Source of the DNA: Mustelus asterias | Taxonomy: Eukaryota | Assembly (NCBI RefSeq): GCF_964213995.1 | Contig: NW_027590164.1 | Coordinates: 868,001-932,000 of the forward strand | Length of the DNA stretch: 64,000 nt | Direction of reading: 5' to 3' | Shown here: one piece after another, positions 1 through 64,000 of the stretch | Numbering within the stretch: position 1 is the stretch's first letter | How the letters are laid out: every line of letters begins with the position of its first letter | Position numbers and translations under genes: made by a program | Notes under the pieces: model-generated | Database searches by the model: none | Seen by the model: only the letters and a program-made list of their open reading frames with translations | Told to the model about the DNA's origin: nothing

Positions 1-828
1 CCATGCCCGTTTCCTCAGTAAATACGGATGCAAAAAAACCATTTAGTATCTCCCCCATCTCTTTTGGTTCCATACACAGTCTACCACTCTGGTTTTCAAG
101 AGGACCAATTTTATCCCTCACTATCCTTTTGATCCTGACATACCTGTAGAAGCTCTTTGGATTTTCCTTCACTCTGTCTGCCAAAGCAACCTCGTGTCTT
201 CTTTTAGCCCTCCTGAATTCCCTCTTAAGTAGTTTCTTGCACTTTTTATACTCCTCGAGCATCTGATCTGTTCCTTGCTGCCTGTACATTTCGTACAACT
301 CTCTCTTCCTCTTAATCAGTGTTACAATCTCCCTCGAGAACCAAGGTTCCTTATTCCTATGTACTTTGCCTTTAATCCTGGCAGGAACATACAAACTCTG
401 CACTCTCAAAATTTCTCCTTTGAAGGCCTCCCACTTTCCATTTACATCCTTACCAGAGAACAGCCTGTGCCAATCCACACTTCCCAGATCCCTTCTCATT
501 TCATCAAAATTGGCCTTTTTCCAGTTCAGAACTTCAACCCGAGGACCAGATCTATCCTTATCCACGATCAGGTTGAAACTAATGGCATTATGATCACTGG
601 ATCCAAAGTGTTCCCTCACACTCACATCCATCACCTGCCCTAACTCATTTCCCAATAGGAGATCCAATATCGCATCCTCTCTAGTTGGCACCTCTATATA
701 CTGATGTAGAAAATTCTCCTGAACACATTTTACAAACTCTACCCCGTCTAAACCTTTAACAGTATGCGAGTCCCAATCTATATGTGGAAAATTAAAATCC
801 CCTACTACCACAGCTTTGTGTTTCTTGC
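1..828 (-). mobile_element. CR1-clade LINE ORF2 fragment (endonuclease/linker region)
   Basis: Minus-strand translation gives VVGDFNFPHIDW near 775-810; typical CR1 ORF2 sequence running off the window edge. Confidence 0.85.
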
Positions 829-829
829 T

Positions 830-1170
830 GTTTCAATCTGACTATTTTGCTGCCAGCATTGACTTATCTGTCTTTAAAAATCTGTTGGAAAATGGATAAA
901 TCGCATCTCGAATGACGAGGAGATTACTGGAAATTGATCTTCTTCGTGTCTCACTAAAGTTCCTGATTCTCGACTCAATTATGTGCTGATTTGTGAAAAT
1001 GATGGCGGAAATGACCGTGGATATATAGCCGACAGGAGATAATTACATCTGTAATTCTCAGACTTCTTATTCCTATTAATGCAAAGGATTGAAACATCTG
1101 CTGTTCTCCAGAGATGGAGCAATATTTCTGTTTAACCGTTACATTCGCCAATTCCATGGTAACCATCCTA
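830..1170 (-). other. Endogenous viral element: Mononegavirales L N-terminal (GHP-motif region) fragment
   Basis: ORF 975-1166(-): MELA...GIRSL...LYIHGHFRHHFH, then TKKIN...CDLSIFQQIFKD; resembles vesiculovirus L MKLA...GIRFL...LVIYGSFRHWGHP...KKDID...SDLARIVLFQQFND (by-eye, recalled reference). Confidence 0.7.
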
Positions 1171-1544
1171 AATATTTTCTACTGTGTATAGGTTGTACAA
1201 TCTCGGTAACATGACGAATCAGGATCAGGTATATTATGAGGGTGGTCAGACCTTGTGTGATACAAACAGTGATATTGCCTGGTGAACATGGACAGTAGCT
1301 GTTCAAGATGGTAGCTCATCATCACTTTGTCAGGGGCAATTAGGGAAGGGCAACAGATGCCAGTGATGCCCACATCCCATAAATGATTAAAACTTATGCA
1401 GTAACAATAGAGACAGAATCTAATCTAATATAGACAGATGTGCTGGCGCAATGATAACATAAACTGGCCGGGAGAGTCATGTAAACTAATGTATTAGATA
1501 TATAGAATAAGAGAGACAGAACATGATATAACATTTAAATAAAC

Positions 1545-2245
1545 ATTTTGTTCCGTGTGATCATTCTAGAAAAAAGTAAATTGTCCAATAATAACTGGCA
1601 GGCGTCAAACGCAGCAAAACCAGATATAGGTTCCAATTCACAACTGATTGGGTAACGGTTTCCAAAAATAATCATAGAGAATTAGAATATTATAAGTTGA
1701 ATGGCCGGCCCCGGTGTTTCACTCACAGAGAGAGCTAGGCCCGGAGTCAGACTGGGACCTGATATAAGGAAGCATATCTTTACGAGGGCCTTGCGCAGGT
1801 TTTCTTGTCATGACGAGTGATGCAGTGATTTGTGTGGCAAACACGGATTGGAAACCGATGACAGCCGCAAGAATGACTGACTCCACCTGACAAAGAGCTG
1901 TTATTCCCATGGGGGGGGGGGGGCGGGGGGGGATCAATCATGGTGGACTCCAAAAAATTCTGTCATCTGAGGTAACAATGGTGAATCTGTTAGAGGAACA
2001 GAAAATAACATGCTCCTTCTCATTCTTACAAACAGTTCCACATTTCCAGTCAGAATTGGGACATGTGAAGACTGAAAAGACGAAGTATGAAAATATCATC
2101 GGAGGCAAAACGAATAGTGCAATAACTGTTAAGGATTATTGCACTTTTCCGAAACAAGTTCGATCCAATGCTAATTTGTTCAAAGTGATGGCTTGTAAAT
2201 AGAATTGAATAATTGAATTTCGGCATCGTTCCTCGCAAATGTCCA
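1545..2245 (-). other. Endogenous viral element: L capping-domain fragment
   Basis: Minus frames in order: MPKFNYSIL...LFRKSAII (cf. PRFLSE...LFQNSRTI), FCSS...FW, GITALCQVE (cf. GxTxPxPxE), GPRKDMLPYIRSQS (cf. GxxPYxGSxT). Confidence 0.6.
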
Positions 2246-2889
2246 CCACCAACCCTCCCATCCCCCCTCCCCCACCGCGCACACACACGCACGCACATAC
2301 ACACACACACACACACACACGTGTTGCCAAAAGATAAGATTAGCACAAGACGACAGCTGTATAAATATTGCATCTTATTCAGTCTCAATGAAGGACAGGG
2401 GGAGACTCAAAAACGATGCTAGGACAATGATGCATAAGAACCATTAAAATGGACCTGTTCTCGAAAATCCTTCACATTTTACTCCATGAAGGATATATCT
2501 CATTTATTTTCAAAGTTACTGTGAAATCTGATTCGATCACCCTCTGAAGCTGTTCATTCCAGTCCACAACAACTCTTGTGTAAAAGTAAACAATCACATT
2601 TCTGTCTCTCTGCTCAATAAAATAAATCTGTGCCCACTGGTTGCTGACCGTCCTCCCAGTTGAAATATCCTCTCTTTAATTACCCTACTCAAAACGTCAT
2701 GATTTTGAACACGAATAAAAGTGTTCAAAACACTGGCAAGGAGATAGAGAGAGAGAGACACCGGGAGAGTTAGGAGAAAGAAAAACGGGGTGCTGACAGA
2801 TAAAAGCTGAAGAACAAAAAATAAATAGCTGATGGAGAGAAAATGATCGAACAATGCAAGATAACAGCTATCATTTCCTTTCTTCACGA

Positions 2890-3290
2890 AACCTGGGAGA
2901 GCTCAGTGACTGATCCACTGACCATCCAGTTATGTCCTGGAATGGAAACTCTGAACAGATCACAACAGACTCATTTGTAAATGTCACCACAATGTGATCT
3001 TTATAACTCTGCCCTCGCTCTGTGGACAGATATAGGCCGCACTGACAGATGTTCTCGTCAGATAGTGGCCCCTGGATTTATTTTCTGCTCAGAAGTGAGA
3101 TGTGTGGTTTGGAACTGGCAACAAGAATCAGGAAGTTATATTACCTGAGAATGAAACAAACGGGGCCAGTTTAATGTTATCACCGTGAACAGTCTTCCTG
3201 CCTGCGAGGGTGAACTCATTCTGAAAGCTTCAAGAACAGTTACAGAATTGCTGCCGGTCGCAGCATTACATTCACTTCGATTGCCATTTT
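2890..3290 (-). other. Endogenous viral element: L RdRp motif B-C-D fragment
   Basis: One minus frame reads RQQFC...KTVHGDNI (GDN at 3176-3184), then ~35 codons later NKSRGHYL (3059-3070; cf. GHxLK motif D). Confidence 0.5.
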
Positions 3291-4270
3291 AATGAATCAA
3301 GAAAATGATCATATTTGGGGTTTAGGTAGGTTAATTGAAAGGAAGATGGATTGAAGATTATCGCTGAGAGAAAAGAGTGAAAATTAAAGCTACATTTTTC
3401 CCCGCACAGGTGTTCTAAAATAGAAAGTTTAAGTGTGTTAGGTGTTGTGTGAGTGAAATCGAGGAGAGCGTATAAAAGAGTGAACTGGTCTGTTTCCGGC
3501 ACTGAATTTTCCTCTGTTGAGATTGTTGTGTTTCATCTTTTCAGTCACAAGTTGCCTTAAGCATGAAAGTTAAACATTTTTGAACGAGTAGCCAGATCCG
3601 GCTCATGGGTACCTCTGTAAGTGAGCTAAAGGAGGTTGAGAGAGAGAAGAGAGGTTTTCCGATTTAGGTCTTGTCTGAGACAGAGAAAGAGAGGAGAGAA
3701 GTTCAGTGAGTCATTTGAAAGATGCAATGCCTTGGCAGTGGAATGGCCAGCTGTATATCACAATCAAGAACGTCCAGAGCAGTTCATTAACTTTAGGCAT
3801 TGACTGAGGCAAAGAATGTGCAAGTAAATACTGAACAAATTACCATAAAATGCTTAAAACTAATTGCAATTATTTACATAGGAGTTATGACTGGTACCTC
3901 ACATTGTTATGGGCATAGGGTCCACTTCGGCCTTGTGTAACTGTCTGTCTGGTTTTTGCAAATTGTGTGCGTGGGTTTCCGCCAAGTTTACCGCTTTCCT
4001 CCTGCAGTCCAAAGATGTGCAGGTTAGGAGGAGTGGTCATGCTGAATTGTCCCTGAGTATCCATTTGCAGTCCAACGTGGCATACGTTTATTGTATTCCT
4101 CAATTTCCTTTGAACAAGAGGATGTTACAAGATTCATCCCAAGCTTTCAACAAATTATTGCACACAATACGTGAGCAACTAGATATGATGTGCAACACCG
4201 AATATTTATTAACAAGATGAAATGCACACTTCCAACCCCTTTCATCCACACGAATACGTTTCATTTCTTA
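3290..4270 (-). other. Endogenous viral element: second L capping-domain fragment, interrupted by a partial SINE (~3895-4050)
   Basis: CSRIVCNNLLKAW...AGHSTAKALHL...YRGTHE...FTLLYA...HLCGEKC; shares AGHST and DNA similarity (~3740-3790) with the fragment at ~1695-1750. Confidence 0.55.
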
Positions 4271-4289
4271 AGTTAGTATCTGTTTATTC

Positions 4290-4575
4290 AAAGTTAATTT
4301 ATTAGTCACATGTCGGATGGCATTAGCACTGCAATGAAGCGGCTCTGAGAATCCCCCTGTCGCCACACTCTGGCAGCTGTTCGGGTACACTGAGGGAGAA
4401 TTTGACATTCCCAATGCACCTAACTAGCACATCTTTGGAATGTGGAAGGAAACCGACACAGACACAGGGAGAACGTACAAACTCCACACATATAGTGACC
4501 AAGCCAGGAATCGAATTCGAGTCCCCAACACTGTGAGGCAGCAGTGCTAACCACTGCTAACCACTGCGCCATCCA
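4290..4575 (-). mobile_element. tRNA-headed V-SINE, alternative-tail variant
   Basis: tRNA-like head, V-domain GAGTTTG..C.TTCTCCC.GTGTCTG.G, tail ...CCCTCAGTGTACCCGAACAG...CATTGCAGTG. Confidence 0.85.
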
Positions 4576-4619
4576 GCTAGCTTGGTCTTCCTCTTTTTCC
4601 ATCCATCAGACGCATTTTA

Positions 4620-5370
4620 TAGAAATTAGTAACTGAGGCAGTGCCTGCTTTTTTATTCGGACCCAATGTAATGCAACGTGAGGTACGGGTGTGCTCAGGA
4701 GTGCATGACATACAACTTACCAAAAATAATATCTGAGATGGAACCTAATGTAACATATGTGGACTATTGACTGAGCAACAACAGCTCAGAAATGATTAAT
4801 TGTAGCATATATCACGGCATGCCTTCATGTAATATAAAGGAAGCGGCACGTAATGTAATGTAAACAGATACAAGGTATATTGCAATAATGATTCAAATGA
4901 ATCAAATGCAGTACATAAAGAGGCATGGCCTAGTGCATTACTGTATAAGACTGCACCAAATGGGCTATTGCAGCGAACATCGTCAAGTACAGTACTAACT
5001 GAGACAGGGTTAATTGTAGCCCTTATAGATCAAGGCCCAGTCCGTTAATAAATTAAACTTCAGGTTGCGTTATATAGTGCAGAAAGAAAGATAAAACGAG
5101 ATATGGTGGCGTACAGACATGACTGAGACAACTCCTGTGCAATAAAAAAAATTACATGGTGAAATGCAGTAATAACAGAAGGAGGGGCAGTGTAATAAAA
5201 CTAAACTCAATATATAGTGAAATTTAAGCATATACATCGTCGTACCATAGTAAGCAATAGAACAAAAATGGCCATTAATATGTTCCTCGGAATCAGAACC
5301 TAATTCAGTAATAACGATATGTGATCTAATGCTATGAATCCTGGAGGATGAACTGCAGTGTTGACTGAGG
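4620..5370 (+). repeat. Degenerate ~29-bp minisatellite (AACTGAGACAGGGTCCAGTGTAATATA-like)
   Basis: Recurring actgagacag / gtgtaatata units; same family at ~1390-1540, 6150-6555, 15985-17400, 33580-34560. Confidence 0.6.
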
Positions 5371-5704
5371 GAGGAGAGAGAGAGAGAGAGAGACAGATGG
5401 ACAAGTGCATTAATATCACTCCATTTATGATGAATGATCTGCTGAGTGTTTCTGGCAGTTCATTTTTCAGATCCCATGCATCCGCAGTATCTTGTTTTTG
5501 AGCAAGGAGATATTTGAACAGATTACTAAAAGGACGATCAATACAGGGACAGTTTTATGCATTGATTTAGACGAGGAAAGTGAGATAAGGAGATTTAGGG
5601 AGGGAATAACAGAGCTTAGGGCCTGGGCAGATTAACACATCCCTAACTGAAAAATAATTTTGAAGATAAGAATGGAAATTGCAGAAAATATATATATTTC
5701 AATT

Positions 5705-6140
5705 CTATTCAAACATAACTTGTTCTGTTGCCATTTCGTTTTATTTCTCTCTGAAACAGATGAACAATTAACCATTGGTTAGAAAATTGGCCTGTGGGAG
5801 CCCATCTGGCGATATTGTGAGTACAAAATTCTGTCTCATACCGCCAGTGTATCAGTTGAATGCTATTAATAAAATACGACAGGCGAAACAATCTTTATCG
5901 CTAAAATCTGCAGCAAATTGACATAGTGCAACACAATCTACAACGAATAAAATGCATCATAACAGAGATTCCTAAATATATTGCAAAGAGCACTGCACTA
6001 TTGTTCATATTGACCTGTCCCTCAATGCCAGTTTATCACTGAGAAATTGTTATAACTTTCACGCTAAATATTACCCACACAATAGCAGAGTGATTAGACG
6101 TTTCTCACAGCTACTTATAAATATTAGCAAAAAATAAACC
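5705..6140 (-). other. Endogenous viral element: L pre-motif-A fragment
   Basis: ORF 5709-5891(-): TGQFSNQWLIVHLFQREIKRNGNR (cf. WLIVSLxPKEREFK/KERELK), preceded by DFSDKD (cf. DDKAIS). Confidence 0.6.
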
Positions 6141-6149
6141 TACTGTTTC

Positions 6150-6555
6150 AAACAAGAATGATTGGTATCGGACAGGCACACCCACATATATCGTGATTGA
6201 TAATATCTCGACAGGCAACATATTCATGGTCGCATGTTGGACTAACAGAGACAGGCTCTGATGTAATGTAAAGAGACAAATCCTGTGTAATGTAAAAAGA
6301 GATGGGATCCGACGTAATGTAATCAGATCTGTGGTCCACTGTAGGACTAATTGAGAGGACCTGATGTAGCATAAATAGAGAAATGGCTGAGTGTAGCATA
6401 ACGAGAAAAACGACCGAATGTAGTATAAAGAGAGACAGGGTCCACTACCATATCATTAAAGACTGGGTCTGGTACAACATAAATAGAAGCATGGACCAGT
6501 GTAATGTAATCAGAGGATTGATTCAGTGAATTAATAACCAATAAAGCAGGGTCTT
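6150..6555 (+). repeat. ~29-bp minisatellite array
   Basis: About 13 degenerate units such as agagacagggtccactaccatatc / agagatgggatccgacgtaatgtaa. Confidence 0.7.
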
Positions 6556-6559
6556 CTAC

Positions 6560-7150
6560 ATACTGGCCCTATTGCCAATGGATAGCGTTTTCTTCCTAAT
6601 GAGCAAAACATGCTCATTCATAACTTTGAACTTCTGTACTAAATCTCCCATAAACTGCACTGTTCTAAAGGAAAGAAACTCTGCGTTCAGCTGTTCTGAT
6701 AGTGCAGCTCATGCATGATGAACGTCAAGCTCCACACCGCCTTCTGCCTCGCATGTTTCCCGATGTCATTTTAGGAATTGATGGAACTTTCACATGGATT
6801 CTCATTAATCAATGGCATCGTGTCAGAATAAGATTCAAGGCTAAGAAAAGACTTGCTTCTGACAATTAAATGCATCAGTGAAATATTGGACACAGATCTC
6901 AGAGTTTAGACACACTGAGCTCAATGTTATGTCAAAACACAAAACTGTGATCGGTTAACAGTCTTATCCCAGTGGAATCAACATCATTTTTGAGTCAATT
7001 GGCAATGTGCTCAATTCCCACAACAGATACCTCAGCTCATGATACAACCTGTGACCAAGTGCTGAATGTTCAGTTGTTCCATTATTGGATGTGATGATAT
7101 TGCAGTCCAAGGCGTAGCTTACAATATTATTATTAAGCTTGTATTCCAGA
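6560..7150 (-). other. Possible L thumb-region viral fragment
   Basis: KMMLIPLG..PI (cf. LLPxxLGGxP) and LINENPCESSIN (cf. LxEDPxSLN); weak. Confidence 0.35.
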
Positions 7151-8139
7151 AGCTTGAAGTAATGCTCTGCGGGCAAGGGTTCAAATTCCACCCCAGCAAC
7201 TGGGGAATTTCAATTCAATTAATTGATTAAGCTGAATCAAACATCGGTGTCTAATTAATAACAATCATATTTCGGCAAAGTTCATCTTCTTCTCTGATGT
7301 ATTTTAGGAGAGGAAATTTTACTTCTTACTTGTAAGACATATAAAATTGCCAGAAGAAGCAACAAGCCTGAGGGTTTGGAATGTTTTAAAATTCAACAAA
7401 AGAAGACACAATGTGCGAGGGGGGAAAGAGAGAATGAAAGTATAATGGCAGGAAGCAGAGAAACTAATTGTACAAGCTTCTCTGAATATCTGAAGAGACA
7501 AAGATTAGTTAAGACAAATTAGGTAGCTTCCATTCAGAATCCAGGGAAATTATAATGGGGAACAAAGAAATGTTGGATGAATAGAACACAAAGTTTGACT
7601 CCATCTTCACAAAAGGGGACACAAATATCCTCCCAGAAATGTTAGGGAACCAAGAGCTGGTTGGCATTGAAGAACACCAGTGTTAGTAGCAAAATCATGC
7701 TGGGGAAATTAATGGGGTGAAATGCTGATAAATCACTAAGGCCTGAGAATCTACATCCCAGAGTATGAATGAAAATGTCCCTCAAAATATTGGGTGCATT
7801 GGTGTCATCCTCTAAAATTCTATACACTCTGGATCAGTTCCTATAGATTAGAGGGTGACAAATAAAATCCCAACATGTACAAAGGAAGGGAGAGTAAAAA
7901 TGTTGAATTACAGCCTGACTTTAGCATAAGCGAAGATGTTAGAGACTGTTATCAACGACATGATAGCAAAATATTTGGAAAGAATTAACGGAATTTGATG
8001 AAGCCAGCATGGGCTTAAGGAAGATATGTCATTCTTAACAAACCTACTTGCATTTTCTGAGGCTGTAAGTAATAGAATAGTGAGGGGGGGGGGGGGCGGG
8101 GGGGGGGGGGGATGGAGGGAGGGGGGAGGGAACCAGGGT

Positions 8140-11100
8140 ACATAGAACATAGAAACATAGAAAGAAATACAGTACAAACAGGCCCTTCGGCCCACAAGTT
8201 GCGCCGGTCATGCCGCTACCTACCTAGGTTTATATATAGGCTTATCTCTAACCCTCAATCCTGTTAAGTCCCATGTACTCATCCAGAAGTCTCTTAAAAG
8301 ACCCTATCGAGTTTGCCTCCACCACCACTGATGGCAGCCGATTCCACTCGCCCACCACCCTCTGAGTGAAAAACCTACCCCTGACATCTCCTCTGTACCT
8401 ACTCCCCAGCACCTTAAACACGTGTCCTCTCGTAGCAGACATTTCAGCCCTGGAAAAAAGCCTCCGAGAATCCACCCGATCTATACCTCTCAACATCATG
8501 TACACCTCTTTCAGGTCACTTCTCAGCCTTCATCTCTCCAAGGAGAAAAGACCGAGCTCCCTCAGCCTATCCTCATAAGGCATGCCAACCAATCCAGGCA
8601 ACAGCCTTGTAAATCTTCTCTGCACCTTTTCAATCATTTCCACATCCCTCCTGTAATGAGGCGACTAGAACTGAGCACAGTACTCCAAGTGGGGTCTGAC
8701 GAGGGTCTTATAAAGCTGCATTATTATCTCCTGACTTCTAAACTCAATCCCTCGATTGATGAAGGCCAGCACACCATACGCCTTCTTAACCACCCCCTCT
8801 ACCTGCGAGGCCGATTTAAGAGTCCTATGGACCTGGGCCCCAAGGTCCTTCTGATCCTCTACACTGCTAAGAGTCGTACACTTGATATTATACTCCTTCA
8901 TTCCATTCGACATGCCAAAATGGACCACTACACATTTATCCTGTTTGAAGTCCATCTGCCACTTCTCTCCCCAGTCTTGCATCCTATCAATGTCACACTA
9001 CAGCTTCTGACATGCGTCCAACCTATCCACAACACCACCAACCTTCGTGTCGTCGGCAAACTTACCAACCCATCCCTCCACTTCCACATCCAGGTCATTT
9101 ATGAAAATGACAGACAGCAAGGGTCCCAGAACAGATCCCTGGGGCACTCCACTGGTGACCGACCTCCATTCAGAAAATTACCCGTCTACAACCACTCTCT
9201 GCCTTCTGCAGGCAAGCCAGTTCTGAATCCACAAGGCAACAGCCCCTTGCATCCCATGCCCTCTCACTTTCTTGAGAAGTCTTGCATGGGGTACCTTATC
9301 GAACGCCTTGCTGAAGTCCATGTAAACCACATCTACCGCTTTTCCTTCGTCAATGTGTTTCGTCACATTTTCAAAAAACTCCACCAGTTTCGTAAGGCAC
9401 GATTTGCCTTTGACAAGGCCGTGCTGACTACGTTTGAGCATACGAAACTTCTCTAAATGTTCATAAATCCTGTTCCCCAGGATCTTCTCCATCAACTTAC
9501 CAACCACTGAGGTTAGACTCACCAGTCAGTAATTTCCTGGGCGATCCCTATTCCCTTCCTTGAATATAGGAAACACATCCGCAATCGTCCAATCCTCCAG
9601 AACCTCTCCCGTCTCCATCGACGACGCAAAGATCATCACCAGAGGCTCTGCAATCTCTTCCCTCACCTCCCACAGTAACCTGGGGTACATCCCATCCGGT
9701 CCCGGCGACTTATCTATCTTGATGCTATTCAAAATTTCCAACACATCCTCTTTCTTAATGTCCACATACTCAATCTTTTCAGCCCACCTCAGTCCTGTAG
9801 TAACCACCCAGGTCTTTTTCCACCGTGAATACCGAGGTAAAATATTCATTAAGCACCTCTGCTATTTCTTCCGGTTCTGTACAGACTATCTCACCTTCAC
9901 CTTTTATAATTCCTATTCCATCACATCTCATCCTTTTACTCTTCACATATTTATAGAATGCCTTCGGGTTCTCCTTAATCTTACCTGCCAAGGCCTTCTC
10001 GTGACCCCTTCTGGCTCTCCTAATTTCTTTCGTTCCGACAAGCCGTCTACTCATCTAGATCCCTATCATCGCCTAGCGCTCTGAAGCTTTTGTACGCTTT
10101 CCTTTTCTTTCTCACTAGGTTCAGCGCAGCTTTCGTGCACCATGGTTCCCGTAACCTACCAACACCTCCCTCTCTCATCGGAACGTTGTCATGCAGAACT
10201 CGAGGCAAACATTCCTTGAAAATCTGCCACCTTACTTCAGTACTTTTCCTCGAGAATGCCTCCTTCCAATTTACGCATCTAATCTCCTGCCTGATGGCTT
10301 CATATTTCCCCTGACTCCAGATAAACACTTTCCGAGCTTGCCTGATCCTATCTCTTTCCAATGCTTGCGTAAAGGAGATAGAGTAATGATCACTATCCCC
10401 AAGATGCTCCCCCACTGAGAGATCCGACATCTGGTACTGGCTTATTAGCCAGTACCAGGTCGAGTACAGCCTCTCCTCTTGTAGGCTTATCCACATGCTG
10501 TGTCAGGCAACCCTCCTGAACACACCTAACAAACCCCTCCCCATCCAAACCCCTTACTCTATGGATATTCCAATCGATGTTTGGGAAATTAAAGTCTCCC
10601 ATCACGACAACCCTGTCATTCCTACATCTCTCCAGGATCTGTTCCCTATCTGCTCCTCAACATCCCTGTTACTATTGGGCGGCCTGTACAAAACACCCAG
10701 CAAAGTTATCGACCCCTTCCCGCTCCGAACTCCCACCCACAGAGACTCCGTAGACAATCCCTCCACGGCTTCCACATTCTCTGCAGCTCTGACACTATCC
10801 CTGATCAGCAGTGCCACTCCCCACCCCCCTCTTTTGCCTCCCTGTCTGTCCTTTCTGAAACATCTGAAACCCGGCACCTGAAGTATCCAGTCCTGTCCCT
10901 GTCCCCAAGTCTCCGTAATGGCCACCACATCACACTTCCAAGCATCGATCCACACTCTAAGCTCATCCACTTTATTCAGTACACTCCTGGCATTAAAATA
11001 GACATATCTCAAACCTTTGGTTTGAGCTCTCCCCTTCTCCATCACCCGTCTATTCTCGCTCTTAAACTGTGTACAATCCTTCTCTATTTGCGGGCTAGCC

Positions 11101-11470
11101 TCCTCGCTCTCAGTCACCTCACCACGATTCCCTCCCCCCAACCTTTCTAGTTTAAAGTCTCCCCAGTAGCCTTAGCCAACCTTCCTGCCAGGATATTTGT
11201 CTCCCGAGGATTCAAGTGCCACCCGTCGTTTTTGTACCGGTCACACCTTCCCCTAAAGAGGTCCCAATGATCCAGGAAACTGAATCCCTGCCCCCCGCTC
11301 CAGTCCCTCAGCCACACATTCATCCTCCACCTCACTCCATTCCTGCTCTCACTTTCCCCTGGCACAGGCAGCAATCCTGAGATGACAACCTTTGTGTTCC
11401 TCCTTCCCAACTGTCTACCTAACTCCCTATATTCTCTTTTCATTACCCCTTCCGTCTTCCTACCTATGTC
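8140..11470 (-). mobile_element. Younger CR1 LINE nested in the old CR1: ORF1 esterase part plus broken ORF2 (EN+RT)
   Basis: ORFs 11147-11479 (VVISGLLPVP, DGWHLN), 10602-11141 (YFNARS, ITETW, YRPP), 9178-9522 (YMDFSKAFDKVPH), 8665-8982 (VRPHLEYC); (CATAGAA)n tail at ~8141-8160. Confidence 0.95.
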
Positions 11471-11689
11471 AGCGTGCATGTACGTGGTGCATTTGCACTT
11501 TCAGAAGACATTTGAGACGGTTCCTCGTAAAATATTAGTAGGTCAAATTAAAGCACGTGGGATAGGGAATAATGTATTGACATTTGTGTAGAATTCGTTG
11601 ACAGATAAGAAACAGAGAATGGAAATACATGGGTCTTTTTCCGAGTGGCAGTCAGCGACTGGTGGGGTACTTCAGGATCCCAACTTATA

Positions 11690-11955
11690 TTATTTATTAG
11701 TCACATGTAGGCTTACGGTAACAGTGCAATGAAGTTACTGTGAAAAACCCCGAGTCACCACACTCCAGCGCCTGTTCGGGTGCACTGAGGGAGAGTTTAG
11801 CATGGCCAATGTCCCTAAGCTGCACGTCCTTCGGATTGTTGGAGGAAACCGGGCACCCAGAAGAAATCCACGTAAGCACGGGGAGAATGTGCAGACTCCG
11901 TACAGAAAAGGCCCCAAGCTGGGAATCGAACCCGGTCCCCAACGCTGTGCCACCG
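11690..11955 (-). mobile_element. V-SINE, alternative-tail variant
   Basis: Same family as 4290-4575, 12685-12975(+), 16925-17205(-), 36930-37235(+). Confidence 0.85.
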
Positions 11956-12469
11956 TGGGATCTGGATAAGGAAATCAAATGTAAAATGTCCTAAGCGGCT
12001 GGCGATGCATAACTGTGAGCTATGAGGAGGATGCAGTGACTTGTGAGCTGAGAGGAGGATGCAAGGGTCTTCAATGTGATCTGGACAAGTTGTGTGAATG
12101 GGTGAACATGTGGCAGATGCAATACAACGTGGCTAAATGTACAGTTATATGCGTGTGTAAAGCACAAAACAATATATATTTGGAAGTGTGATGTACAAAT
12201 TGATCTGGGTATCCTTTTACACCAAACAATGAAATCGGAGAGGTATGTACAGCAAGCAATTGGGAAGGCCTTCGTTGCAAGAAGATTTGAGTTCGGAATT
12301 AGTGAAGTCTTACTGCAGTAATGCCTGGTCTTCATCAGACCACATCTGGAGTAATGCGTATAGATTTGATCTCCCGACCTAAGAAAGGGTCTCTGGCGAG
12401 TGCAGCTGATACACGGATTGGTGGGACTGTCCTATACGGCGAAATTGCTTCGACTGGGCCTGTATTCAC

Positions 12470-12600
12470 TTGACTGACCTGATGAAGGAGCAGCGCTCGG
12501 AAAGCTCGTGATTCCAAATAAACATGTTGGACTTTAACCTGGCGTTGCGAGACTTCTTACTGTGCACACCCTAGTGCAACGCAAGCATCTCCGCCTCATG
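12470..12600 (+). mobile_element. Penelope-like pLTR fragment with hammerhead-ribozyme-like core
   Basis: CTGATGA-aggagcagcgctcg-GAAA at 12479-12503; matches 35130-35260; TGTATTCA direct repeat at 12461 and 12599. Confidence 0.75.
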
Positions 12601-13354
12601 TATTCATTCGAGTTTAGAAGGATGAGAGGAGATCTGATTGAAATACGTAAAATTGTGATTGCAACATTCAAAGCATAAAAAATGAGGGCGATGCAGTGGA
12701 ACAGTGGCTAGCACGGCTGCCTCACAATGCCAGGGACCTGGGGTCGATTGCCAACTTGGGTCACTGTCTGTGCAGAGACTGCACATTCTCCCATTATCTG
12801 CGTGGGTTTCCTTCAGGTGCTCCCTTTTCCTCCCACAGTCCGAAAGACGTGCTGATTCGGTGCATTGGCCATGCTAAATTTTCCCTCAGCGTACCTGAAC
12901 AGGCGCTGGAGTGTGGCCATAGGGCCTTCTCACAGTAACTTCATTGCAGTGTAGTCTACTTGTGACATTGATAATCAATGAACTTATGAATAATTAAACG
13001 AATTCTAACAGGGCTGGGCAGGCGAGATGAAGGAAGGACGTTTTCGCTGGTTAGGTAGTATCAAACCAGGGATGCAGTCTCAAGACATAGGGTAGCCAAG
13101 TTAGGACAGAAATGAGGAAATATTTCTTCACTTCAGAGACTAGTGAACATACGGAGTGCTCGAGCACTGAAGGCTTAGGATGTCATGCCACTGAATAGAT
13201 TCAAGAAATAAATTGATTTGTGATTAGATTTTAATGGTATCGGGGGTGTGAGCAGAATCCAATAATGTGGCCTTGAAATAGGAAATTAATCAATGATCAT
13301 GAAGACTGCTGGATCAGGCTCGAATGGCCTCCTCCGGCTCCTAATTTCTATGTA

Positions 13355-13680
13355 ACTAATGTTCAGTCAATGTTCTGAGGACCTGAGTTCAAATCCCGCC
13401 AGAGCAGATGGTGGAACTTGAAATCAATAAAAAATAGCTGGAATTAAGAATCTATTGATGACAGTGAGACCATTGTTGATAGTTGTAAAAACCCATCTTG
13501 TTTACTAATGTCCCTTTAGGGAACGGAATCCGCCGTTCTTACCTTGCTTGACCAACATGTGACTCCAGAGTCACAGCAATGTGGTTGACTCTCAACTGCC
13601 CTCCAAGGGCAACTAGAGATGGGCAACAAATGCTGGCCAGCCAGTAATGTGCAAGGCCCACGAATCAATAAAAAAAGCTA
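13355..13680 (+). mobile_element. Second tRNA-derived SINE family (tail shared with a CR1/L2-group LINE)
   Basis: GTTCAAATCCC box, GTGACTCCAG core, tail GGGCAACAAATGCTGGCC; other copies ~7160-7320, 26760-27115, 28655-28985(-), 39060-39400, 55880-56180(-). Confidence 0.75.
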
Positions 13681-14389
13681 TGTTTAGCCTGTCTGTCCTA
13701 CATGTGACTCCAGTTCCACAGTGATGAAGCTGACCCTTACGTGCCTCTGAAATTGACAAAACAGCCATTCAGGTGTTTCAAAGTTGCTGCAGAAAGTCAA
13801 ACATAAATAAAACCGACCAGAGGGCAATTATTACAAAAAGGTAGTTCACAACCGCCTTCTCAGTATGGGCAATTAATGCTGACTTTGTCAGTGATGCCCA
13901 TATCCAGAGAATGAATAGAACAGTGCAAACTACTGCGAATTCCGGAAATCTAAAAGTAATACAACAAAAAAGGCAGGTCAGTGGGCATTAGCAGTGGGTG
14001 AAACAGATTCTCATTTCAGGCCGATGACAGAATGTAAAATCTCATTGATAAAATTCGATATAACAGGACTGTTCTGCCCTGTGTCCTGGCCACTCATTCT
14101 TCAACTAAAATCACAAAATTACTGTTCATTTATCACATCTCGTTTGTGGGAGCTTGCTGTGCACCAAATACTTGTTGTATGTCCAACATTACAGCAGTGA
14201 ACAACTTCAGCGAAAATATATCAGTGAGTTTTAAATGGTTTGGGACGACCTAACGTCAGGTAAAGCGTTATGAAACTGCAAGGCCTTTCCAAATGTTAAT
14301 ATTATAAAATGCAAGAATCGATATGTTAAAAGCTGTGAGATTAATGCTATTATCGTCACTCCTCTGCCTGATGTTTTAACGTGTCTAGT

Positions 14390-14900
14390 TTTAGTAGATT
14401 AAATCATCAATCAAATTGACATTCAGTGGAATACCAGTCTTTTCAGACATGTTTTATTTATCCTGACATCAGAACTTTCAGAACAAATTCTTGATTAGAG
14501 GGTATTTTTTTATTTGAATTAAATAGCGTCTGATCGAATGGGTATTCACGAAGTTTCTATTGATTTTGAACCTGCTGTCAATATACTTAAAATAAACCGC
14601 TATTTTGAATTGAAACTAATGAATAAATGACGGTTTATCTGGTTTTGCTGCCATGAACATCTCATTGTAACCAGTGAGGTGTTTATGGAAATAAACACAG
14701 AAATAGAAATCCCAGATTAGATTTATTGATTGACAAAAACACAACAAATATTTCCCCATCAACACAGCACAGAAATAGAGGCAAACATGCAAATCAATCA
14801 TTGGATTCCAGTTGTGATTGTTTTTTGGGCATATTTTTTCATCAGTTATATGCACAAAACAAGCTATGATTATCAATGTTCAAAATTAGGAAAGATTCCC
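14390..14900 (-). other. Endogenous viral element: rhabdovirus-like L methyltransferase fragment (paralog at 31540-32060)
   Basis: HNWNPMIDLHV (14784-14816), FLCCVDG (14755-14775), AAKPDKPSF (14625-14652), EYPFDQ (14530-14547), in order; cf. HYKLKPILDDLNV / FLSCGDG / GASPEPPSA / WEYPSDL. Confidence 0.8.
14787..14794 (+). promoter_or_regulatory. Octamer ATGCAAAT in conserved block (copy 1)
   Basis: Exact octamer, retained in the paralog at 31929-31936. Confidence 0.5.
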
Positions 14901-15094
14901 TCTAATCACAAAATATAAGGACGCGGCGATTTAATGTGCTTTATCTCTCTTTGTCTTTCTCCTCTCTGATTCTGTGTCTTGTTTTGTCTCTCCACGATGG
15001 GTCAATGTCTTTACTCAACAACATCAAGTCAAACTCCAGCAAATGTATTCTCTCAGGTCTATTTTCAGGCCTCTAACTAAATGGATTTAATTCA

Positions 15095-15390
15095 ATCTAT
15101 AGAGGGAGCTTTTCTCCAATATGTATCTTGATCATTCCCTGTATCTAACCCTTTCTGTCCCAGCGTCCAATTGTTTCAATGGACAGTGTAGAGAGGTTTT
15201 TACTGCTTCTAAACAGTCTTCATTTGCTGGAAATGCTTGATTGAGATAGTGTGGATGGAGTTTCACTTTTTATCTATCCCGTGCTACACCTGCTTGGGAG
15301 TGTTTAATGTTGCACTGTGCAGGGAGCTTTACATTCGGTGCCTAAACACATGCTACACCTGCCCTTGGAATGTTTGATGGGACACTAGGC
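15095..15390 (+). repeat. ~68-bp satellite (GGGAGCTTTACTCTGTATCTAACCC...GGGAGTGTTTGATGG-like); paralog 32240-32870
   Basis: Tandem degenerate units visible in both copies. Confidence 0.7.
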
Positions 15391-15704
15391 CCTGTCTCTG
15401 TATTGCACTCATCTGTGACCTGTCTCTGCTGATGTTAAATTAACTAATCCCTGTTTCGGTTTATATTAAAGAAGATTTTGTCTCTGTTCACATTACACTA
15501 GACGTACTTTCTGTTTATAATAAACTAGATGCTGTCTCTGTTTATATTACACGTCACCATGTCTCTGTTCATATTGAGATCGACAATGACTCTGCTTTTA
15601 TTAATGTGGACCAGTCTCTGTACTAAACTGGATGCACTTGACCATGTCCATGTTCATTTTATATTGGGCACGGACTCAGTTATTACTGCACTAGACAATG
15701 CGCA

Positions 15705-15980
15705 ATAATGTGAAAAGTGGCTATGGGAACACGGTTCTCTGCATCCTCCTACAGGTACAACTCTGACGGATGGAGACAAGTCTTGGGAACTGGAAAAGAA
15801 GAAGTGATATTTGAAAGCTCATTCTACTGATGCATTGAAAATAGATATCAAAACCTGCGCAGCATACACTGTCGATCCAATATTTTCCGTTTCAAGATCC
15901 TGCTGAATACAGATGTTTATAGCCCAGCATATTTATGCATTATATTATCTCTCTACCTCACAGAACCGTTGAGTAATGTT
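15705..15980 (-). other. Endogenous viral element: L capping-domain HR-motif fragment between oppositely oriented minisatellite arrays (paralog 33235-33570)
   Basis: Paralog reads LH/RFYE (1-nt gap), ~36 codons later SIHFQ, then HSVPCSGGCRE (cf. HR...IHFQ...HxxCxxC). Confidence 0.5.
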
Positions 15981-17419
15981 CATGGAGCCATAGTTCAGAC
16001 AGAGGAATACTATAGTGCAGTAATAACAGTGACCTGGTCTCGCGAATTATAGACAGAGTCAGGATCAAATGTCATATAAACAGGGATTGGGTCTAGTGCA
16101 TCATAAACTAAGCTCTGGTCAAGCAGAGTATTAACAGAGACAGGATCTATTTTAATATAAACAGAGGCCTTATGCAGTGAAATAGAAATGAGGTCGTGCC
16201 GAGTGCTTTGTGGGAAGTTAAAGGCAAAATACTGGCCTTACGAGAGACACCCACAGCCCATGAAAGAAATATTTTAACAATATGGATGACATCAACGAGT
16301 ACAAGAAAAACTGAGATGGTGTCCAGTGCAATTTAACCGAATGCAGTTACTTGCGCGATATAAACTGAGACACATAGTGTCAATTACTGATACAGGCCTG
16401 AACCGATATTAACTGAGGCAGAGCTTAGCGCATTAGCAGTAATTACTGATACAGATTCTGGACTGACATAAACTGAGACAGAGTCCAGTGTGTTAGTGGT
16501 CATTACTGATGCAGTACCGAGACTGATAAAAACTGAGACAGAAATTAGTGTGTTATTAATGATTAGAGATACGCTATTTAGAGTGATATGAACTCAGAAA
16601 AAGGATAGTGCATTGGTAATAATGATTAATATGTGATCTAGACTGGCATACACTGAGATATGGACAATGCAGCAAATTAGAGGGATCACATGTGCAATAA
16701 TAACAGAGGCAGGGCATAGTGTTGAGTAAACAAATACATGCACTTGTGCAGCATTAACTAAAACAGTGTCGAGTTTATTAGATCTAATGAACCATTAGAG
16801 TAATGACAGTGACCGAAACTTTTGTAACTCAAGAAGGATGTTGCTCCAGTGTAGGAGTCACAGATAAAGGTTCTGATGCAGTAGGAATTGAGACACAGTC
16901 TCTTCCCAGATTGAAGATTTAAAGCTTATTTATTGGTGTCATAAGTAGGCTTACATTCACACTGCAATGAAGTTACTGTGAAGAACCCCGAGTGGTCACA
17001 CTCCGGCGCCTGTTTGAGTACACTGAGGGAGAATTTATCATGGCCAAAATGCACCAAACCAGCACCTCTTTCGGACAGTGAGTGGGAACCGGAGCACCCA
17101 GAGGAAACCCACTCAGACACAAGGATAACGTGCCGACTCCACACAGACAGTCACCCAAGTTGGGAATTGAACCCGGGTCCCTGGCACTGTGCCACCGTGC
17201 CGCCCTGATTAACTGAAACATATTTCAGCACAGTCATAATTCAGAAACCATCGTTAGAACAGGCCTTGGCTTCACTTATGAACAACTGATAATGAGCCGA
17301 GTAGAGAAACAACAGAGACAGGACATGCTGTAATGTGGCTGGGACATGGCCTGTTGCAATACAAACAGACGTGGGGGCCAGTTGAACGTAAGCAGCGATA
17401 TGACATGTTCAAAATCATT

Positions 17420-19290
17420 TAATGAGGTTTTGCTGTCACTGGTAAAGTAGGATTTGTTGCCACTTCTATTTTTTCATCTGAGAATGTGCGAGTGAGCCCT
17501 CTTCTTAAATCATTGCATTCGATATGAGTAAGTACACATACAGTGCTGATAGGAAGGGAGTTGCAAGATTTTCATCCATTGACACTGAAAAAATAGTGAT
17601 ACAGATCCCAGTCAAGACGGTGTGGAGGTTTTATGGGCATTTGCAGATAATTGTGTTCTCATGCATCTGCTGCCCTTGTCATTTTAAGTGTAAGAGTTAA
17701 TGTGTTTGGAAGTTGCTACCAAAGCATTATTTTGCTCCTATACAAGTTGTATATGGTTCACACGGCTAGAGTTGTACATCTGTGATGCAGAGAGTGAATG
17801 TTTAAAGTGGTTGGTGGGGTGTCCATCCAGCCGCCTGCTTTTTACTGGGTGGTTTCGAGCTTTTTGGGTGTTGGTTCAGGACCATACGCCAGGCAAATGG
17901 AGAATATTCAATCACAATCCTGACTTTTGCCTTTATATGATGGAGAGGTTTGGGAAGTCAGGAGGTGAGTTACTCAACGCACAATTCCCAGCCTCTGACC
18001 TGCTTTTGTAGCAATATTATTTACATGACTATCCCAGTTCAACTTTCCATCGATGGTAATTCCCAGAATGATGATAGTGGGGTTTCAGCTGTCGTCATTC
18101 CATTAATGGCAAACTCCCCTACCTGAAAGGGTCATTGGGTGTCACTTGGGTGGCGCGAATGTCACATGCCACTTCACAGCCAAAACCTGAATGTTTTCTA
18201 AGTCTTTCTGCTTACGGACACGGATAGCTTCAGTCTCTGAAAAGTTGTAAATGTGCTGAACATCGTGCAATCATCGGTGAACATCCCACTTCTGAGCTTG
18301 TATTGAAGCGTGAATATTAGGCCGAGGGCACTATCCTGAGGAGTTCCTTCAGCAAATGCCCTGTGACTGAGATGATTGGCTTTCAACAGCCACAACCATC
18401 TTACTCTGTGCTCGGTATGACTGAAGCCAGTGGAATGTATTTTTTCCCTGGATCCCCATTGACTGCAGCTTTGCTCGGGCTTCTTGATGCCACAATCGGT
18501 CCAGCGCTGCGTTGATGTCGAGAGCAGGCACTCTCACCTCACCTCATTAAAGCAGCTATTTCCACTATATTTGGACTAAGCTTCAGTAATTTCTGGAACT
18601 GAGTGCTCCGAGTGGGACCCAAACAGAGCGTCATTGAGCAGAATACTAGTATTTGTAGTTGTAGCAGCATTGTTATTATTATATGATTATTACTTTTTTA
18701 GATGATCCTTCATAGTTCCCATTACGTTGATCGAGTGAGGACGCATTGGGCGGTAGTTGGTCGGGTTGGGTTTGTCCTACCTTCTGAAACAGGTCATGTC
18801 TGCCAATTTTCACACTGTTGTGTATGTGACCGTGATATAGCTAATCTTGAATAGATTGGCTAAGGCTCAGCGAGCTCCAGAGCACAAATCGCTATTATTA
18901 TTGCTGAAATATTGTCAGGATCCATAATCTTTGCAGTATCCAATGCTTTCAGCACAGGGTTAGGCCCACAGATCAATCATGATCATATTGCATGGCGGAG
19001 CGGGCTCCAGGAGCTGAATGGTCTACTCCTATTCCTATCCTCCATGTTATCATGCTGAATGAGTTGACCTCCTTGGAGACTGGCATCTGTGATGTTCGGG
19101 GCATCAGGGAGAGGCCGAGATGGAACATCTTCTGGGTGAAGATGGTAGCAATTGTTTCAGTCTTGTTTCTTTTCCCTTTTGCAGAGCTCCCCCATCATTA
19201 AAAATGGGGCTTTCGTTTGAGGCTCCTGCTGCAGTTACTTGTTTAAATGTCCATCACCATTCAGGACTGCATGTGGCAGAACTGCAAAGT
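17420..19290 (-). mobile_element. CR1/L2-group LINE RT plus 3' end (paralog 35350-36320)
   Basis: ORF 18349-18537(-) ALDINAALDRLWHQ; 18198-18395 GTPQDSALG...FTDDCT. Confidence 0.8.
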
Positions 19291-19666
19291 TAGGGTCCAG
19301 TGTAGTATTTATTGAGGCAGTGCCTTCTTCATGTAATGTAAACCATCAAGGTGCCAATTCCATCTGCTGGCAAAATTCTGCAATTACAGTTACTGTAAAT
19401 ATATCGCTGTCAGGTATGATTTATGCGAGTAATATACAAAGAATTCACATTCATAAATGTAATACCACATCCCCTTCTGCGGAAAGTGCCCAAATTTAAG
19501 GTGCAACGAATTATAGATTAGATGTACGTTGCTGAATAATACAGGTTAAGTTGTGTCCCGCAGGAATCTGTCTTGAGGTCTCAATTATTTACAATATTCA
19601 TAACGGCTTAGATAATGCCACAAAAAGTCAAATAATCCAAATAATAGATCAAGGTAGTTTTTAGAA

Positions 19667-20021
19667 GGCACGGTAGCACAGTGGTTAGCACTGCTGCTTC
19701 ACAGCTCCAGTGTCCCGGGTTCGATTCCCGGCTCGGGTCACTGTCTGTGTGGAGTTTGCACATTCTCCTCGTGTCTGCGTGGGTTTCCTCCGGGTGCTCC
19801 GGTTTCCTCCCACAGTCCAAAGATGTGCGGGTTAGGTTGATTGGCCAGGTTAAAAAAAAAATTGCCCCTTAGAGTCCTGGGATGTGTAGGTTAGTGGGAT
19901 TAGCGGGTAAAATATGTGGGGGTGGGGGTAGGGCCTGGGTGGGAATGTGGTCGGTGCAGACTCGATGGGCCGAATGGCCTCCTTCTGCACTGTAGGGTTT
20001 CTATGAATCTATGAATCTATG
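19667..20021 (+). mobile_element. Full-length young HE1-type V-SINE
   Basis: A/B-box tRNA head, V-domain, CR1-like tail GCAGACTCGATGGGCCGAATGGCCT, (TCTATGAA)n end; other copies 22283-22517(-), 23325-23652(-), 28375-28650, 30935-31420, 50065-50370(-). Confidence 0.9.
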
Positions 20022-20024
20022 AAA

Positions 20025-20725
20025 GTAAAATTTAGTGGATGCCGAGCGAGATTTGGGTGTTCAAGTGAATAGCTTCTTAAAATGCCACGAACTGATGCAG
20101 AAAATAGTCAAGCAGGTCAACGGAATTCTGGCCTTTGTATCTAAAGGACCGGAGTATAGCGATGCAGATGTTATGCTGCAATTATGCAAAATCCTGGTTA
20201 GAGCCCACCTGGAGTACTGTGCACAGGTTTGGGCACCACACCTTTGCAAAGATTTTAGTCCTGGAGGGAGTTGAACGCACGTTCACAAGAATTAGCCCTG
20301 GCCTTTCGGGGTTAAGTTGCGAGGAGAAATTAGACAAATTGGGACTTTTCCTCTCGAATTCAGAAGGTTGAGGGGTGTTCTGACAGAAATCTACAAAATA
20401 TTTACGGGTCGGATCGGGCGGATCAATAAGTTGAAGGCTCTAGAATAAAGGGCCATAATTTTAAAAAAAACAGGGCCAAGCCGTTCAGGAGAGTTGATGG
20501 AAAGTATTTCTACGCACAGAGAGTGGTGGACTTTTGGAATTCTCTTCCGCAAAGGCCAGTGGGTGCTGGTTCAATTGTTAGATTTATCTCTGAGATCGAT
20601 TTTTTTATTGAACAGGGGTATCAAGGGATATGGGCCAAGCGCAGGTACATAGGGTTTGGCCACAGATCAGCGATGATCTTATAAATGGGGGCCGAGTTCG
20701 AGAAGCTGAATGGCATGCGTCTGCT
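20025..20725 (+). mobile_element. CR1 3' fragment
   Basis: ERDLGV...LVRAHLEYCAQVWAP. Confidence 0.85.
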
Positions 20726-23700
20726 TTTTTTATTCATGCTTGGGACATGGGCTTCGCTGGCTGGTCAACATTTATTCCCCATACCTAGTTGCCCTTGAGA
20801 AGGTTATGGTGAGTTGCCTTCTTGAATCGCTGCAGTACATGTTCTGTGCGTAGACCCACAATGCCGTTAGGGAGGAAATTTAAGGATTTTGACTGAGCGA
20901 TTGTGAAGGAACGGCGATATATTTCCAAGTCAGGATGGTGAGTGGCTTGGAGGGGAACTTCTGCTCCTATGTTCCTATGATGCCAGGTCAGCATCGAAGC
21001 ATAATGCCTCAATCCATGGTAATGTATGTTTGTTCATTTTGGTTAGAAGGAGGAATGCTGACCAGGGCGCTGTTGGAGACAATGGGACCTTTAATGTTCA
21101 GTTCAGCAAACATGGTGCTGGGGAAAATGTATTTGTTCTTCATTCCATCTGAAAGATAGTTGGGGTAATTGTCTCTTAAGCCCCCCAGGAAGCAAAGATG
21201 GAGTCTTAAGTTGCAGGAAAATGTGTGTGTGTGTGTGTGTGTGCGTTGTCTGAAAAACGTCATATTGTTTACAAATCAATTTCACAATGATAACCGGCGT
21301 CCTTCCATTTAAAATAAAAAATAGACACAGAGTGAACACATCAATTTCAGAGTGGTTTCTTTTTCAAATGTCACCTTTGTTGATGACTGAGAAGGACAAT
21401 TTTTGAGAGGTTGGCTCTGTTACAAATGCTGCCCATGAAGCTACCAATTGTGGTTTTATGTTGTCGTTTTCTGTGTCATGAATGAGACCGAGGAGTCCTG
21501 ATGGAGTGCGACTTTTTCCCAAGTATGGTAGTCCCTGCTCTCCTACCGGTGTTGAATGTCTTGATGAGATTGATGAAGGTAAAGATAGGTACATTGGGAA
21601 CATGAAGCAGATATTTTCCAGAGTCAATCTTCCATTAAAAACACAACATTGTGCTTCAGGATAATCCGGATCTTCAAACAGATGAATGTTTTCAGATGTG
21701 TCACTGGCAATGATGTATATATATCTATAGTTGTTGCAGTGTCCTCTGGCGGCTTTTTTTCCGGGTAGTGTTGTGCTTTTGAATCAAGCATCTCCTGTGG
21801 AGTGCATCCTATCTTCCATTAAGAAAGAGAAGATCATAAATATTCACAGAATTGGTATTTATTTTCACCAATTGCCATCCATTCACAAAGTTGCATAATT
21901 TTGTACGCCAGTTACCAACCATTCATAGACATTAATATATTTACGTTTTAATTTAAGTGATGTGATCGTTGCTGGCTAGGTCAAAAGTTGTTGCCGATCC
22001 CTAATTGCTCTTAGTAAGCTGGTGGTGAGCCACCTTCGTGAATTGCTGTGAAGCCTGTGGTGTATGTACTCACACAGTGCTGTTACAGAGGGTGTTCCAG
22101 GATTTCAATCGAGCGACAGTGAAGGAAGGGCGATATTTTTCGAAGTCAGCTCTATGACTGACTTGGAGTGGAATTTACAGGTGATATTCCCAGGTAACTC
22201 TTACCCCTGTCCTTCCAACTGGTAACAGTCCTGTGGTTGGAAGGTGTTGCCTAATGAGTTCCTGAAGTGAAACTTGTAGATACTTAGAAACTTAGAAACC
22301 TAGAAACCCTACAGCACAGAAAGAGGCCATTCGGCCCATCGAGTCTGCACCGACCACAATCCCACCCAGGCCCTACCCCCATATCCCTCCATATTTACTC
22401 ACTAATCCCTCTAACCTACGCATCCCGGGACACTAAGGACAATTTTTAGCATGGCCAATCAACTTAACCCGCACATCTTTGGACTGTGGGAGGAAACCGG
22501 AGCACCCGGAGGAAACCGTAGATGGTGTATAATGCTGCTGTTGTTTGTCGGTGGTGGAGGGAGTGAGCATTTGCAAATGCTATGCTAGTCAAGCCGCCTG
22601 CATTTTCCTGAATGCTATAAAGCTTTTTGAATGTTGTTTGAGCTGCACTCATTCAAGCAAGTGGAAAGAACTCTATTACACTCCTGAGTTGTAGTTTTAT
22701 AGGTGGTGGACAGGTTTGGGGAGTCAGAAGGTGATTTACTCACAGCAAGCTGACCTGATATTCCAGCCGGAGCATTTATATATCGAGTTAGTTCAGCGAT
22801 TAGCCAATGGTAACCCCGACGATGTTTATAGTGGGTGATTCAGTATCGTAATATAATTGAATGACAAGGAGCAATGGGTAGATTCTCTCTTTTTGGAGAT
22901 GGTCATTTCCTGGCGCTCATATTACTAATAATCTCCAAATCACAAGAACAAATAAATATTTCACAAATTATTTTCAGCATTTTATTTGGTACAAATATAA
23001 TTGCAGTTTATTTATTGTAGTTTATTGAGATTCAAATTTATTGAGGTCACTTTGGCCTTTCTGTCACCAAAGAATCAAATCTGTCCCAGAATTCACTGGG
23101 AAGTTGAATTAAATCACACCGAGGATAATGAGCAGCTACCCAGCAGCCTCTGCGCTTTATTGACACGTAATCACCTCATCATCACACATAAATCCCTGAT
23201 ATATAACTGGAGTGTGTAACCATTTTTAAAGTGACTGTACAACTGAAAGGACCTGTATCTAATGTTATATATAATTTATAATATCGAATCTGACGGTATA
23301 GAATCTTAAGATCCAAATTAATTATTCATAGAACAACGAATCTACAGTGCAGAGTGAGACCATTGGGCCCATCGAGTCTGGAACGACCTGAATCCTACCC
23401 AGGCCCTATTCCCGTGACCCCTCATATTAACCCCACTAATACCCCTGACACAAGGGTTAATTCAGCATGGCCAATCAACCTGAGCTGCATATGTTCGGAC
23501 TGCAGGAGGAAACTAGAGTACCCGGAGGAAATCCACACAGACAAGGAGAGAAACTGCAAACTCCACAAAGACAGTGACCTGAGGACGGAATTGAACCCGG
23601 GTCCCTGGCGTTGTGAGGCAGCAGGGCTAACCAATATGACACCGTGCCGCCCTTGCACACTTACACAGTATTGGAAAGTCATTTACCACTTGGATCTGTC

Positions 23701-23849
23701 CAGTGAGTTTCACAACATTTCAATTGCCTCATTATTTTGTTAGCCTATTACCTTCGCTAATTTAGGTGATGATATGTTGAGTGATTTGTTGCACTAGAAA
23801 GGGCCATATGTTCCAAATATTACAACCTAATCCCTTTTTCCATCTTGGA

Positions 23850-24432
23850 TTTGAAGAATTTGAAGACATCGGTGAGGCTACACTTGGAATGCTGTGTACA
23901 GTTCTGGTCACCCTATAATAGAACGGATATTATTAAATTAGAAAGAATGCAGAAAAGTTTTACTAGAATGCTACGAGGCCTTGATGGTTTGAGTTGTAGG
24001 GAGAGACTGGATAGACTGGGACTTTTTCTCCGGAGCGTAGGAGGCTTGGGGGGGATCTTATAGATGTTTATAAAATAATGAGGTGCATAGATCAGCTCGA
24101 TAGTCAATATATTTTCCCAATGCTGGAGGAGTCTAAAACGAGAGGGCATAGGTTTATGATGAGAATGGAGAGATACAAAATGGTTCAGAGGGGATATTGT
24201 TTCACACAGAGTGTGGCAAGTGTCTGGAACAGGCTGCCAGAGGTAGTGGTAGAGGCGGGTACAATTTTGTCTTTTAAAAAGGGTTTAGACAGTTACATGG
24301 GTAGGATGGGTACAGAGCTTTATGGGTCAAACGCGGGAAATTGGGACAAGCTTAATGGTTAATAAAAAGGGCGGTATGGACAAGTTGGGCCGAAATGCTT
24401 GTGTCCATGCTCTCAACCTCTATGACTCTATG
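23850..24432 (+). mobile_element. CR1 3' fragment
   Basis: VRLHLECCVQFWSP...TRGHRF; (CTCTATGA) tail. Confidence 0.85.
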
Positions 24433-24539
24433 GCTCGAGTCACTGTCAGCAGACGGAAAAAAAATCAAACTGCTCCTCGTTCATTTGTTCCCGATATCTC
24501 GGGGATTGGATTCACTGAGAAAATCTGGAAGGACTAAAG

Positions 24540-26560
24540 GTTGTCGCACAGCATAAAGGTCAAGCACAGCATTAAAACAAAAGTAAAAGCATACAAAGCA
24601 GCAAAGATTAGTGGGAAGCCAGAGGATTGGGACGCATTTAAAAGCGAGCAGAGGACAACTAAAAAAGCAATAAGGGGGGAGAAGATTAAATATGAGTGTA
24701 AGCCAGCTAGTAATATAAAATAAGACAGGGAGAGTTCTTTTCAAGATAAAAAAAGGTAAGAAAGATGCAAAAATTGACATTGGACCACTGGAAAATTAGA
24801 CTGGAGAAGTATTAATAGGAAACAAAGCAATGGCAGAGGAACTGAATAGTTACTTTGTATCAGTCTTCACGGTGGAAAACACCAGTGGAATGCCAGAGCT
24901 CCAGGAGAGTCCGGGGGCACAGGTGACTGTAGTGGCCATCACTAAGGAGAAGGTTCTGGGGAAATTGAAAGGTCTGAAGGTGGATAAATCACCTGGACCG
25001 GAAGGACTACACCGCAAGGTTCTAAAAGAGATAACTGAGGAAATTGTGGAAGCATTGGTGGTGGTCTTTCAGAAATCACTGGAGGCAGGGAGTGTACCAG
25101 AGGACTGGAAAGTAGCGAATGCAACACCACTGTTTAAGATGGGAGGGAGGCAGCAGACGAGAAATTGTAGGCCGGTTAGCCTGACTTCCGTCATTGGCAA
25201 GACTTTAAATTCCATTATTAAAGATGAGATCGCAGAGTACATGGAAGTGCATGATAAAGTAGGACTGAGTCAGCACAGTTTTCTGAAGGGGAGGTAATAT
25301 CTGACACATCTGTTAGAGTTATTTGAGGAGGTAGCAAGGAAGTTAGATAAATGAGAGCCAGTGGACATAATTTATTTAGATTTCCAGAAGGCCTTTGACA
25401 AGGTGCCGAAAAAGAGACTGTTAAATAAGTTAAGTGCACATGGTGTTAAGGGTAAGATCCTGTCATGGATAGAGGATTGGTTGATTAGCAGAAGGCAGAG
25501 AGTGGGAATAAAGGGGTCTTTCTCAGGATGGCAGCCGGTGACTAGTGGTGTGCCTCAGGGGTCAGTGCTGGGACCACAACTTTTCACAGTATGCATTAAC
25601 GATTTGGAGGAAGGAACTGAAGGCACTGTTGCTAAGGTTGCAGATGATACAAAGATATGTAGAGGGACAGGTAGTATTGAGGAAGCAGGGGGGCTGCAGA
25701 AGGGCTTGGACAGGTTAGCAGAGTCAGCAAAGATGTGGCAGCTGGAATTCAATTTGGAAAAGTGTGAGGTTATGCTCTTGGAAGGAGGAATGGAGGCATA
25801 GACTATTTTCTAAATGGGAAAATGCTGAGGAAATCAAAAATACGAAGGGACTTGGGAGTCATTGTCCAAGATTCTCTTAAGGTTAAAGTGCAGGTTCAGG
25901 AAGGCAAATGCAATGTTAGCATTCATGTCGAGAGGGCAAGAATACAAGAGCAGGGGTGTACTTCTGAGGCTGTACAAGGCTCTGGTCAGACCCAATTGGA
26001 GTATTGTGAGCAGTTTTGGGCCCCATATCTAAGGAAGGATGTGCTGGCCATGGAAAGGGTCCAGTGGAGTTTCACAAGAATGATTCCTGGAATGAAGACT
26101 TGCTGTATGAGGAACGGTTGAGTCCTCTGGATCTGTACTCGTTGGAGTTTTGAAAGATGAGGGGAGATCTTATTGAATCTTTCAGGATACTGCGAGGCCT
26201 GGATAGAGTGGGCGTGGAGAGGATGTTTCAACTCGTAGGAAAAACTGGAACCAGAGGGCACAACCTCAGACTAAAGGGACGATCGTTTAAAACAGAGCTG
26301 AGGAGGAATTTCTTCAGCCAGAGTGTGGTGGATCTGTGGATCTCTTGCCGTAGAAGGTTGGAGGCCAGGTCATTGGGTGTTTTTAAGACAGAGATAGATG
26401 GGTTTGTGATTAATAAGAGGATCAGGGGTTATGGGGAAAAGGCAAGAGAATATGGGTGAGAAAAATATCAGCCATCATTGAATGGCGGGAGCAGACTCGA
26501 TGGACCGAGTAGCCTCATTCTGCTCCTATTTATTATGTCTTATGGACTTATGGTCTTATA
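24540..26560 (+). mobile_element. CR1 ORF2 RT fragment with 3' end
   Basis: DKSPGP, YLDFQKAFDKVP, SGVPQGSVLGP, ADDTK. Confidence 0.95.
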
Positions 26561-29302
26561 CAATGACACACTTGGAATAAAGGACCTTCTTCTATTTTTG
26601 AAGTAGTAAATCACAAATATGCGAATGTAGAACAGCAAATTTTAGGACCAGCTATCATCACATCCATCCGTCCACTCTCTGATTTCTCAATCAAAACATT
26701 CAGGCATCCAACTATCGTTCATCCCTGCATCAACGCAAGTATTCCTTTATTGTTGGGTAGATGGTGGCGTAATATTAATGCCAGTGTACCAGCAATCCAG
26801 AAGCCCAGGCCAATGATGTGGAGACACGAGATTAAATCCGACCCTGGCAGCTGGTGGAATTTGAATTCAATCAATAAATCTGGAATACATACTGACAGCG
26901 ACCAGATTATCCTCTCTGATTCCCCAATGAAGGAAATCTGCCATCCCTACCTGGTCTCATCAGGATGTGACTGCAGACGGACAGCAATATAACTAACTGG
27001 GCAATGCCTTCTGAGATGCCCTAGCTTAACACTCAGTTCAAAAGAAATTAGGGAAAGGGAATAAATGTTGGCCTTTCCAGAGATTCTGACGTCCCATGGA
27101 AGAATGAAGTGAAAGAAAACACAAGCATACATGTTTATCTAGTATAAAATATATCACCTCTCTGAATCAACTCTCATAATCTGCCGGTATTTTTTTTATA
27201 TCCATGCATCAATGTTTTGTTGTGTTGGAGAGATCATTATTGTTGCTAACAAGGTGCCAGAGAAGCTGAATACTTTCTTTTCCGAAGAAATGGGAAACAT
27301 TCATAGATGTTTGCAACTTAAAAATAATTAAATTGCCTCCAGTACTGTTGCTGGGTAGATTTGTTTATAAATAGGCCCCATTGACAATGCTGAGAGTTTG
27401 AAGTTGGCTTGCAGCCAAGTGTTCAGTACTGAGGAAACAGCTTTTTGATTTACTGAACAAACACCCTCAGATGCTTCCTGTAAATATTTTTGGGTATTTG
27501 GCAGCAGCCTGGACAGTTGCCAAATACTGCGTAGGACAGATTAACGTGAATCTGTAAGGATAACATGGGACTTAGTCAGTTATACAATAAATGTTTTATT
27601 CCCAAAAGGAAGGCACATTTTAAATGGTTTTTCTTCTAAGCAAATATTTTAAATGAATGCACTTTTCATTCTGTGATCAAAAAGTATCGGAAACTAGTCA
27701 ATTGACTTGATGCTATTTCATTTGTATAGCTTCCAAAGAAATGTCCTTCCAACAATTAAAGCCTCTTTATGAACAACTTATGCTGATGTCCCCAATCCCT
27801 CAGTCCCATGAGATCAGTGTAAAGGCACAAAAATGAAAATAATTAAAAGTAAAAGAAAATCATATATCTCCCTTGAACAGCAGGGATTTCTGGAATATTC
27901 TCAATGTTCTGCACCTCATTAAAAACTTATACCTGATGTATAACGTGTTCTTTTGTCCAGCATAATCTGATTTCAATGATTTAACAGTCCCTCTCATAAC
28001 TGCCAATGAGTGAAGAAATGACCAGTTCATAACCTGGTTCAGTGAAAGATAAAATATTTATTCTTGTGATATTGTGCATTATGCCGCAAAGTCCTGATAT
28101 CTTGTGTTCCCAATACCAGCTGCTCGCCAATAAAATGAACTGTCATGATTTGGATGCTGAAGGAGAACTTTCCTGATTGCCGTGTCCGTTCTAATTCATT
28201 AGCTTCTTTGTCAAAAGTCAATGTCAATTTTATGTTTCTCTGTCAACTCAATGCTTAATTGTAAGTCAAGAAGTTTTCTTTCACCGTTAATTTTCACAGG
28301 GTTAAGGAGCTGTTGGGGAAATATAATGTTTAACATTGTATCAGATAAGGAGTTTATTTTGTTAATTTTTTCATGGGCGGCACGGTGGCATAGTGGTTAC
28401 CATTGCTGCTTCACAGCATCAGGGACCGTGGTTCAATTCCCGGAATGGGTCACTGCCTGTGTGAAGTCTGCACATTCTCCAATTGTCTGCCTGTTTATTC
28501 CCATTGTCCAAAGATATGCCGATTCGGTTGATTGGCGATGATGAATTGTCCCATACAATCAAGTGAATTAGCAGGGATGGGAACAGGGCCTGGCTAGGAG
28601 CGTTGTCGGTGTGGGCCCGATATGCTCCTAATGCACTGCAGGGATTCTATGGATATGGGTGCTGCTGGCTGATCAATATTTATTGCCCACCCATTGTCGA
28701 GGGCAGTTGAGAGCTAAACACATTGCTGTGGCCCTGCAATCACATGTAGGCTAGATGAGGTAAGGACGGCATATTTCCTGCTCGAAAGGACATTAATGAA
28801 CCAGATAGGTTTTTACACAATCGACAATGATATCATGGTCATAAGTAGATTCTTAATTCCAGACGTTTTTACTGAATTTAAATTCCACCACCTGCCGTTC
28901 CGGGATTCGAAGCCGGGTCCTGAGAACATTAGTTGAGTTTGTGGATTAATTGTCTCGCAATAATAGCGCTGGGCCACTGCTTCCCTCCTTCTTATATCCA
29001 GTCCCAAATTACAGTGATAGCTATCCACACCTGAAACACAATCATCCCAGCATTAAGTTACATAAATCGATAATAATTCTTCTAATGAATTATCTTTCGC
29101 TGTAATGTGTCAGAGACACAGAATCATTGTAAATCAGACTGACGGCTTTACCCTGATAAGGTAATGTCATCTGTTTATGTCCATTCCCTTGTGAAGGGGT
29201 GCAGAAATAAAGGCACTTAATTTACAATGAAATTGTTTCTTTTCTGTAACAGATGCTCAAATGCAATTTCACCTCTTGGACGAGCAGAGACATGACAATG
29301 GA

Positions 29303-30237
29303 TCTCACTGTTACTCCCTCGGGTTAGTCTGTCTCTGGAATGTTCCATTGTCAGCAATCAATTCACCGGGAATAACCCTTGGTGTTTTTGATATATTTCA
29401 TTTGATTTCATTTGACTTATTATTATCGCATACATGAGTACACAGTGCAAATTATTGTTTCTTGCGCACTGTACAGTCAGAGCATAACGTATATAGGGAA
29501 GGAAGGGAGAGAGTGAATAATGTAATTTTGCAGTCATAGCTGGGGTGTAGAGAAAGATGAACTTAAGGCGACGTAGGTCCATTCAAACGGCTGATTGCAG
29601 CAGGAAATACATTGTTTTTGAGTCGGTTTATACGTGTCCTCAGACTTTTGTATCTTGTTCCCGATGGAATACGGTGAGAGAGTATGTCCGGAGTGCGTGG
29701 CGTTTTATTTTCAGAGGACTTTAGATATTTTTACAAGTGTCGAATCGGAGGTTGTGTTGAGTCAGCGAGAGGCAGAAAGTGGGCGCCCCTGAAACTCTTT
29801 GAGACTGATCTGCAAAGCCAACGCGTTCAATATTGGCAGTAACTGGATGGTCTGGGTCCGACAGGTCCACGAACAGTGGTTACAGTGTCTTCTTCAGTAC
29901 GATAGTCTTGGGTCAACCTACATTTCCTCCACCCCAGGGATTGAGAATCAATTTACTCCACCCAAAGACACTTCAAACAACGGAAAGAGAAAATGCTGGA
30001 AAATCTCAGCAAGTCTGGCAGCATCTGTTAGGAAAGAGAAGAGCTGACTTTTCGATTCCAGATGACCCTTTGTCAAAACATTCGAAATGTCAGCTATTTT
30101 CTCTCCTCACAAATATTGCCAGGCCTGCTGAGATTTTCCAGCATTTTCTCTTTTGGGTTCAATTCCAGGATCCGCAATAATTTGATTTTATACTTTAAAC
30201 GACATCTTCTCTTTGGAAATAAGTGGAAACCGAAGAT
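29303..30237 (+). pseudogene. IGHV: Truncated IgH V pseudogene (leader-intron remnant 29303-29398; V exon 29737-30237)
   Basis: EVVLSQREAESGRP*NSLRLICKANAFNIGSNWMVWVRQ...KDTSNN[210-bp insert]IFSLEIS..TED; acceptor AG>AA at 29735-29736, TGA at 29790, no YYC or RSS, promoter and leader deleted. Confidence 0.9.
29982..30191. mobile_element. Fold-back (Penelope-derived/MER6-like) element inside the pseudo-V
   Basis: Inverted arms AAAATGCTGGAAAATCTCAGCA / TGCTGAGATTTTCCAGCATTTT; TSD acttcaaacaac 29970-29981 vs actttaaacgac 30192-30203. Confidence 0.85.
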
Positions 30238-31928
30238 TTCTATCTTCACCCTATCTGTCCTACATAGACTCCAATTCTACTATGATGAAAATGACTTCTA
30301 ACCACTACTGAAATTGCCAGGCATGCCAGTCAGTTGTCTCAAAGCTGCTATGGAGAAACAAATAATAAAATCATCCAGAGGGCAGGTTTCAACCAGGTGG
30401 TTCACACCCGCCTTCTCAGCAGGGACAACTAAATGTTGGCTTTGTCAGTGATGCTCACATCCAGAGGATCAATAACAACAGTGTAAAGTGCTGCCGATTC
30501 TGGAAATCTAAAACTAAAGCAAAACAAATGCTACTCAGCAGGTCAGTGTGCATCAGCAGATAGAGAACAAGATTCACATTTAAATTCAATGCCAGGATGC
30601 AAAATCTCATTGATATAATTCTAAAGAGCAAGGCTGTTCTCCTCAATATCCTACCTTAATACTGATTCTTCAAACAAAATCACAAATTTACTGGCAATTT
30701 ATCACATCTCGGTTTGTGGGAGTTTGTTGCACGTACATTACCTGTTGTATTAGCAACATGATAGCGGTGACTAAATTCAGCAAAGGTACATTAGTGAGTT
30801 TTAAGAACTTTGGGACTACATGAAGTCGGGTAAAGCGTTCTATAAATGTAAGCTCTACCAAAATGAAAGTTGCAATACGTTGGAAGTGCTGAGAGATTAA
30901 TGCGAATATATTCATTCCTCTGCCTGATCATAGCAGCATAGAATCATAGAATCCAGTGTAGCGCAGTAGGAGGCCATTAGGCCCATCAAGCCTGTAGCTG
31001 CTTTCCAGCAGCGCATCCTATCCAGGCCCAAGCCTTCACCCTACCCCGACAACCTCACATATTCAGAGGCTAATGACTCTAACCTACACATCGTTGGCCG
31101 CGAAGGGGCAATTTAGAATCTCCAATCCACCTTGGGCCTGGGAATGATGCCCTGCTGGACAGCTGGTGCAGACTTGATGGACCGAATGGTCTCCTTCTGC
31201 ACTGTCGGGATTCTGTGATTCTACGTTACTCACCCTTGGACTCAAAGGAGCAATTTATCGTACCAATCCACCTAACCCGTACATCCTTGGACTGTGGAAG
31301 GAAACCGGAGCACCCGGAGGAAACTCACATGGACATGGTAGAATGTGAAAAACCACACACAGTCAGCCAATGTTGGAATCGAACCCCCTTCCCTGTCACT
31401 GTGAGGCAGCAATGCTACTTGTATCACTTAGTGATAACCACACTGGATTTTTTATTCTTCCCTCGTGGGAGTCTGCTCACTAATTGTGACAGGAATATTT
31501 CACACACCAGTTCTCTTTGTTTTAACTTGACTAGTTGAAGCAATTTAGATCATCACTCAAATTAACATTCAGTGGAATACCAATCTGTTCACAGATATTT
31601 TATTTACTGTGACATCAGAACTTGCAGAACAAATTCTTAAATAGAATGTATTTATTCATTTAATAAAGAGCATCTTGTGTAATGTATGTTAAAAATGTTT
31701 CTATTCATTTTGAACCAACTGTTAATATTCTTAAAATAATCGCTATTTTGAGTTGAAACTAATGAATAAGTGACGGTTTATCTGTTTTTGCTGCCATGAA
31801 CATTTTATTGTAAACAGTGAGGAGCTTATGTAAATAAACACAGAAATAGAAATCCCAGATTAGATTGTTGACTGACAAAAACACAACAAATATTTCCCCA
31901 CCAACACAGCACAGAAATAGAGACAAAC

Positions 31929-31936
31929 ATGCAAAT
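31929..31936 (+). promoter_or_regulatory. Octamer ATGCAAAT in conserved block, ~9.4 kb upstream of the leader ATG
   Basis: Exact octamer within a ~92%-identical paralogous block. Confidence 0.5.
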
Positions 31937-34565
31937 CGATCAACGGATTCCAGAAATTGTTGTTTTTATACATTATTTATTCAGCAATTATATGAGGGAA
32001 AAAATCATGACAATATCTATGTTCAGAATTAAGAAAGGATCCCGAAATATAATAACACGAAAAATGTGTTCGTGGAAATTCCCTGTGTTTCATCTCTGTC
32101 TCTGGCTTTCTCCTTCTGGTTCTGAGTCTTGTCTCTTCACGATAGTTCATCGTCTTCACTCCACAACCTCAATTCAATGTTGCCCAATGTATTCTCTCAG
32201 CCAGAGTTGTAAGGAATGCAATGCAATGAATTGGAATCCGTGAGGGAGATTTACTCTAAAGGATCTCTTGAACATTCTATGATCTTGGGATATTTTATAC
32301 ATTTTCCTCTGTATCTAACCTGTGTTGTACCTCGTAAACAGGATTCGATGTGGCAGTACAAAAGAAATTTTCCTTGTATTTATGCCTGCCCTTGGACTGT
32401 TTGACTGGACGGTGTAGAGGAATATTTACTCTGCATCTAAACTCACGTACCTGCCCTTTGAATGTTTGATATTACTTGCAAAGGGAGATTTAATCCGTAT
32501 CTAATCTCTGCTGTACCTGACCTGGGTGTATTTTATGGGACTGTGTAGAGGGATCTTCCCCCTCTACCGAACACCAATTCAAACTTGCCTCCCGAATCTC
32601 TGAAGGAAAAATGCAGAAGTGGTTTTACCTCGAAGAGAGTCCCTTGTCTGTATGCCTTCATTGTATTCGAGCAGACATTGTAGAGGGGGTTTCACTCTGT
32701 TTCTAGACAGTCTACCTTTTCCAGGAATGTTTGATTTTGATAGTGAGAGGGAGGGTCACTTTGTATCTCAATCATGCTGTTCCTGCCTTGGGAGTGTTAA
32801 ATTTGGCAATGCAGGGGGAACTTTACAGATAACCCCATGTTGCTCCTGTCCTGTGAATTTTTGATGGAGCAGTAGGCCGTCTCTCCAGATTTCATGGGGA
32901 TTGAACCAGTCTCTTTATTAGACAGTAAATTTACCCTGTGTCAGCTTCTATTATATAAGGTCATGCCTCGGTTTATGTTGCAGTGGACCCTATCTCTGCA
33001 CATAATAAACGAGGTGCTTTCTCTGATTCTACTAAATTAGACCTTGACCCTGTTTATATTATACATCAACATGTTTCAGCTTATATCAAACTAGACGCTG
33101 TATCGTTTTTTATTAATTTAGACCTGTCTCTGTTTGTATTAAACTATTTGGAGCCTTATTTCTGCATTTGACCCTATCCACGTTTATATTGCATTGGACA
33201 TGGTCTCAGTTTTTATTGCACTGGACAATGTCAGTAATGAGGAAAGTGTTTCGGGGGACACAATTCTCTGCATCCTCCTGAACATGGAACGCTATGAGGT
33301 CTTTGGCACTGGAAAAGAAGCAGTGTTATCTGAAATCTACTTCTGCTGACTGCATTGAAAATGGATACTAAGACCTGTATAGCATGCACTGTCAACACAG
33401 AACAAAGAACAAGAAAAGATACTGCAGAGGAGCAGGCCCTTCAGCACTGGAAGCCCGCACCGACCAAATACTGTCGATCCACTACTGCCTGTTTCAGAAT
33501 CCTGCCAGAGATCACTGTTTTTCATCCAACATAATATCTCTTCTTCTCGTAGAACCGTGGAGGAATGCAGACATCATTCAAATAGAGGCAAAGTTAAGTG
33601 CAGGCATAACACTGACACAGTCTAGTGAAATATGTACAGGGTCAGGATCAAATATTACTTAACCAGCGAGTGTGGCTCGTGCAATATAAACTGATTTCTA
33701 GTCTAGCAGTGTATTAACAGAGACAGACTCTAATTTAACATAAACGGGGTCCTGATCCAGCAAAATAGAAATGGGTTTGTTCCGAGTGCCATGTAGGGAT
33801 GGTCAAAGGCCAAATGCTGATCTTTTCAGTGACATCCATATCCCATGAAACAAACATTACAAATATATATGACAATGTCGAGGAAAATAAAACTGAGACA
33901 CTGTCTCGTGCAGTTTTACTGGACATAGGAGTTCGGCATATAAACTGAGACAGAGCCCGGTAATTAATGATACTGGACCTAAATTTCTTTAGACTGAGAC
34001 GGAGTCAAGTGCATTAATAATAATTACTAATAGATACAGGGCAGTGACAGATGTAAACTGAGACCAATGTATTAGTAATGATTACTGATACAGTATCTAG
34101 ATTGATGTAAACTGAGACAGAGTCCAGTTTATTTGTAATAATTACTGGTACAGGCCTAGACTGATACACACTGAGATACGGACAATGCAGCAATTAGGAG
34201 ATATTGCAACATGCAATTATAGCTGAGACGTGACATAGTCTTAAATAAATAAATACATGGACTGGTGCAGCATTAACGTAAACAGGATCGAGTTTATCAA
34301 AATCTAATGAACTATTAGCATAATAACTGTGACAGAACCATGTGTCATGCATGAAACAGTTGCTCCAGTTTAGTATGCAGTGGCAAATGTTCTGAGGCAG
34401 TAAGAATCGAGACACGGCCTCTTATCAGATCAGCAGAAGCATGGTTCAGTACAGCCATAACTTAGAAATTATAATATAAACAGGGCCTGTGTCTCATATA
34501 CGAACACCTGATATTGAGCCAAGCGCAGGAAATAGCTTAGACATGACCTCCTGGAATATGATCCA

Positions 34566-35258
34566 CGTAAGAAGTCTCACAACACCAGGTTAAAGTCCAA
34601 CACGTTTATTTGGTAGCAAATACCATAAGCTTTCGGAGCACTGCTCCTTCGTCAGATGGAGTGGAAATGTGCTCTCAAACAGTGCACAGACACAGAAATC
34701 AAGTTACAGAATACTAATTAGAATTTGGCTATCAGTTTCTGCTCAGCGACTCTGCGCTGTCGTGTGTCGTGAAGGCCGCCTTGGAGAACGCTTACCTGAA
34801 GATCCAAGGCTGAATGCCCGTGACTGCTGAAGTGCTCCCCCACAGGAAGAAACTGATAGCCAAATTCTGCTCACATGAGGACGGCCTAAACCGGGACGTT
34901 GGATTTATGTCACACTATCAGTAACCCCCAGAGCTTGCCTCCTGGGCTTGCAGAATCTCACTAGCTGTTCTGTCTGGAGACAATACACATCTCTTTAACC
35001 TGTGCTTAATGCTCCCTCCACCACATTGCCTGTACCTTTAAGACCTGGGTGGCTTTAGGGATTCGCATTCTAATTAGTATTCTGTAACTTGATTTCTGTC
35101 TCTGTGCACTGTTTGAGAGCAAATTTCCCCTCCATCTGACGAAGGAGCAGTGCTCCGAAAGCTTATGGTATTTTCTACCAAATAAACCTGTTGGACTTTA
35201 ACCTGGTGTTGTGAGACTTCTTACTGTGTTCACCCCAGTCCAACGCCGGCATCTCCAC
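34566..35258. mobile_element. Penelope-like element with inverted pLTRs and GIY-YIG C-terminus
   Basis: Minus strand LPVGEHFSSHGHS...RRVAEQKLIAKF, plus strand KLIAKF...GLNRD; inverted arms; perfect TSD ATATGATCCA at 34556-34565 and 35259-35268. Confidence 0.9.
35132..35168 (+). ncRNA. Minimal hammerhead ribozyme motif (inverted twin at 34623-34659)
   Basis: ccat-CTGACGA-a-GGAGC-agt-GCTCC-GAAA-gctta-tgg: core, stem II, palindromic AAGCTT stem III. Confidence 0.7.
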
Positions 35259-36329
35259 ATATGATCCAGGCACAGCCTACTGTAATACAGACAGAGGCAG
35301 AGGCTAGCTGAATATAGGCAGAGATATGGTATGTTTAAAATTGTTGTGATTTTGATGTCACTGGCAAAGTCAGCTTTTGTTGCCAAACCATGAATTCCTT
35401 TGAGAATGTGGTGGCAAGCTTTGGGAAGCTGGTGGGTGGGGTGTTCTTCGAGTCAGCTACTTTCTCCAGAATGACATTGAGCTTTTGAGTGGCACAAGTC
35501 AGGCAAGTAGAGAATATTCAATCATCTGTGTCGGCACAGACTTGGTGGGCCGAAGGGCCTGTTCCCGTGCTTTACTGTTCTGTGATATTTGTTCACACTC
35601 CAGCCTTTTGCCTTGTCGATGATGGATAGGAGTTGGGAATTCAGGAGGTGCGTTGTTCACAGCAGAACTCCGAGCGTCTGACCTGCTCCTGTGGCCACAT
35701 GATTTAAACGTCTGTCTCCGTTCAGATTTTCACGAATTATAATTCATAGGATGTTGATAGTGGGCGAATTCAGCGATGGGTAATGCCATTTAATGTCATG
35801 GGGGTTGGTTTGGAATCTCCCTCATTGGAGACTGTCATTGCCTGCCACTTGTGGTGCATTAATGTTCCTTGTCATTCGTTAGCCAAACACTAAATGTTTT
35901 CGAAGTCTTACTGCATATGGACACAGACTGTTTCAGTATCTGAGGAGCCGCGACTGGTGCTGAACTATGTGCAATCATCAGTGAAAATCCCACTTCTGAA
36001 ATTTGATGAAGGCTGAAGCTTGGGGCTAGGTCACCAACCTGAAGAATTCCTGCAGCAATGCGTGTGACTGGCATGATTGGCCATCAACAATCATCTTCCT
36101 TTGTGCTCAGTATGACTCAGGCAGTGGACTCTGTTCCCCCTGATTCCCATTGACTGCAGTTTCGCTCGGGCTCCTTGATGCCACAAACGGTCAGACGCTG
36201 CGTCCATGACAAGGGCAGGCACTCTCTATTCATCTTTTTAATTTATTTTTTAAAATCCATATTTGGGCTCTTTCCAAATCATTTCTGGAATCGAGTGCTC
36301 CTTGCGGGTCCCAAATTGAGCATCTTGGT

Positions 36330-39300
36330 TTGTGTGTGTGTTGTGTGAAATACATCGTGTTTGATACAAATTAATTCCACAATGATCACGTGCATCCTTC
36401 CATTTACACTGCATGACGGACACACAATAAACACATCCAATTCAGATTGGCTTCCTTTACATATGTCACCTTTTCTGATGATTGAGGAGGCCAATTTTTG
36501 AAAAGTTAGTTCGGCCACAAGTGCTGCCCATAAAGCTACCATTCGTCATTGTGTGTTATTGTTTTTGTATCATGAATGGATATTAGGAGCTTTGGTGTAG
36601 AACCAGTTATCACCAAAATCCTGTATTCCTTGCCCTGCTGACGGTGGTGAATGTCTTAGCGAGATTGACCGAAGTACGTTAAAGATATGGACATATATGG
36701 AACATGGAGAAGTTGTTGGCTGGAGTAAATCTTCCAATACAATCACTAAACTGCACATCAGATATACCCGGTCTGCAAGCAGATGATGTATTTCAAGTGT
36801 GACCCCAGCAAAGATCTTTCCCGTGATGTTATGACTGAGATATGCCTATAGTTGTAACAGTCTCTTCCATCGGTTTAGTTTGCAAAAATGTGTGATAAAT
36901 TTGAATCATGCATGTCTTATGGAATTGTGGGTGCCATGGTTGCACAGTGGTTAGCTCTGTTGCCTCACAGTGCCAGGGCCACTGGTTTGGTTCCCGGCGT
37001 GGGTCAGTGTCTGTGCGGAGTCTGTACATTCTCCCCGTTTATGCGTGGATTTCTTCTGGGTGGTCCAGTTTCTTGCACAAGTCCGAACAGGCATGCTGGT
37101 AATGTGCACTGGCCAGGCTAAATTCTCCCTCAGTGTACCCGAACAGACGCTACAGTGTGGCGACTCGGGGATTTTCACAGTGACTTCAAAGCACTGTTAA
37201 TGTAAGCCTACTTGTGACATTAATAAATGAACTACAAACCTTAAATCTTCCAGCAAATAAGGAGAATGTCATAAATGTTCAGAAAGATAGTAATTATTTT
37301 CACTAATGACCGTCCATTCACAATTTAATAAATGCATTCACCAATTCTCATTCATTCGCAAAGGTTAGTCTATTTAAAATTACTTTATGGAAGGTGGGTG
37401 ACTGTCTAAGCTATAATTTATTTCACATTGCTAAGTGCATTCGGTAAGCTGGTGGTTAGCCGCCTTCTTGAACCGCTGCACAACCTGCAGTGTAGGTACA
37501 CCCACAGTGCTGTTAGGAAGGGTTCTCCTGCATTCCGACCCAGCGACAGTAAAGGAGCGGTAATATATGTCCAAGTCAGGTTTATAAGCGTCTTGGAGGG
37601 GAATATCCAGGCGGGGTAGTTCAAATTCATCAATTAACATCAATTAATACAGATAAACAATTATTTCACCAATTATATTCAGCACTTTAATAAATGCAAA
37701 ACATGGCGGATTCTGGAAACTGAAACAAAAACAATAAATTCTGAAAATCTCAACAGGTCTGACAGCATCTGTGATGAGAGAATAGAGTCAAAGTTTCGAA
37801 TCAGGATGACCCTTTTTTTATTTGGAGAAAATTGAAGAGGGCGATGGCATTGGGAAATGATGAGGGTGGAAAGGGATTAGGAAGTTTCTTTAGGATATAG
37901 TTAGTGATTGAGACGTTGATTAGGTTAGTTAGCATGGTTAAGTTGATTATGATATTTGGGATCGGTATGTACGTTGATGCAGCTTGTGTGTGGCTCGAAA
38001 TAGTGCATATAATTAAACAGTGCCTATTTGAACTATTCACATCTCACAAGAAAGTTATGCAGCTTGTCTGACACCTTGTTGGATACAATGATAATCTCCC
38101 CAACGCATTAGGAATACTCTGCCGAAGCGTCATCCAGACTCGAAACGTTGGGTCTATTCTGTCTCCACAGATGCTGTCAGATCTGCTGAGATTTTCCAGC
38201 ATTTTCTGTTTGTTCTCAGTATTTCATTCTGTACAACTTTGCTTTGAATAATTTATTGATATTAACATTTCTTGACATTGTATTGGCCTTTTTGTCACCA
38301 AGGATAAAAATCTGTCCCAGAATGCAGTGGGAAATTCAATGAATTCAGACTGAGGATCATGAGTCGCTACCCAGCAGTCTCTGCGCTTTAAACTCCTGAT
38401 ACATAACTGGTGTGATGATTTCCAAAGTAATGATATGAATTAAACTACCTTGCACCTAATATGATTTTACTGAATTTTTAAATTGCGATTCATTATTACA
38501 TTGTTTTGGGAAATAATGTAACACTTGTAGTTGTCCAGTGAGTTTCACAATATGTCTGTTGCCACATTATTTATTTTACAGCTTGTTACCTTCACTAATT
38601 TGGGTGAGGGCATGTTGAGTGATTTGCTGCACATGTTTCAAATATTACAATCCTCCCTCCTCAGCCAAATCATGTCCCCTCTTTCGATCTTGGATATGAA
38701 TATTCAGCATCAGCAGAGAAATGAACCATCCGTGCCGCAGCAAAATCCCCTCTTCTTTTCGTGAGGATCAGTTTGCTAACTCCCGAGAAAATCGGGTTTG
38801 ATTTCACCCAGACCCTCTGGAAGCATTGAAGTTATTAGGCTGACAGAAATGGAATCAAGGAACGGTTTCAATTTATGAACCAGTCAAGTACAAATCTGGG
38901 AATGTGGAACAGCATCTTTCAGTACCATTTAACAATGCATCCATCAATCCGTTCACTGATTCCTCAATCAAAATATTCAGCCATCCAACTGATAGTCATT
39001 TCATTCATGCCACGGTCATTCATTCCGTTATCAACACAGTCATTCATTTATTGTTTGCGCAGATGGTGACGTAATATTAATTGAAGTGGCCCAGTGATCC
39101 AGAGACCCAGGACAATGATGTGGGGACAGGGATTTAAATAGGAGCATTGCAGCTGGTGGAATTTGAATTCAATAAATAAGGAACAGATACGAATGGCGAC
39201 CATCGGACCCTCTCTGATTCCCCAATGAGTGAAATCTGCCATCGCTACCTGGTCTCACAAGGATGTGACTCCAGATGGACAGCAAAATAGCTGACTCCTT

Positions 39301-40600
39301 CATATGTTCAGAAGTGGCCTAGAAAACCAGTCAGTTCAAGGGAATTTGGGACAGACAAAAAGTGCCGGTCTTTGCATCCAAACATCCCATGGAAAGATAA
39401 AGGGAAAGAAAATACAAACATACATGTTCATGTATCGTCTCTCTGAGACATTTCTCAGTTTGCCTGTAATTCTTTCTATCCATCTATCACAATATCCTGA
39501 TGTGTTGGAAAAATCATCATTGTTGCTAACAGGGTGCCAGAGAAGCTGCATGGAATTCCTTTCATTAGAGATGGGCAAAATTCATCTAGATTTACAACTT
39601 TAAAAAAGTAAAGTGCCTCCAGTACTGTTGCTGGGTAGATTTATTTATAAACAGGCCTGATTGACAACGTGAAGGGTTTGAAGTTGGCTTGCAGCCAAGC
39701 GGTCAGTACTGAGGAAACAGATCATTGTTCTGCTGCACAACACCCCCAGATGCTTCCTGTCAATAACTTTGAGCATTTGGCAGAAGGCTGGATTGCTGCC
39801 AAATACTGTGTGGGACAGATTAGCGTGAACCTAAACGGACAAAATGGGATTCAGCCATTTAAACAATAAATGTTTCATTCGCACAAGAAAGACACATTTT
39901 AAATCGTAATCATTCTAATCAAATATTTTCATTCAATGTCCTGTTCATTATGTGAGTAAATAGTATCGCAAAACAATAAAGTTACCAGATGCTTTTTCAT
40001 TTGTATAACTTCCAAGTAAATGCCATTCCAATAATTAAAGTCAGTTTATTAACCACTTCATGAAATGCGAGAGAGAGATGTTGATGGTCCCAATTCCCCA
40101 GTCAATTGAATTCAGTGCAATGGCATAAAATGCATCGAAATCATATTAAGGGAACATCATAAAACTGACATGAACAGCGGGAATTCCTGGAATATTCTGA
40201 ACGTTCTGTATCGCATTTAAACAGCAGCGTCTCTTGTACCTGATTAACACCCTATTCTATTGTACAGTATAATCTGATTCCTGTTATTGAAGAGTTCCAA
40301 TCATAGCTGCCAATAAGTGGAGAAATGATCAGTTCATAACCTGATTCAATGGAAGATAAAACATTTATTCTTGTGATATTGTGCAATGTGCCGCAAAGCC
40401 CTGATATCTTGTGTTCGCAATACCAGCGAATGTTAGAGCCGGTGGCCGATAGAGTGACCTGCAATGATCTGGATGCTGAAGGAGAACTTTATTGATCTCC
40501 GTGTCCGTTCCATTCATTAACTTCTCTGTCAAAAGTCGAGGTTAATTTTATGTTTCTCTGTCAACTCACTATTTAATTATCAGGAGGGCGGGATTCTTAT
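36330..40600 (-). other. Long decayed Mononegavirales L gene, copy 2, directly upstream of the functional VH promoter
   Basis: In L order from high to low coordinate: ISGLCG...INVLSSIE (~40330-40412), LGSYTNEKA (~39990-40016), VRLGSR*...SSLLPNAQSY...DLFPQ (39705-39840), WIERITGKL (~39460-39485), GEIKPD (~38800), ITQHALT (~38610), DPQSE (~38350), S(R/W)gKIFAGVT (36798-36826). Confidence 0.75.
37692..38214. mobile_element. Fold-back Penelope-type element carrying a ~300-bp L-like viral insert (37815-38118)
   Basis: Arms ~37705-37812 and ~38119-38214; absent from the paralog near 22975; degenerate TSD ttcagcactttaat / ctcagtatttcatt; insert reads IPNALGRLSLYPTRC...ILKKLPNPF on the minus strand. 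Confidence 0.75.
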
Positions 40601-41099
40601 TATTTTCAAAGGGCTGTCTTCGAGATTGGGGTCGTTTGACAAATATAAGGAGAAACATTGTATTGTGTGAGAGTTTCTTCTCATCTCCAAACCCAAACTG
40701 TACAGTGATAGGCATCCACACTGTAAATGCAATCACTTTGTTCATACCCCCTCATTTAGTTACAGAAATCGGTAAAACTTCTTCTGATAAATGATGCTTT
40801 ATTATTGTGATGTGACAGAGACCCGGAATTGTTGCAACACAGACTGACGGTCTCTTTATTTTCCACAAATGTTATTTCATCATTTTCAGATTTGTGTTCT
40901 TCTTGGGGGCGTGGTAATAAAATCACCATATTTACAATGGAATTAGTTATTTTAAATAAAGAAATGATGAACTGCAATATCACCATCAGAAATAATGGAG
41001 ACAATACAATGGACATATTCAGCCAAACAAATATCCCGATACAGATAAAATGTCCATTTTAATATTAACCTATTGTAAATCTGGAAGTCCATTCTGTTG

Positions 41100-41285
41100 G
41101 GTGTGGAAGGTGGGACCTGGATCCAGTCGCCGCCTCCAGAAGGGAATCAACAGGCGGCGCCTGGAAAGCCGCCCCCTGCTGCCGGGTATTTAAATGACGC
41201 TCACCGGGACCGGAATCCAACAGTCCGGGAGCTGGTTTGTTCACTGAGTTCCTGACACAACCATTTCCCCCAATTTACCAGAAGG
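41100..41285 (+). promoter_or_regulatory. VH promoter: GC box, TATA-like TATTTAAA (41187-41194), TGACG half-CRE (41195-41199), no octamer
   Basis: Motifs read directly ~90-100 bp upstream of the ATG. Confidence 0.65.
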
Positions 41286-41331
41286 ATGAGGTCGGCGATT
41301 ACTCTCAGTTTGTTGCTGACTTTCTTATCCG
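41286..41331 (+). CDS. IGHV: IgH leader exon MRSAITLSLLLTFLS
   Basis: ATG, hydrophobic signal peptide, phase-1 GTGAGT donor. Confidence 0.95.
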
Positions 41332-41463
41332 GTGAGTAGTTATTTTTCATTGTCCAAGTCTCCCACAGTTACTGTCTCAGTTTTAGTCGATCTCTGTAAT
41401 ATTCCAGAGTCAAAAATCATTACACCAGGATTAATCCTCGGGTTTTTTGATCTATTTTTACAG

Positions 41464-41768
41464 GTGTCCAGACGCAGGTTTTGTTGACTCAGCCAGAGGC
41501 AGAGACCGGGCGTCCCGGAGGCTCCCTGACACTGACCTGTAAAACCAGCGGCTTCGCTCTTAGCAGCGCTTACATGTACTGGATCCGACAGGTTCCCGGG
41601 CAGGGGTTGGAGTGGCTGGTTTACTACTATAGTTCATCTGACAACAGCTACGCCCCAGCAATTAAGGATCGATTTACTGCGTCCAAAGACACTTCAAGCA
41701 ACATCTTCTCTTTGGAAGTGACGAGGCTGAAGACCGAAGACACCGCCATCTATTACTGTGCAAGAGAC
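41464..41768 (+). CDS. IGHV: Functional germline VH exon
   Basis: [27 protein letters not shown]...[13 protein letters not shown]...[11 protein letters not shown]; ttacag acceptor. Confidence 0.98.
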
Positions 41769-41807
41769 CACAGCGAGAGGAACTAGGGATGGACCCGAAC
41801 AAGAACA
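41769..41807 (+). other. VH 23-RSS
   Basis: CACAGCG - 23 nt - ACAAGAACA. Confidence 0.95.
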
Positions 41808-42179
41808 GCTCGAGAGGGAATTCAGCAACTTCCATCATAACCTGAAGGTCAGTGCTTGTTTTAAATATAACACTAACGACAGTGATCAGAACGAAAACAC
41901 AAACCGCTTCTGACAAACCCAACTTAGTGAAAATTAAACATTAAACCAAGAAAACACACAGACATAACGGGCTGAGCTTTTCACTCTGTTTATATTTACT
42001 GTTAACAGTTTCAGCAATTACACACCTGGATATAATGCTCGTTTTAGTATTTCTGACACTTGGAGGAGATGTTTTTAGATTGTGTTTTGTAAACTGTTGC
42101 ATGAAGTGTAAATTACATCACAAATAATGGTCTATTTGAAGTGAATATTGAGCGGCAGTACTGAACAGAAAGTAAGTGC

Positions 42180-42260
42180 AGTTTTTGTGCGAGTGTGTGT
42201 CACTGTGATACTACAGGGGGGTCACAGTGCTGAGCACAGCGACATCCTCATACAAAAACC
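42180..42260 (+). other. DH1 segment (42208-42222, ATACTACAGGGGGGT) with 12/22 RSSs
   Basis: AGTTTTTGT-12-CACTGTG; CACAGTG-22-ACAAAAACC. Confidence 0.95.
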
Positions 42261-42560
42261 TCATGGAAAGAGATTGTTCAAATTGGTAATCAGTACCACA
42301 GCAGGAGTTTCAAAGTAAACGAGGCTTCAGTGAAATAATGTGTGGAAGTAATGTTAGTTTGTGAAAAGGTATAAAAATCTTCCCATAAAATCTATATTTA
42401 CCGATATGCTAAATCTCCACAGAGAGTTTAAAAGCATTCCGATCCCCTTTATAAATACAATGACCAGGACAAGCTGAAATATCTCAGTCACTCGCTCGTG
42501 GATGAGGCAGAATCAGATTTTTGAGACAGCAGTGAAATTAAACAGTTAGCAGTCGGGCAC

Positions 42561-42629
42561 AGTATTTGTCATGCTGTGTCTCACTGTGATAACTGGGGTG
42601 GCACAGCAGTTACTGTCGATACAAAAACC
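42561..42629 (+). other. DH2 segment (42589-42601, ATAACTGGGGTGG) with 12/12 RSSs
   Basis: AGTATTTGT-12-CACTGTG; CACAGCA-12-ACAAAAACC. Confidence 0.95.
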
Positions 42630-42995
42630 CCTCAGCACTAATTGACCGAGACTGGGGCAGTGCTCTGTTTTCCAATCCAGCATTATTTACAGTGCTGTAT
42701 TATTTATGTCCCAGCACTACACAAATAGCGAGAATTAATATGGAAAATGTATGATAACTATTTGATTATCAGTTGGTGTTTTCAGTAACTTGATCATGTG
42801 ATCCTCTATGAAACATAAAACATTAAGGTTATTTACGAAGAGCGAACGGTATCCACCAGTGCAATAATAATTTCATGAACATGCAGTGATTTGCTTTCCC
42901 TCTGGCTTGTGAATTTTTAAAATACTGATGGATTTCTGTCTATTTTGTGCAGAGATGGTTATTGTATGACCCAGCCTCGAGAATGTGACACTGTG

Positions 42996-43043
42996 ACGCC
43001 ATGGGCTACTGGGGACAAGGGACCATGGTGACGGTGACTGCAG
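42996..43043 (+). CDS. IGHJ: JH segment AMGYWGQGTMVTVTA (23-RSS at 42957-42995)
   Basis: GGTTATTGT-23-CACTGTG, WGxG motif, GTAAG donor. Confidence 0.97.
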
Positions 43044-43339
43044 GTAAGAACCATGCATTTATTTAGTCAGTGTTTTATTTGAGTTTTTGTTTTGTACTTT
43101 TTCTCGATTTTATTAATTCATTCGTTCAATGTAATGTGGTTTGGTGGATTCTGTGCTGAAAATCTTTACAATGTTTCATGTGATCCTGCTTAAAATGGGG
43201 GTTATAGAATTCTACTGTTAATTGACAAAAGGCGATACTGAGTGATTCAGTCTCTTGTTGTGATTTGGTGTTTATCTGCTGAGGACATTGTGTGGCTGGG
43301 TTACTTTAAATGCATTCCTTTTGTTAAACAGTTCGGCGT

Positions 43340-45260
43340 TTCTTCAATGTTTAATCTCGGTGACATCTAGTGGCTGCGAGTTGCACCATCTACTGCACAA
43401 GTGTTTGAAATCTAACCCAATATTAACAAAATGTGTTAAAGTTTCTACTTTAATGTTGCGAACATGTTCCGCTTAATCACAATCTGGTTTTGTTATCTCA
43501 TTGTTGTGCTTATTTTAATCATTAGTTGCTTTGGTGATGGTCAGATTGGCTGGATTTTAAATTGAGATTTTCTGCCAATGTGAAATTTGATTCTGTTGCA
43601 ACTGTTTGTAGAATTGAGCTGCTTCTGCATGAACCGGGGTTCAGTCCCTCAGTGCTGCGTGTTTCTGGTGAGGAGGTTGTCTGGCTGGATGACTTTGAAT
43701 AAGTAAAATTTGTGAAATGGTTCGGAGATTCTGCATTGTTTCCACTCGGTGACACTGAGCTGTTACACACTTTGTGATTGAATACAAACAGTCTGCGGGT
43801 TTTAAACTACTTGACGCGTGCCTGCAGACAGAAATCAGGCAGGCTTTATTGTATTTGTATTTTTTTAAATCGTAGCTGATAATTGCAGGTTAAACCAAAC
43901 CATGGTTTATGCCACTCGTCCAAAACATAGTTTACCACAGCATTCACAATTTGGGATACATGCCATGTTTAACCTCGGTGGCATCTGACGGCTGCAGCTT
44001 TTACCCACCCAATATTTTAATATGTTTGAAATCTGTTTGAAATATGACCCAATATGAATAGAATGTGGTAAAATTTCAATTTTAATTTGTTGGACATATT
44101 CCACCTCCTCGCAATGCTATTGCTCTTATTCCAAATTTCTGTTTAGTTCAATCATTCATATATTTGGTGACGAGCTGGTTTGCCGGATTGAATATTGAGA
44201 TTTCCTTGCAATCATATTTTTGATTTTGTTGAATGGATAATTGAGTTGCGTCCCCGTGAAACGGATTCATTCCCTCATTGATGTGTTTTGGTGTGTTTCT
44301 GTTGAGGAGGTTCTGTTGTTGGGTCACTAAGAATGTTTAAAATGTGTGAAATGTTTTGGTGTTTCTGCATTGTTTAACCTCGGTGGCAGTGAGCGGTTAC
44401 ACGTTTTCTGGTTAAATGCAAATAATCTATGAGTTTGAAAATCCTTGTAGGGAGAAAATAAGCAGGTTGTGAAATAAATAAAATAAAGGTATTACAGCAT
44501 TTTAATAAATTTTAACTAACTTAGAAATTAAAATAAATCATGTCTTACAACGCTCAATCGGACACTAAGTAGTTGCTGCAAAAAGAAACTTCTCGTTAAC
44601 AAGTTTGATAGTAAAATTAATATAAATCAAACTGTTATTAATCGGTAACATAACTACATATTCACAAAAGATTATTTTCCATTAATATCATTTCGCATTA
44701 ATCGGCGTTAATAGTTCTGCTGTGCTTTGCATACAATTAACATGACCAGAAAGGTTTCTCGGCTGGAAATATTTTGTGATAATTCCAGAAACTATTTCCA
44801 TGATAACATGCTGTTTCCACAGCAGCGCTCAGTTCAACAAGATACTTTGCATTAATTGTTATATCCCCGATGAAGTTCGCATTCACTTAAATCTGAGTTT
44901 TGGAGAATAATTGGCAATAAAACGCTATTTGGCAATTTTTGTGCCCGATTATTACATTGTTTCTGTGCAGGCGCAGCATTCCTTCCAAGTAATTTGTAGT
45001 TGGATGCAGAGGTAATTAATCACTAATCTCATCCCAAAATTTGTGAAATGGTTTGGTGTTTCTCAATTGTTTCTGTATTGTTTCAACTCGGTGATCCTGA
45101 GCGGTTACAGTTTTTCGAGCTAAATGAAAAAAACAAACTGCGTTTAAACATCCTTGTCAGGATAAAACAAACTGGTATCGGAAAAAATAAAACAAATATA
45201 TATTTGAGCATTTTATTCATGTTAACTGATGCTTGCAGATTAAAGTAAATCATGAATTAC
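43340..45260 (+). repeat. Degenerate ~625-bp tandem duplication in the J-C intron (43340-43905, 43960-44545, partial 45040-45260)
   Basis: Shared blocks such as GTGAAATG..TTCTGCATTGTTT..CTCGGTG..GAGC.GTTACA. Confidence 0.8.
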
Positions 45261-46969
45261 AATTCTTACTGTGTCACTGTACCTCTGTTAGGGACATTAC
45301 ACCCTGGATCTGTTATATCTGATGTGCTCATTTTCAGAAAAAAAATATTTTTTTTGCCTAGTTTTCGAAATTTGAGATAGACAGGGAGAAATAGTTAAAA
45401 GTCGAAGGGAATTTTGAAATGAATATCAGTTTAATTTAAAAGAAGTTATTGATTTTTGTTGTAGTTTGAAAATTGATCAATTAGAATCCCGCAGTTTAAA
45501 TAAATGTGACAGAGTGAACACAGTTTTCTGACAGGTGGAATTCGCTAACACTAAACAATTGTTCATATAATGGTGTTTGAATTGTCGTAAGGTGTCAACA
45601 GAAACTGGCTAGAGATTTGCAATTTAATACTTGAAATTCAAATAATTAATTTTTATAATATTATAATATTTTTATATTAGTAATATTTGCTCTGCATTTA
45701 ATAATCACATCCTGTCTCCCATTACTGCTGAACATAGAATAGAATTATTGGATGAATAAATGACAGAATGGAAGAATTGATTCTATTTGAGCATTATGTT
45801 TAATTAGTATTAAATATTATACTGAAGAAAAAGTCTCGACTTATTTTGTGCATCATGTTTCAGTGTTGCAGAGGATTTGAATCAATTGTCCTCATTGTGT
45901 TTTTCATTGTTTAATTCAGAACTTCTTAATTTAAACAATATGTTCAGTAATTAAATTATATGGATGGTCCAAATTATTAAATCTAGGAAGCAGCTTCATT
46001 GACCTCAAACTGCCAGGCCGTTACAGTATATACAAATTCAGAAACATGCATTCTTAACACGTTTGCAGGTTATAATAAGGCATTTGGAGTAAAAGTGGAA
46101 ATGAAAAAACATGACAATGTTATTCGATTTAAGCAAATGAATTACAGATGTCTGAATTTTTCCATTCAGTAATTTGAAGTTTATTGTTTAAGATTTAATT
46201 GGAACCTAATTACTTCACAATGTTCGAGGCAGGGAAAGTTTTGAATGATTGAAAACTGATTTTATTAGGGAGTACAAATCAGCTAACAGGAAAAGTAACC
46301 GGCAATTAACAAAACAAAATATAATATTGGTGCTAATTAATTCAAAACAAAATACCTTGAATAATGCACGGGCGTGCAAAGTATCATCCGTTTCAGAGAA
46401 TGTTTAATTGTATCGAAAATGAATTAAGAGACAAAACCTTTCTTTCATCAGCTATGCTTAGCTCGATAAGGTGTTTTATCTCGAATATTTTGTTGATTAC
46501 ATTTAATTAAGAAATTCGATCGAATCAGGTAATGATTTTCAATGTAAATGTTTCTTGGTTTATTTAATCCTTACTGTGTCACTGTATCTCTGTCGGGGAC
46601 ATTGAACTGTCCTGAATCTGTTATTTTTGATTCCTAATTTTCAGCGAAATTACATTTTTACATAGTTTTCGAGAAGTGAGACAGACAGAGAGACTTAATT
46701 TAAAATCGACAGGAGTTTTGAAATGAATATCAGTTTTATTTAAAAGAGGTTATTGATTTTCTGTTGCAAATTGATCATTGATCAATTAGAATCAAACAGT
46801 TTGAATTAAATTGACAGATTGATCATACCTACCTGCTGGGAAATCGATTGTTGCACCGTTTGTGTCTGTTCTGTTTCTGCGCGCGTGGTCACTGTGTTGG
46901 GACCAGGAATCTGCCTGACTGGTTGTAAAACTTCTGGTTCCTTCTGCTGTATTTCAGGGAGTGAAATTT

Positions 46970-47260
46970 GATTTATTTCTTCAATAAACTTGTATCTGTG
47001 AGAAATGTGACAGTTTGACTTGATGTTTGGCTCGGCGTCTCAGAAATGAGATCCCTAAAGCATATTGTGACCATCAGAGAGAGCAGAAACGTCAGATTGT
47101 AGAGGGAGATTTGGATGATTTTTAACCAGTGATGTACCGGCCTTGGGAATGTTCGATGAGCAAATGCAAAGTGAGATTTACTATATTGTGCTCCGTAGTA
47201 AAGCAGTCCATGACCTGTTTGGTATGACAGTTGAAGGGTCAAATTCATTTGCATCTTATT
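46970..47260 (-). other. Probable L connector-domain viral fragment in the J-C intron
   Basis: ORF 46973-47254: NLTLQLSYQTGHGLLYYGAQYSKS...TFPRPV (cf. [27 protein letters not shown]...LFPLSI). Confidence 0.55.
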
Positions 47261-47909
47261 TTTAATCTTCTAAACCCATTTTAGAGTCATTTGCTCGGCC
47301 AGAAGTTTTAATCATCAATAATTGTTCCTTGAGAAAGTGTTGATATAAAGCATCCTTGAATAACTGCAATCCATATGCTGCAGGCATCCGCCGTGCTGTT
47401 AGGTGGAAGTTCCAGGATTTTGACCCAGAAGGAACTGAGGTATTGTTTCAAGTCAGGATGGTGTGTGTCTTGGAGGGGAGCTTGCAGGTGGTAGTCTTCA
47501 TATGTGGCTGCTGCCCTTATCCTGTTAGGATATAAAGGCAACGGGTTTGGACAGTGTTTACTATGGAGCCTTGGTGAGTTGCTGCAGTGCATCTTGTATA
47601 TAATACACACTGCTGTCACTGCTTGTTAGTGATGGAGAGAGCGAATAGTGTGAATGAGGGGGCGGATAATCTTGTGGGTGGCTTTGCCCTGGATTGTGTC
47701 ATATTTCTTGAGTTTTTACAGGTTTCCCTCATTGAGTAGGGTGAATTATTCAATTGCGACTGATTGCGAAAGATTTAAATGTTTTTCCAACCCTTAGCCC
47801 GCGCTCCGTATTGTGCTCACTTGTCACTTCCACTTACTGTGTGAATGGGTGAGTATGTGTGGAGTGAGTGTGCTTTTCCAGACTGAATCAGCCAAATAGA
47901 GACTTATAC

Positions 47910-49340
47910 ACATCACACACTCTCACACACATAAATACTCTCATATTCTCTCACACATGCACACACACACACATACATACTCACACTTACTTTCTCTCTC
48001 ATACGGTCTCTCTTACACACCCATACACATTCTCTCTCTCACGTTACACATACACTCTCTCAATACAAATACATACATCGTCTCGCTCTCTCCATCAATC
48101 TCTCACATCCCCATCCACAAAAGCGCTCACATCCCCACACACCCACCCATTTTCTCTTATACACAGACACACACTCTCACATCAGCACAGTCTCACACTC
48201 TCGCGCACGCACTCTCACATGGACTCTCTCCCACTCTCTGTCACACACGCTCAAGCTGTCTCACATTTCTCCACACGCTCTCTCACAATTCCTCTCGCAC
48301 ACGCATCTCTTTCTCTCTCACACACACACACACGCACATATTTCTATTTCTCTTGCGCACACTATCTCACACCTCTACATTCTTGCTCTCACACACTGGC
48401 TCTCTCACAATCACTCTCTCACAAACATAGAACAGGCACACACTCTAACACACACTCTTACACACAGACACAGTCTCTCCCATAAGCACAGTCTCGCGCA
48501 CACATTCGCTCTCACACACACACATGCACTATGCCTCTCACATTCCCTCTTCCGTACACTCTCACTTCGTCTCACACACATTCCGATGCCCTCTCTCACT
48601 CATACGAACACTTGCACATGTATTCTCTCACACAGGCACATATTTCTCTCTATTTCACACGCTCACTCCCTTACACATTGTCCTCTTTTTAGGTCAAACC
48701 AAACCAAGTAAACAAACTCAGATTAAATCAGGACAAAGTAAAAGGGGCAGCTCCCCAAAAAGGAGGGGGAACAGCCCGAACAGAAATCAAAGTACAAAGG
48801 AAACTTAAAAACATCAAATTAAAATGTGATTATTAGGGCCAATAATGCACCCCAACCCCTGCGGTGCCCAGCGGGCGCGGAAAGCGTCAACCTCGCCCGT
48901 GGACACCGCATGCTCCCTCTCCAGGGACACCTGGCCGCGACCGTAGCCGCGGTAGAGGGGAAGACAGTCAGGATGGACGGCCCCCTCGATCGCCCGCAGC
49001 CTGGACCGGTAAATGGCGCGTTTCGCCAGGCCCAGGAGCAGGTTCACGAGGAGGTCGCCATCCCGACCCTCCCCCTTACACATTGTCTCACATGCACAAT
49101 CTTGCTCTCAAACCCTGTCTCTCACAAACACCCTCTCTTTCACACGCACACAATCTCTCACACAGTCTCTCCTTCTCTTACACTCGAACACACATGTATA
49201 TACAATGTATCGCTCTTTAAACACTCCACCTATCACAGACACATGTTCTCTCAACAGTCATTTCACTCACACACACTCACGCATCCATTCTGTCTAAGTT
49301 TCACACTTTTTCTCGCTCACACACACTCTCCCCGCCCCTC

Positions 49341-49371
<31 letters not shown>

Positions 49372-49861
49372 TCAAACACCCCACATTGCTTCTATCTCCC
49401 ACACACATTGTACACATCTTTCGCACTCACACGCCATCCCATGCACAGTTTCACACACTGATGAACATATTATTTTGCTTTCCAATAGGCACTCCCTCTC
49501 ACACACACTGTCTTTCACATGAACACAACACTCTCCCACACACACACCCTCCCTCAAGCACACACACTCTCTTTCACAGACATCGTGTATCTCAAATAGA
49601 TACACTCCTTTTCACATCAACATACACACACTCACACACAGAAGTACTCTTTCACACAGACTCCCCACACACACTCTCCCCGCCCCTCCACACACATACA
49701 TTTTCAAGAAGAGACACACTCTCACACACAAAGAATAACTCTTCAAACACACATTCTGTCTCTCACACACACATTATCTCACACATCCTTTCTCTCACGC
49801 ACACTCTCTCCTCTTGCACGCACAGCCCACTGTCTCACACACGTGCAAACGCATTCTATCA
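47910..49861. repeat. CA/CT low-complexity tract
   Basis: Degenerate (CA)n/(CT)n. Confidence 0.9.
48683..49072 (-). mobile_element. 5'-truncated Tx1/L1-clade LINE 3' end
   Basis: LLVNLLLGLAKRAIYRSR...FRARWAPQG; 15-bp TSD CCCTTACACATTGTC at 48668-48682 and 49073-49087. Confidence 0.8.
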
Positions 49862-50038
49862 NNNNNNNNNNNNNNNNNNNNNNNNNNNNNNNNNNNNNNN
49901 NNNNNNNNNNNNNNNNNNNNNNNNNNNNNNNNNNNNNNNNNNNNNNNNNNNNNNNNNNNNNNNNNNNNNNNNNNNNNNNNNNNNNNNNNNNNNNNNNNNN
50001 NNNNNNNNNNNNNNNNNNNNNNNNNNNNNNNNNNNNNN
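49862..50038. other. Assembly gap (177 N)
   Basis: Run of N. Confidence 1.
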
Positions 50039-50959
50039 CAGAGTGTCTGTCCTTGACACCATAGAGTAGAATCATAGGATGCTACAGTGCAGAAGGAGGC
50101 CATTCAGCCCATCGAGTCTGCACCAATAGCAATCCCACCAAAGCCCTATCCCCATAACCACATGTATCTACCCTAACTAGTCCCCCTGACACAAAGGGGC
50201 AATTTAGCACGGCCAATCCACCGAACCCACACATCTTTGGACTGTGGGAGGAAACAGGCGCACCCGAAGGAAACCCAAACAGACACGGGGGGAACTTGCA
50301 AACTCCACACAGACAGTGACCCAAGTCGGGAATCCAACTCTGAGGCAGCAGCGCTAATCACTGTGCCACTGCCACCGCCACCCCCCCGCCCCCCCACCCC
50401 GATACGCCCCCCACCCCGGTAGCATTTGAATGAGGGTGGGATCAAGGGGCCCGAGTAAAACTAGTCAATAAGAATCGGCGGGAAATTCTTCTCTGTTTGG
50501 AGTCATACTTAGCACAAAGCAACATGGTATTGGTGGTTGGAGGTCAAACATCTAAGTTCAGATTTCACTGCAGGATTTCGGCAGGGGATTGTTTCGGGAC
50601 CAACAATCTTCTACTGCTTCAACAGTGACATTCCCTCCAACATGAGGTCAGAAGTAGGAATTTCCATGTGTTACACCGGACACAAAAACCCAAAAAATAA
50701 GAAGGGAATTGGCTGAGACCAAGGCCGCCTGGCTCCCCAATACTGGTTGATTCCTGTGCGACCCATCCTAGTTTTGCTGTCAGCTTCCCTGCAGCTCCCT
50801 CAGTCTGACTATTTGTTCACTGGTACGTGTTTCTTGAAGAAAGACACCGACATTAAAGCAGCTGCCCGGTGATTTACACATCCCTGTTACTGAAAGCTGA
50901 TCAATGTGGAGAATCGGGAAAAGATCGATGGAGAGGAAGAGGTGGAGGTGGCCCACTGA

Positions 50960-52450
50960 CTCTCTCACCCTCATCCACACTTACTCACTCACCCTCAATC
51001 TCTCATCCTCACTCAAAGAACTTGACTCACTCACCCTCACTTATCCACCTTCCCTCGCTGACACACTCTCACTCATTCATCCCCACTCACAAATCCCAAC
51101 TCACTCATCCCAACTCACTCATCCCAACTCACTCACCCTTGCTCACTCATCCACCCTCACACACTCAATTTCACACACTCAATCTCATACACTCAACTTC
51201 ACACACTGAATCTCACGCACTCAACCTCAGAAACTCATTGATCCTCATTCACCCTGAGTCACTCACCCTCACACCCTCACTCACTCAAAATCACTCACAC
51301 ACATTCGCTCTCTCACTCTCACCCATCCTCACTCACTCACCCTCATTCACTCACATTCACACCCTCATTCACTCACCAGCACTCACTCACTGACTCAGAC
51401 TCACTCGCCCTCGCACACCCTCACTCACTCATCCTCATTCACTCACTGTCACTCAGTCACCCACACTCACACGCTATCACTCACTCAACTTCACTCACTA
51501 ACCCTCAGTCACTCACTCAGAGCCTCAGTCACTCACCAACACTCATAGTCATCTTCGTTCACTCATCCCACTAACCCACCCTCACTCACCCAGTCTCACT
51601 CACTCAGCCCACTTACCCACCCTCACTTATCCAGTCTAACTCACTCTCACTCACCCCACTTACCCACCTTCACTCATCCAGTCTCAATCACTCTCACTCA
51701 CTCACCGCACTTACCCTCCCTCACTCACCCAGTCTCAATCTCTCTCACTCACCCTCACTCACTCACCGCACTTATCCTCCCTCACTCACCCAGACGCACC
51801 CCCACACACTCAAGCTCAATCACCCTCTCTCTCTCACATACGCCACCTCAAACATTCAAACTCACTGAGACTCACGCACCTACATTCACTCACACACCCT
51901 CACATATTCACCATCACTCACGTTCACCCACCCTAACTCACAGATCCTCAATCACTCATCCTCAGTCAAACACCTTTACTCACTCACCTTCACTCATCCA
52001 CCCATCCGCATTCATTCTCCCTCACACTCTCACACACCACCCTCAATAACACACCCTGACTCACTCACTCTCTCACCCTCACTTACTAAGTCACATTCAC
52101 TCCTCACCCTCATTCACTCGCTCTCACTCACCCACCTTCACTAACCTTCACGCATCCTCACTCACTCACCCTCATTCATTCTCTCTTACCGACACTCACT
52201 CACCCACCTTCACTCACACATTCAGCCACCTTCACTCACCCACCCTCTCTCACACACCCTCATTTACTCACGCTCTCTCACCCTCACCCACACTCACTCA
52301 CTCACCCTCAATCACTCATCCTCACTGAAAGAACTTCACTCACTCACCCTCACTTACCCACCTTCCGTCACTCACACGCCATCACTCATCCACTCTCACT
52401 CCTTCAATCACTCACCCTCACGCACTCACATTCTCTCACTCACACTCGCT
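50960..52450. repeat. C-rich (ACTC/CACC) low-complexity tract
   Basis: Nearly G-free top strand. Confidence 0.9.
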
Positions 52451-52519
52451 AACCTGTGTGTGGAGGTCTGCAACGAGAGAGAAGAAAGATCTCAAGCGGC
52501 AGTTTGGTGTTAAAATGTG

Positions 52520-53205
52520 GGAGCTGCCCTGCGAATGTGGAGAGCTGGGGGGAATCCCTGGGGGCTCAGGGCCAAGGACAATGGCAAAGAGCCGTGGAGA
52601 ACAGGAGGCGTGCTAAAGGGCAGAGAGCCGGGGGGGAAGGGCAGAGAGCCTGGGGAATGGGCCCACAGCCGGGCAACAGGGCAGAGAGCCGGGGGAAAGA
52701 GTAGAGAGTCAGGAGAAAGGGCAGAGAGCCAGGAGAAAGGGCAGAGAGCCAATCGAAAGGGCAGGGAGCCAGGTGAAAGGGCAGAGAACCAGGACAAAGG
52801 CAGAGAGATGGGGGAAAGGGCAGAGAGACCAGGGAAAGAGGAGAGAGCCAGGATAAAGGGCAGGGAGGCCGGGGAAAGGACAGAGAGCTGAGGAAAAGGG
52901 CAAGAGAGCCCAGAGGAAAGGGCGGAGAGTCAGTGGGAAAGGCAGAGAGTCAGGGGGAAAGGGCAGAGAGCCTGGGGAAAGGGCAAAGTGGATAGGGAGC
53001 AGGGACACCGGGCAGAGAGCCGGGGGAAAGGGTAGGGAGCTGAGGGAAAGGACAGATAGCAGGGGGAGAGGGCACAGAGCTGGAGGGAAGTGTAGAGAGC
53101 CAGGTGGAAGTGCGGAGAGCCGGGTGAAAGGGGAAAAGAGCCACAGGGAATGGCAAAGAGCCAGGGGAAAGGGCAGAGAGTCGGGGAAAATGGGCAGGGA
53201 GTGGG
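52520..53205 (+). repeat. G-rich ~20-bp tandem repeat (GGGCAGAGAGCCGGGGGAAA), ~28 units
   Basis: Purine-rich periodic array ~1 kb upstream of C-mu1. Confidence 0.9.
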
Positions 53206-54173
53206 TGATCGACAGGCGGAGTGAGGATGTGCAAAATAGAGCGAGCACCACAACCAGATCATCTGTAATCTCAGAGAATGATGGAGGAGACGTCAGGGCC
53301 CGAATGGCCAACTTTTGCTATTAATGTATGACCCTTCAATTAGTCAATGTTGCAATTATTTGAATTTGTAATCACATTGAGAGTTTCCTGGTCATTCAGT
53401 AAGTATTCATTACGGAGGTATTTTTGAAGCAAAGTCACTAATCTTCGTTTTGTGGAGTGAGGGACAGTGAGTTGGAGAGAGGAAGGGGTATATGTCAGTT
53501 TGAACACAGGCAATTTCCAAAACTACAATGTGGAGATGCCGGCGTTAGGTGGGGATGGGCACAGTAAGGAGTCTGACCACACCAGGTTAAAGTCCAACAG
53601 GTTTATTTGGAATTGCGAGCTTTTGGAGCTCCTTCATCAGGTGAGTGGATGATATGAATGAAGAGACAACTTCTTCATCACAAAGTGCTGTTGTTTGAGA
53701 AATAAATAGTGGTTGCAATAATGGAGAAAATCTTTGCTCTTCTCTGTTAATCCAATGAATGATATGTCATTTTAAGGACAGCAGAATGTTTTTTCTTTCT
53801 AATCTGATAGAGGTGGAGACAGGGATATGAGTTTCTACAGAGATGACGGATCTCAGATGATAGAAATAACAGAATCACAAAGGTGGATGTAGGTTTTGAT
53901 CAGGAAATATTAGGATTAGTTCATAATTCTAGTCAAAGTTTGAGATAGAAACATAGAAAATAAAGCAGGAGTAGACCATTCGGCCCTTTGAGCCTGCTCC
54001 GCCATTCACTTTGGTCAGAGCTCATCAATATCCTGATCACACCTACTACCCATATCCCTTGATCCCTTTAGCCCCAACAGCTTTATCTAATATAGAAACA
54101 TAATTGTAAAAACATGTTTGATGACTTAATAAACGCAAGAGTCTAACTTGTTCAATCGACTATTCTTTCCCAG

Positions 54174-54467
54174 CGACACCGTCTCCGCCCACTCTCTACA
54201 GCCTGGTCTCCTCCTGTCAGCAACACAACCCCGACGGCTCCATCACCTACGGCTGTTTGGCGATGGACTACTCTCCAGATGTCTCCAAACTGACCTGGAA
54301 GAAAAATGGGCAGCCGATCACCAATGGGTTTAAGACTTACCCGTCAGTGAGAAACACGAAGGGAACCTATACCCTGAGCAGCCAGTTAACCATCACCGAG
54401 TCAGAATGCCCCAAAATTGCCTGTGAGGTTCGACACAGCGGCTCAGTCAAGAGCATTGGAATGCAAT
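54174..54467 (+). CDS. IGHM: IgM C-mu1 exon
   Basis: [14 protein letters not shown]...[10 protein letters not shown]...WKK...CEVRH; 294 nt, AG/GT boundaries. Confidence 0.97.
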
Positions 54468-54619
54468 GTAAGTGTTGTGGAACCTGGGAAAGACAGGGAC
54501 GCTGTGATTGAACTGTATAAGGCTTTAGTTATAACTGATCTGTAGCACTCCGAAAAATTGGAATTGTGCAAAATCCAGGTAAGTGTCTACTGACTGAAAA
54601 GTTGCTCAGAACCAGAGGG

Positions 54620-55320
54620 CCATAGAAATGTTACTGTACAGAAGGAGGCCATTTAGCCCATCATATCTGTACTAGCCAAAATGGAGAACAAATAAACTAT
54701 CCAGTCATTTTCAGCCCATTTTCCAGCCCTTGCCCTGTAGCCTTGCAGGTTAAAGCACTCGAGATCCAGACCCAGATACCTTTTAAATGAGCATGCTCCC
54801 TGGTAATTGAGCCCTCCACTTGGGGAATGAATTATTTCTGCCTACATCATGCCTCAGCCTCCTCTTTTTCTGAGGAGAACAACCCCTCCCTATCCAATCT
54901 CGCCTCATGGCTGCAATTTTCAGGCCCTGGCAACATTCTTGTAAACCTCATCTCTCTCCAGAGTCATTACATCATTCCTGCAACGTGGTGACCAGAACTG
55001 TACAGCAAACTCCAAACGTGGCCTAACTCGGTTTTATACAGCTCCATCATTACACCACTGTTTTTGTATTCAATCCCTCACATAATAGAGGAACTAATCC
55101 GATATGCTTTCTTGATCAACTTTTCCAGCTGCCCTACCATCTACAAGGACCTGTGGACATGCACTCTAAAGTCTTGCATTTCCTCAATCCCTCTTAACAT
55201 TCTAGTTTATTGCCTTGCGTTGTTTTCCCTCCCCAAATGCATTGTGTGGCACTTTTGACGGTTGAATTCCATTCGCCATTTCCCTGCCAATTCAACCAAA
55301 CCATGGATATAATTCTCAAA
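54620..55320 (-). mobile_element. CR1 3' fragment in the C-mu1/C-mu2 intron
   Basis: Reverse-strand RPRLEFAVQFWSP and CR1 tail. Confidence 0.8.
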
Positions 55321-55409
55321 TCGGCAGCGATGATGCTAAAATAAAAGAACTAATTTTAATTGTTGTCAATTGAATCTTCAAGTAACGTCTGAACATTTGT
55401 TTGTTGAAG

Positions 55410-55721
55410 GCCCACGCGTTCTCCCCCCAACCGTTATCCTCACCGTGAGTTCCAGTGAAGAAATCACCACCAGAAAATTTGCAACCATCGTCTGTTCAAT
55501 CATCGATTTCCAGCCAAAGTCAATGACGGTGAAGTGGCTGAAGAATGGACAACTCATGGATTCAGGAATTGTCACCTCTCCCGCCTGTGAAGTGAATGGG
55601 AACTTCTCGGCCAGCAGTCGGCTGACAGTCTCCGCTCAGGAATGGTTCAGTAAAGTGGTCTATACCTGCCAGGTCACTCATCAAGAATTCACCCAGATTC
55701 AGAACATCAGCGGATCTCTGG
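55410..55721 (+). CDS. IGHM: IgM C-mu2 exon
   Basis: PRVLPPTV...CSIIDFQP...WLKNG...YTCQVTH; 312 nt. Confidence 0.97.
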
Positions 55722-56622
55722 GTAAGAGACTCAAACCGAGGATAAAATATATAATTTCGATGTTAATCGAAATTAGGGATCTATTAAAGTTAGTACAAAG
55801 ATAGAACAACTTCTAATTTACTGTCATGTGGCTTGCTGCTTTAGGACAGTGCCCCATTCAGAATTTCATCACAACAGCAATTTTTGTTATTCCTTCATGA
55901 GATATGAGGGCACTTAAGTGTCAACCACATTGCTGTGGATCTGGAGTCACATGCATGCCAGGCCAGATAAAGACAGCAGATTTACTTTTCTAAAGGGCAT
56001 TCGTGAACCAGGTGGGTTTTTACAACAATGGCTTCATGATGATCATTTGACTTTTAATGAAAGATTTTTACTAAACTCAAATTTCACCATCTGCAGTGTT
56101 GAGATTCGAATCTGTGTCCCCAGAGTCGTGCCCTGGGTTACAAGACCATTGGCAACACCACCATGCCACTGTCTCCCCTTGAAATAGTGTTCCCTTCCAT
56201 TTTGAAGTAATATAGTAAGCGAGGTGGTCTTGATGTCAGCTTTTTCCTGAGACAGCTGGTAAGATTTGGAGAGACAGTCGGTGTCGGACTGTTTCACAGG
56301 TCACAGCATAGGGGTAAAATATTGGGAAGTGCATCCACCCTACTTATAAACTAACTGCCAGTACTTGGTTCCTGAGTTCAGGAATGGTATATTTGTTGGG
56401 GAATACTGCAATGTTGATTCATGAGAATGATACCGCTGCTAAAATACTTGAACAAAAAGAGAATAATTTCACAGAGCAGGCTGGTTTTCCATCCTCCAGA
56501 GAGGCTGAAAGGTGATAGTTAGAGGTTGATATATCGAAGGCAACTTCGTCTCCTTCAGGCTGAAGACTGCTGTCCTGCTTCTGAAGAGGGAACTCGGGTT
56601 GATTTTCATTTTTCATTCACAG

Positions 56623-56931
56623 ATCCTCCCCAGTGCCCTGATACCACAGTGACGATACAGCCACCACCAATAGAACAGGTCTTACTGGAGGCGACCGTGA
56701 CCTTAACCTGCATCATTTCTAATGCTCCCTATGGAGTCAATGTGTCCTGGATCCGAGACAGGAAGTATTTGAAATCAGAGATTGCCGAAAAGCCTGGAGC
56801 GGATCCTGACAGCGTGGTCAGCAACTTAAACATCTCGACACAAGCCTGGCTGAGTGCGGCTGTGTTTGACTGCGTGGTGAGCCATCAGGATCTGCCGACT
56901 CCTTTAAGAAAATCCATCCACAAGGAAACAG
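56623..56931 (+). CDS. IGHM: IgM C-mu3 exon
   Basis: PPQCPD...LTCII...VSW...[13 protein letters not shown]; 309 nt. Confidence 0.97.
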
Positions 56932-57424
56932 GTGAGCTGAGAGATTGAAGCAATAAATGCGTCACTGTGTCTATTTCCAGTGTAAGTGTACTGGTCAATA
57001 TTCAGTATTCAGTGCATTAATGGTCTCCCCTGAGTGGAAACTCCATTAACTAAAAACTGGGAGTTGTAGATATTTTTACGGGGAAATTTGATGTGTTGAT
57101 GAATGAAAAGTGAACTGAAGGCGATGTTATTGGGTTTAGATCGAATAACGAGGGAGGAGCCTGATGTGGAGCATGAAAACCAAAAGAAAAGCCGATCAGT
57201 TGGGCCGAATAGCCTGATTCTGTGCTGTAAAATTTCTGAAACTTCCCAGTCCAGCCCCCTGAGTTATTTGATAAAATAATTGTGTTCACATCTGCTCCAA
57301 ACTGGAAGTCAAAAATGGAAACATTGAAAATCGAAACGAAGCACATTTTTCTGATATCGAGCCAGCAGTTTTATTGTCTCCAGAATTCTCCAGTTTATTG
57401 ACATTTATTGTACATTTTCTGCAG

Positions 57425-57816
57425 ATCCAAATCCGCGGGAACCGTTCGTCTCTGTCCTCCTGCCCTCGGCAGAAGAAGTCTCCGCTCAGAGATTCGTCTC
57501 CCTCAGCTGCTTAGTGAGACGTTTCTCCCCTCGAGAGATCTTCGTCAAGTGGACCGTCAACGACAAGCCAGTGAATCCTGGGAACTATAAGAACACCGAG
57601 GTGGTCGCGGAGAGCGGGAATAGCTCCTTCTTCATGTACAGCCTGTTATCCATTGCTGCAGAGGAATGGTCCAGCGGCGCTTCTTACTCCTGTGTGGTGG
57701 GACATGAAGCCATCCCCTTGAAGATCATCAACAGAACAGTTGACAAATCCAGCGGTAAACCCAGTTTTGTGAACATTTCCCTTGCTCTGATGGACACCGT
57801 TAATTCATGTCAATGA
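57425..57816 (+). CDS. IGHM: IgM C-mu4 plus secretory tailpiece (membrane splice donor after 57754)
   Basis: LSCLV...[13 protein letters not shown]...[22 protein letters not shown], penultimate Cys, G/GTAAA internal donor. Confidence 0.98.
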
Positions 57817-57843
57817 GAATCATTCGCGAACATTAAAAACTTC

Positions 57844-57858
57844 AATAAAAATAATAAA
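57844..57858 (+). terminator. Secretory poly(A) signals
   Basis: AATAAA at 57844 and 57853. Confidence 0.8.
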
Positions 57859-58969
57859 ATATTTTTCCTCTAACAACAAATGAAATAGCCAAACGCTTAA
57901 TTGATTGTTTTTCAGTTTTACTTCCATTAGCTATCTTTGGTTTGACCCAGATATTTTCAGGTCTCAGGTCCAAGTCTTGTTGAACCAGTGCGCCCAGCTC
58001 AGACACACCCTGTGTTAGAGACAGAGTGGAGCGCATTCATTACAGGATTCTGCAAAATATCTTCACCGACTTTCCTCCCTGAGGAAAACTCCGACAATTT
58101 CAACATTTCTGACAAACAAACACAACATTTAGATCTCGGTGTTCCTGCTTCTCTCGTTGTCCATGCCTTTACGCATTGATGTCATATTTAAGCTGCTGCA
58201 CCACACTCACTGGGAACTGGAGTGAGGGTCACACAGAAACATGGAGCAACAATCCCCCCATCAGAGAGAGGGAGAGTGAAATTGTGAACATACCGGATTC
58301 CTACTCACCCAACAAAGAGAGGGGAGGAGCAGTAGCTAACCCATGTACCACCACTTCCTCAATGAAAGCAGGAGGAATGGCATTATTTAATCCATTCACC
58401 TCCACCTCCTCAGTGGTTAGAACCATCAGGGACATTGCTTCACCAGGTAGAGAGAGGGAAATTATGAGCTCACTCTCCTCCCTCTCCCCAAGTAGAGTGT
58501 TTGGAAGGGAACGGCTCTCTACTATAAGGACTCAGTTGTCAACAGTACAAATTAGCTTCCGTTTACTTGCTGCAGATTTTGAAGTATCATTATCAAAGTG
58601 TCATTGAAGTATATAATACACATATACTTATATATATATATATATATATGAATGTATACTTATATACATATATACTTATGCAACATAGTTTAAAAATGTT
58701 TCAACACTCTTGTTCCTGTTAATCATGTGCTGGCATTGATTTCCCATGATACAAATTTAAACAAATAATAGAATCCTCCCCGGTTTTCACTGTTCTGTCA
58801 CTGAGGTTTCTGAGATGCATCAATGAATTATTTCATTCGCTCTCCTGATATCACCGTGCCACTCACATAAAAGAAATTTCTACATCAAACACTGAAAATA
58901 TGCTCCATTATTCATATTGTTTGGATCACGTTCAGTTAATGATTGCCGGTTAAACTTGCAGCAACGGTT

Positions 58970-59034
58970 AAAAAATACACACACTGACAATACCGCACAA
59001 AACTGTCACAATTATAAATACACACATAGGCGTA

Positions 59035-59074
<40 letters not shown>

Positions 59075-59498
59075 CAGACACATCGACACAAATGCACAAA
59101 TACACATACTCACAAAATGCACACAAATGCAGAAAGACACATGTAAATACACACACAAATGCATGCACATATACAGAAATACGAACAGGCGCATTCAAAT
59201 ACAGACAGAAGCACACATACACAGCACATACACATGCACAAAAACACACAGATACATGCATACACACAGATACACTTTCACACACCATAGGTACATGCAA
59301 TACTTGCACAAACGAACACACATGCAGAGAAACAAGAATGCGCACACAAATGCACTCATGGACAACACAGGCACAAACAAAAATACACACACAAATACAC
59401 CCACACAAAAATATACCCATACATAAATACATCCGTACACAAATATACATAGGCACACACACACATTCTCTCTCTCTCTCTCCCCCCCCCCCCCCCTT

Positions 59499-59537
<39 letters not shown>

Positions 59538-60400
59538 TACATAGACTCGCGCTTGTACAAACAGGCACTAAAACAACAACATATGTAGATAATCAAATAT
59601 GTATTAACGTACACATATACACATAAACCACACAGGTACATACACAGACACATATGTGAGTAGGTACACAGACCCAAACACAAACACATACATGCAGAGA
59701 CACAATACAGACAGATACACACGCATGCAGAGCTACATAAATACACAAGCAAATACATAGACTCAAATAAGTACATATATATATCAGCACACATTCACGC
59801 TGACAGGAATATAGATATAAAGACGCACAATGTTATACACATTAACAAACACACATGGAAATATATATAAACAAATTAGCAGACTACATATAGATGAACA
59901 GACTGCAAAACATTTACACGCAAACATGTAGACGCAAACATTAACATGCTCATACAGAACAGAACACCATAGCACACATTACTACACATCGAAACACAAA
60001 CATACATCAACACACCGTTATAAAGAACTATCAACATGTATACACATATACTGACCTGCTAACAGACATGCACACAGACACACGGAGAAACAGACGCACA
60101 CAGAAAGGGAAACAAACATTACTAGAGTGACAGAAATTAACACATAGCAATAGGCATAAACACATGTACACCCATTAAGAATGGCATTAATAAATATTCA
60201 TAGACTTCATACAATAATAGAGTCATACATACACAATGACACAAGAATAAAATACACACACAGATGCAGACACACAACTACACAAATCAACAACCATAGG
60301 CAAATGAACACGTACATTAACACTGTTGCACACATATTAACTCAAAGCCAAAGATTAATGCACACGCACACAAACGCAAGATCTTAAATACAAACGGGAG
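58970..60400. repeat. CA-rich low-complexity tract
   Basis: Degenerate (CA)n/(CATA)n. Confidence 0.9.
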
Positions 60401-60939
60401 GCAAATGATGAATGTAACATTTAAAGGTGATTTTTTAATGCACATATCCACAGATTAACTATCCAAATGTACAATGAACAGACAAACACGTTGAGAAGCT
60501 GAATTAAGCTCATGATCTATTTCCACCATAAAGAAGCACAGATCGGAAATTACATCCCAACTCTTAAACAACAACATTTACAGTTTATAGATCAGTAACC
60601 ATCTGTGAAAACAATCATTGATCAGTGAACGATATCAGTCATAACATTGTTCAATAAGGGATAGTGGCAAATAGTTCAAAAATGAACTGATACTCAATTA
60701 AACATCTTCAGTGTTTTCTGACATGGACTGTCCAAGGAATGTCAATAAAGATCAGGTGTGAAAATAGTTACGGAGATCGGTTACTGAATGTCCTGAATTT
60801 AACAGTAGATATACATTGAAAATTGAATTCGAGATTAAATGAACAGCCTAAAAAGGAGAACGGGGAACATAAAAATAACAATAAGATCACTTGGATAAAT
60901 AAAGTAATCTAATTTCAGTTCCTGGTCTCCGTCCCCTAG

Positions 60940-61067
60940 ACTCCACCGACCGCGTCTGGATTGACGACAATGAGGATGATAACAGCAACATCTGGACAAC
61001 CGCTTCTACATTCATCGTCCTGTTCTTCCTGAGCATTTTCTACAGCACTGCGGTCACTCTGGTGAAG
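60940..61067 (+). CDS. IGHM: IgM TM1 exon
   Basis: DSTDRVWIDDNEDDNSNIWTTASTFIVLFFLSIFYSTAVTLVK with conserved antigen-receptor TM residues; AG/GT boundaries. Confidence 0.97.
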
Positions 61068-61207
61068 GTGAGATGATTCAATTCACTCACATTTCAAACT
61101 GGCAGAATGGATTTGAAAAAATTCTCAATGTTTCGCTGATTAAAAACTCTAACATTAATGTCCCGCATCATCAACATCTGCTTCATTATTGTATCTTTCT
61201 TTTACAG

Positions 61208-61216
61208 ATCAAATGA
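61208..61216 (+). CDS. IGHM: IgM TM2 exon (IK*)
   Basis: tttttacag|ATC AAA TGA; AATAAA at 61670. Confidence 0.9.
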   Translation: MK

Positions 61217-63737
61217 TGGGTTGAATTTTGGAAGCTGCAGATTTCCCGCAGCTGATTATCAAGATCTCTGTGTGGATCAAATACAATATCTGCTCTCGGT
61301 GACTCTATCAGTAAAATTCTCTCAGTTTATCATTCTGAATCTGTAACTGAGGCAATTATAGACGTTCATTCAGTTTTCAGTGTGAAATGTACGAGGCATT
61401 TTTTGTTATAATGTAATTGTGGTTAATAGTTTCCCCGTAGTTTAAAGATCATGTATAAATAAGAAACTTTTCTCATTCCTTATTCACATTTGATAATTCC
61501 TCTTTCTATTAAGGTCCTGTTTTCTCTTTCTGGTGTATGTAACAGATGTACAGATACTGACGGATTCCCTGTGCATCTGTTCTGTTCTCAATGTGAAGCT
61601 CGATCGTTATGTTCACTTTTCTAACTTTAAAAGAATAATGTTGCTGTAAAATATTCTCTGAATTTTTAAAATAAATATTGAATGAAATTTTAACCATCTC
61701 TGGCTTGGCTTAATTCCGTTCTCCAAAACACATCAACTCCGCCCCATTTTCCCTATTATACGGTTTCCCCTCTTTCCCAGACAGGGATTTTTCCCAGTCA
61801 TATGTGGGATGTGGTTGAACTCAATGCCCTTTAGTGAGAGTCACTGCGCCACCCAGTGACCCATCCGTGTAAATACACCTCCATCTCTGCCTTTTTATGA
61901 TAAAATCCAGATACAGAATGAATGAATAATGAGGAGAACCGTGGTGATTTCACGCATAAACTGGTCTGTCACTGACGAGTTTCAGGTAATTCTAAACAGC
62001 AAAAGGCTCATTCATTAGAGGCCGATGCAGGACAGTGTGTGGCAGAAGATAGTTTCCTATACACTGTCCCTTAAAAACACTATCAGTGTAGCTGCAGCGT
62101 GGGTTAACAGAGTGTATCTCTCTATATATCGTCCGATGAAATACTTCCCAGGCAGGCAAACCACAAGCTAGATAGAGAACACATACAGAACAGATGTGCA
62201 AACCATGGGGTGAAACCAAGAGACTGAGGTGTATTTCACATAAGCACATCATCGATTGCAAATTTCCAAATTATGACTCGTGTTGTGGGATAATTTGAGA
62301 TGACCAATACTGTCGTTAACTACAGACAATATAAAACTCACGAGGCAGGTATCTCTGTGTGAGGAGGTCAAAATGAACATTCCTACCGGCTCATTTCCAA
62401 AACTGGATAGACACGTGATCCTGAGTCCCAGTACGATCTATTCTATGTCTAAACATTGAATGTCCCCATTCATAAAGTTGCAAAATGCGTTCCCTCGCCA
62501 GGAACTTTTAGATATTAATTCTGCAACTACTAAGGTTCCCAGGCCATTGGCTCTCAACTCTTCGATTTGTCATCATACCTTACAGTGACTTGCTTTTGGT
62601 TGAAATGAACAATTCATTCAATACATAAATTACATTTAAAATATGAGCATATATGTTTTATAATCATAGTTATTTATTTAATTCTCTTATTGCATCCACA
62701 TATTTGTAAAATATTTGTTTCATTCCCATATTATCCTTGTTTCAAGAATCATTTAACTCTTTGTTTGTAGTGTCTTATGTATTCTGTCAAAAACCCTCTA
62801 AATTGGTTAATAATTTTCCCCTTCAGTCGTATTTAAGATAAGCACATCATCGAATACAAATTTTCAAATTATGACTAGATTGGGATCTTTGCGATTGACC
62901 AGAGGGAAAAAAAAACACAGAAGTTTCAAAAAGCTGGGGCCCATTTGATACAATTAACTACTTATTCTCCGAGGCTGGGGCCTTCTGATACAGATATTTC
63001 AGCTTCACAATCAGGAAAAGTCCAGAAAAATCAAATATTTTTACTGATAAAAGTTTATTAATGAAACAGAACATGGTTAAAACAAACAGAAAATGACCTG
63101 AGGATCAAAGACAACCAGAGTAAAAGGATGTTCACAATGTTCTGGACACAAATGGTTTCTCTTCAGCCCCTCTGTCGCCTGTTCCCTGCCCTCTTTGTGG
63201 AACACTCCGCTCAGTCCACAAGCATCACCCTGACCTTCCGCTTGCCATTAGAATTCACCACCTTGCTCTCACACTCACATTTCTGTCCTCGGCCTGCTGC
63301 AATGTTCCGGAGAAGCCCAACACAAGCTGGACAAACAGCCCCTCATCTTCCGATGAGGCACTTTACAGCCTTCTGGACTCAACATTGAGTTCAACAACTT
63401 CACACCCTGAACTTGTTTTCATGGTTTTTTGTTTCAGACAGCGATGTTCATTATTCTGTCCTGAACACTCACTTCTTTACGACAACCATTACCTCGCCTT
63501 TTGCTTCTGTTCTGCAAAATTCTTCTCCACAGATGCTGCCAGACCTGCTGCATTTTTCCAGTTCTTTGTGTTCATTTTAGAGCTGCATGTAGTAGGGGGA
63601 AAACACTATTTACTCTCCTGGAGTAAATAAATGTCCTTCATCAGTTGTTGTGGATCATTTCAGTGGAAATGTGCTCTCCCAGGCTCAAAGGAACCCTCCG
63701 ACTCTCCCACTTTACCAACTGTCAGAATGAACATGGT

Positions 63738-64000
63738 TCAGTCCTGGATGTGATTAACAGCAGAATCCACCTCATGTAAGCAAATGTGAACTTGCTGGTG
63801 TCTCAGCAGGGAAGTTGACCGAGTGAATCCCTTCCCACACTGAGAGCAGGTGAATGGCGTCTCCCCGGTGTGAACTCGCTGGTGTGTCTGCAGGGTGGAT
63901 AACTGAGTGAATCCCTTCCCACAGTCAGAGCAGGTGAACAGTCTCTCCCCGTATAAAATTGATGGTGTCTCACCTGGGTGGGGGAATCTCGGAATTGCTT
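63738..64000 (-). pseudogene. C2H2 zinc-finger array 3' end, frameshifted
   Basis: [38 protein letters not shown]...HQQVH; 1-nt loss in linker near 63951; minus-strand AATAAA at 63054-63059. Confidence 0.85.

Follow-up and report, generated by a model that had tools for sequence, protein, structure and literature searches.

Organization of the IgM locus

The window, by which we mean the whole 64-kb stretch of DNA that was analysed, contains a single, unrearranged IgM cluster of the cartilaginous-fish kind. Upstream of its intact VH lie two units (A and B) that represent an old tandem duplication, and a short conserved block occurs in each of them, at corresponding positions near the start of the unit. 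The main features of the locus are the following.

13678..29981, + strand: tandem unit A, comprising the block, upstream DNA and a VH relic
14598..14811: copy A of the block, 26.4 kb 5' of the intact VH promoter
29748-29981: the VH relic that closes unit A, broken by stops
30240..41702, + strand: tandem unit B, comprising the block, upstream DNA and the intact VH
31741..31953: copy B of the block, non-coding, 9.3 kb upstream of the same intact VH promoter
41178..41205, + strand: proximal VH promoter motif, which has TATTTAAA and is without an octamer
41286..43043, + strand: unrearranged leader, VH, D1, D2 and JH with recombination signals (leader and VH, 41286-41768; VH itself, 41464-41768; JH end, 43043)
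54206..57810, + strand: C-mu 1-4 exons, open

The block is about 210 bases long and 65% AT. The unrearranged V-D-J at 41286..43043 is its likely target. No octamer is present between 41100 and 41285, the stretch that holds the proximal VH promoter, which bears out a preliminary description of this DNA. A six-frame Pfam scan of the duplicated region also placed a LINE reverse transcriptase at about 25.2-25.8 kb, which is unrelated to the block.

Genomic copies of the block and their linkage to IgM VH promoters

A 27-base pattern from the core of the block, with up to 2 mismatches allowed, has 129 matches in the genome, and the reversed pattern used as a control has none. DNA searches recovered 39 copies of the A type and at least 40 of the B type, and further retrieval added families C to H. 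To relate the copies to IgM genes, we located the VH promoters, which have 64 matches in the genome. A listed block copy lies upstream on the same strand of 48 of these, the nearest at a median distance of 9.3 kb, and many promoters have two or three copies. Within 19.5 kb upstream of the other 16 promoters, 13 have a whole or partial copy and one is at a contig edge, bringing the number of IgM VH promoters with a whole or partial copy upstream to 61 of 64. The two promoters without a copy precede a V that is missing its first cysteine and have no C-mu within 20 kb. The block is upstream of VH in every linked case, and no copy was found in 43 V-to-C-mu stretches.

Individual clusters hold one to three block copies, a range that follows from the block being carried within a tandem duplication of block, upstream DNA and VH. 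The block rode along with the duplication of this unit, and the clusters multiplied afterwards.

Contigs from six of eight organisms align to the region, one organism possibly being the same species as this genome. The summed contig depth is highest over the block in four runs, and several long contigs align only there; two runs list no change in the octamer described below. For organisms J and K no contigs aligned to the region, which is no proof of absence, and the block pattern had no matches in metagenomes.

Conservation of the block and its motifs

The two copies in the window (14598-14811 and 31741-31953) are identical at 197 of 214 aligned columns, with 16 mismatches and one gap, in agreement with an earlier hand count of about 17 differences in about 214 positions. 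Across the rest of the duplicated unit (6,927 aligned columns) the mean identity is 74.8%, and the flanking paralogous DNA is indeed far more diverged, as had been claimed; the best 213-column window outside the block reaches 86.9%. The peak has a binomial P of 2e-11 (1.6e-7 once multiplied by the number of windows), and none of 2000 column permutations matched the observed block window. The preliminary description held that a peak confined to these two copies would undo its reading. At least 129 copies exist in the genome, and the peak is present in all copy families that adjoin intact clusters.

Rates of change were estimated on a tree built from the flanks, using 81 of 103 aligned rows (13 rows with short flanks were left out, and 9 that duplicated others were merged). 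The ratio of block to flank rates is 0.40 within family A (P 2e-6), 0.52 within D (P 2e-4), 0.74 within B (P 0.02) and 0.43 between five families (P 7e-10); over the whole tree of 81 rows it is only 0.74. Constraint is strongest in a core of some 120 bases, where 30-base windows have accumulated 0.50-0.70 changes per site versus a flank mean of 1.27 (70 rows). The core and the motifs discussed below are located as follows.

31827..31946 (about): most constrained core of copy B, 120 bases
31828..31835, + strand: variant octamer ATGTAAAT of copy B, about 100 bases 5' of the consensus octamer; the 5' variant site of copy A (14685-14692) reads ATGGAAAT
31843..31852, + strand: GAAATAGAAA
31888..31900, + strand: AAATATTTCCCCA, conserved
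31929..31936, + strand: consensus octamer ATGCAAAT of copy B; in copy A, 14787-14794
14651..14688, + strand: G-U-rich hairpin of 17 pairs, complete in copy A but disrupted in copy B

The consensus octamer ATGCAAAT has undergone a single change versus 10.2 expected at the flank rate (P 4e-4). It is intact in 93 of the 103 copies, and a copy of this kind lies upstream of 53 of the 64 VH promoters. In four rows (three F rows and L112) the octamer has changed to ATGTAAAT, the same letters as the variant octamer further 5'. An ATGTAAAT is present in 81 of 103 copies; the 5' variant is lost from 18 of 30 A copies, and its site shows five changes versus 10.2 expected (P 0.06).

Two further sites in the core are conserved. 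GAAATAGAAA has three changes versus 12.7 expected (P 0.001), and we take it to be IRF/ISRE-like, a label that reflects a match to a consensus in AT-rich DNA. AAATATTTCCCCA, in which positions 31888-31896 have two changes versus 11.4 expected, is presumably forkhead-palindrome-like and Ikaros/ETS-like; these labels too are consensus matches in AT-rich DNA. Within the AAATATTTCCCCA site, TTCCCCA is found in 88 of 88 rows of the intact-type families and in 5 of 15 rows otherwise, a tally that, like the other motif tallies, is partly circular because many copies were first recovered by block similarity or by an octamer-containing pattern; the promoter-anchored count of copies is much less so. A looser forkhead pattern is kept in 86 of the 88 intact-type rows and in 13 of the other 15.

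Three motifs had been singled out earlier, ATGCAAAT, TAATGAAT and AAATAAACA. All three occur in both copies in the window, but only the first is conserved as written: of 103 copies, 37 have TAATGAAT and 66 have AAATAAACA. We rejected both, as written, as key motifs, and TAATGAAT, with 10 changes versus 10.2 expected at the flank rate, is unconstrained. Octamers are not enriched in the window (three ATGCAAAT and one ATTTGCAT versus about 2.6 of each expected), and since these counts are at chance level the motif matters only through its conservation. E-boxes of the CAGCTG, CAGGTG or CACCTG type are absent from all 103 block rows. Among the 88 rows of the intact-type families, none has an E-box of the mu-E5 type and only two have any CANNTG.

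Fate of the block beside intact and defective clusters

The families in which the identity peak fades sit in broken arrays. Downstream of the E and F arrays, the 17-30 kb that were read contain no VH; the G arrays end in a VH broken by stops, and in H the V heptamer is damaged. Seven three-way tests compared a suspect lineage with an intact one and gave block/flank ratios of 0.64-1.55 for the former and 0.35-0.74 for the latter. The suspect lineage had the higher ratio in six of the seven tests for the block and in all seven for the core, although the tests reuse intact references and only three of the seven reach P<0.05 for the whole block. Beside most defective clusters, the block drifts at about the flank rate.

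Loss of the octamer and damage to the cluster tend to go together. Where both the V-D-J and C-mu were read, visible defects affect nine of ten clusters that lack a block with intact ATGCAAAT, versus one of twelve that have such a block (C-mu was read in 12 of the 53 octamer-bearing clusters). The nominal Fisher P for this association is 3e-4, a value that is inflated because the ten octamer-less clusters amount to about five events, four of them in defective clusters. Among all 53 octamer-bearing clusters, a defect was seen in four (L154, L191, L217 and L228). One cluster, L161/L181, looks intact, in that its V is open and its signals, J and C-mu 1-4 are present. Within 19.5 kb it has a single block copy, L123, from which the consensus octamer is gone and which changes as fast as the flank. 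This pairing counts against the block being necessary.

A candidate distal B-cell enhancer

Sharks activate one or a few of their many self-contained IgH clusters in each B cell. In the open-access literature, with older subscription papers outside its scope, we found no described shark IgH enhancer, and the available portion of one such paper (PMC9936319) contains nothing on shark enhancers. Shark IgH promoters are without an octamer, according to the accessible text of PMC2435157, and the best reading of the block is that it would supply the octamer missing from them. On balance, the block is probably a distal B-cell enhancer that would bring Oct/OBF1 to the octamer-less promoter. Oct1/Oct2 together with OBF1 would occupy ATGCAAAT and ATGTAAAT, and the IRF-like and forkhead-like sites would assist the Oct factors. 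Across 7-14 kb, the bound block would then reach the VH promoter, which has no octamer, and this contact would open or transcribe the cluster. A match to the POU2AF1/OBF1 family, in three exons, is present in the genome.

Comparison with characterized enhancers points to both likenesses and differences. The IgH enhancers of catfish and mammals depend on E-boxes. The accessible text of PMC1800861 describes, in the core of the catfish IgH enhancer E-mu3', two variant octamers including ATGTAAAT that are bound by Oct1 and Oct2. The block and E-mu3' are thus alike in being a single IgH-linked element with two octamers, ATGTAAAT among them. E-mu3', as described in the same part of that source, lies 3' of C-mu, contains a mu-E5 E-box and has assayed activity, whereas the block is found 5' of VH in one to three copies per cluster, without a conserved E-box and with an activity that is predicted. 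The mammalian E-mu contains octamer and IRF sites and, like the Ig-lambda enhancer/DIVAC, resembles the block in being a compact cluster of factor sites near an Ig gene (PMC3972084, available sections). Unlike the block, E-mu is an intronic element, placed between J and C, that needs E-boxes and ETS sites. The octamer of bony-vertebrate VH promoters is the same motif as that of the block, in the same orientation relative to VH transcription (ATGCAAAT), but it stands next to the TATA box, whereas the octamers of the two block copies are 9.3 kb and 26.4 kb from the promoter.

Among the features of IgH enhancers, the block has a selected octamer and a constraint tied to a working IgH gene (with the exception of L123/L161); it lacks the E-boxes and lies neither in the J-C intron nor 3' of C-mu. 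Since E-boxes and position do not correspond, we class the block as an element that would work like an IgH enhancer and not as a member of that group.

A more far-reaching version of this reading is that the block is the missing shark IgM enhancer, a two-octamer module 9 kb upstream that travels with every cluster and whose one to three copies would set the frequency at which a cluster is switched on. We regard this version as tentative and rather doubtful. The activation of few clusters has been proposed to follow from the rare formation of promoter-enhancer complexes, and the IgH factors have been argued to differ from those of the light chains because the promoter is without an octamer (PMC2435157, accessible text). 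If the far-reaching version were true, tandem copy number would contribute to heavy-chain exclusion in a genome with dozens of autonomous clusters, and it would weaken the published argument that octamer factors are not shared between the heavy and light chain genes of sharks.

The most serious competitor to an enhancer is a constrained, IgM-linked DNA element with another role, in matrix attachment, boundary formation, anchoring or the targeting of recombination or hypermutation; we consider it unlikely, yet the least unlikely of the alternatives. The evidence for constraint and linkage would fit such an element equally well, as would a block that is 65% AT and without E-boxes. Enhancer-like elements of Ig genes are able to direct hypermutation while scarcely affecting transcription (PMC3972084, available sections). 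Further, the A copies, which lie 26-45 kb off and beyond a dead VH, are constrained despite a nearer copy. Against this, the consensus octamer is among the least-changing letters of the block, and where it did change, in four rows, the outcome was the functional variant ATGTAAAT. The 120-base core exists in intact, decayed and deleted natural versions within one genome, making the enhancer question directly testable.

Gene conversion, mutation rate and RNA structure

Conserved copies could also arise without selection, through gene conversion between copies or in a local mutational cold spot, and the preliminary description had offered recent conversion as an alternative. The arrangement of the copies, in tandem and in many clusters, would be favorable to conversion, and the basal branches of a tree built from the block only are short, so ancient conversion before the expansion of the clusters could have contributed. 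However, 30 A and 30 B copies show 11 fixed differences within the block and no shared polymorphism, and A-specific letters inside the block were found in contigs from two different organisms. The block-only tree broadly agrees with the flank tree: monophyly holds for families A, C, E, F and G, and is lost in B and D only through related rows nested in them. Recent conversion is disfavored because the copy families stay distinct inside the block, and it is largely refuted. The slow rate of the block, moreover, persists inside families. A cold spot is no explanation, since the slow rate is lost beside broken clusters that had the same starting sequence. Taken together, conversion or a cold spot in place of selection is improbable. 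The block is a real, repeated non-coding element under selection, and that selection is linked to intact IgM clusters.

Marginally less credible again is the idea that the + strand of the block encodes a structured non-coding RNA or RNA element built around the G-U-rich hairpin. In the window, no perfect stem on the + strand is longer than this hairpin, and in copy A the hairpin has a z score of -6.5 on the + strand and -3.0 on the - strand, in a 51-base window picked after the fact; the corresponding site of copy B has a z of -1.1. All 16 core pairs are intact in 65 of the 92 rows matched by the pattern (of 103), and several changes on one side keep the pair. The haplotype table of the hairpin contains no two-sided compensatory change, and Rfam returned no family at threshold for the block, only chance-level matches. 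The hairpin lies just 5' of the constrained core and has 35 changes versus 45.7 expected (P 0.06). Given this lack of compensation, the near-flank rate and the break in copy B, the hairpin is unlikely to be the selected feature of the block.

Origin of the block

The preliminary description had proposed an enhancer that arose by co-option of a viral methyltransferase gene. Of this idea, the candidate enhancer survives, with a peak in all families beside intact clusters and relaxation beside broken ones; the viral exaptation is unsupported by every test run. Viral ancestry is also unnecessary for the mechanism proposed above. Read backwards, the octamer does spell D-L-H in one frame of the minus strand, a frame that stays open for 87 codons in copy A, and the letters of the reported viral codons GAT-TTG-CAT are present on the minus strand, but no frame could be linked to a viral protein.

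We found no match to a viral methyltransferase or polymerase in Pfam, PDB, 1.84 billion proteins or viral contigs, within the limits that frameshifts set on all protein-level searches for a viral origin. Pfam searches of the six frames of 13001-41500 (with stops as X) and of 30 shorter frames gave no relevant match, only sub-threshold chance ones, and PDB gave no viral match for the block frames. The one frame compared with the 1.84 billion proteins, that of the preliminary description, recovered only two singleton short ORFs, of 73 and 37 residues, and these resemble other copies of the block DNA. An Atlas search gave no usable match, and one exact core pattern had no matches in viral contigs. 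PF14314 and PF01660 had no matches genome-wide, although the controls likewise gave none.

The block also lacks the marks of a former gene. In the copy A region (13678-15056) the longest open frame is 93 codons versus 89.5 in shuffles. Copy B has an open frame of 109 codons, a length reached in 1.7% of shuffles (one of four regions tested), and this excess is absent from copy A. The block shows no bias by codon position (P 0.22), and the families differ in length by amounts that are not multiples of three. With exapted viral enhancers the block shares only the trait of being non-coding DNA with a possible regulatory role; unlike them, it has no detected viral similarity or coding relic. An endogenous viral methyltransferase piece turned enhancer is thus a very improbable source of the block, and the surprising part of the earlier reading falls away. 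A viral insertion too ancient to be recognised is a remote possibility, for which we saw no sign.

A coding exon, considered separately, was rejected for the lack of codon periodicity in the block. In the 3' flank, codon periodicity reached a nominal P of 0.02 in one of six tests.

Conservation of the octamers and of a stretch near VH

The cluster with the greatest divergence among those examined (stretches L108, L154 and L174) has a VH that is 67% identical, and it keeps both octamers of the upstream block, the consensus and the variant, at a spacing of 100 bases and just 3 kb from the promoter. The C-mu 4 alignment of this cluster contains one stop. Within the window, the stretch at 40313-40525, located ~0.9 kb 5' of VH, is 86.9% identical between units A and B and ranks second for conservation among 213-column windows, and it is possibly a further regulatory stretch.

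Variation among other clusters

The block region of L117 carries a 15-base tandem duplication that adjoins the consensus octamer and repeats most of its motif. In four related clusters (L098, L100, L102 and L104, with L149-L152), the block is rearranged at the octamer and the hairpin is deleted; the V heptamer is damaged and the D segments are fused, but the V and C-mu frames are nonetheless open. Partial or full pre-joining (V-D, D-D, D-J, or V-D-J) is seen in many clusters (L154, L155, L156, L157, L160, L161, L163, L164, L190, L192, L196, L201, L204, and L221).

Repeats in the window

The J-C intron contains two duplicated pairs, 45261-45520/46566-46825 (79%) and 43402-43813/44034-44447 (70%), accompanied by octamer-type motifs at 44416, 46542, and 47247, as well as long CA-rich and purine-rich minisatellites (47900-53300). 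Decayed fragments of LINE-type retroelements occupy 8332-11500 and 23900-26460, the latter including a Pfam RVT_1 match at ~25.2-25.8 kb.

Follow-up and report, generated by a model that had tools for sequence, protein, structure and literature searches.

From our analysis of the window (the whole 64,000-nucleotide stretch studied here), we conclude that the sequence around 37692-38228 is probably the remnant of a single old two-armed insertion of a Penelope-like element, with a 302-bp filler that contains, in reverse, a copy of sequence found 1.4 kb away; this copy was likely taken up by template jumping or repair synthesis when the arms became joined. The copies of this unit that we examined descend from one event and were multiplied along with the immunoglobulin clusters that carry them. 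A filovirus or paramyxovirus origin of the filler, as proposed in the original prediction, was not borne out.

The IgM cluster and its upstream blocks

The window holds what we take, from its immunoglobulin motifs, to be a shark IgM heavy-chain cluster, with the constant exons presumably at 54-58 kb and the VH exon placed as follows.

41451-41786, plus strand: VH exon of the IgM cluster (ORF translation; immunoglobulin family presumed from its motifs).

The DNA upstream of VH is present twice, as block A (~13.7-30.0 kb) and block B (30.2-41.7 kb), which are 67-80% alike. Block A ends in a dead VH copy (29650-30260), which is interrupted by the hairpin at 29982-30191. Three upstream blocks, with the Penelope unit present twice, were seen in loci L030, L031, L035 and L036 (C71:5081708-5105531, C91:754482-773370); in these three-block clusters one block is a mosaic of B and A, which suggests unequal crossover.

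Several other features of the window were recorded. Segments of 100-400 bp are repeated 3' of VH at 43268-46825, reflecting paralogy of the D/J region, and a G-rich 20-bp array lies at 52.5-53.2 kb. A young two-armed Penelope insertion of a different family occupies 34567-35260, with arms that are 97% alike and a GIY-YIG tail between them; it is missing from most other clusters, where 34565 joins 35259. On the minus strand, the stretches 21233-21783 and 36328-36845 are paralogous, have 1 and 2 stops per ~160 codons, and gave no Pfam or PDB match. Codon-position bias in the comparison of blocks A and B was absent from four of five segments (p 0.45-0.95) and weak in the fifth, 21233-21714, which belongs to this paralogous pair (p 0.036, one of five segments).

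Structure of the two-armed unit

The unit and the sites related to it comprise the following features.

37678-37691, plus strand: left copy of the target-site duplication, ~14 bp, decayed (12/14 letters equal to the empty site).
37691-37814, minus strand: left arm, a 5'-truncated 3' end of a Penelope-like element with a terminal tail of ~35 nt (125 aligned columns against family copy L098).
38117-38214, plus strand: right arm, starting from the hammerhead-like core and without the tail (alignment to a family copy; genome count of the 31-nt core motif).
38215-38228, plus strand: right copy of the target-site duplication (11/14 letters equal to the empty site).
22973-22986, plus strand: empty paralogous site in block A with a single target copy (letter comparison with both duplication copies).
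29982-30191, no strand assigned: two-armed insertion of related sequence, nearly spacer-free, within the dead VH copy (arm comparison).

The inverted arms that had been reported at 37692-38228 were recovered by alignment (37719-37814 against 38125-38220, 81% over 97 nt, E 1.5e-17), and the ~300 bp said to lie between them proved to be a filler of 302 bp (37815-38116). Both arms are 3' ends from a GIY-YIG Penelope-like family, placed head to head, with the tail on one arm only: the left arm reaches the family end, the right arm ends ~35 nt short of it. The two copies of the target duplication share 9 of 14 letters (hand count), in agreement with the degenerate duplication described earlier. The reported lack of the unit at the paralogous site near 22975 also holds, and three further A-type paralogous sites, in L025, L028 and L030, are likewise empty. 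These empty block A sites support the earlier conclusion that the insertion is younger than the block duplication. The second hairpin, which had been described as spacer-free, is nearly so: at 29984-30153 its own arms are 86% alike, and they are 74-79% alike to the arms of the 37691-38214 unit.

The arm family

The 31-nt core motif of the arm occurs 754 times in the genome as an exact match (control 0), and the arm is present at 24 of the 30 loci found with an RT-region query. Longer family copies carry, upstream of the arm, frames that we take from their motifs to be RT and GIY-YIG-type. From these two observations we infer that the arms are the 3' ends of an endonuclease-bearing Penelope-like family, and the RT/GIY-YIG family, the one-sided tail and the target duplication together uphold the earlier naming of the arms as Penelope-type. 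The combination of a truncated copy in inverted orientation, a tail on one side and duplicated target sequence is described for Penelope-like elements in the available text of two publications (PMC8557442, PMC3846280). By eye, the start of the arm shows a hammerhead-like core; Rfam returned no hammerhead match at E<=1 for the window stretch and five family loci, its other matches being miRNA-shaped and of chance kind, and minimal hammerhead motifs require a descriptor of their own according to the available part of PMC4209133.

Two arms were found at nine of the first 30 family loci. At eight of these the fold holds 3-39 nt, and at the ninth, L100, it holds a 373-nt dispersed repeat; none of the nine contains a filler resembling the 302-bp insert. 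Two further family loci were noted. In the middle of a two-armed Penelope insertion, L206:2433-2497 has a match of 66 nt (82%) to its own flank (L206:626-691), 1.8 kb away and in the same orientation, which could be a repeat. Directly adjoining Penelope ends, L092:1793-2570 is an uninterrupted frame of 259 codons, possibly a retrocopy or a large exon, which in our reading resembles a magnesium-transporter (NIPA-type) gene.

Composition and sources of the filler

The filler consists of two parts, and the first of them has two homologs in the window.

38023-38113, minus strand: reversed copy of DNA from upstream of VH, core 38034-38113 (73-81% to 39495-39590).
39495-39590, plus strand: likely template of the reversed piece, in block B, 1.4 kb from the insertion (alignment and identity comparison).
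27218-27308, plus strand: block A paralog of the template (alignment and identity comparison).
37815-38022, minus strand: filler poor in G (on this strand, 6% G over 37822-38017).

The segment 38023-38113 matches 39495-39590 and 27218-27308 in reverse orientation at 72-82%, with E down to 1e-18. These are the sole homologs of the insert in the window and lie on the opposite strand, contrary to the claim that the insert has the same orientation as all other fragments. The reversed homology starts within ~5 nt of the inner end of the right arm and fades after ~90 nt, and the reversed homolog accompanies the unit both in the window and at each of the 20 loci L021-L040. Over the core (85 columns), class means were 80.9% for insert and B, 77.6% for insert and A, and 76.2% for A and B; among the 18 informative columns, the insert agrees with B in 10 and with A in four, and A agrees with B in four. 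The closeness of the core to B, together with the empty A site, agrees with copying from B after the duplication. Over the full 113-nt segment the insert is 73% alike to A and 70% to B (A and B 78%), and in a tree the insert copies form their own well-supported clade on the longest stem, which midpoint rooting places outside A plus B; this greater distance tells against local derivation. The first 10 and last 27 columns of this segment are not homologous, and the closeness to B appears only without those ends. Past the shared piece, A and B continue alike (82%, columns 95-122), so that the rest of the filler would come from a second template. Greater likeness to a local copy than to its paralog, as expected for a templated insertion, was found for ~90 of the 302 bp, which is also the share of the filler that could be traced. 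The filler junctions, examined for microhomology at switch points, are heavily decayed.

For the G-poor part of ~200 bp, no source was found in the window, the fetched loci, the Penelope family or the protein representatives, and no arm-free copy was found among the fetched loci and 24-mer matches. The reading of the filler as ordinary Penelope internal sequence was set aside, as it did not align with RT, EN or pLTR of the arm family: the best profile scores on 80 family loci were below 4 bits (exclusive of the far 5' end and of other families). The idea that the filler end is Penelope RT, suggested by a shared FLQIK, failed in the comparison with family loci. Regarding a mitochondrial source, no mitochondrial protein family was found by Pfam in the six frames of the insert; COX1 had no match in the assembly, and the mitochondrial genome is therefore taken not to be part of it. 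The minus frame of the filler has 0-3 stops in 28 copies and none in P0001; a frame with at most one stop per 102 codons arose in 6.3% of 5000 shuffles, and pN/pS in the minus frame was 1.35 (copy pairs not being independent).

One insertion in many copies

In DNA searches with the filler, the candidates scored (40 of 90 and 40 of 79) were 85-100% alike. When at most three mismatches are allowed, a 24-mer of the filler occurs 78 times in the genome (control 5), and every occurrence is on a contig numbered C71 or higher, the set that holds the IgM clusters. Both arms accompany 95 of 96 filler matches in the fetched, partly overlapping loci, the last being cut at the locus edge, and at the fetched loci, ~61 distinct places by tally, the flanks are those of the same site. 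The copies examined are thus a single old insertion that was multiplied along with the IgM clusters, and the idea of acquisition at this locus over a long period does not hold for them. No filler-free copy at the same site was found among the loci fetched. Contigs of four public runs from four organisms cover the filler at >=85%; no RNA run was listed among the runs covering it, which has no bearing on expression. Among 1.84 billion protein representatives, the only match was an ENA record carrying this unit, arm and filler together.

Comparison with viral L proteins

The peptides quoted in support of an L fragment lie on the minus strand as stated, but not in a single reading frame: IPNALGRL...LPNPF is found in one frame with one stop, and TDPKY in another. 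Two of the 28 distinct copies have the G of the 'LG' motif, the other 26 having E, and the motifs are spaced ~50 and ~77 codons apart in the insert (hand count). In real L proteins the first motif lies 62-63 residues before DP/NP (45 of 47 regions) and 92 before PNP (12 of 47), so that the insert has neither the conserved motif residues nor their spacing.

Our L set was obtained by motif scans of IMG/VR, which gave 54 loci and 48 frames of >2100 residues, 10 filovirus-type and 38 paramyxovirus-type as assigned by motif and record length, the records being without names. A region profile built from 47 of these 48 proteins was applied to 132 frames of 22 insert copies and gave at best 2.7 bits, versus 3.9 for reversed controls; as a positive control, a paramyxovirus-only profile gave 54-66 bits on 100-residue pieces of filovirus L. 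The best pairwise score between insert and L was 39, a resemblance of 17 residues to one L protein, which was equalled by 76 of 200 shuffles. Viral tblastn of insert copies reached 26.6 bits versus 25.8 for reversed controls, and tblastn of the L set against the window gave no match below E 0.5. A whole-L profile, which covered all six frames of the window, gave at best -1.3 bits versus 0.7 reversed (1872 pieces, six window frames plus 20 loci). In 195-nt windows of the 48 L genes, G content averages 20% and does not fall below 8.2%, as against the 6% of the G-poor filler. By the profile, tblastn, motif and spacing tests, the insert does not appear to be a filovirus or paramyxovirus L fragment, within the limits that decay lowers the sensitivity of these tests and that the set may lack divergent fish viruses.

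The older L-derived endogenous viral element supposed to surround the insert found no support either, in the window-wide L profile, tblastn or Pfam searches of the flanks. Pfam gave no family in six frames of the insert and of 38800-40600, in three minus frames of 30240-38800 (one match at E 0.46 fell under the cut-off) or in eight minus-frame translations of block A. A nucleoprotein-like flank or plus frame had no support in Pfam or PDB, the two resources through which nucleoprotein genes were examined. PF00946 had no match across the genome, in a search with a stricter first pass that is not evidence of absence. The PDB resemblance to a Rep protein (E 0.019 single, 0.11 profile) was rejected on the loss of the aligned histidine in most diverged copies, and other PDB searches gave E>1 or nothing. 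IMG/VR was blank or at chance level for the filler, no codon-position bias distinguished insert from flank, and the ESM Atlas gave only unnamed matches below 0.9 for the ORF at 26567-26989. Of the claim that Penelope RT delivers viral cDNA, the capture of foreign sequence at the fold is retained and its viral nature is not. Our literature search brought up no publication in which Penelope captures viral sequence, and none that deals with this shark repeat, although such papers may exist.

Origin of the unit

In the mechanism that we favor, the endonuclease would have made a staggered cut of ~14 bp, and each cut end would have primed a short copy of the 3' end of the element. At least two templates would then have served to bridge the gap, with the neighbouring block B DNA copied first, in reverse, and after it a G-poor sequence that has since been lost or has diverged beyond recognition. 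The unit would later have been multiplied passively with the IgH clusters under neutral decay. Either the RT or host repair may have been the copier, and the copying may have taken place at insertion or later. Templated local DNA at insertion sites is described for L1 in the available text of PMC11702581.

Two alternatives keep the filler within the shark genome. The arms may have arisen first as a near-spacerless hairpin that later broke at the fold and was mended with sequence from nearby and from farther away; short spacers predominate among the two-armed loci (8 of 9), L100 has its dispersed repeat at the fold, and the left arm lacks the first bases of the core, but as no filler-free copy was found among the fetched loci, such a repair would have to predate the whole cluster expansion, and we regard this course of events as unlikely. 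Less probable in our judgment is that the whole filler derives in one piece from an old repeat, or from a third and older copy of the DNA upstream of VH, lost or unseen. The separate, long-stemmed clade of the insert is in line with this, as are the 229 matches of the shared motif, of which 100 were listed, and the 40 candidates scored in each DNA search; against it, A and B share the continuation past the shared piece that the filler does not have, all matches among the 100 listed are on cluster contigs, and the G-poor part has no arm-free copy.

A source outside the nuclear genome has also been weighed. The G-poor ~200 bp could be non-host RNA, from a virus lacking known kin, or mitochondrial nucleic acid, onto which the Penelope RT jumped. 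No host source was found for this part, its composition is strongly skewed and its frame open, and it is joined to the left arm through a short stretch of A, oriented as would be expected from a jump onto the 3' end of an RNA. Such an origin is nevertheless improbable given the lack of matches in Pfam, PDB (best E as for the Rep protein) and IMG/VR, the protein representatives that returned only the arm-plus-filler unit itself, the pN/pS value (from non-independent pairs) and an open frame that is within chance. Its most specific form, in which an RNA virus without a sequenced relative was joined to local DNA by successive Penelope RT jumps and spread to ~80 antibody clusters, we consider very improbable. 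That a filovirus or paramyxovirus L fragment was placed into an older L-derived element through repeated acquisitions seems to us extremely unlikely: the 17-residue resemblance that speaks for it has a score readily reached by shuffled sequence, the region and whole-L profiles stayed below their reversed controls and far from the positive control, the G content is under the minimum of the L genes, the claimed orientation fails, and there was one event only.

The two-armed Penelope-like insertion patched with filler has counterparts in known systems. Penelope elements capture host DNA (PMC3846280, available text), and Pen2a_Av and Pen1_Av of Adineta vaga, according to the available text of PMC3846280 and PMC8557442, resemble the shark unit in having head-to-head 5'-truncated copies, a one-sided tail of 30-40 nt, a short target duplication and unrelated host DNA captured beside or between the pLTRs. 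They differ from the shark unit, which is without an ORF, has arms of ~100-125 nt, and contains captured DNA that was in part traced to a place 1.4 kb away, in reverse. In twin priming by L1, both cut ends are likewise extended, with duplications of 12-18 bp, and its templated insertions take up extra sequence copied from nearby DNA or from another RNA (PMC11702581, available text), but L1 is another class of element, and the shark arms share the same terminal sequence instead of being adjacent parts of one RNA. Paramyxovirus-like endogenous elements, reported from teleosts only in the available text of PMC11521997, were found there by protein similarity to RdRp or N, of which the shark insert and its flanks show none.

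A viral reading, if true, would make Penelope elements a route for the endogenisation of RNA viruses; the present case illustrates how a change confined to one copy may look like a viral motif. The unit would represent a further footprint of patched two-armed Penelope insertions, here from two templates. Being shared by at least 78 shark IgH blocks, and found in the data of other sharks too, this single insertion is a marker of their genealogy.
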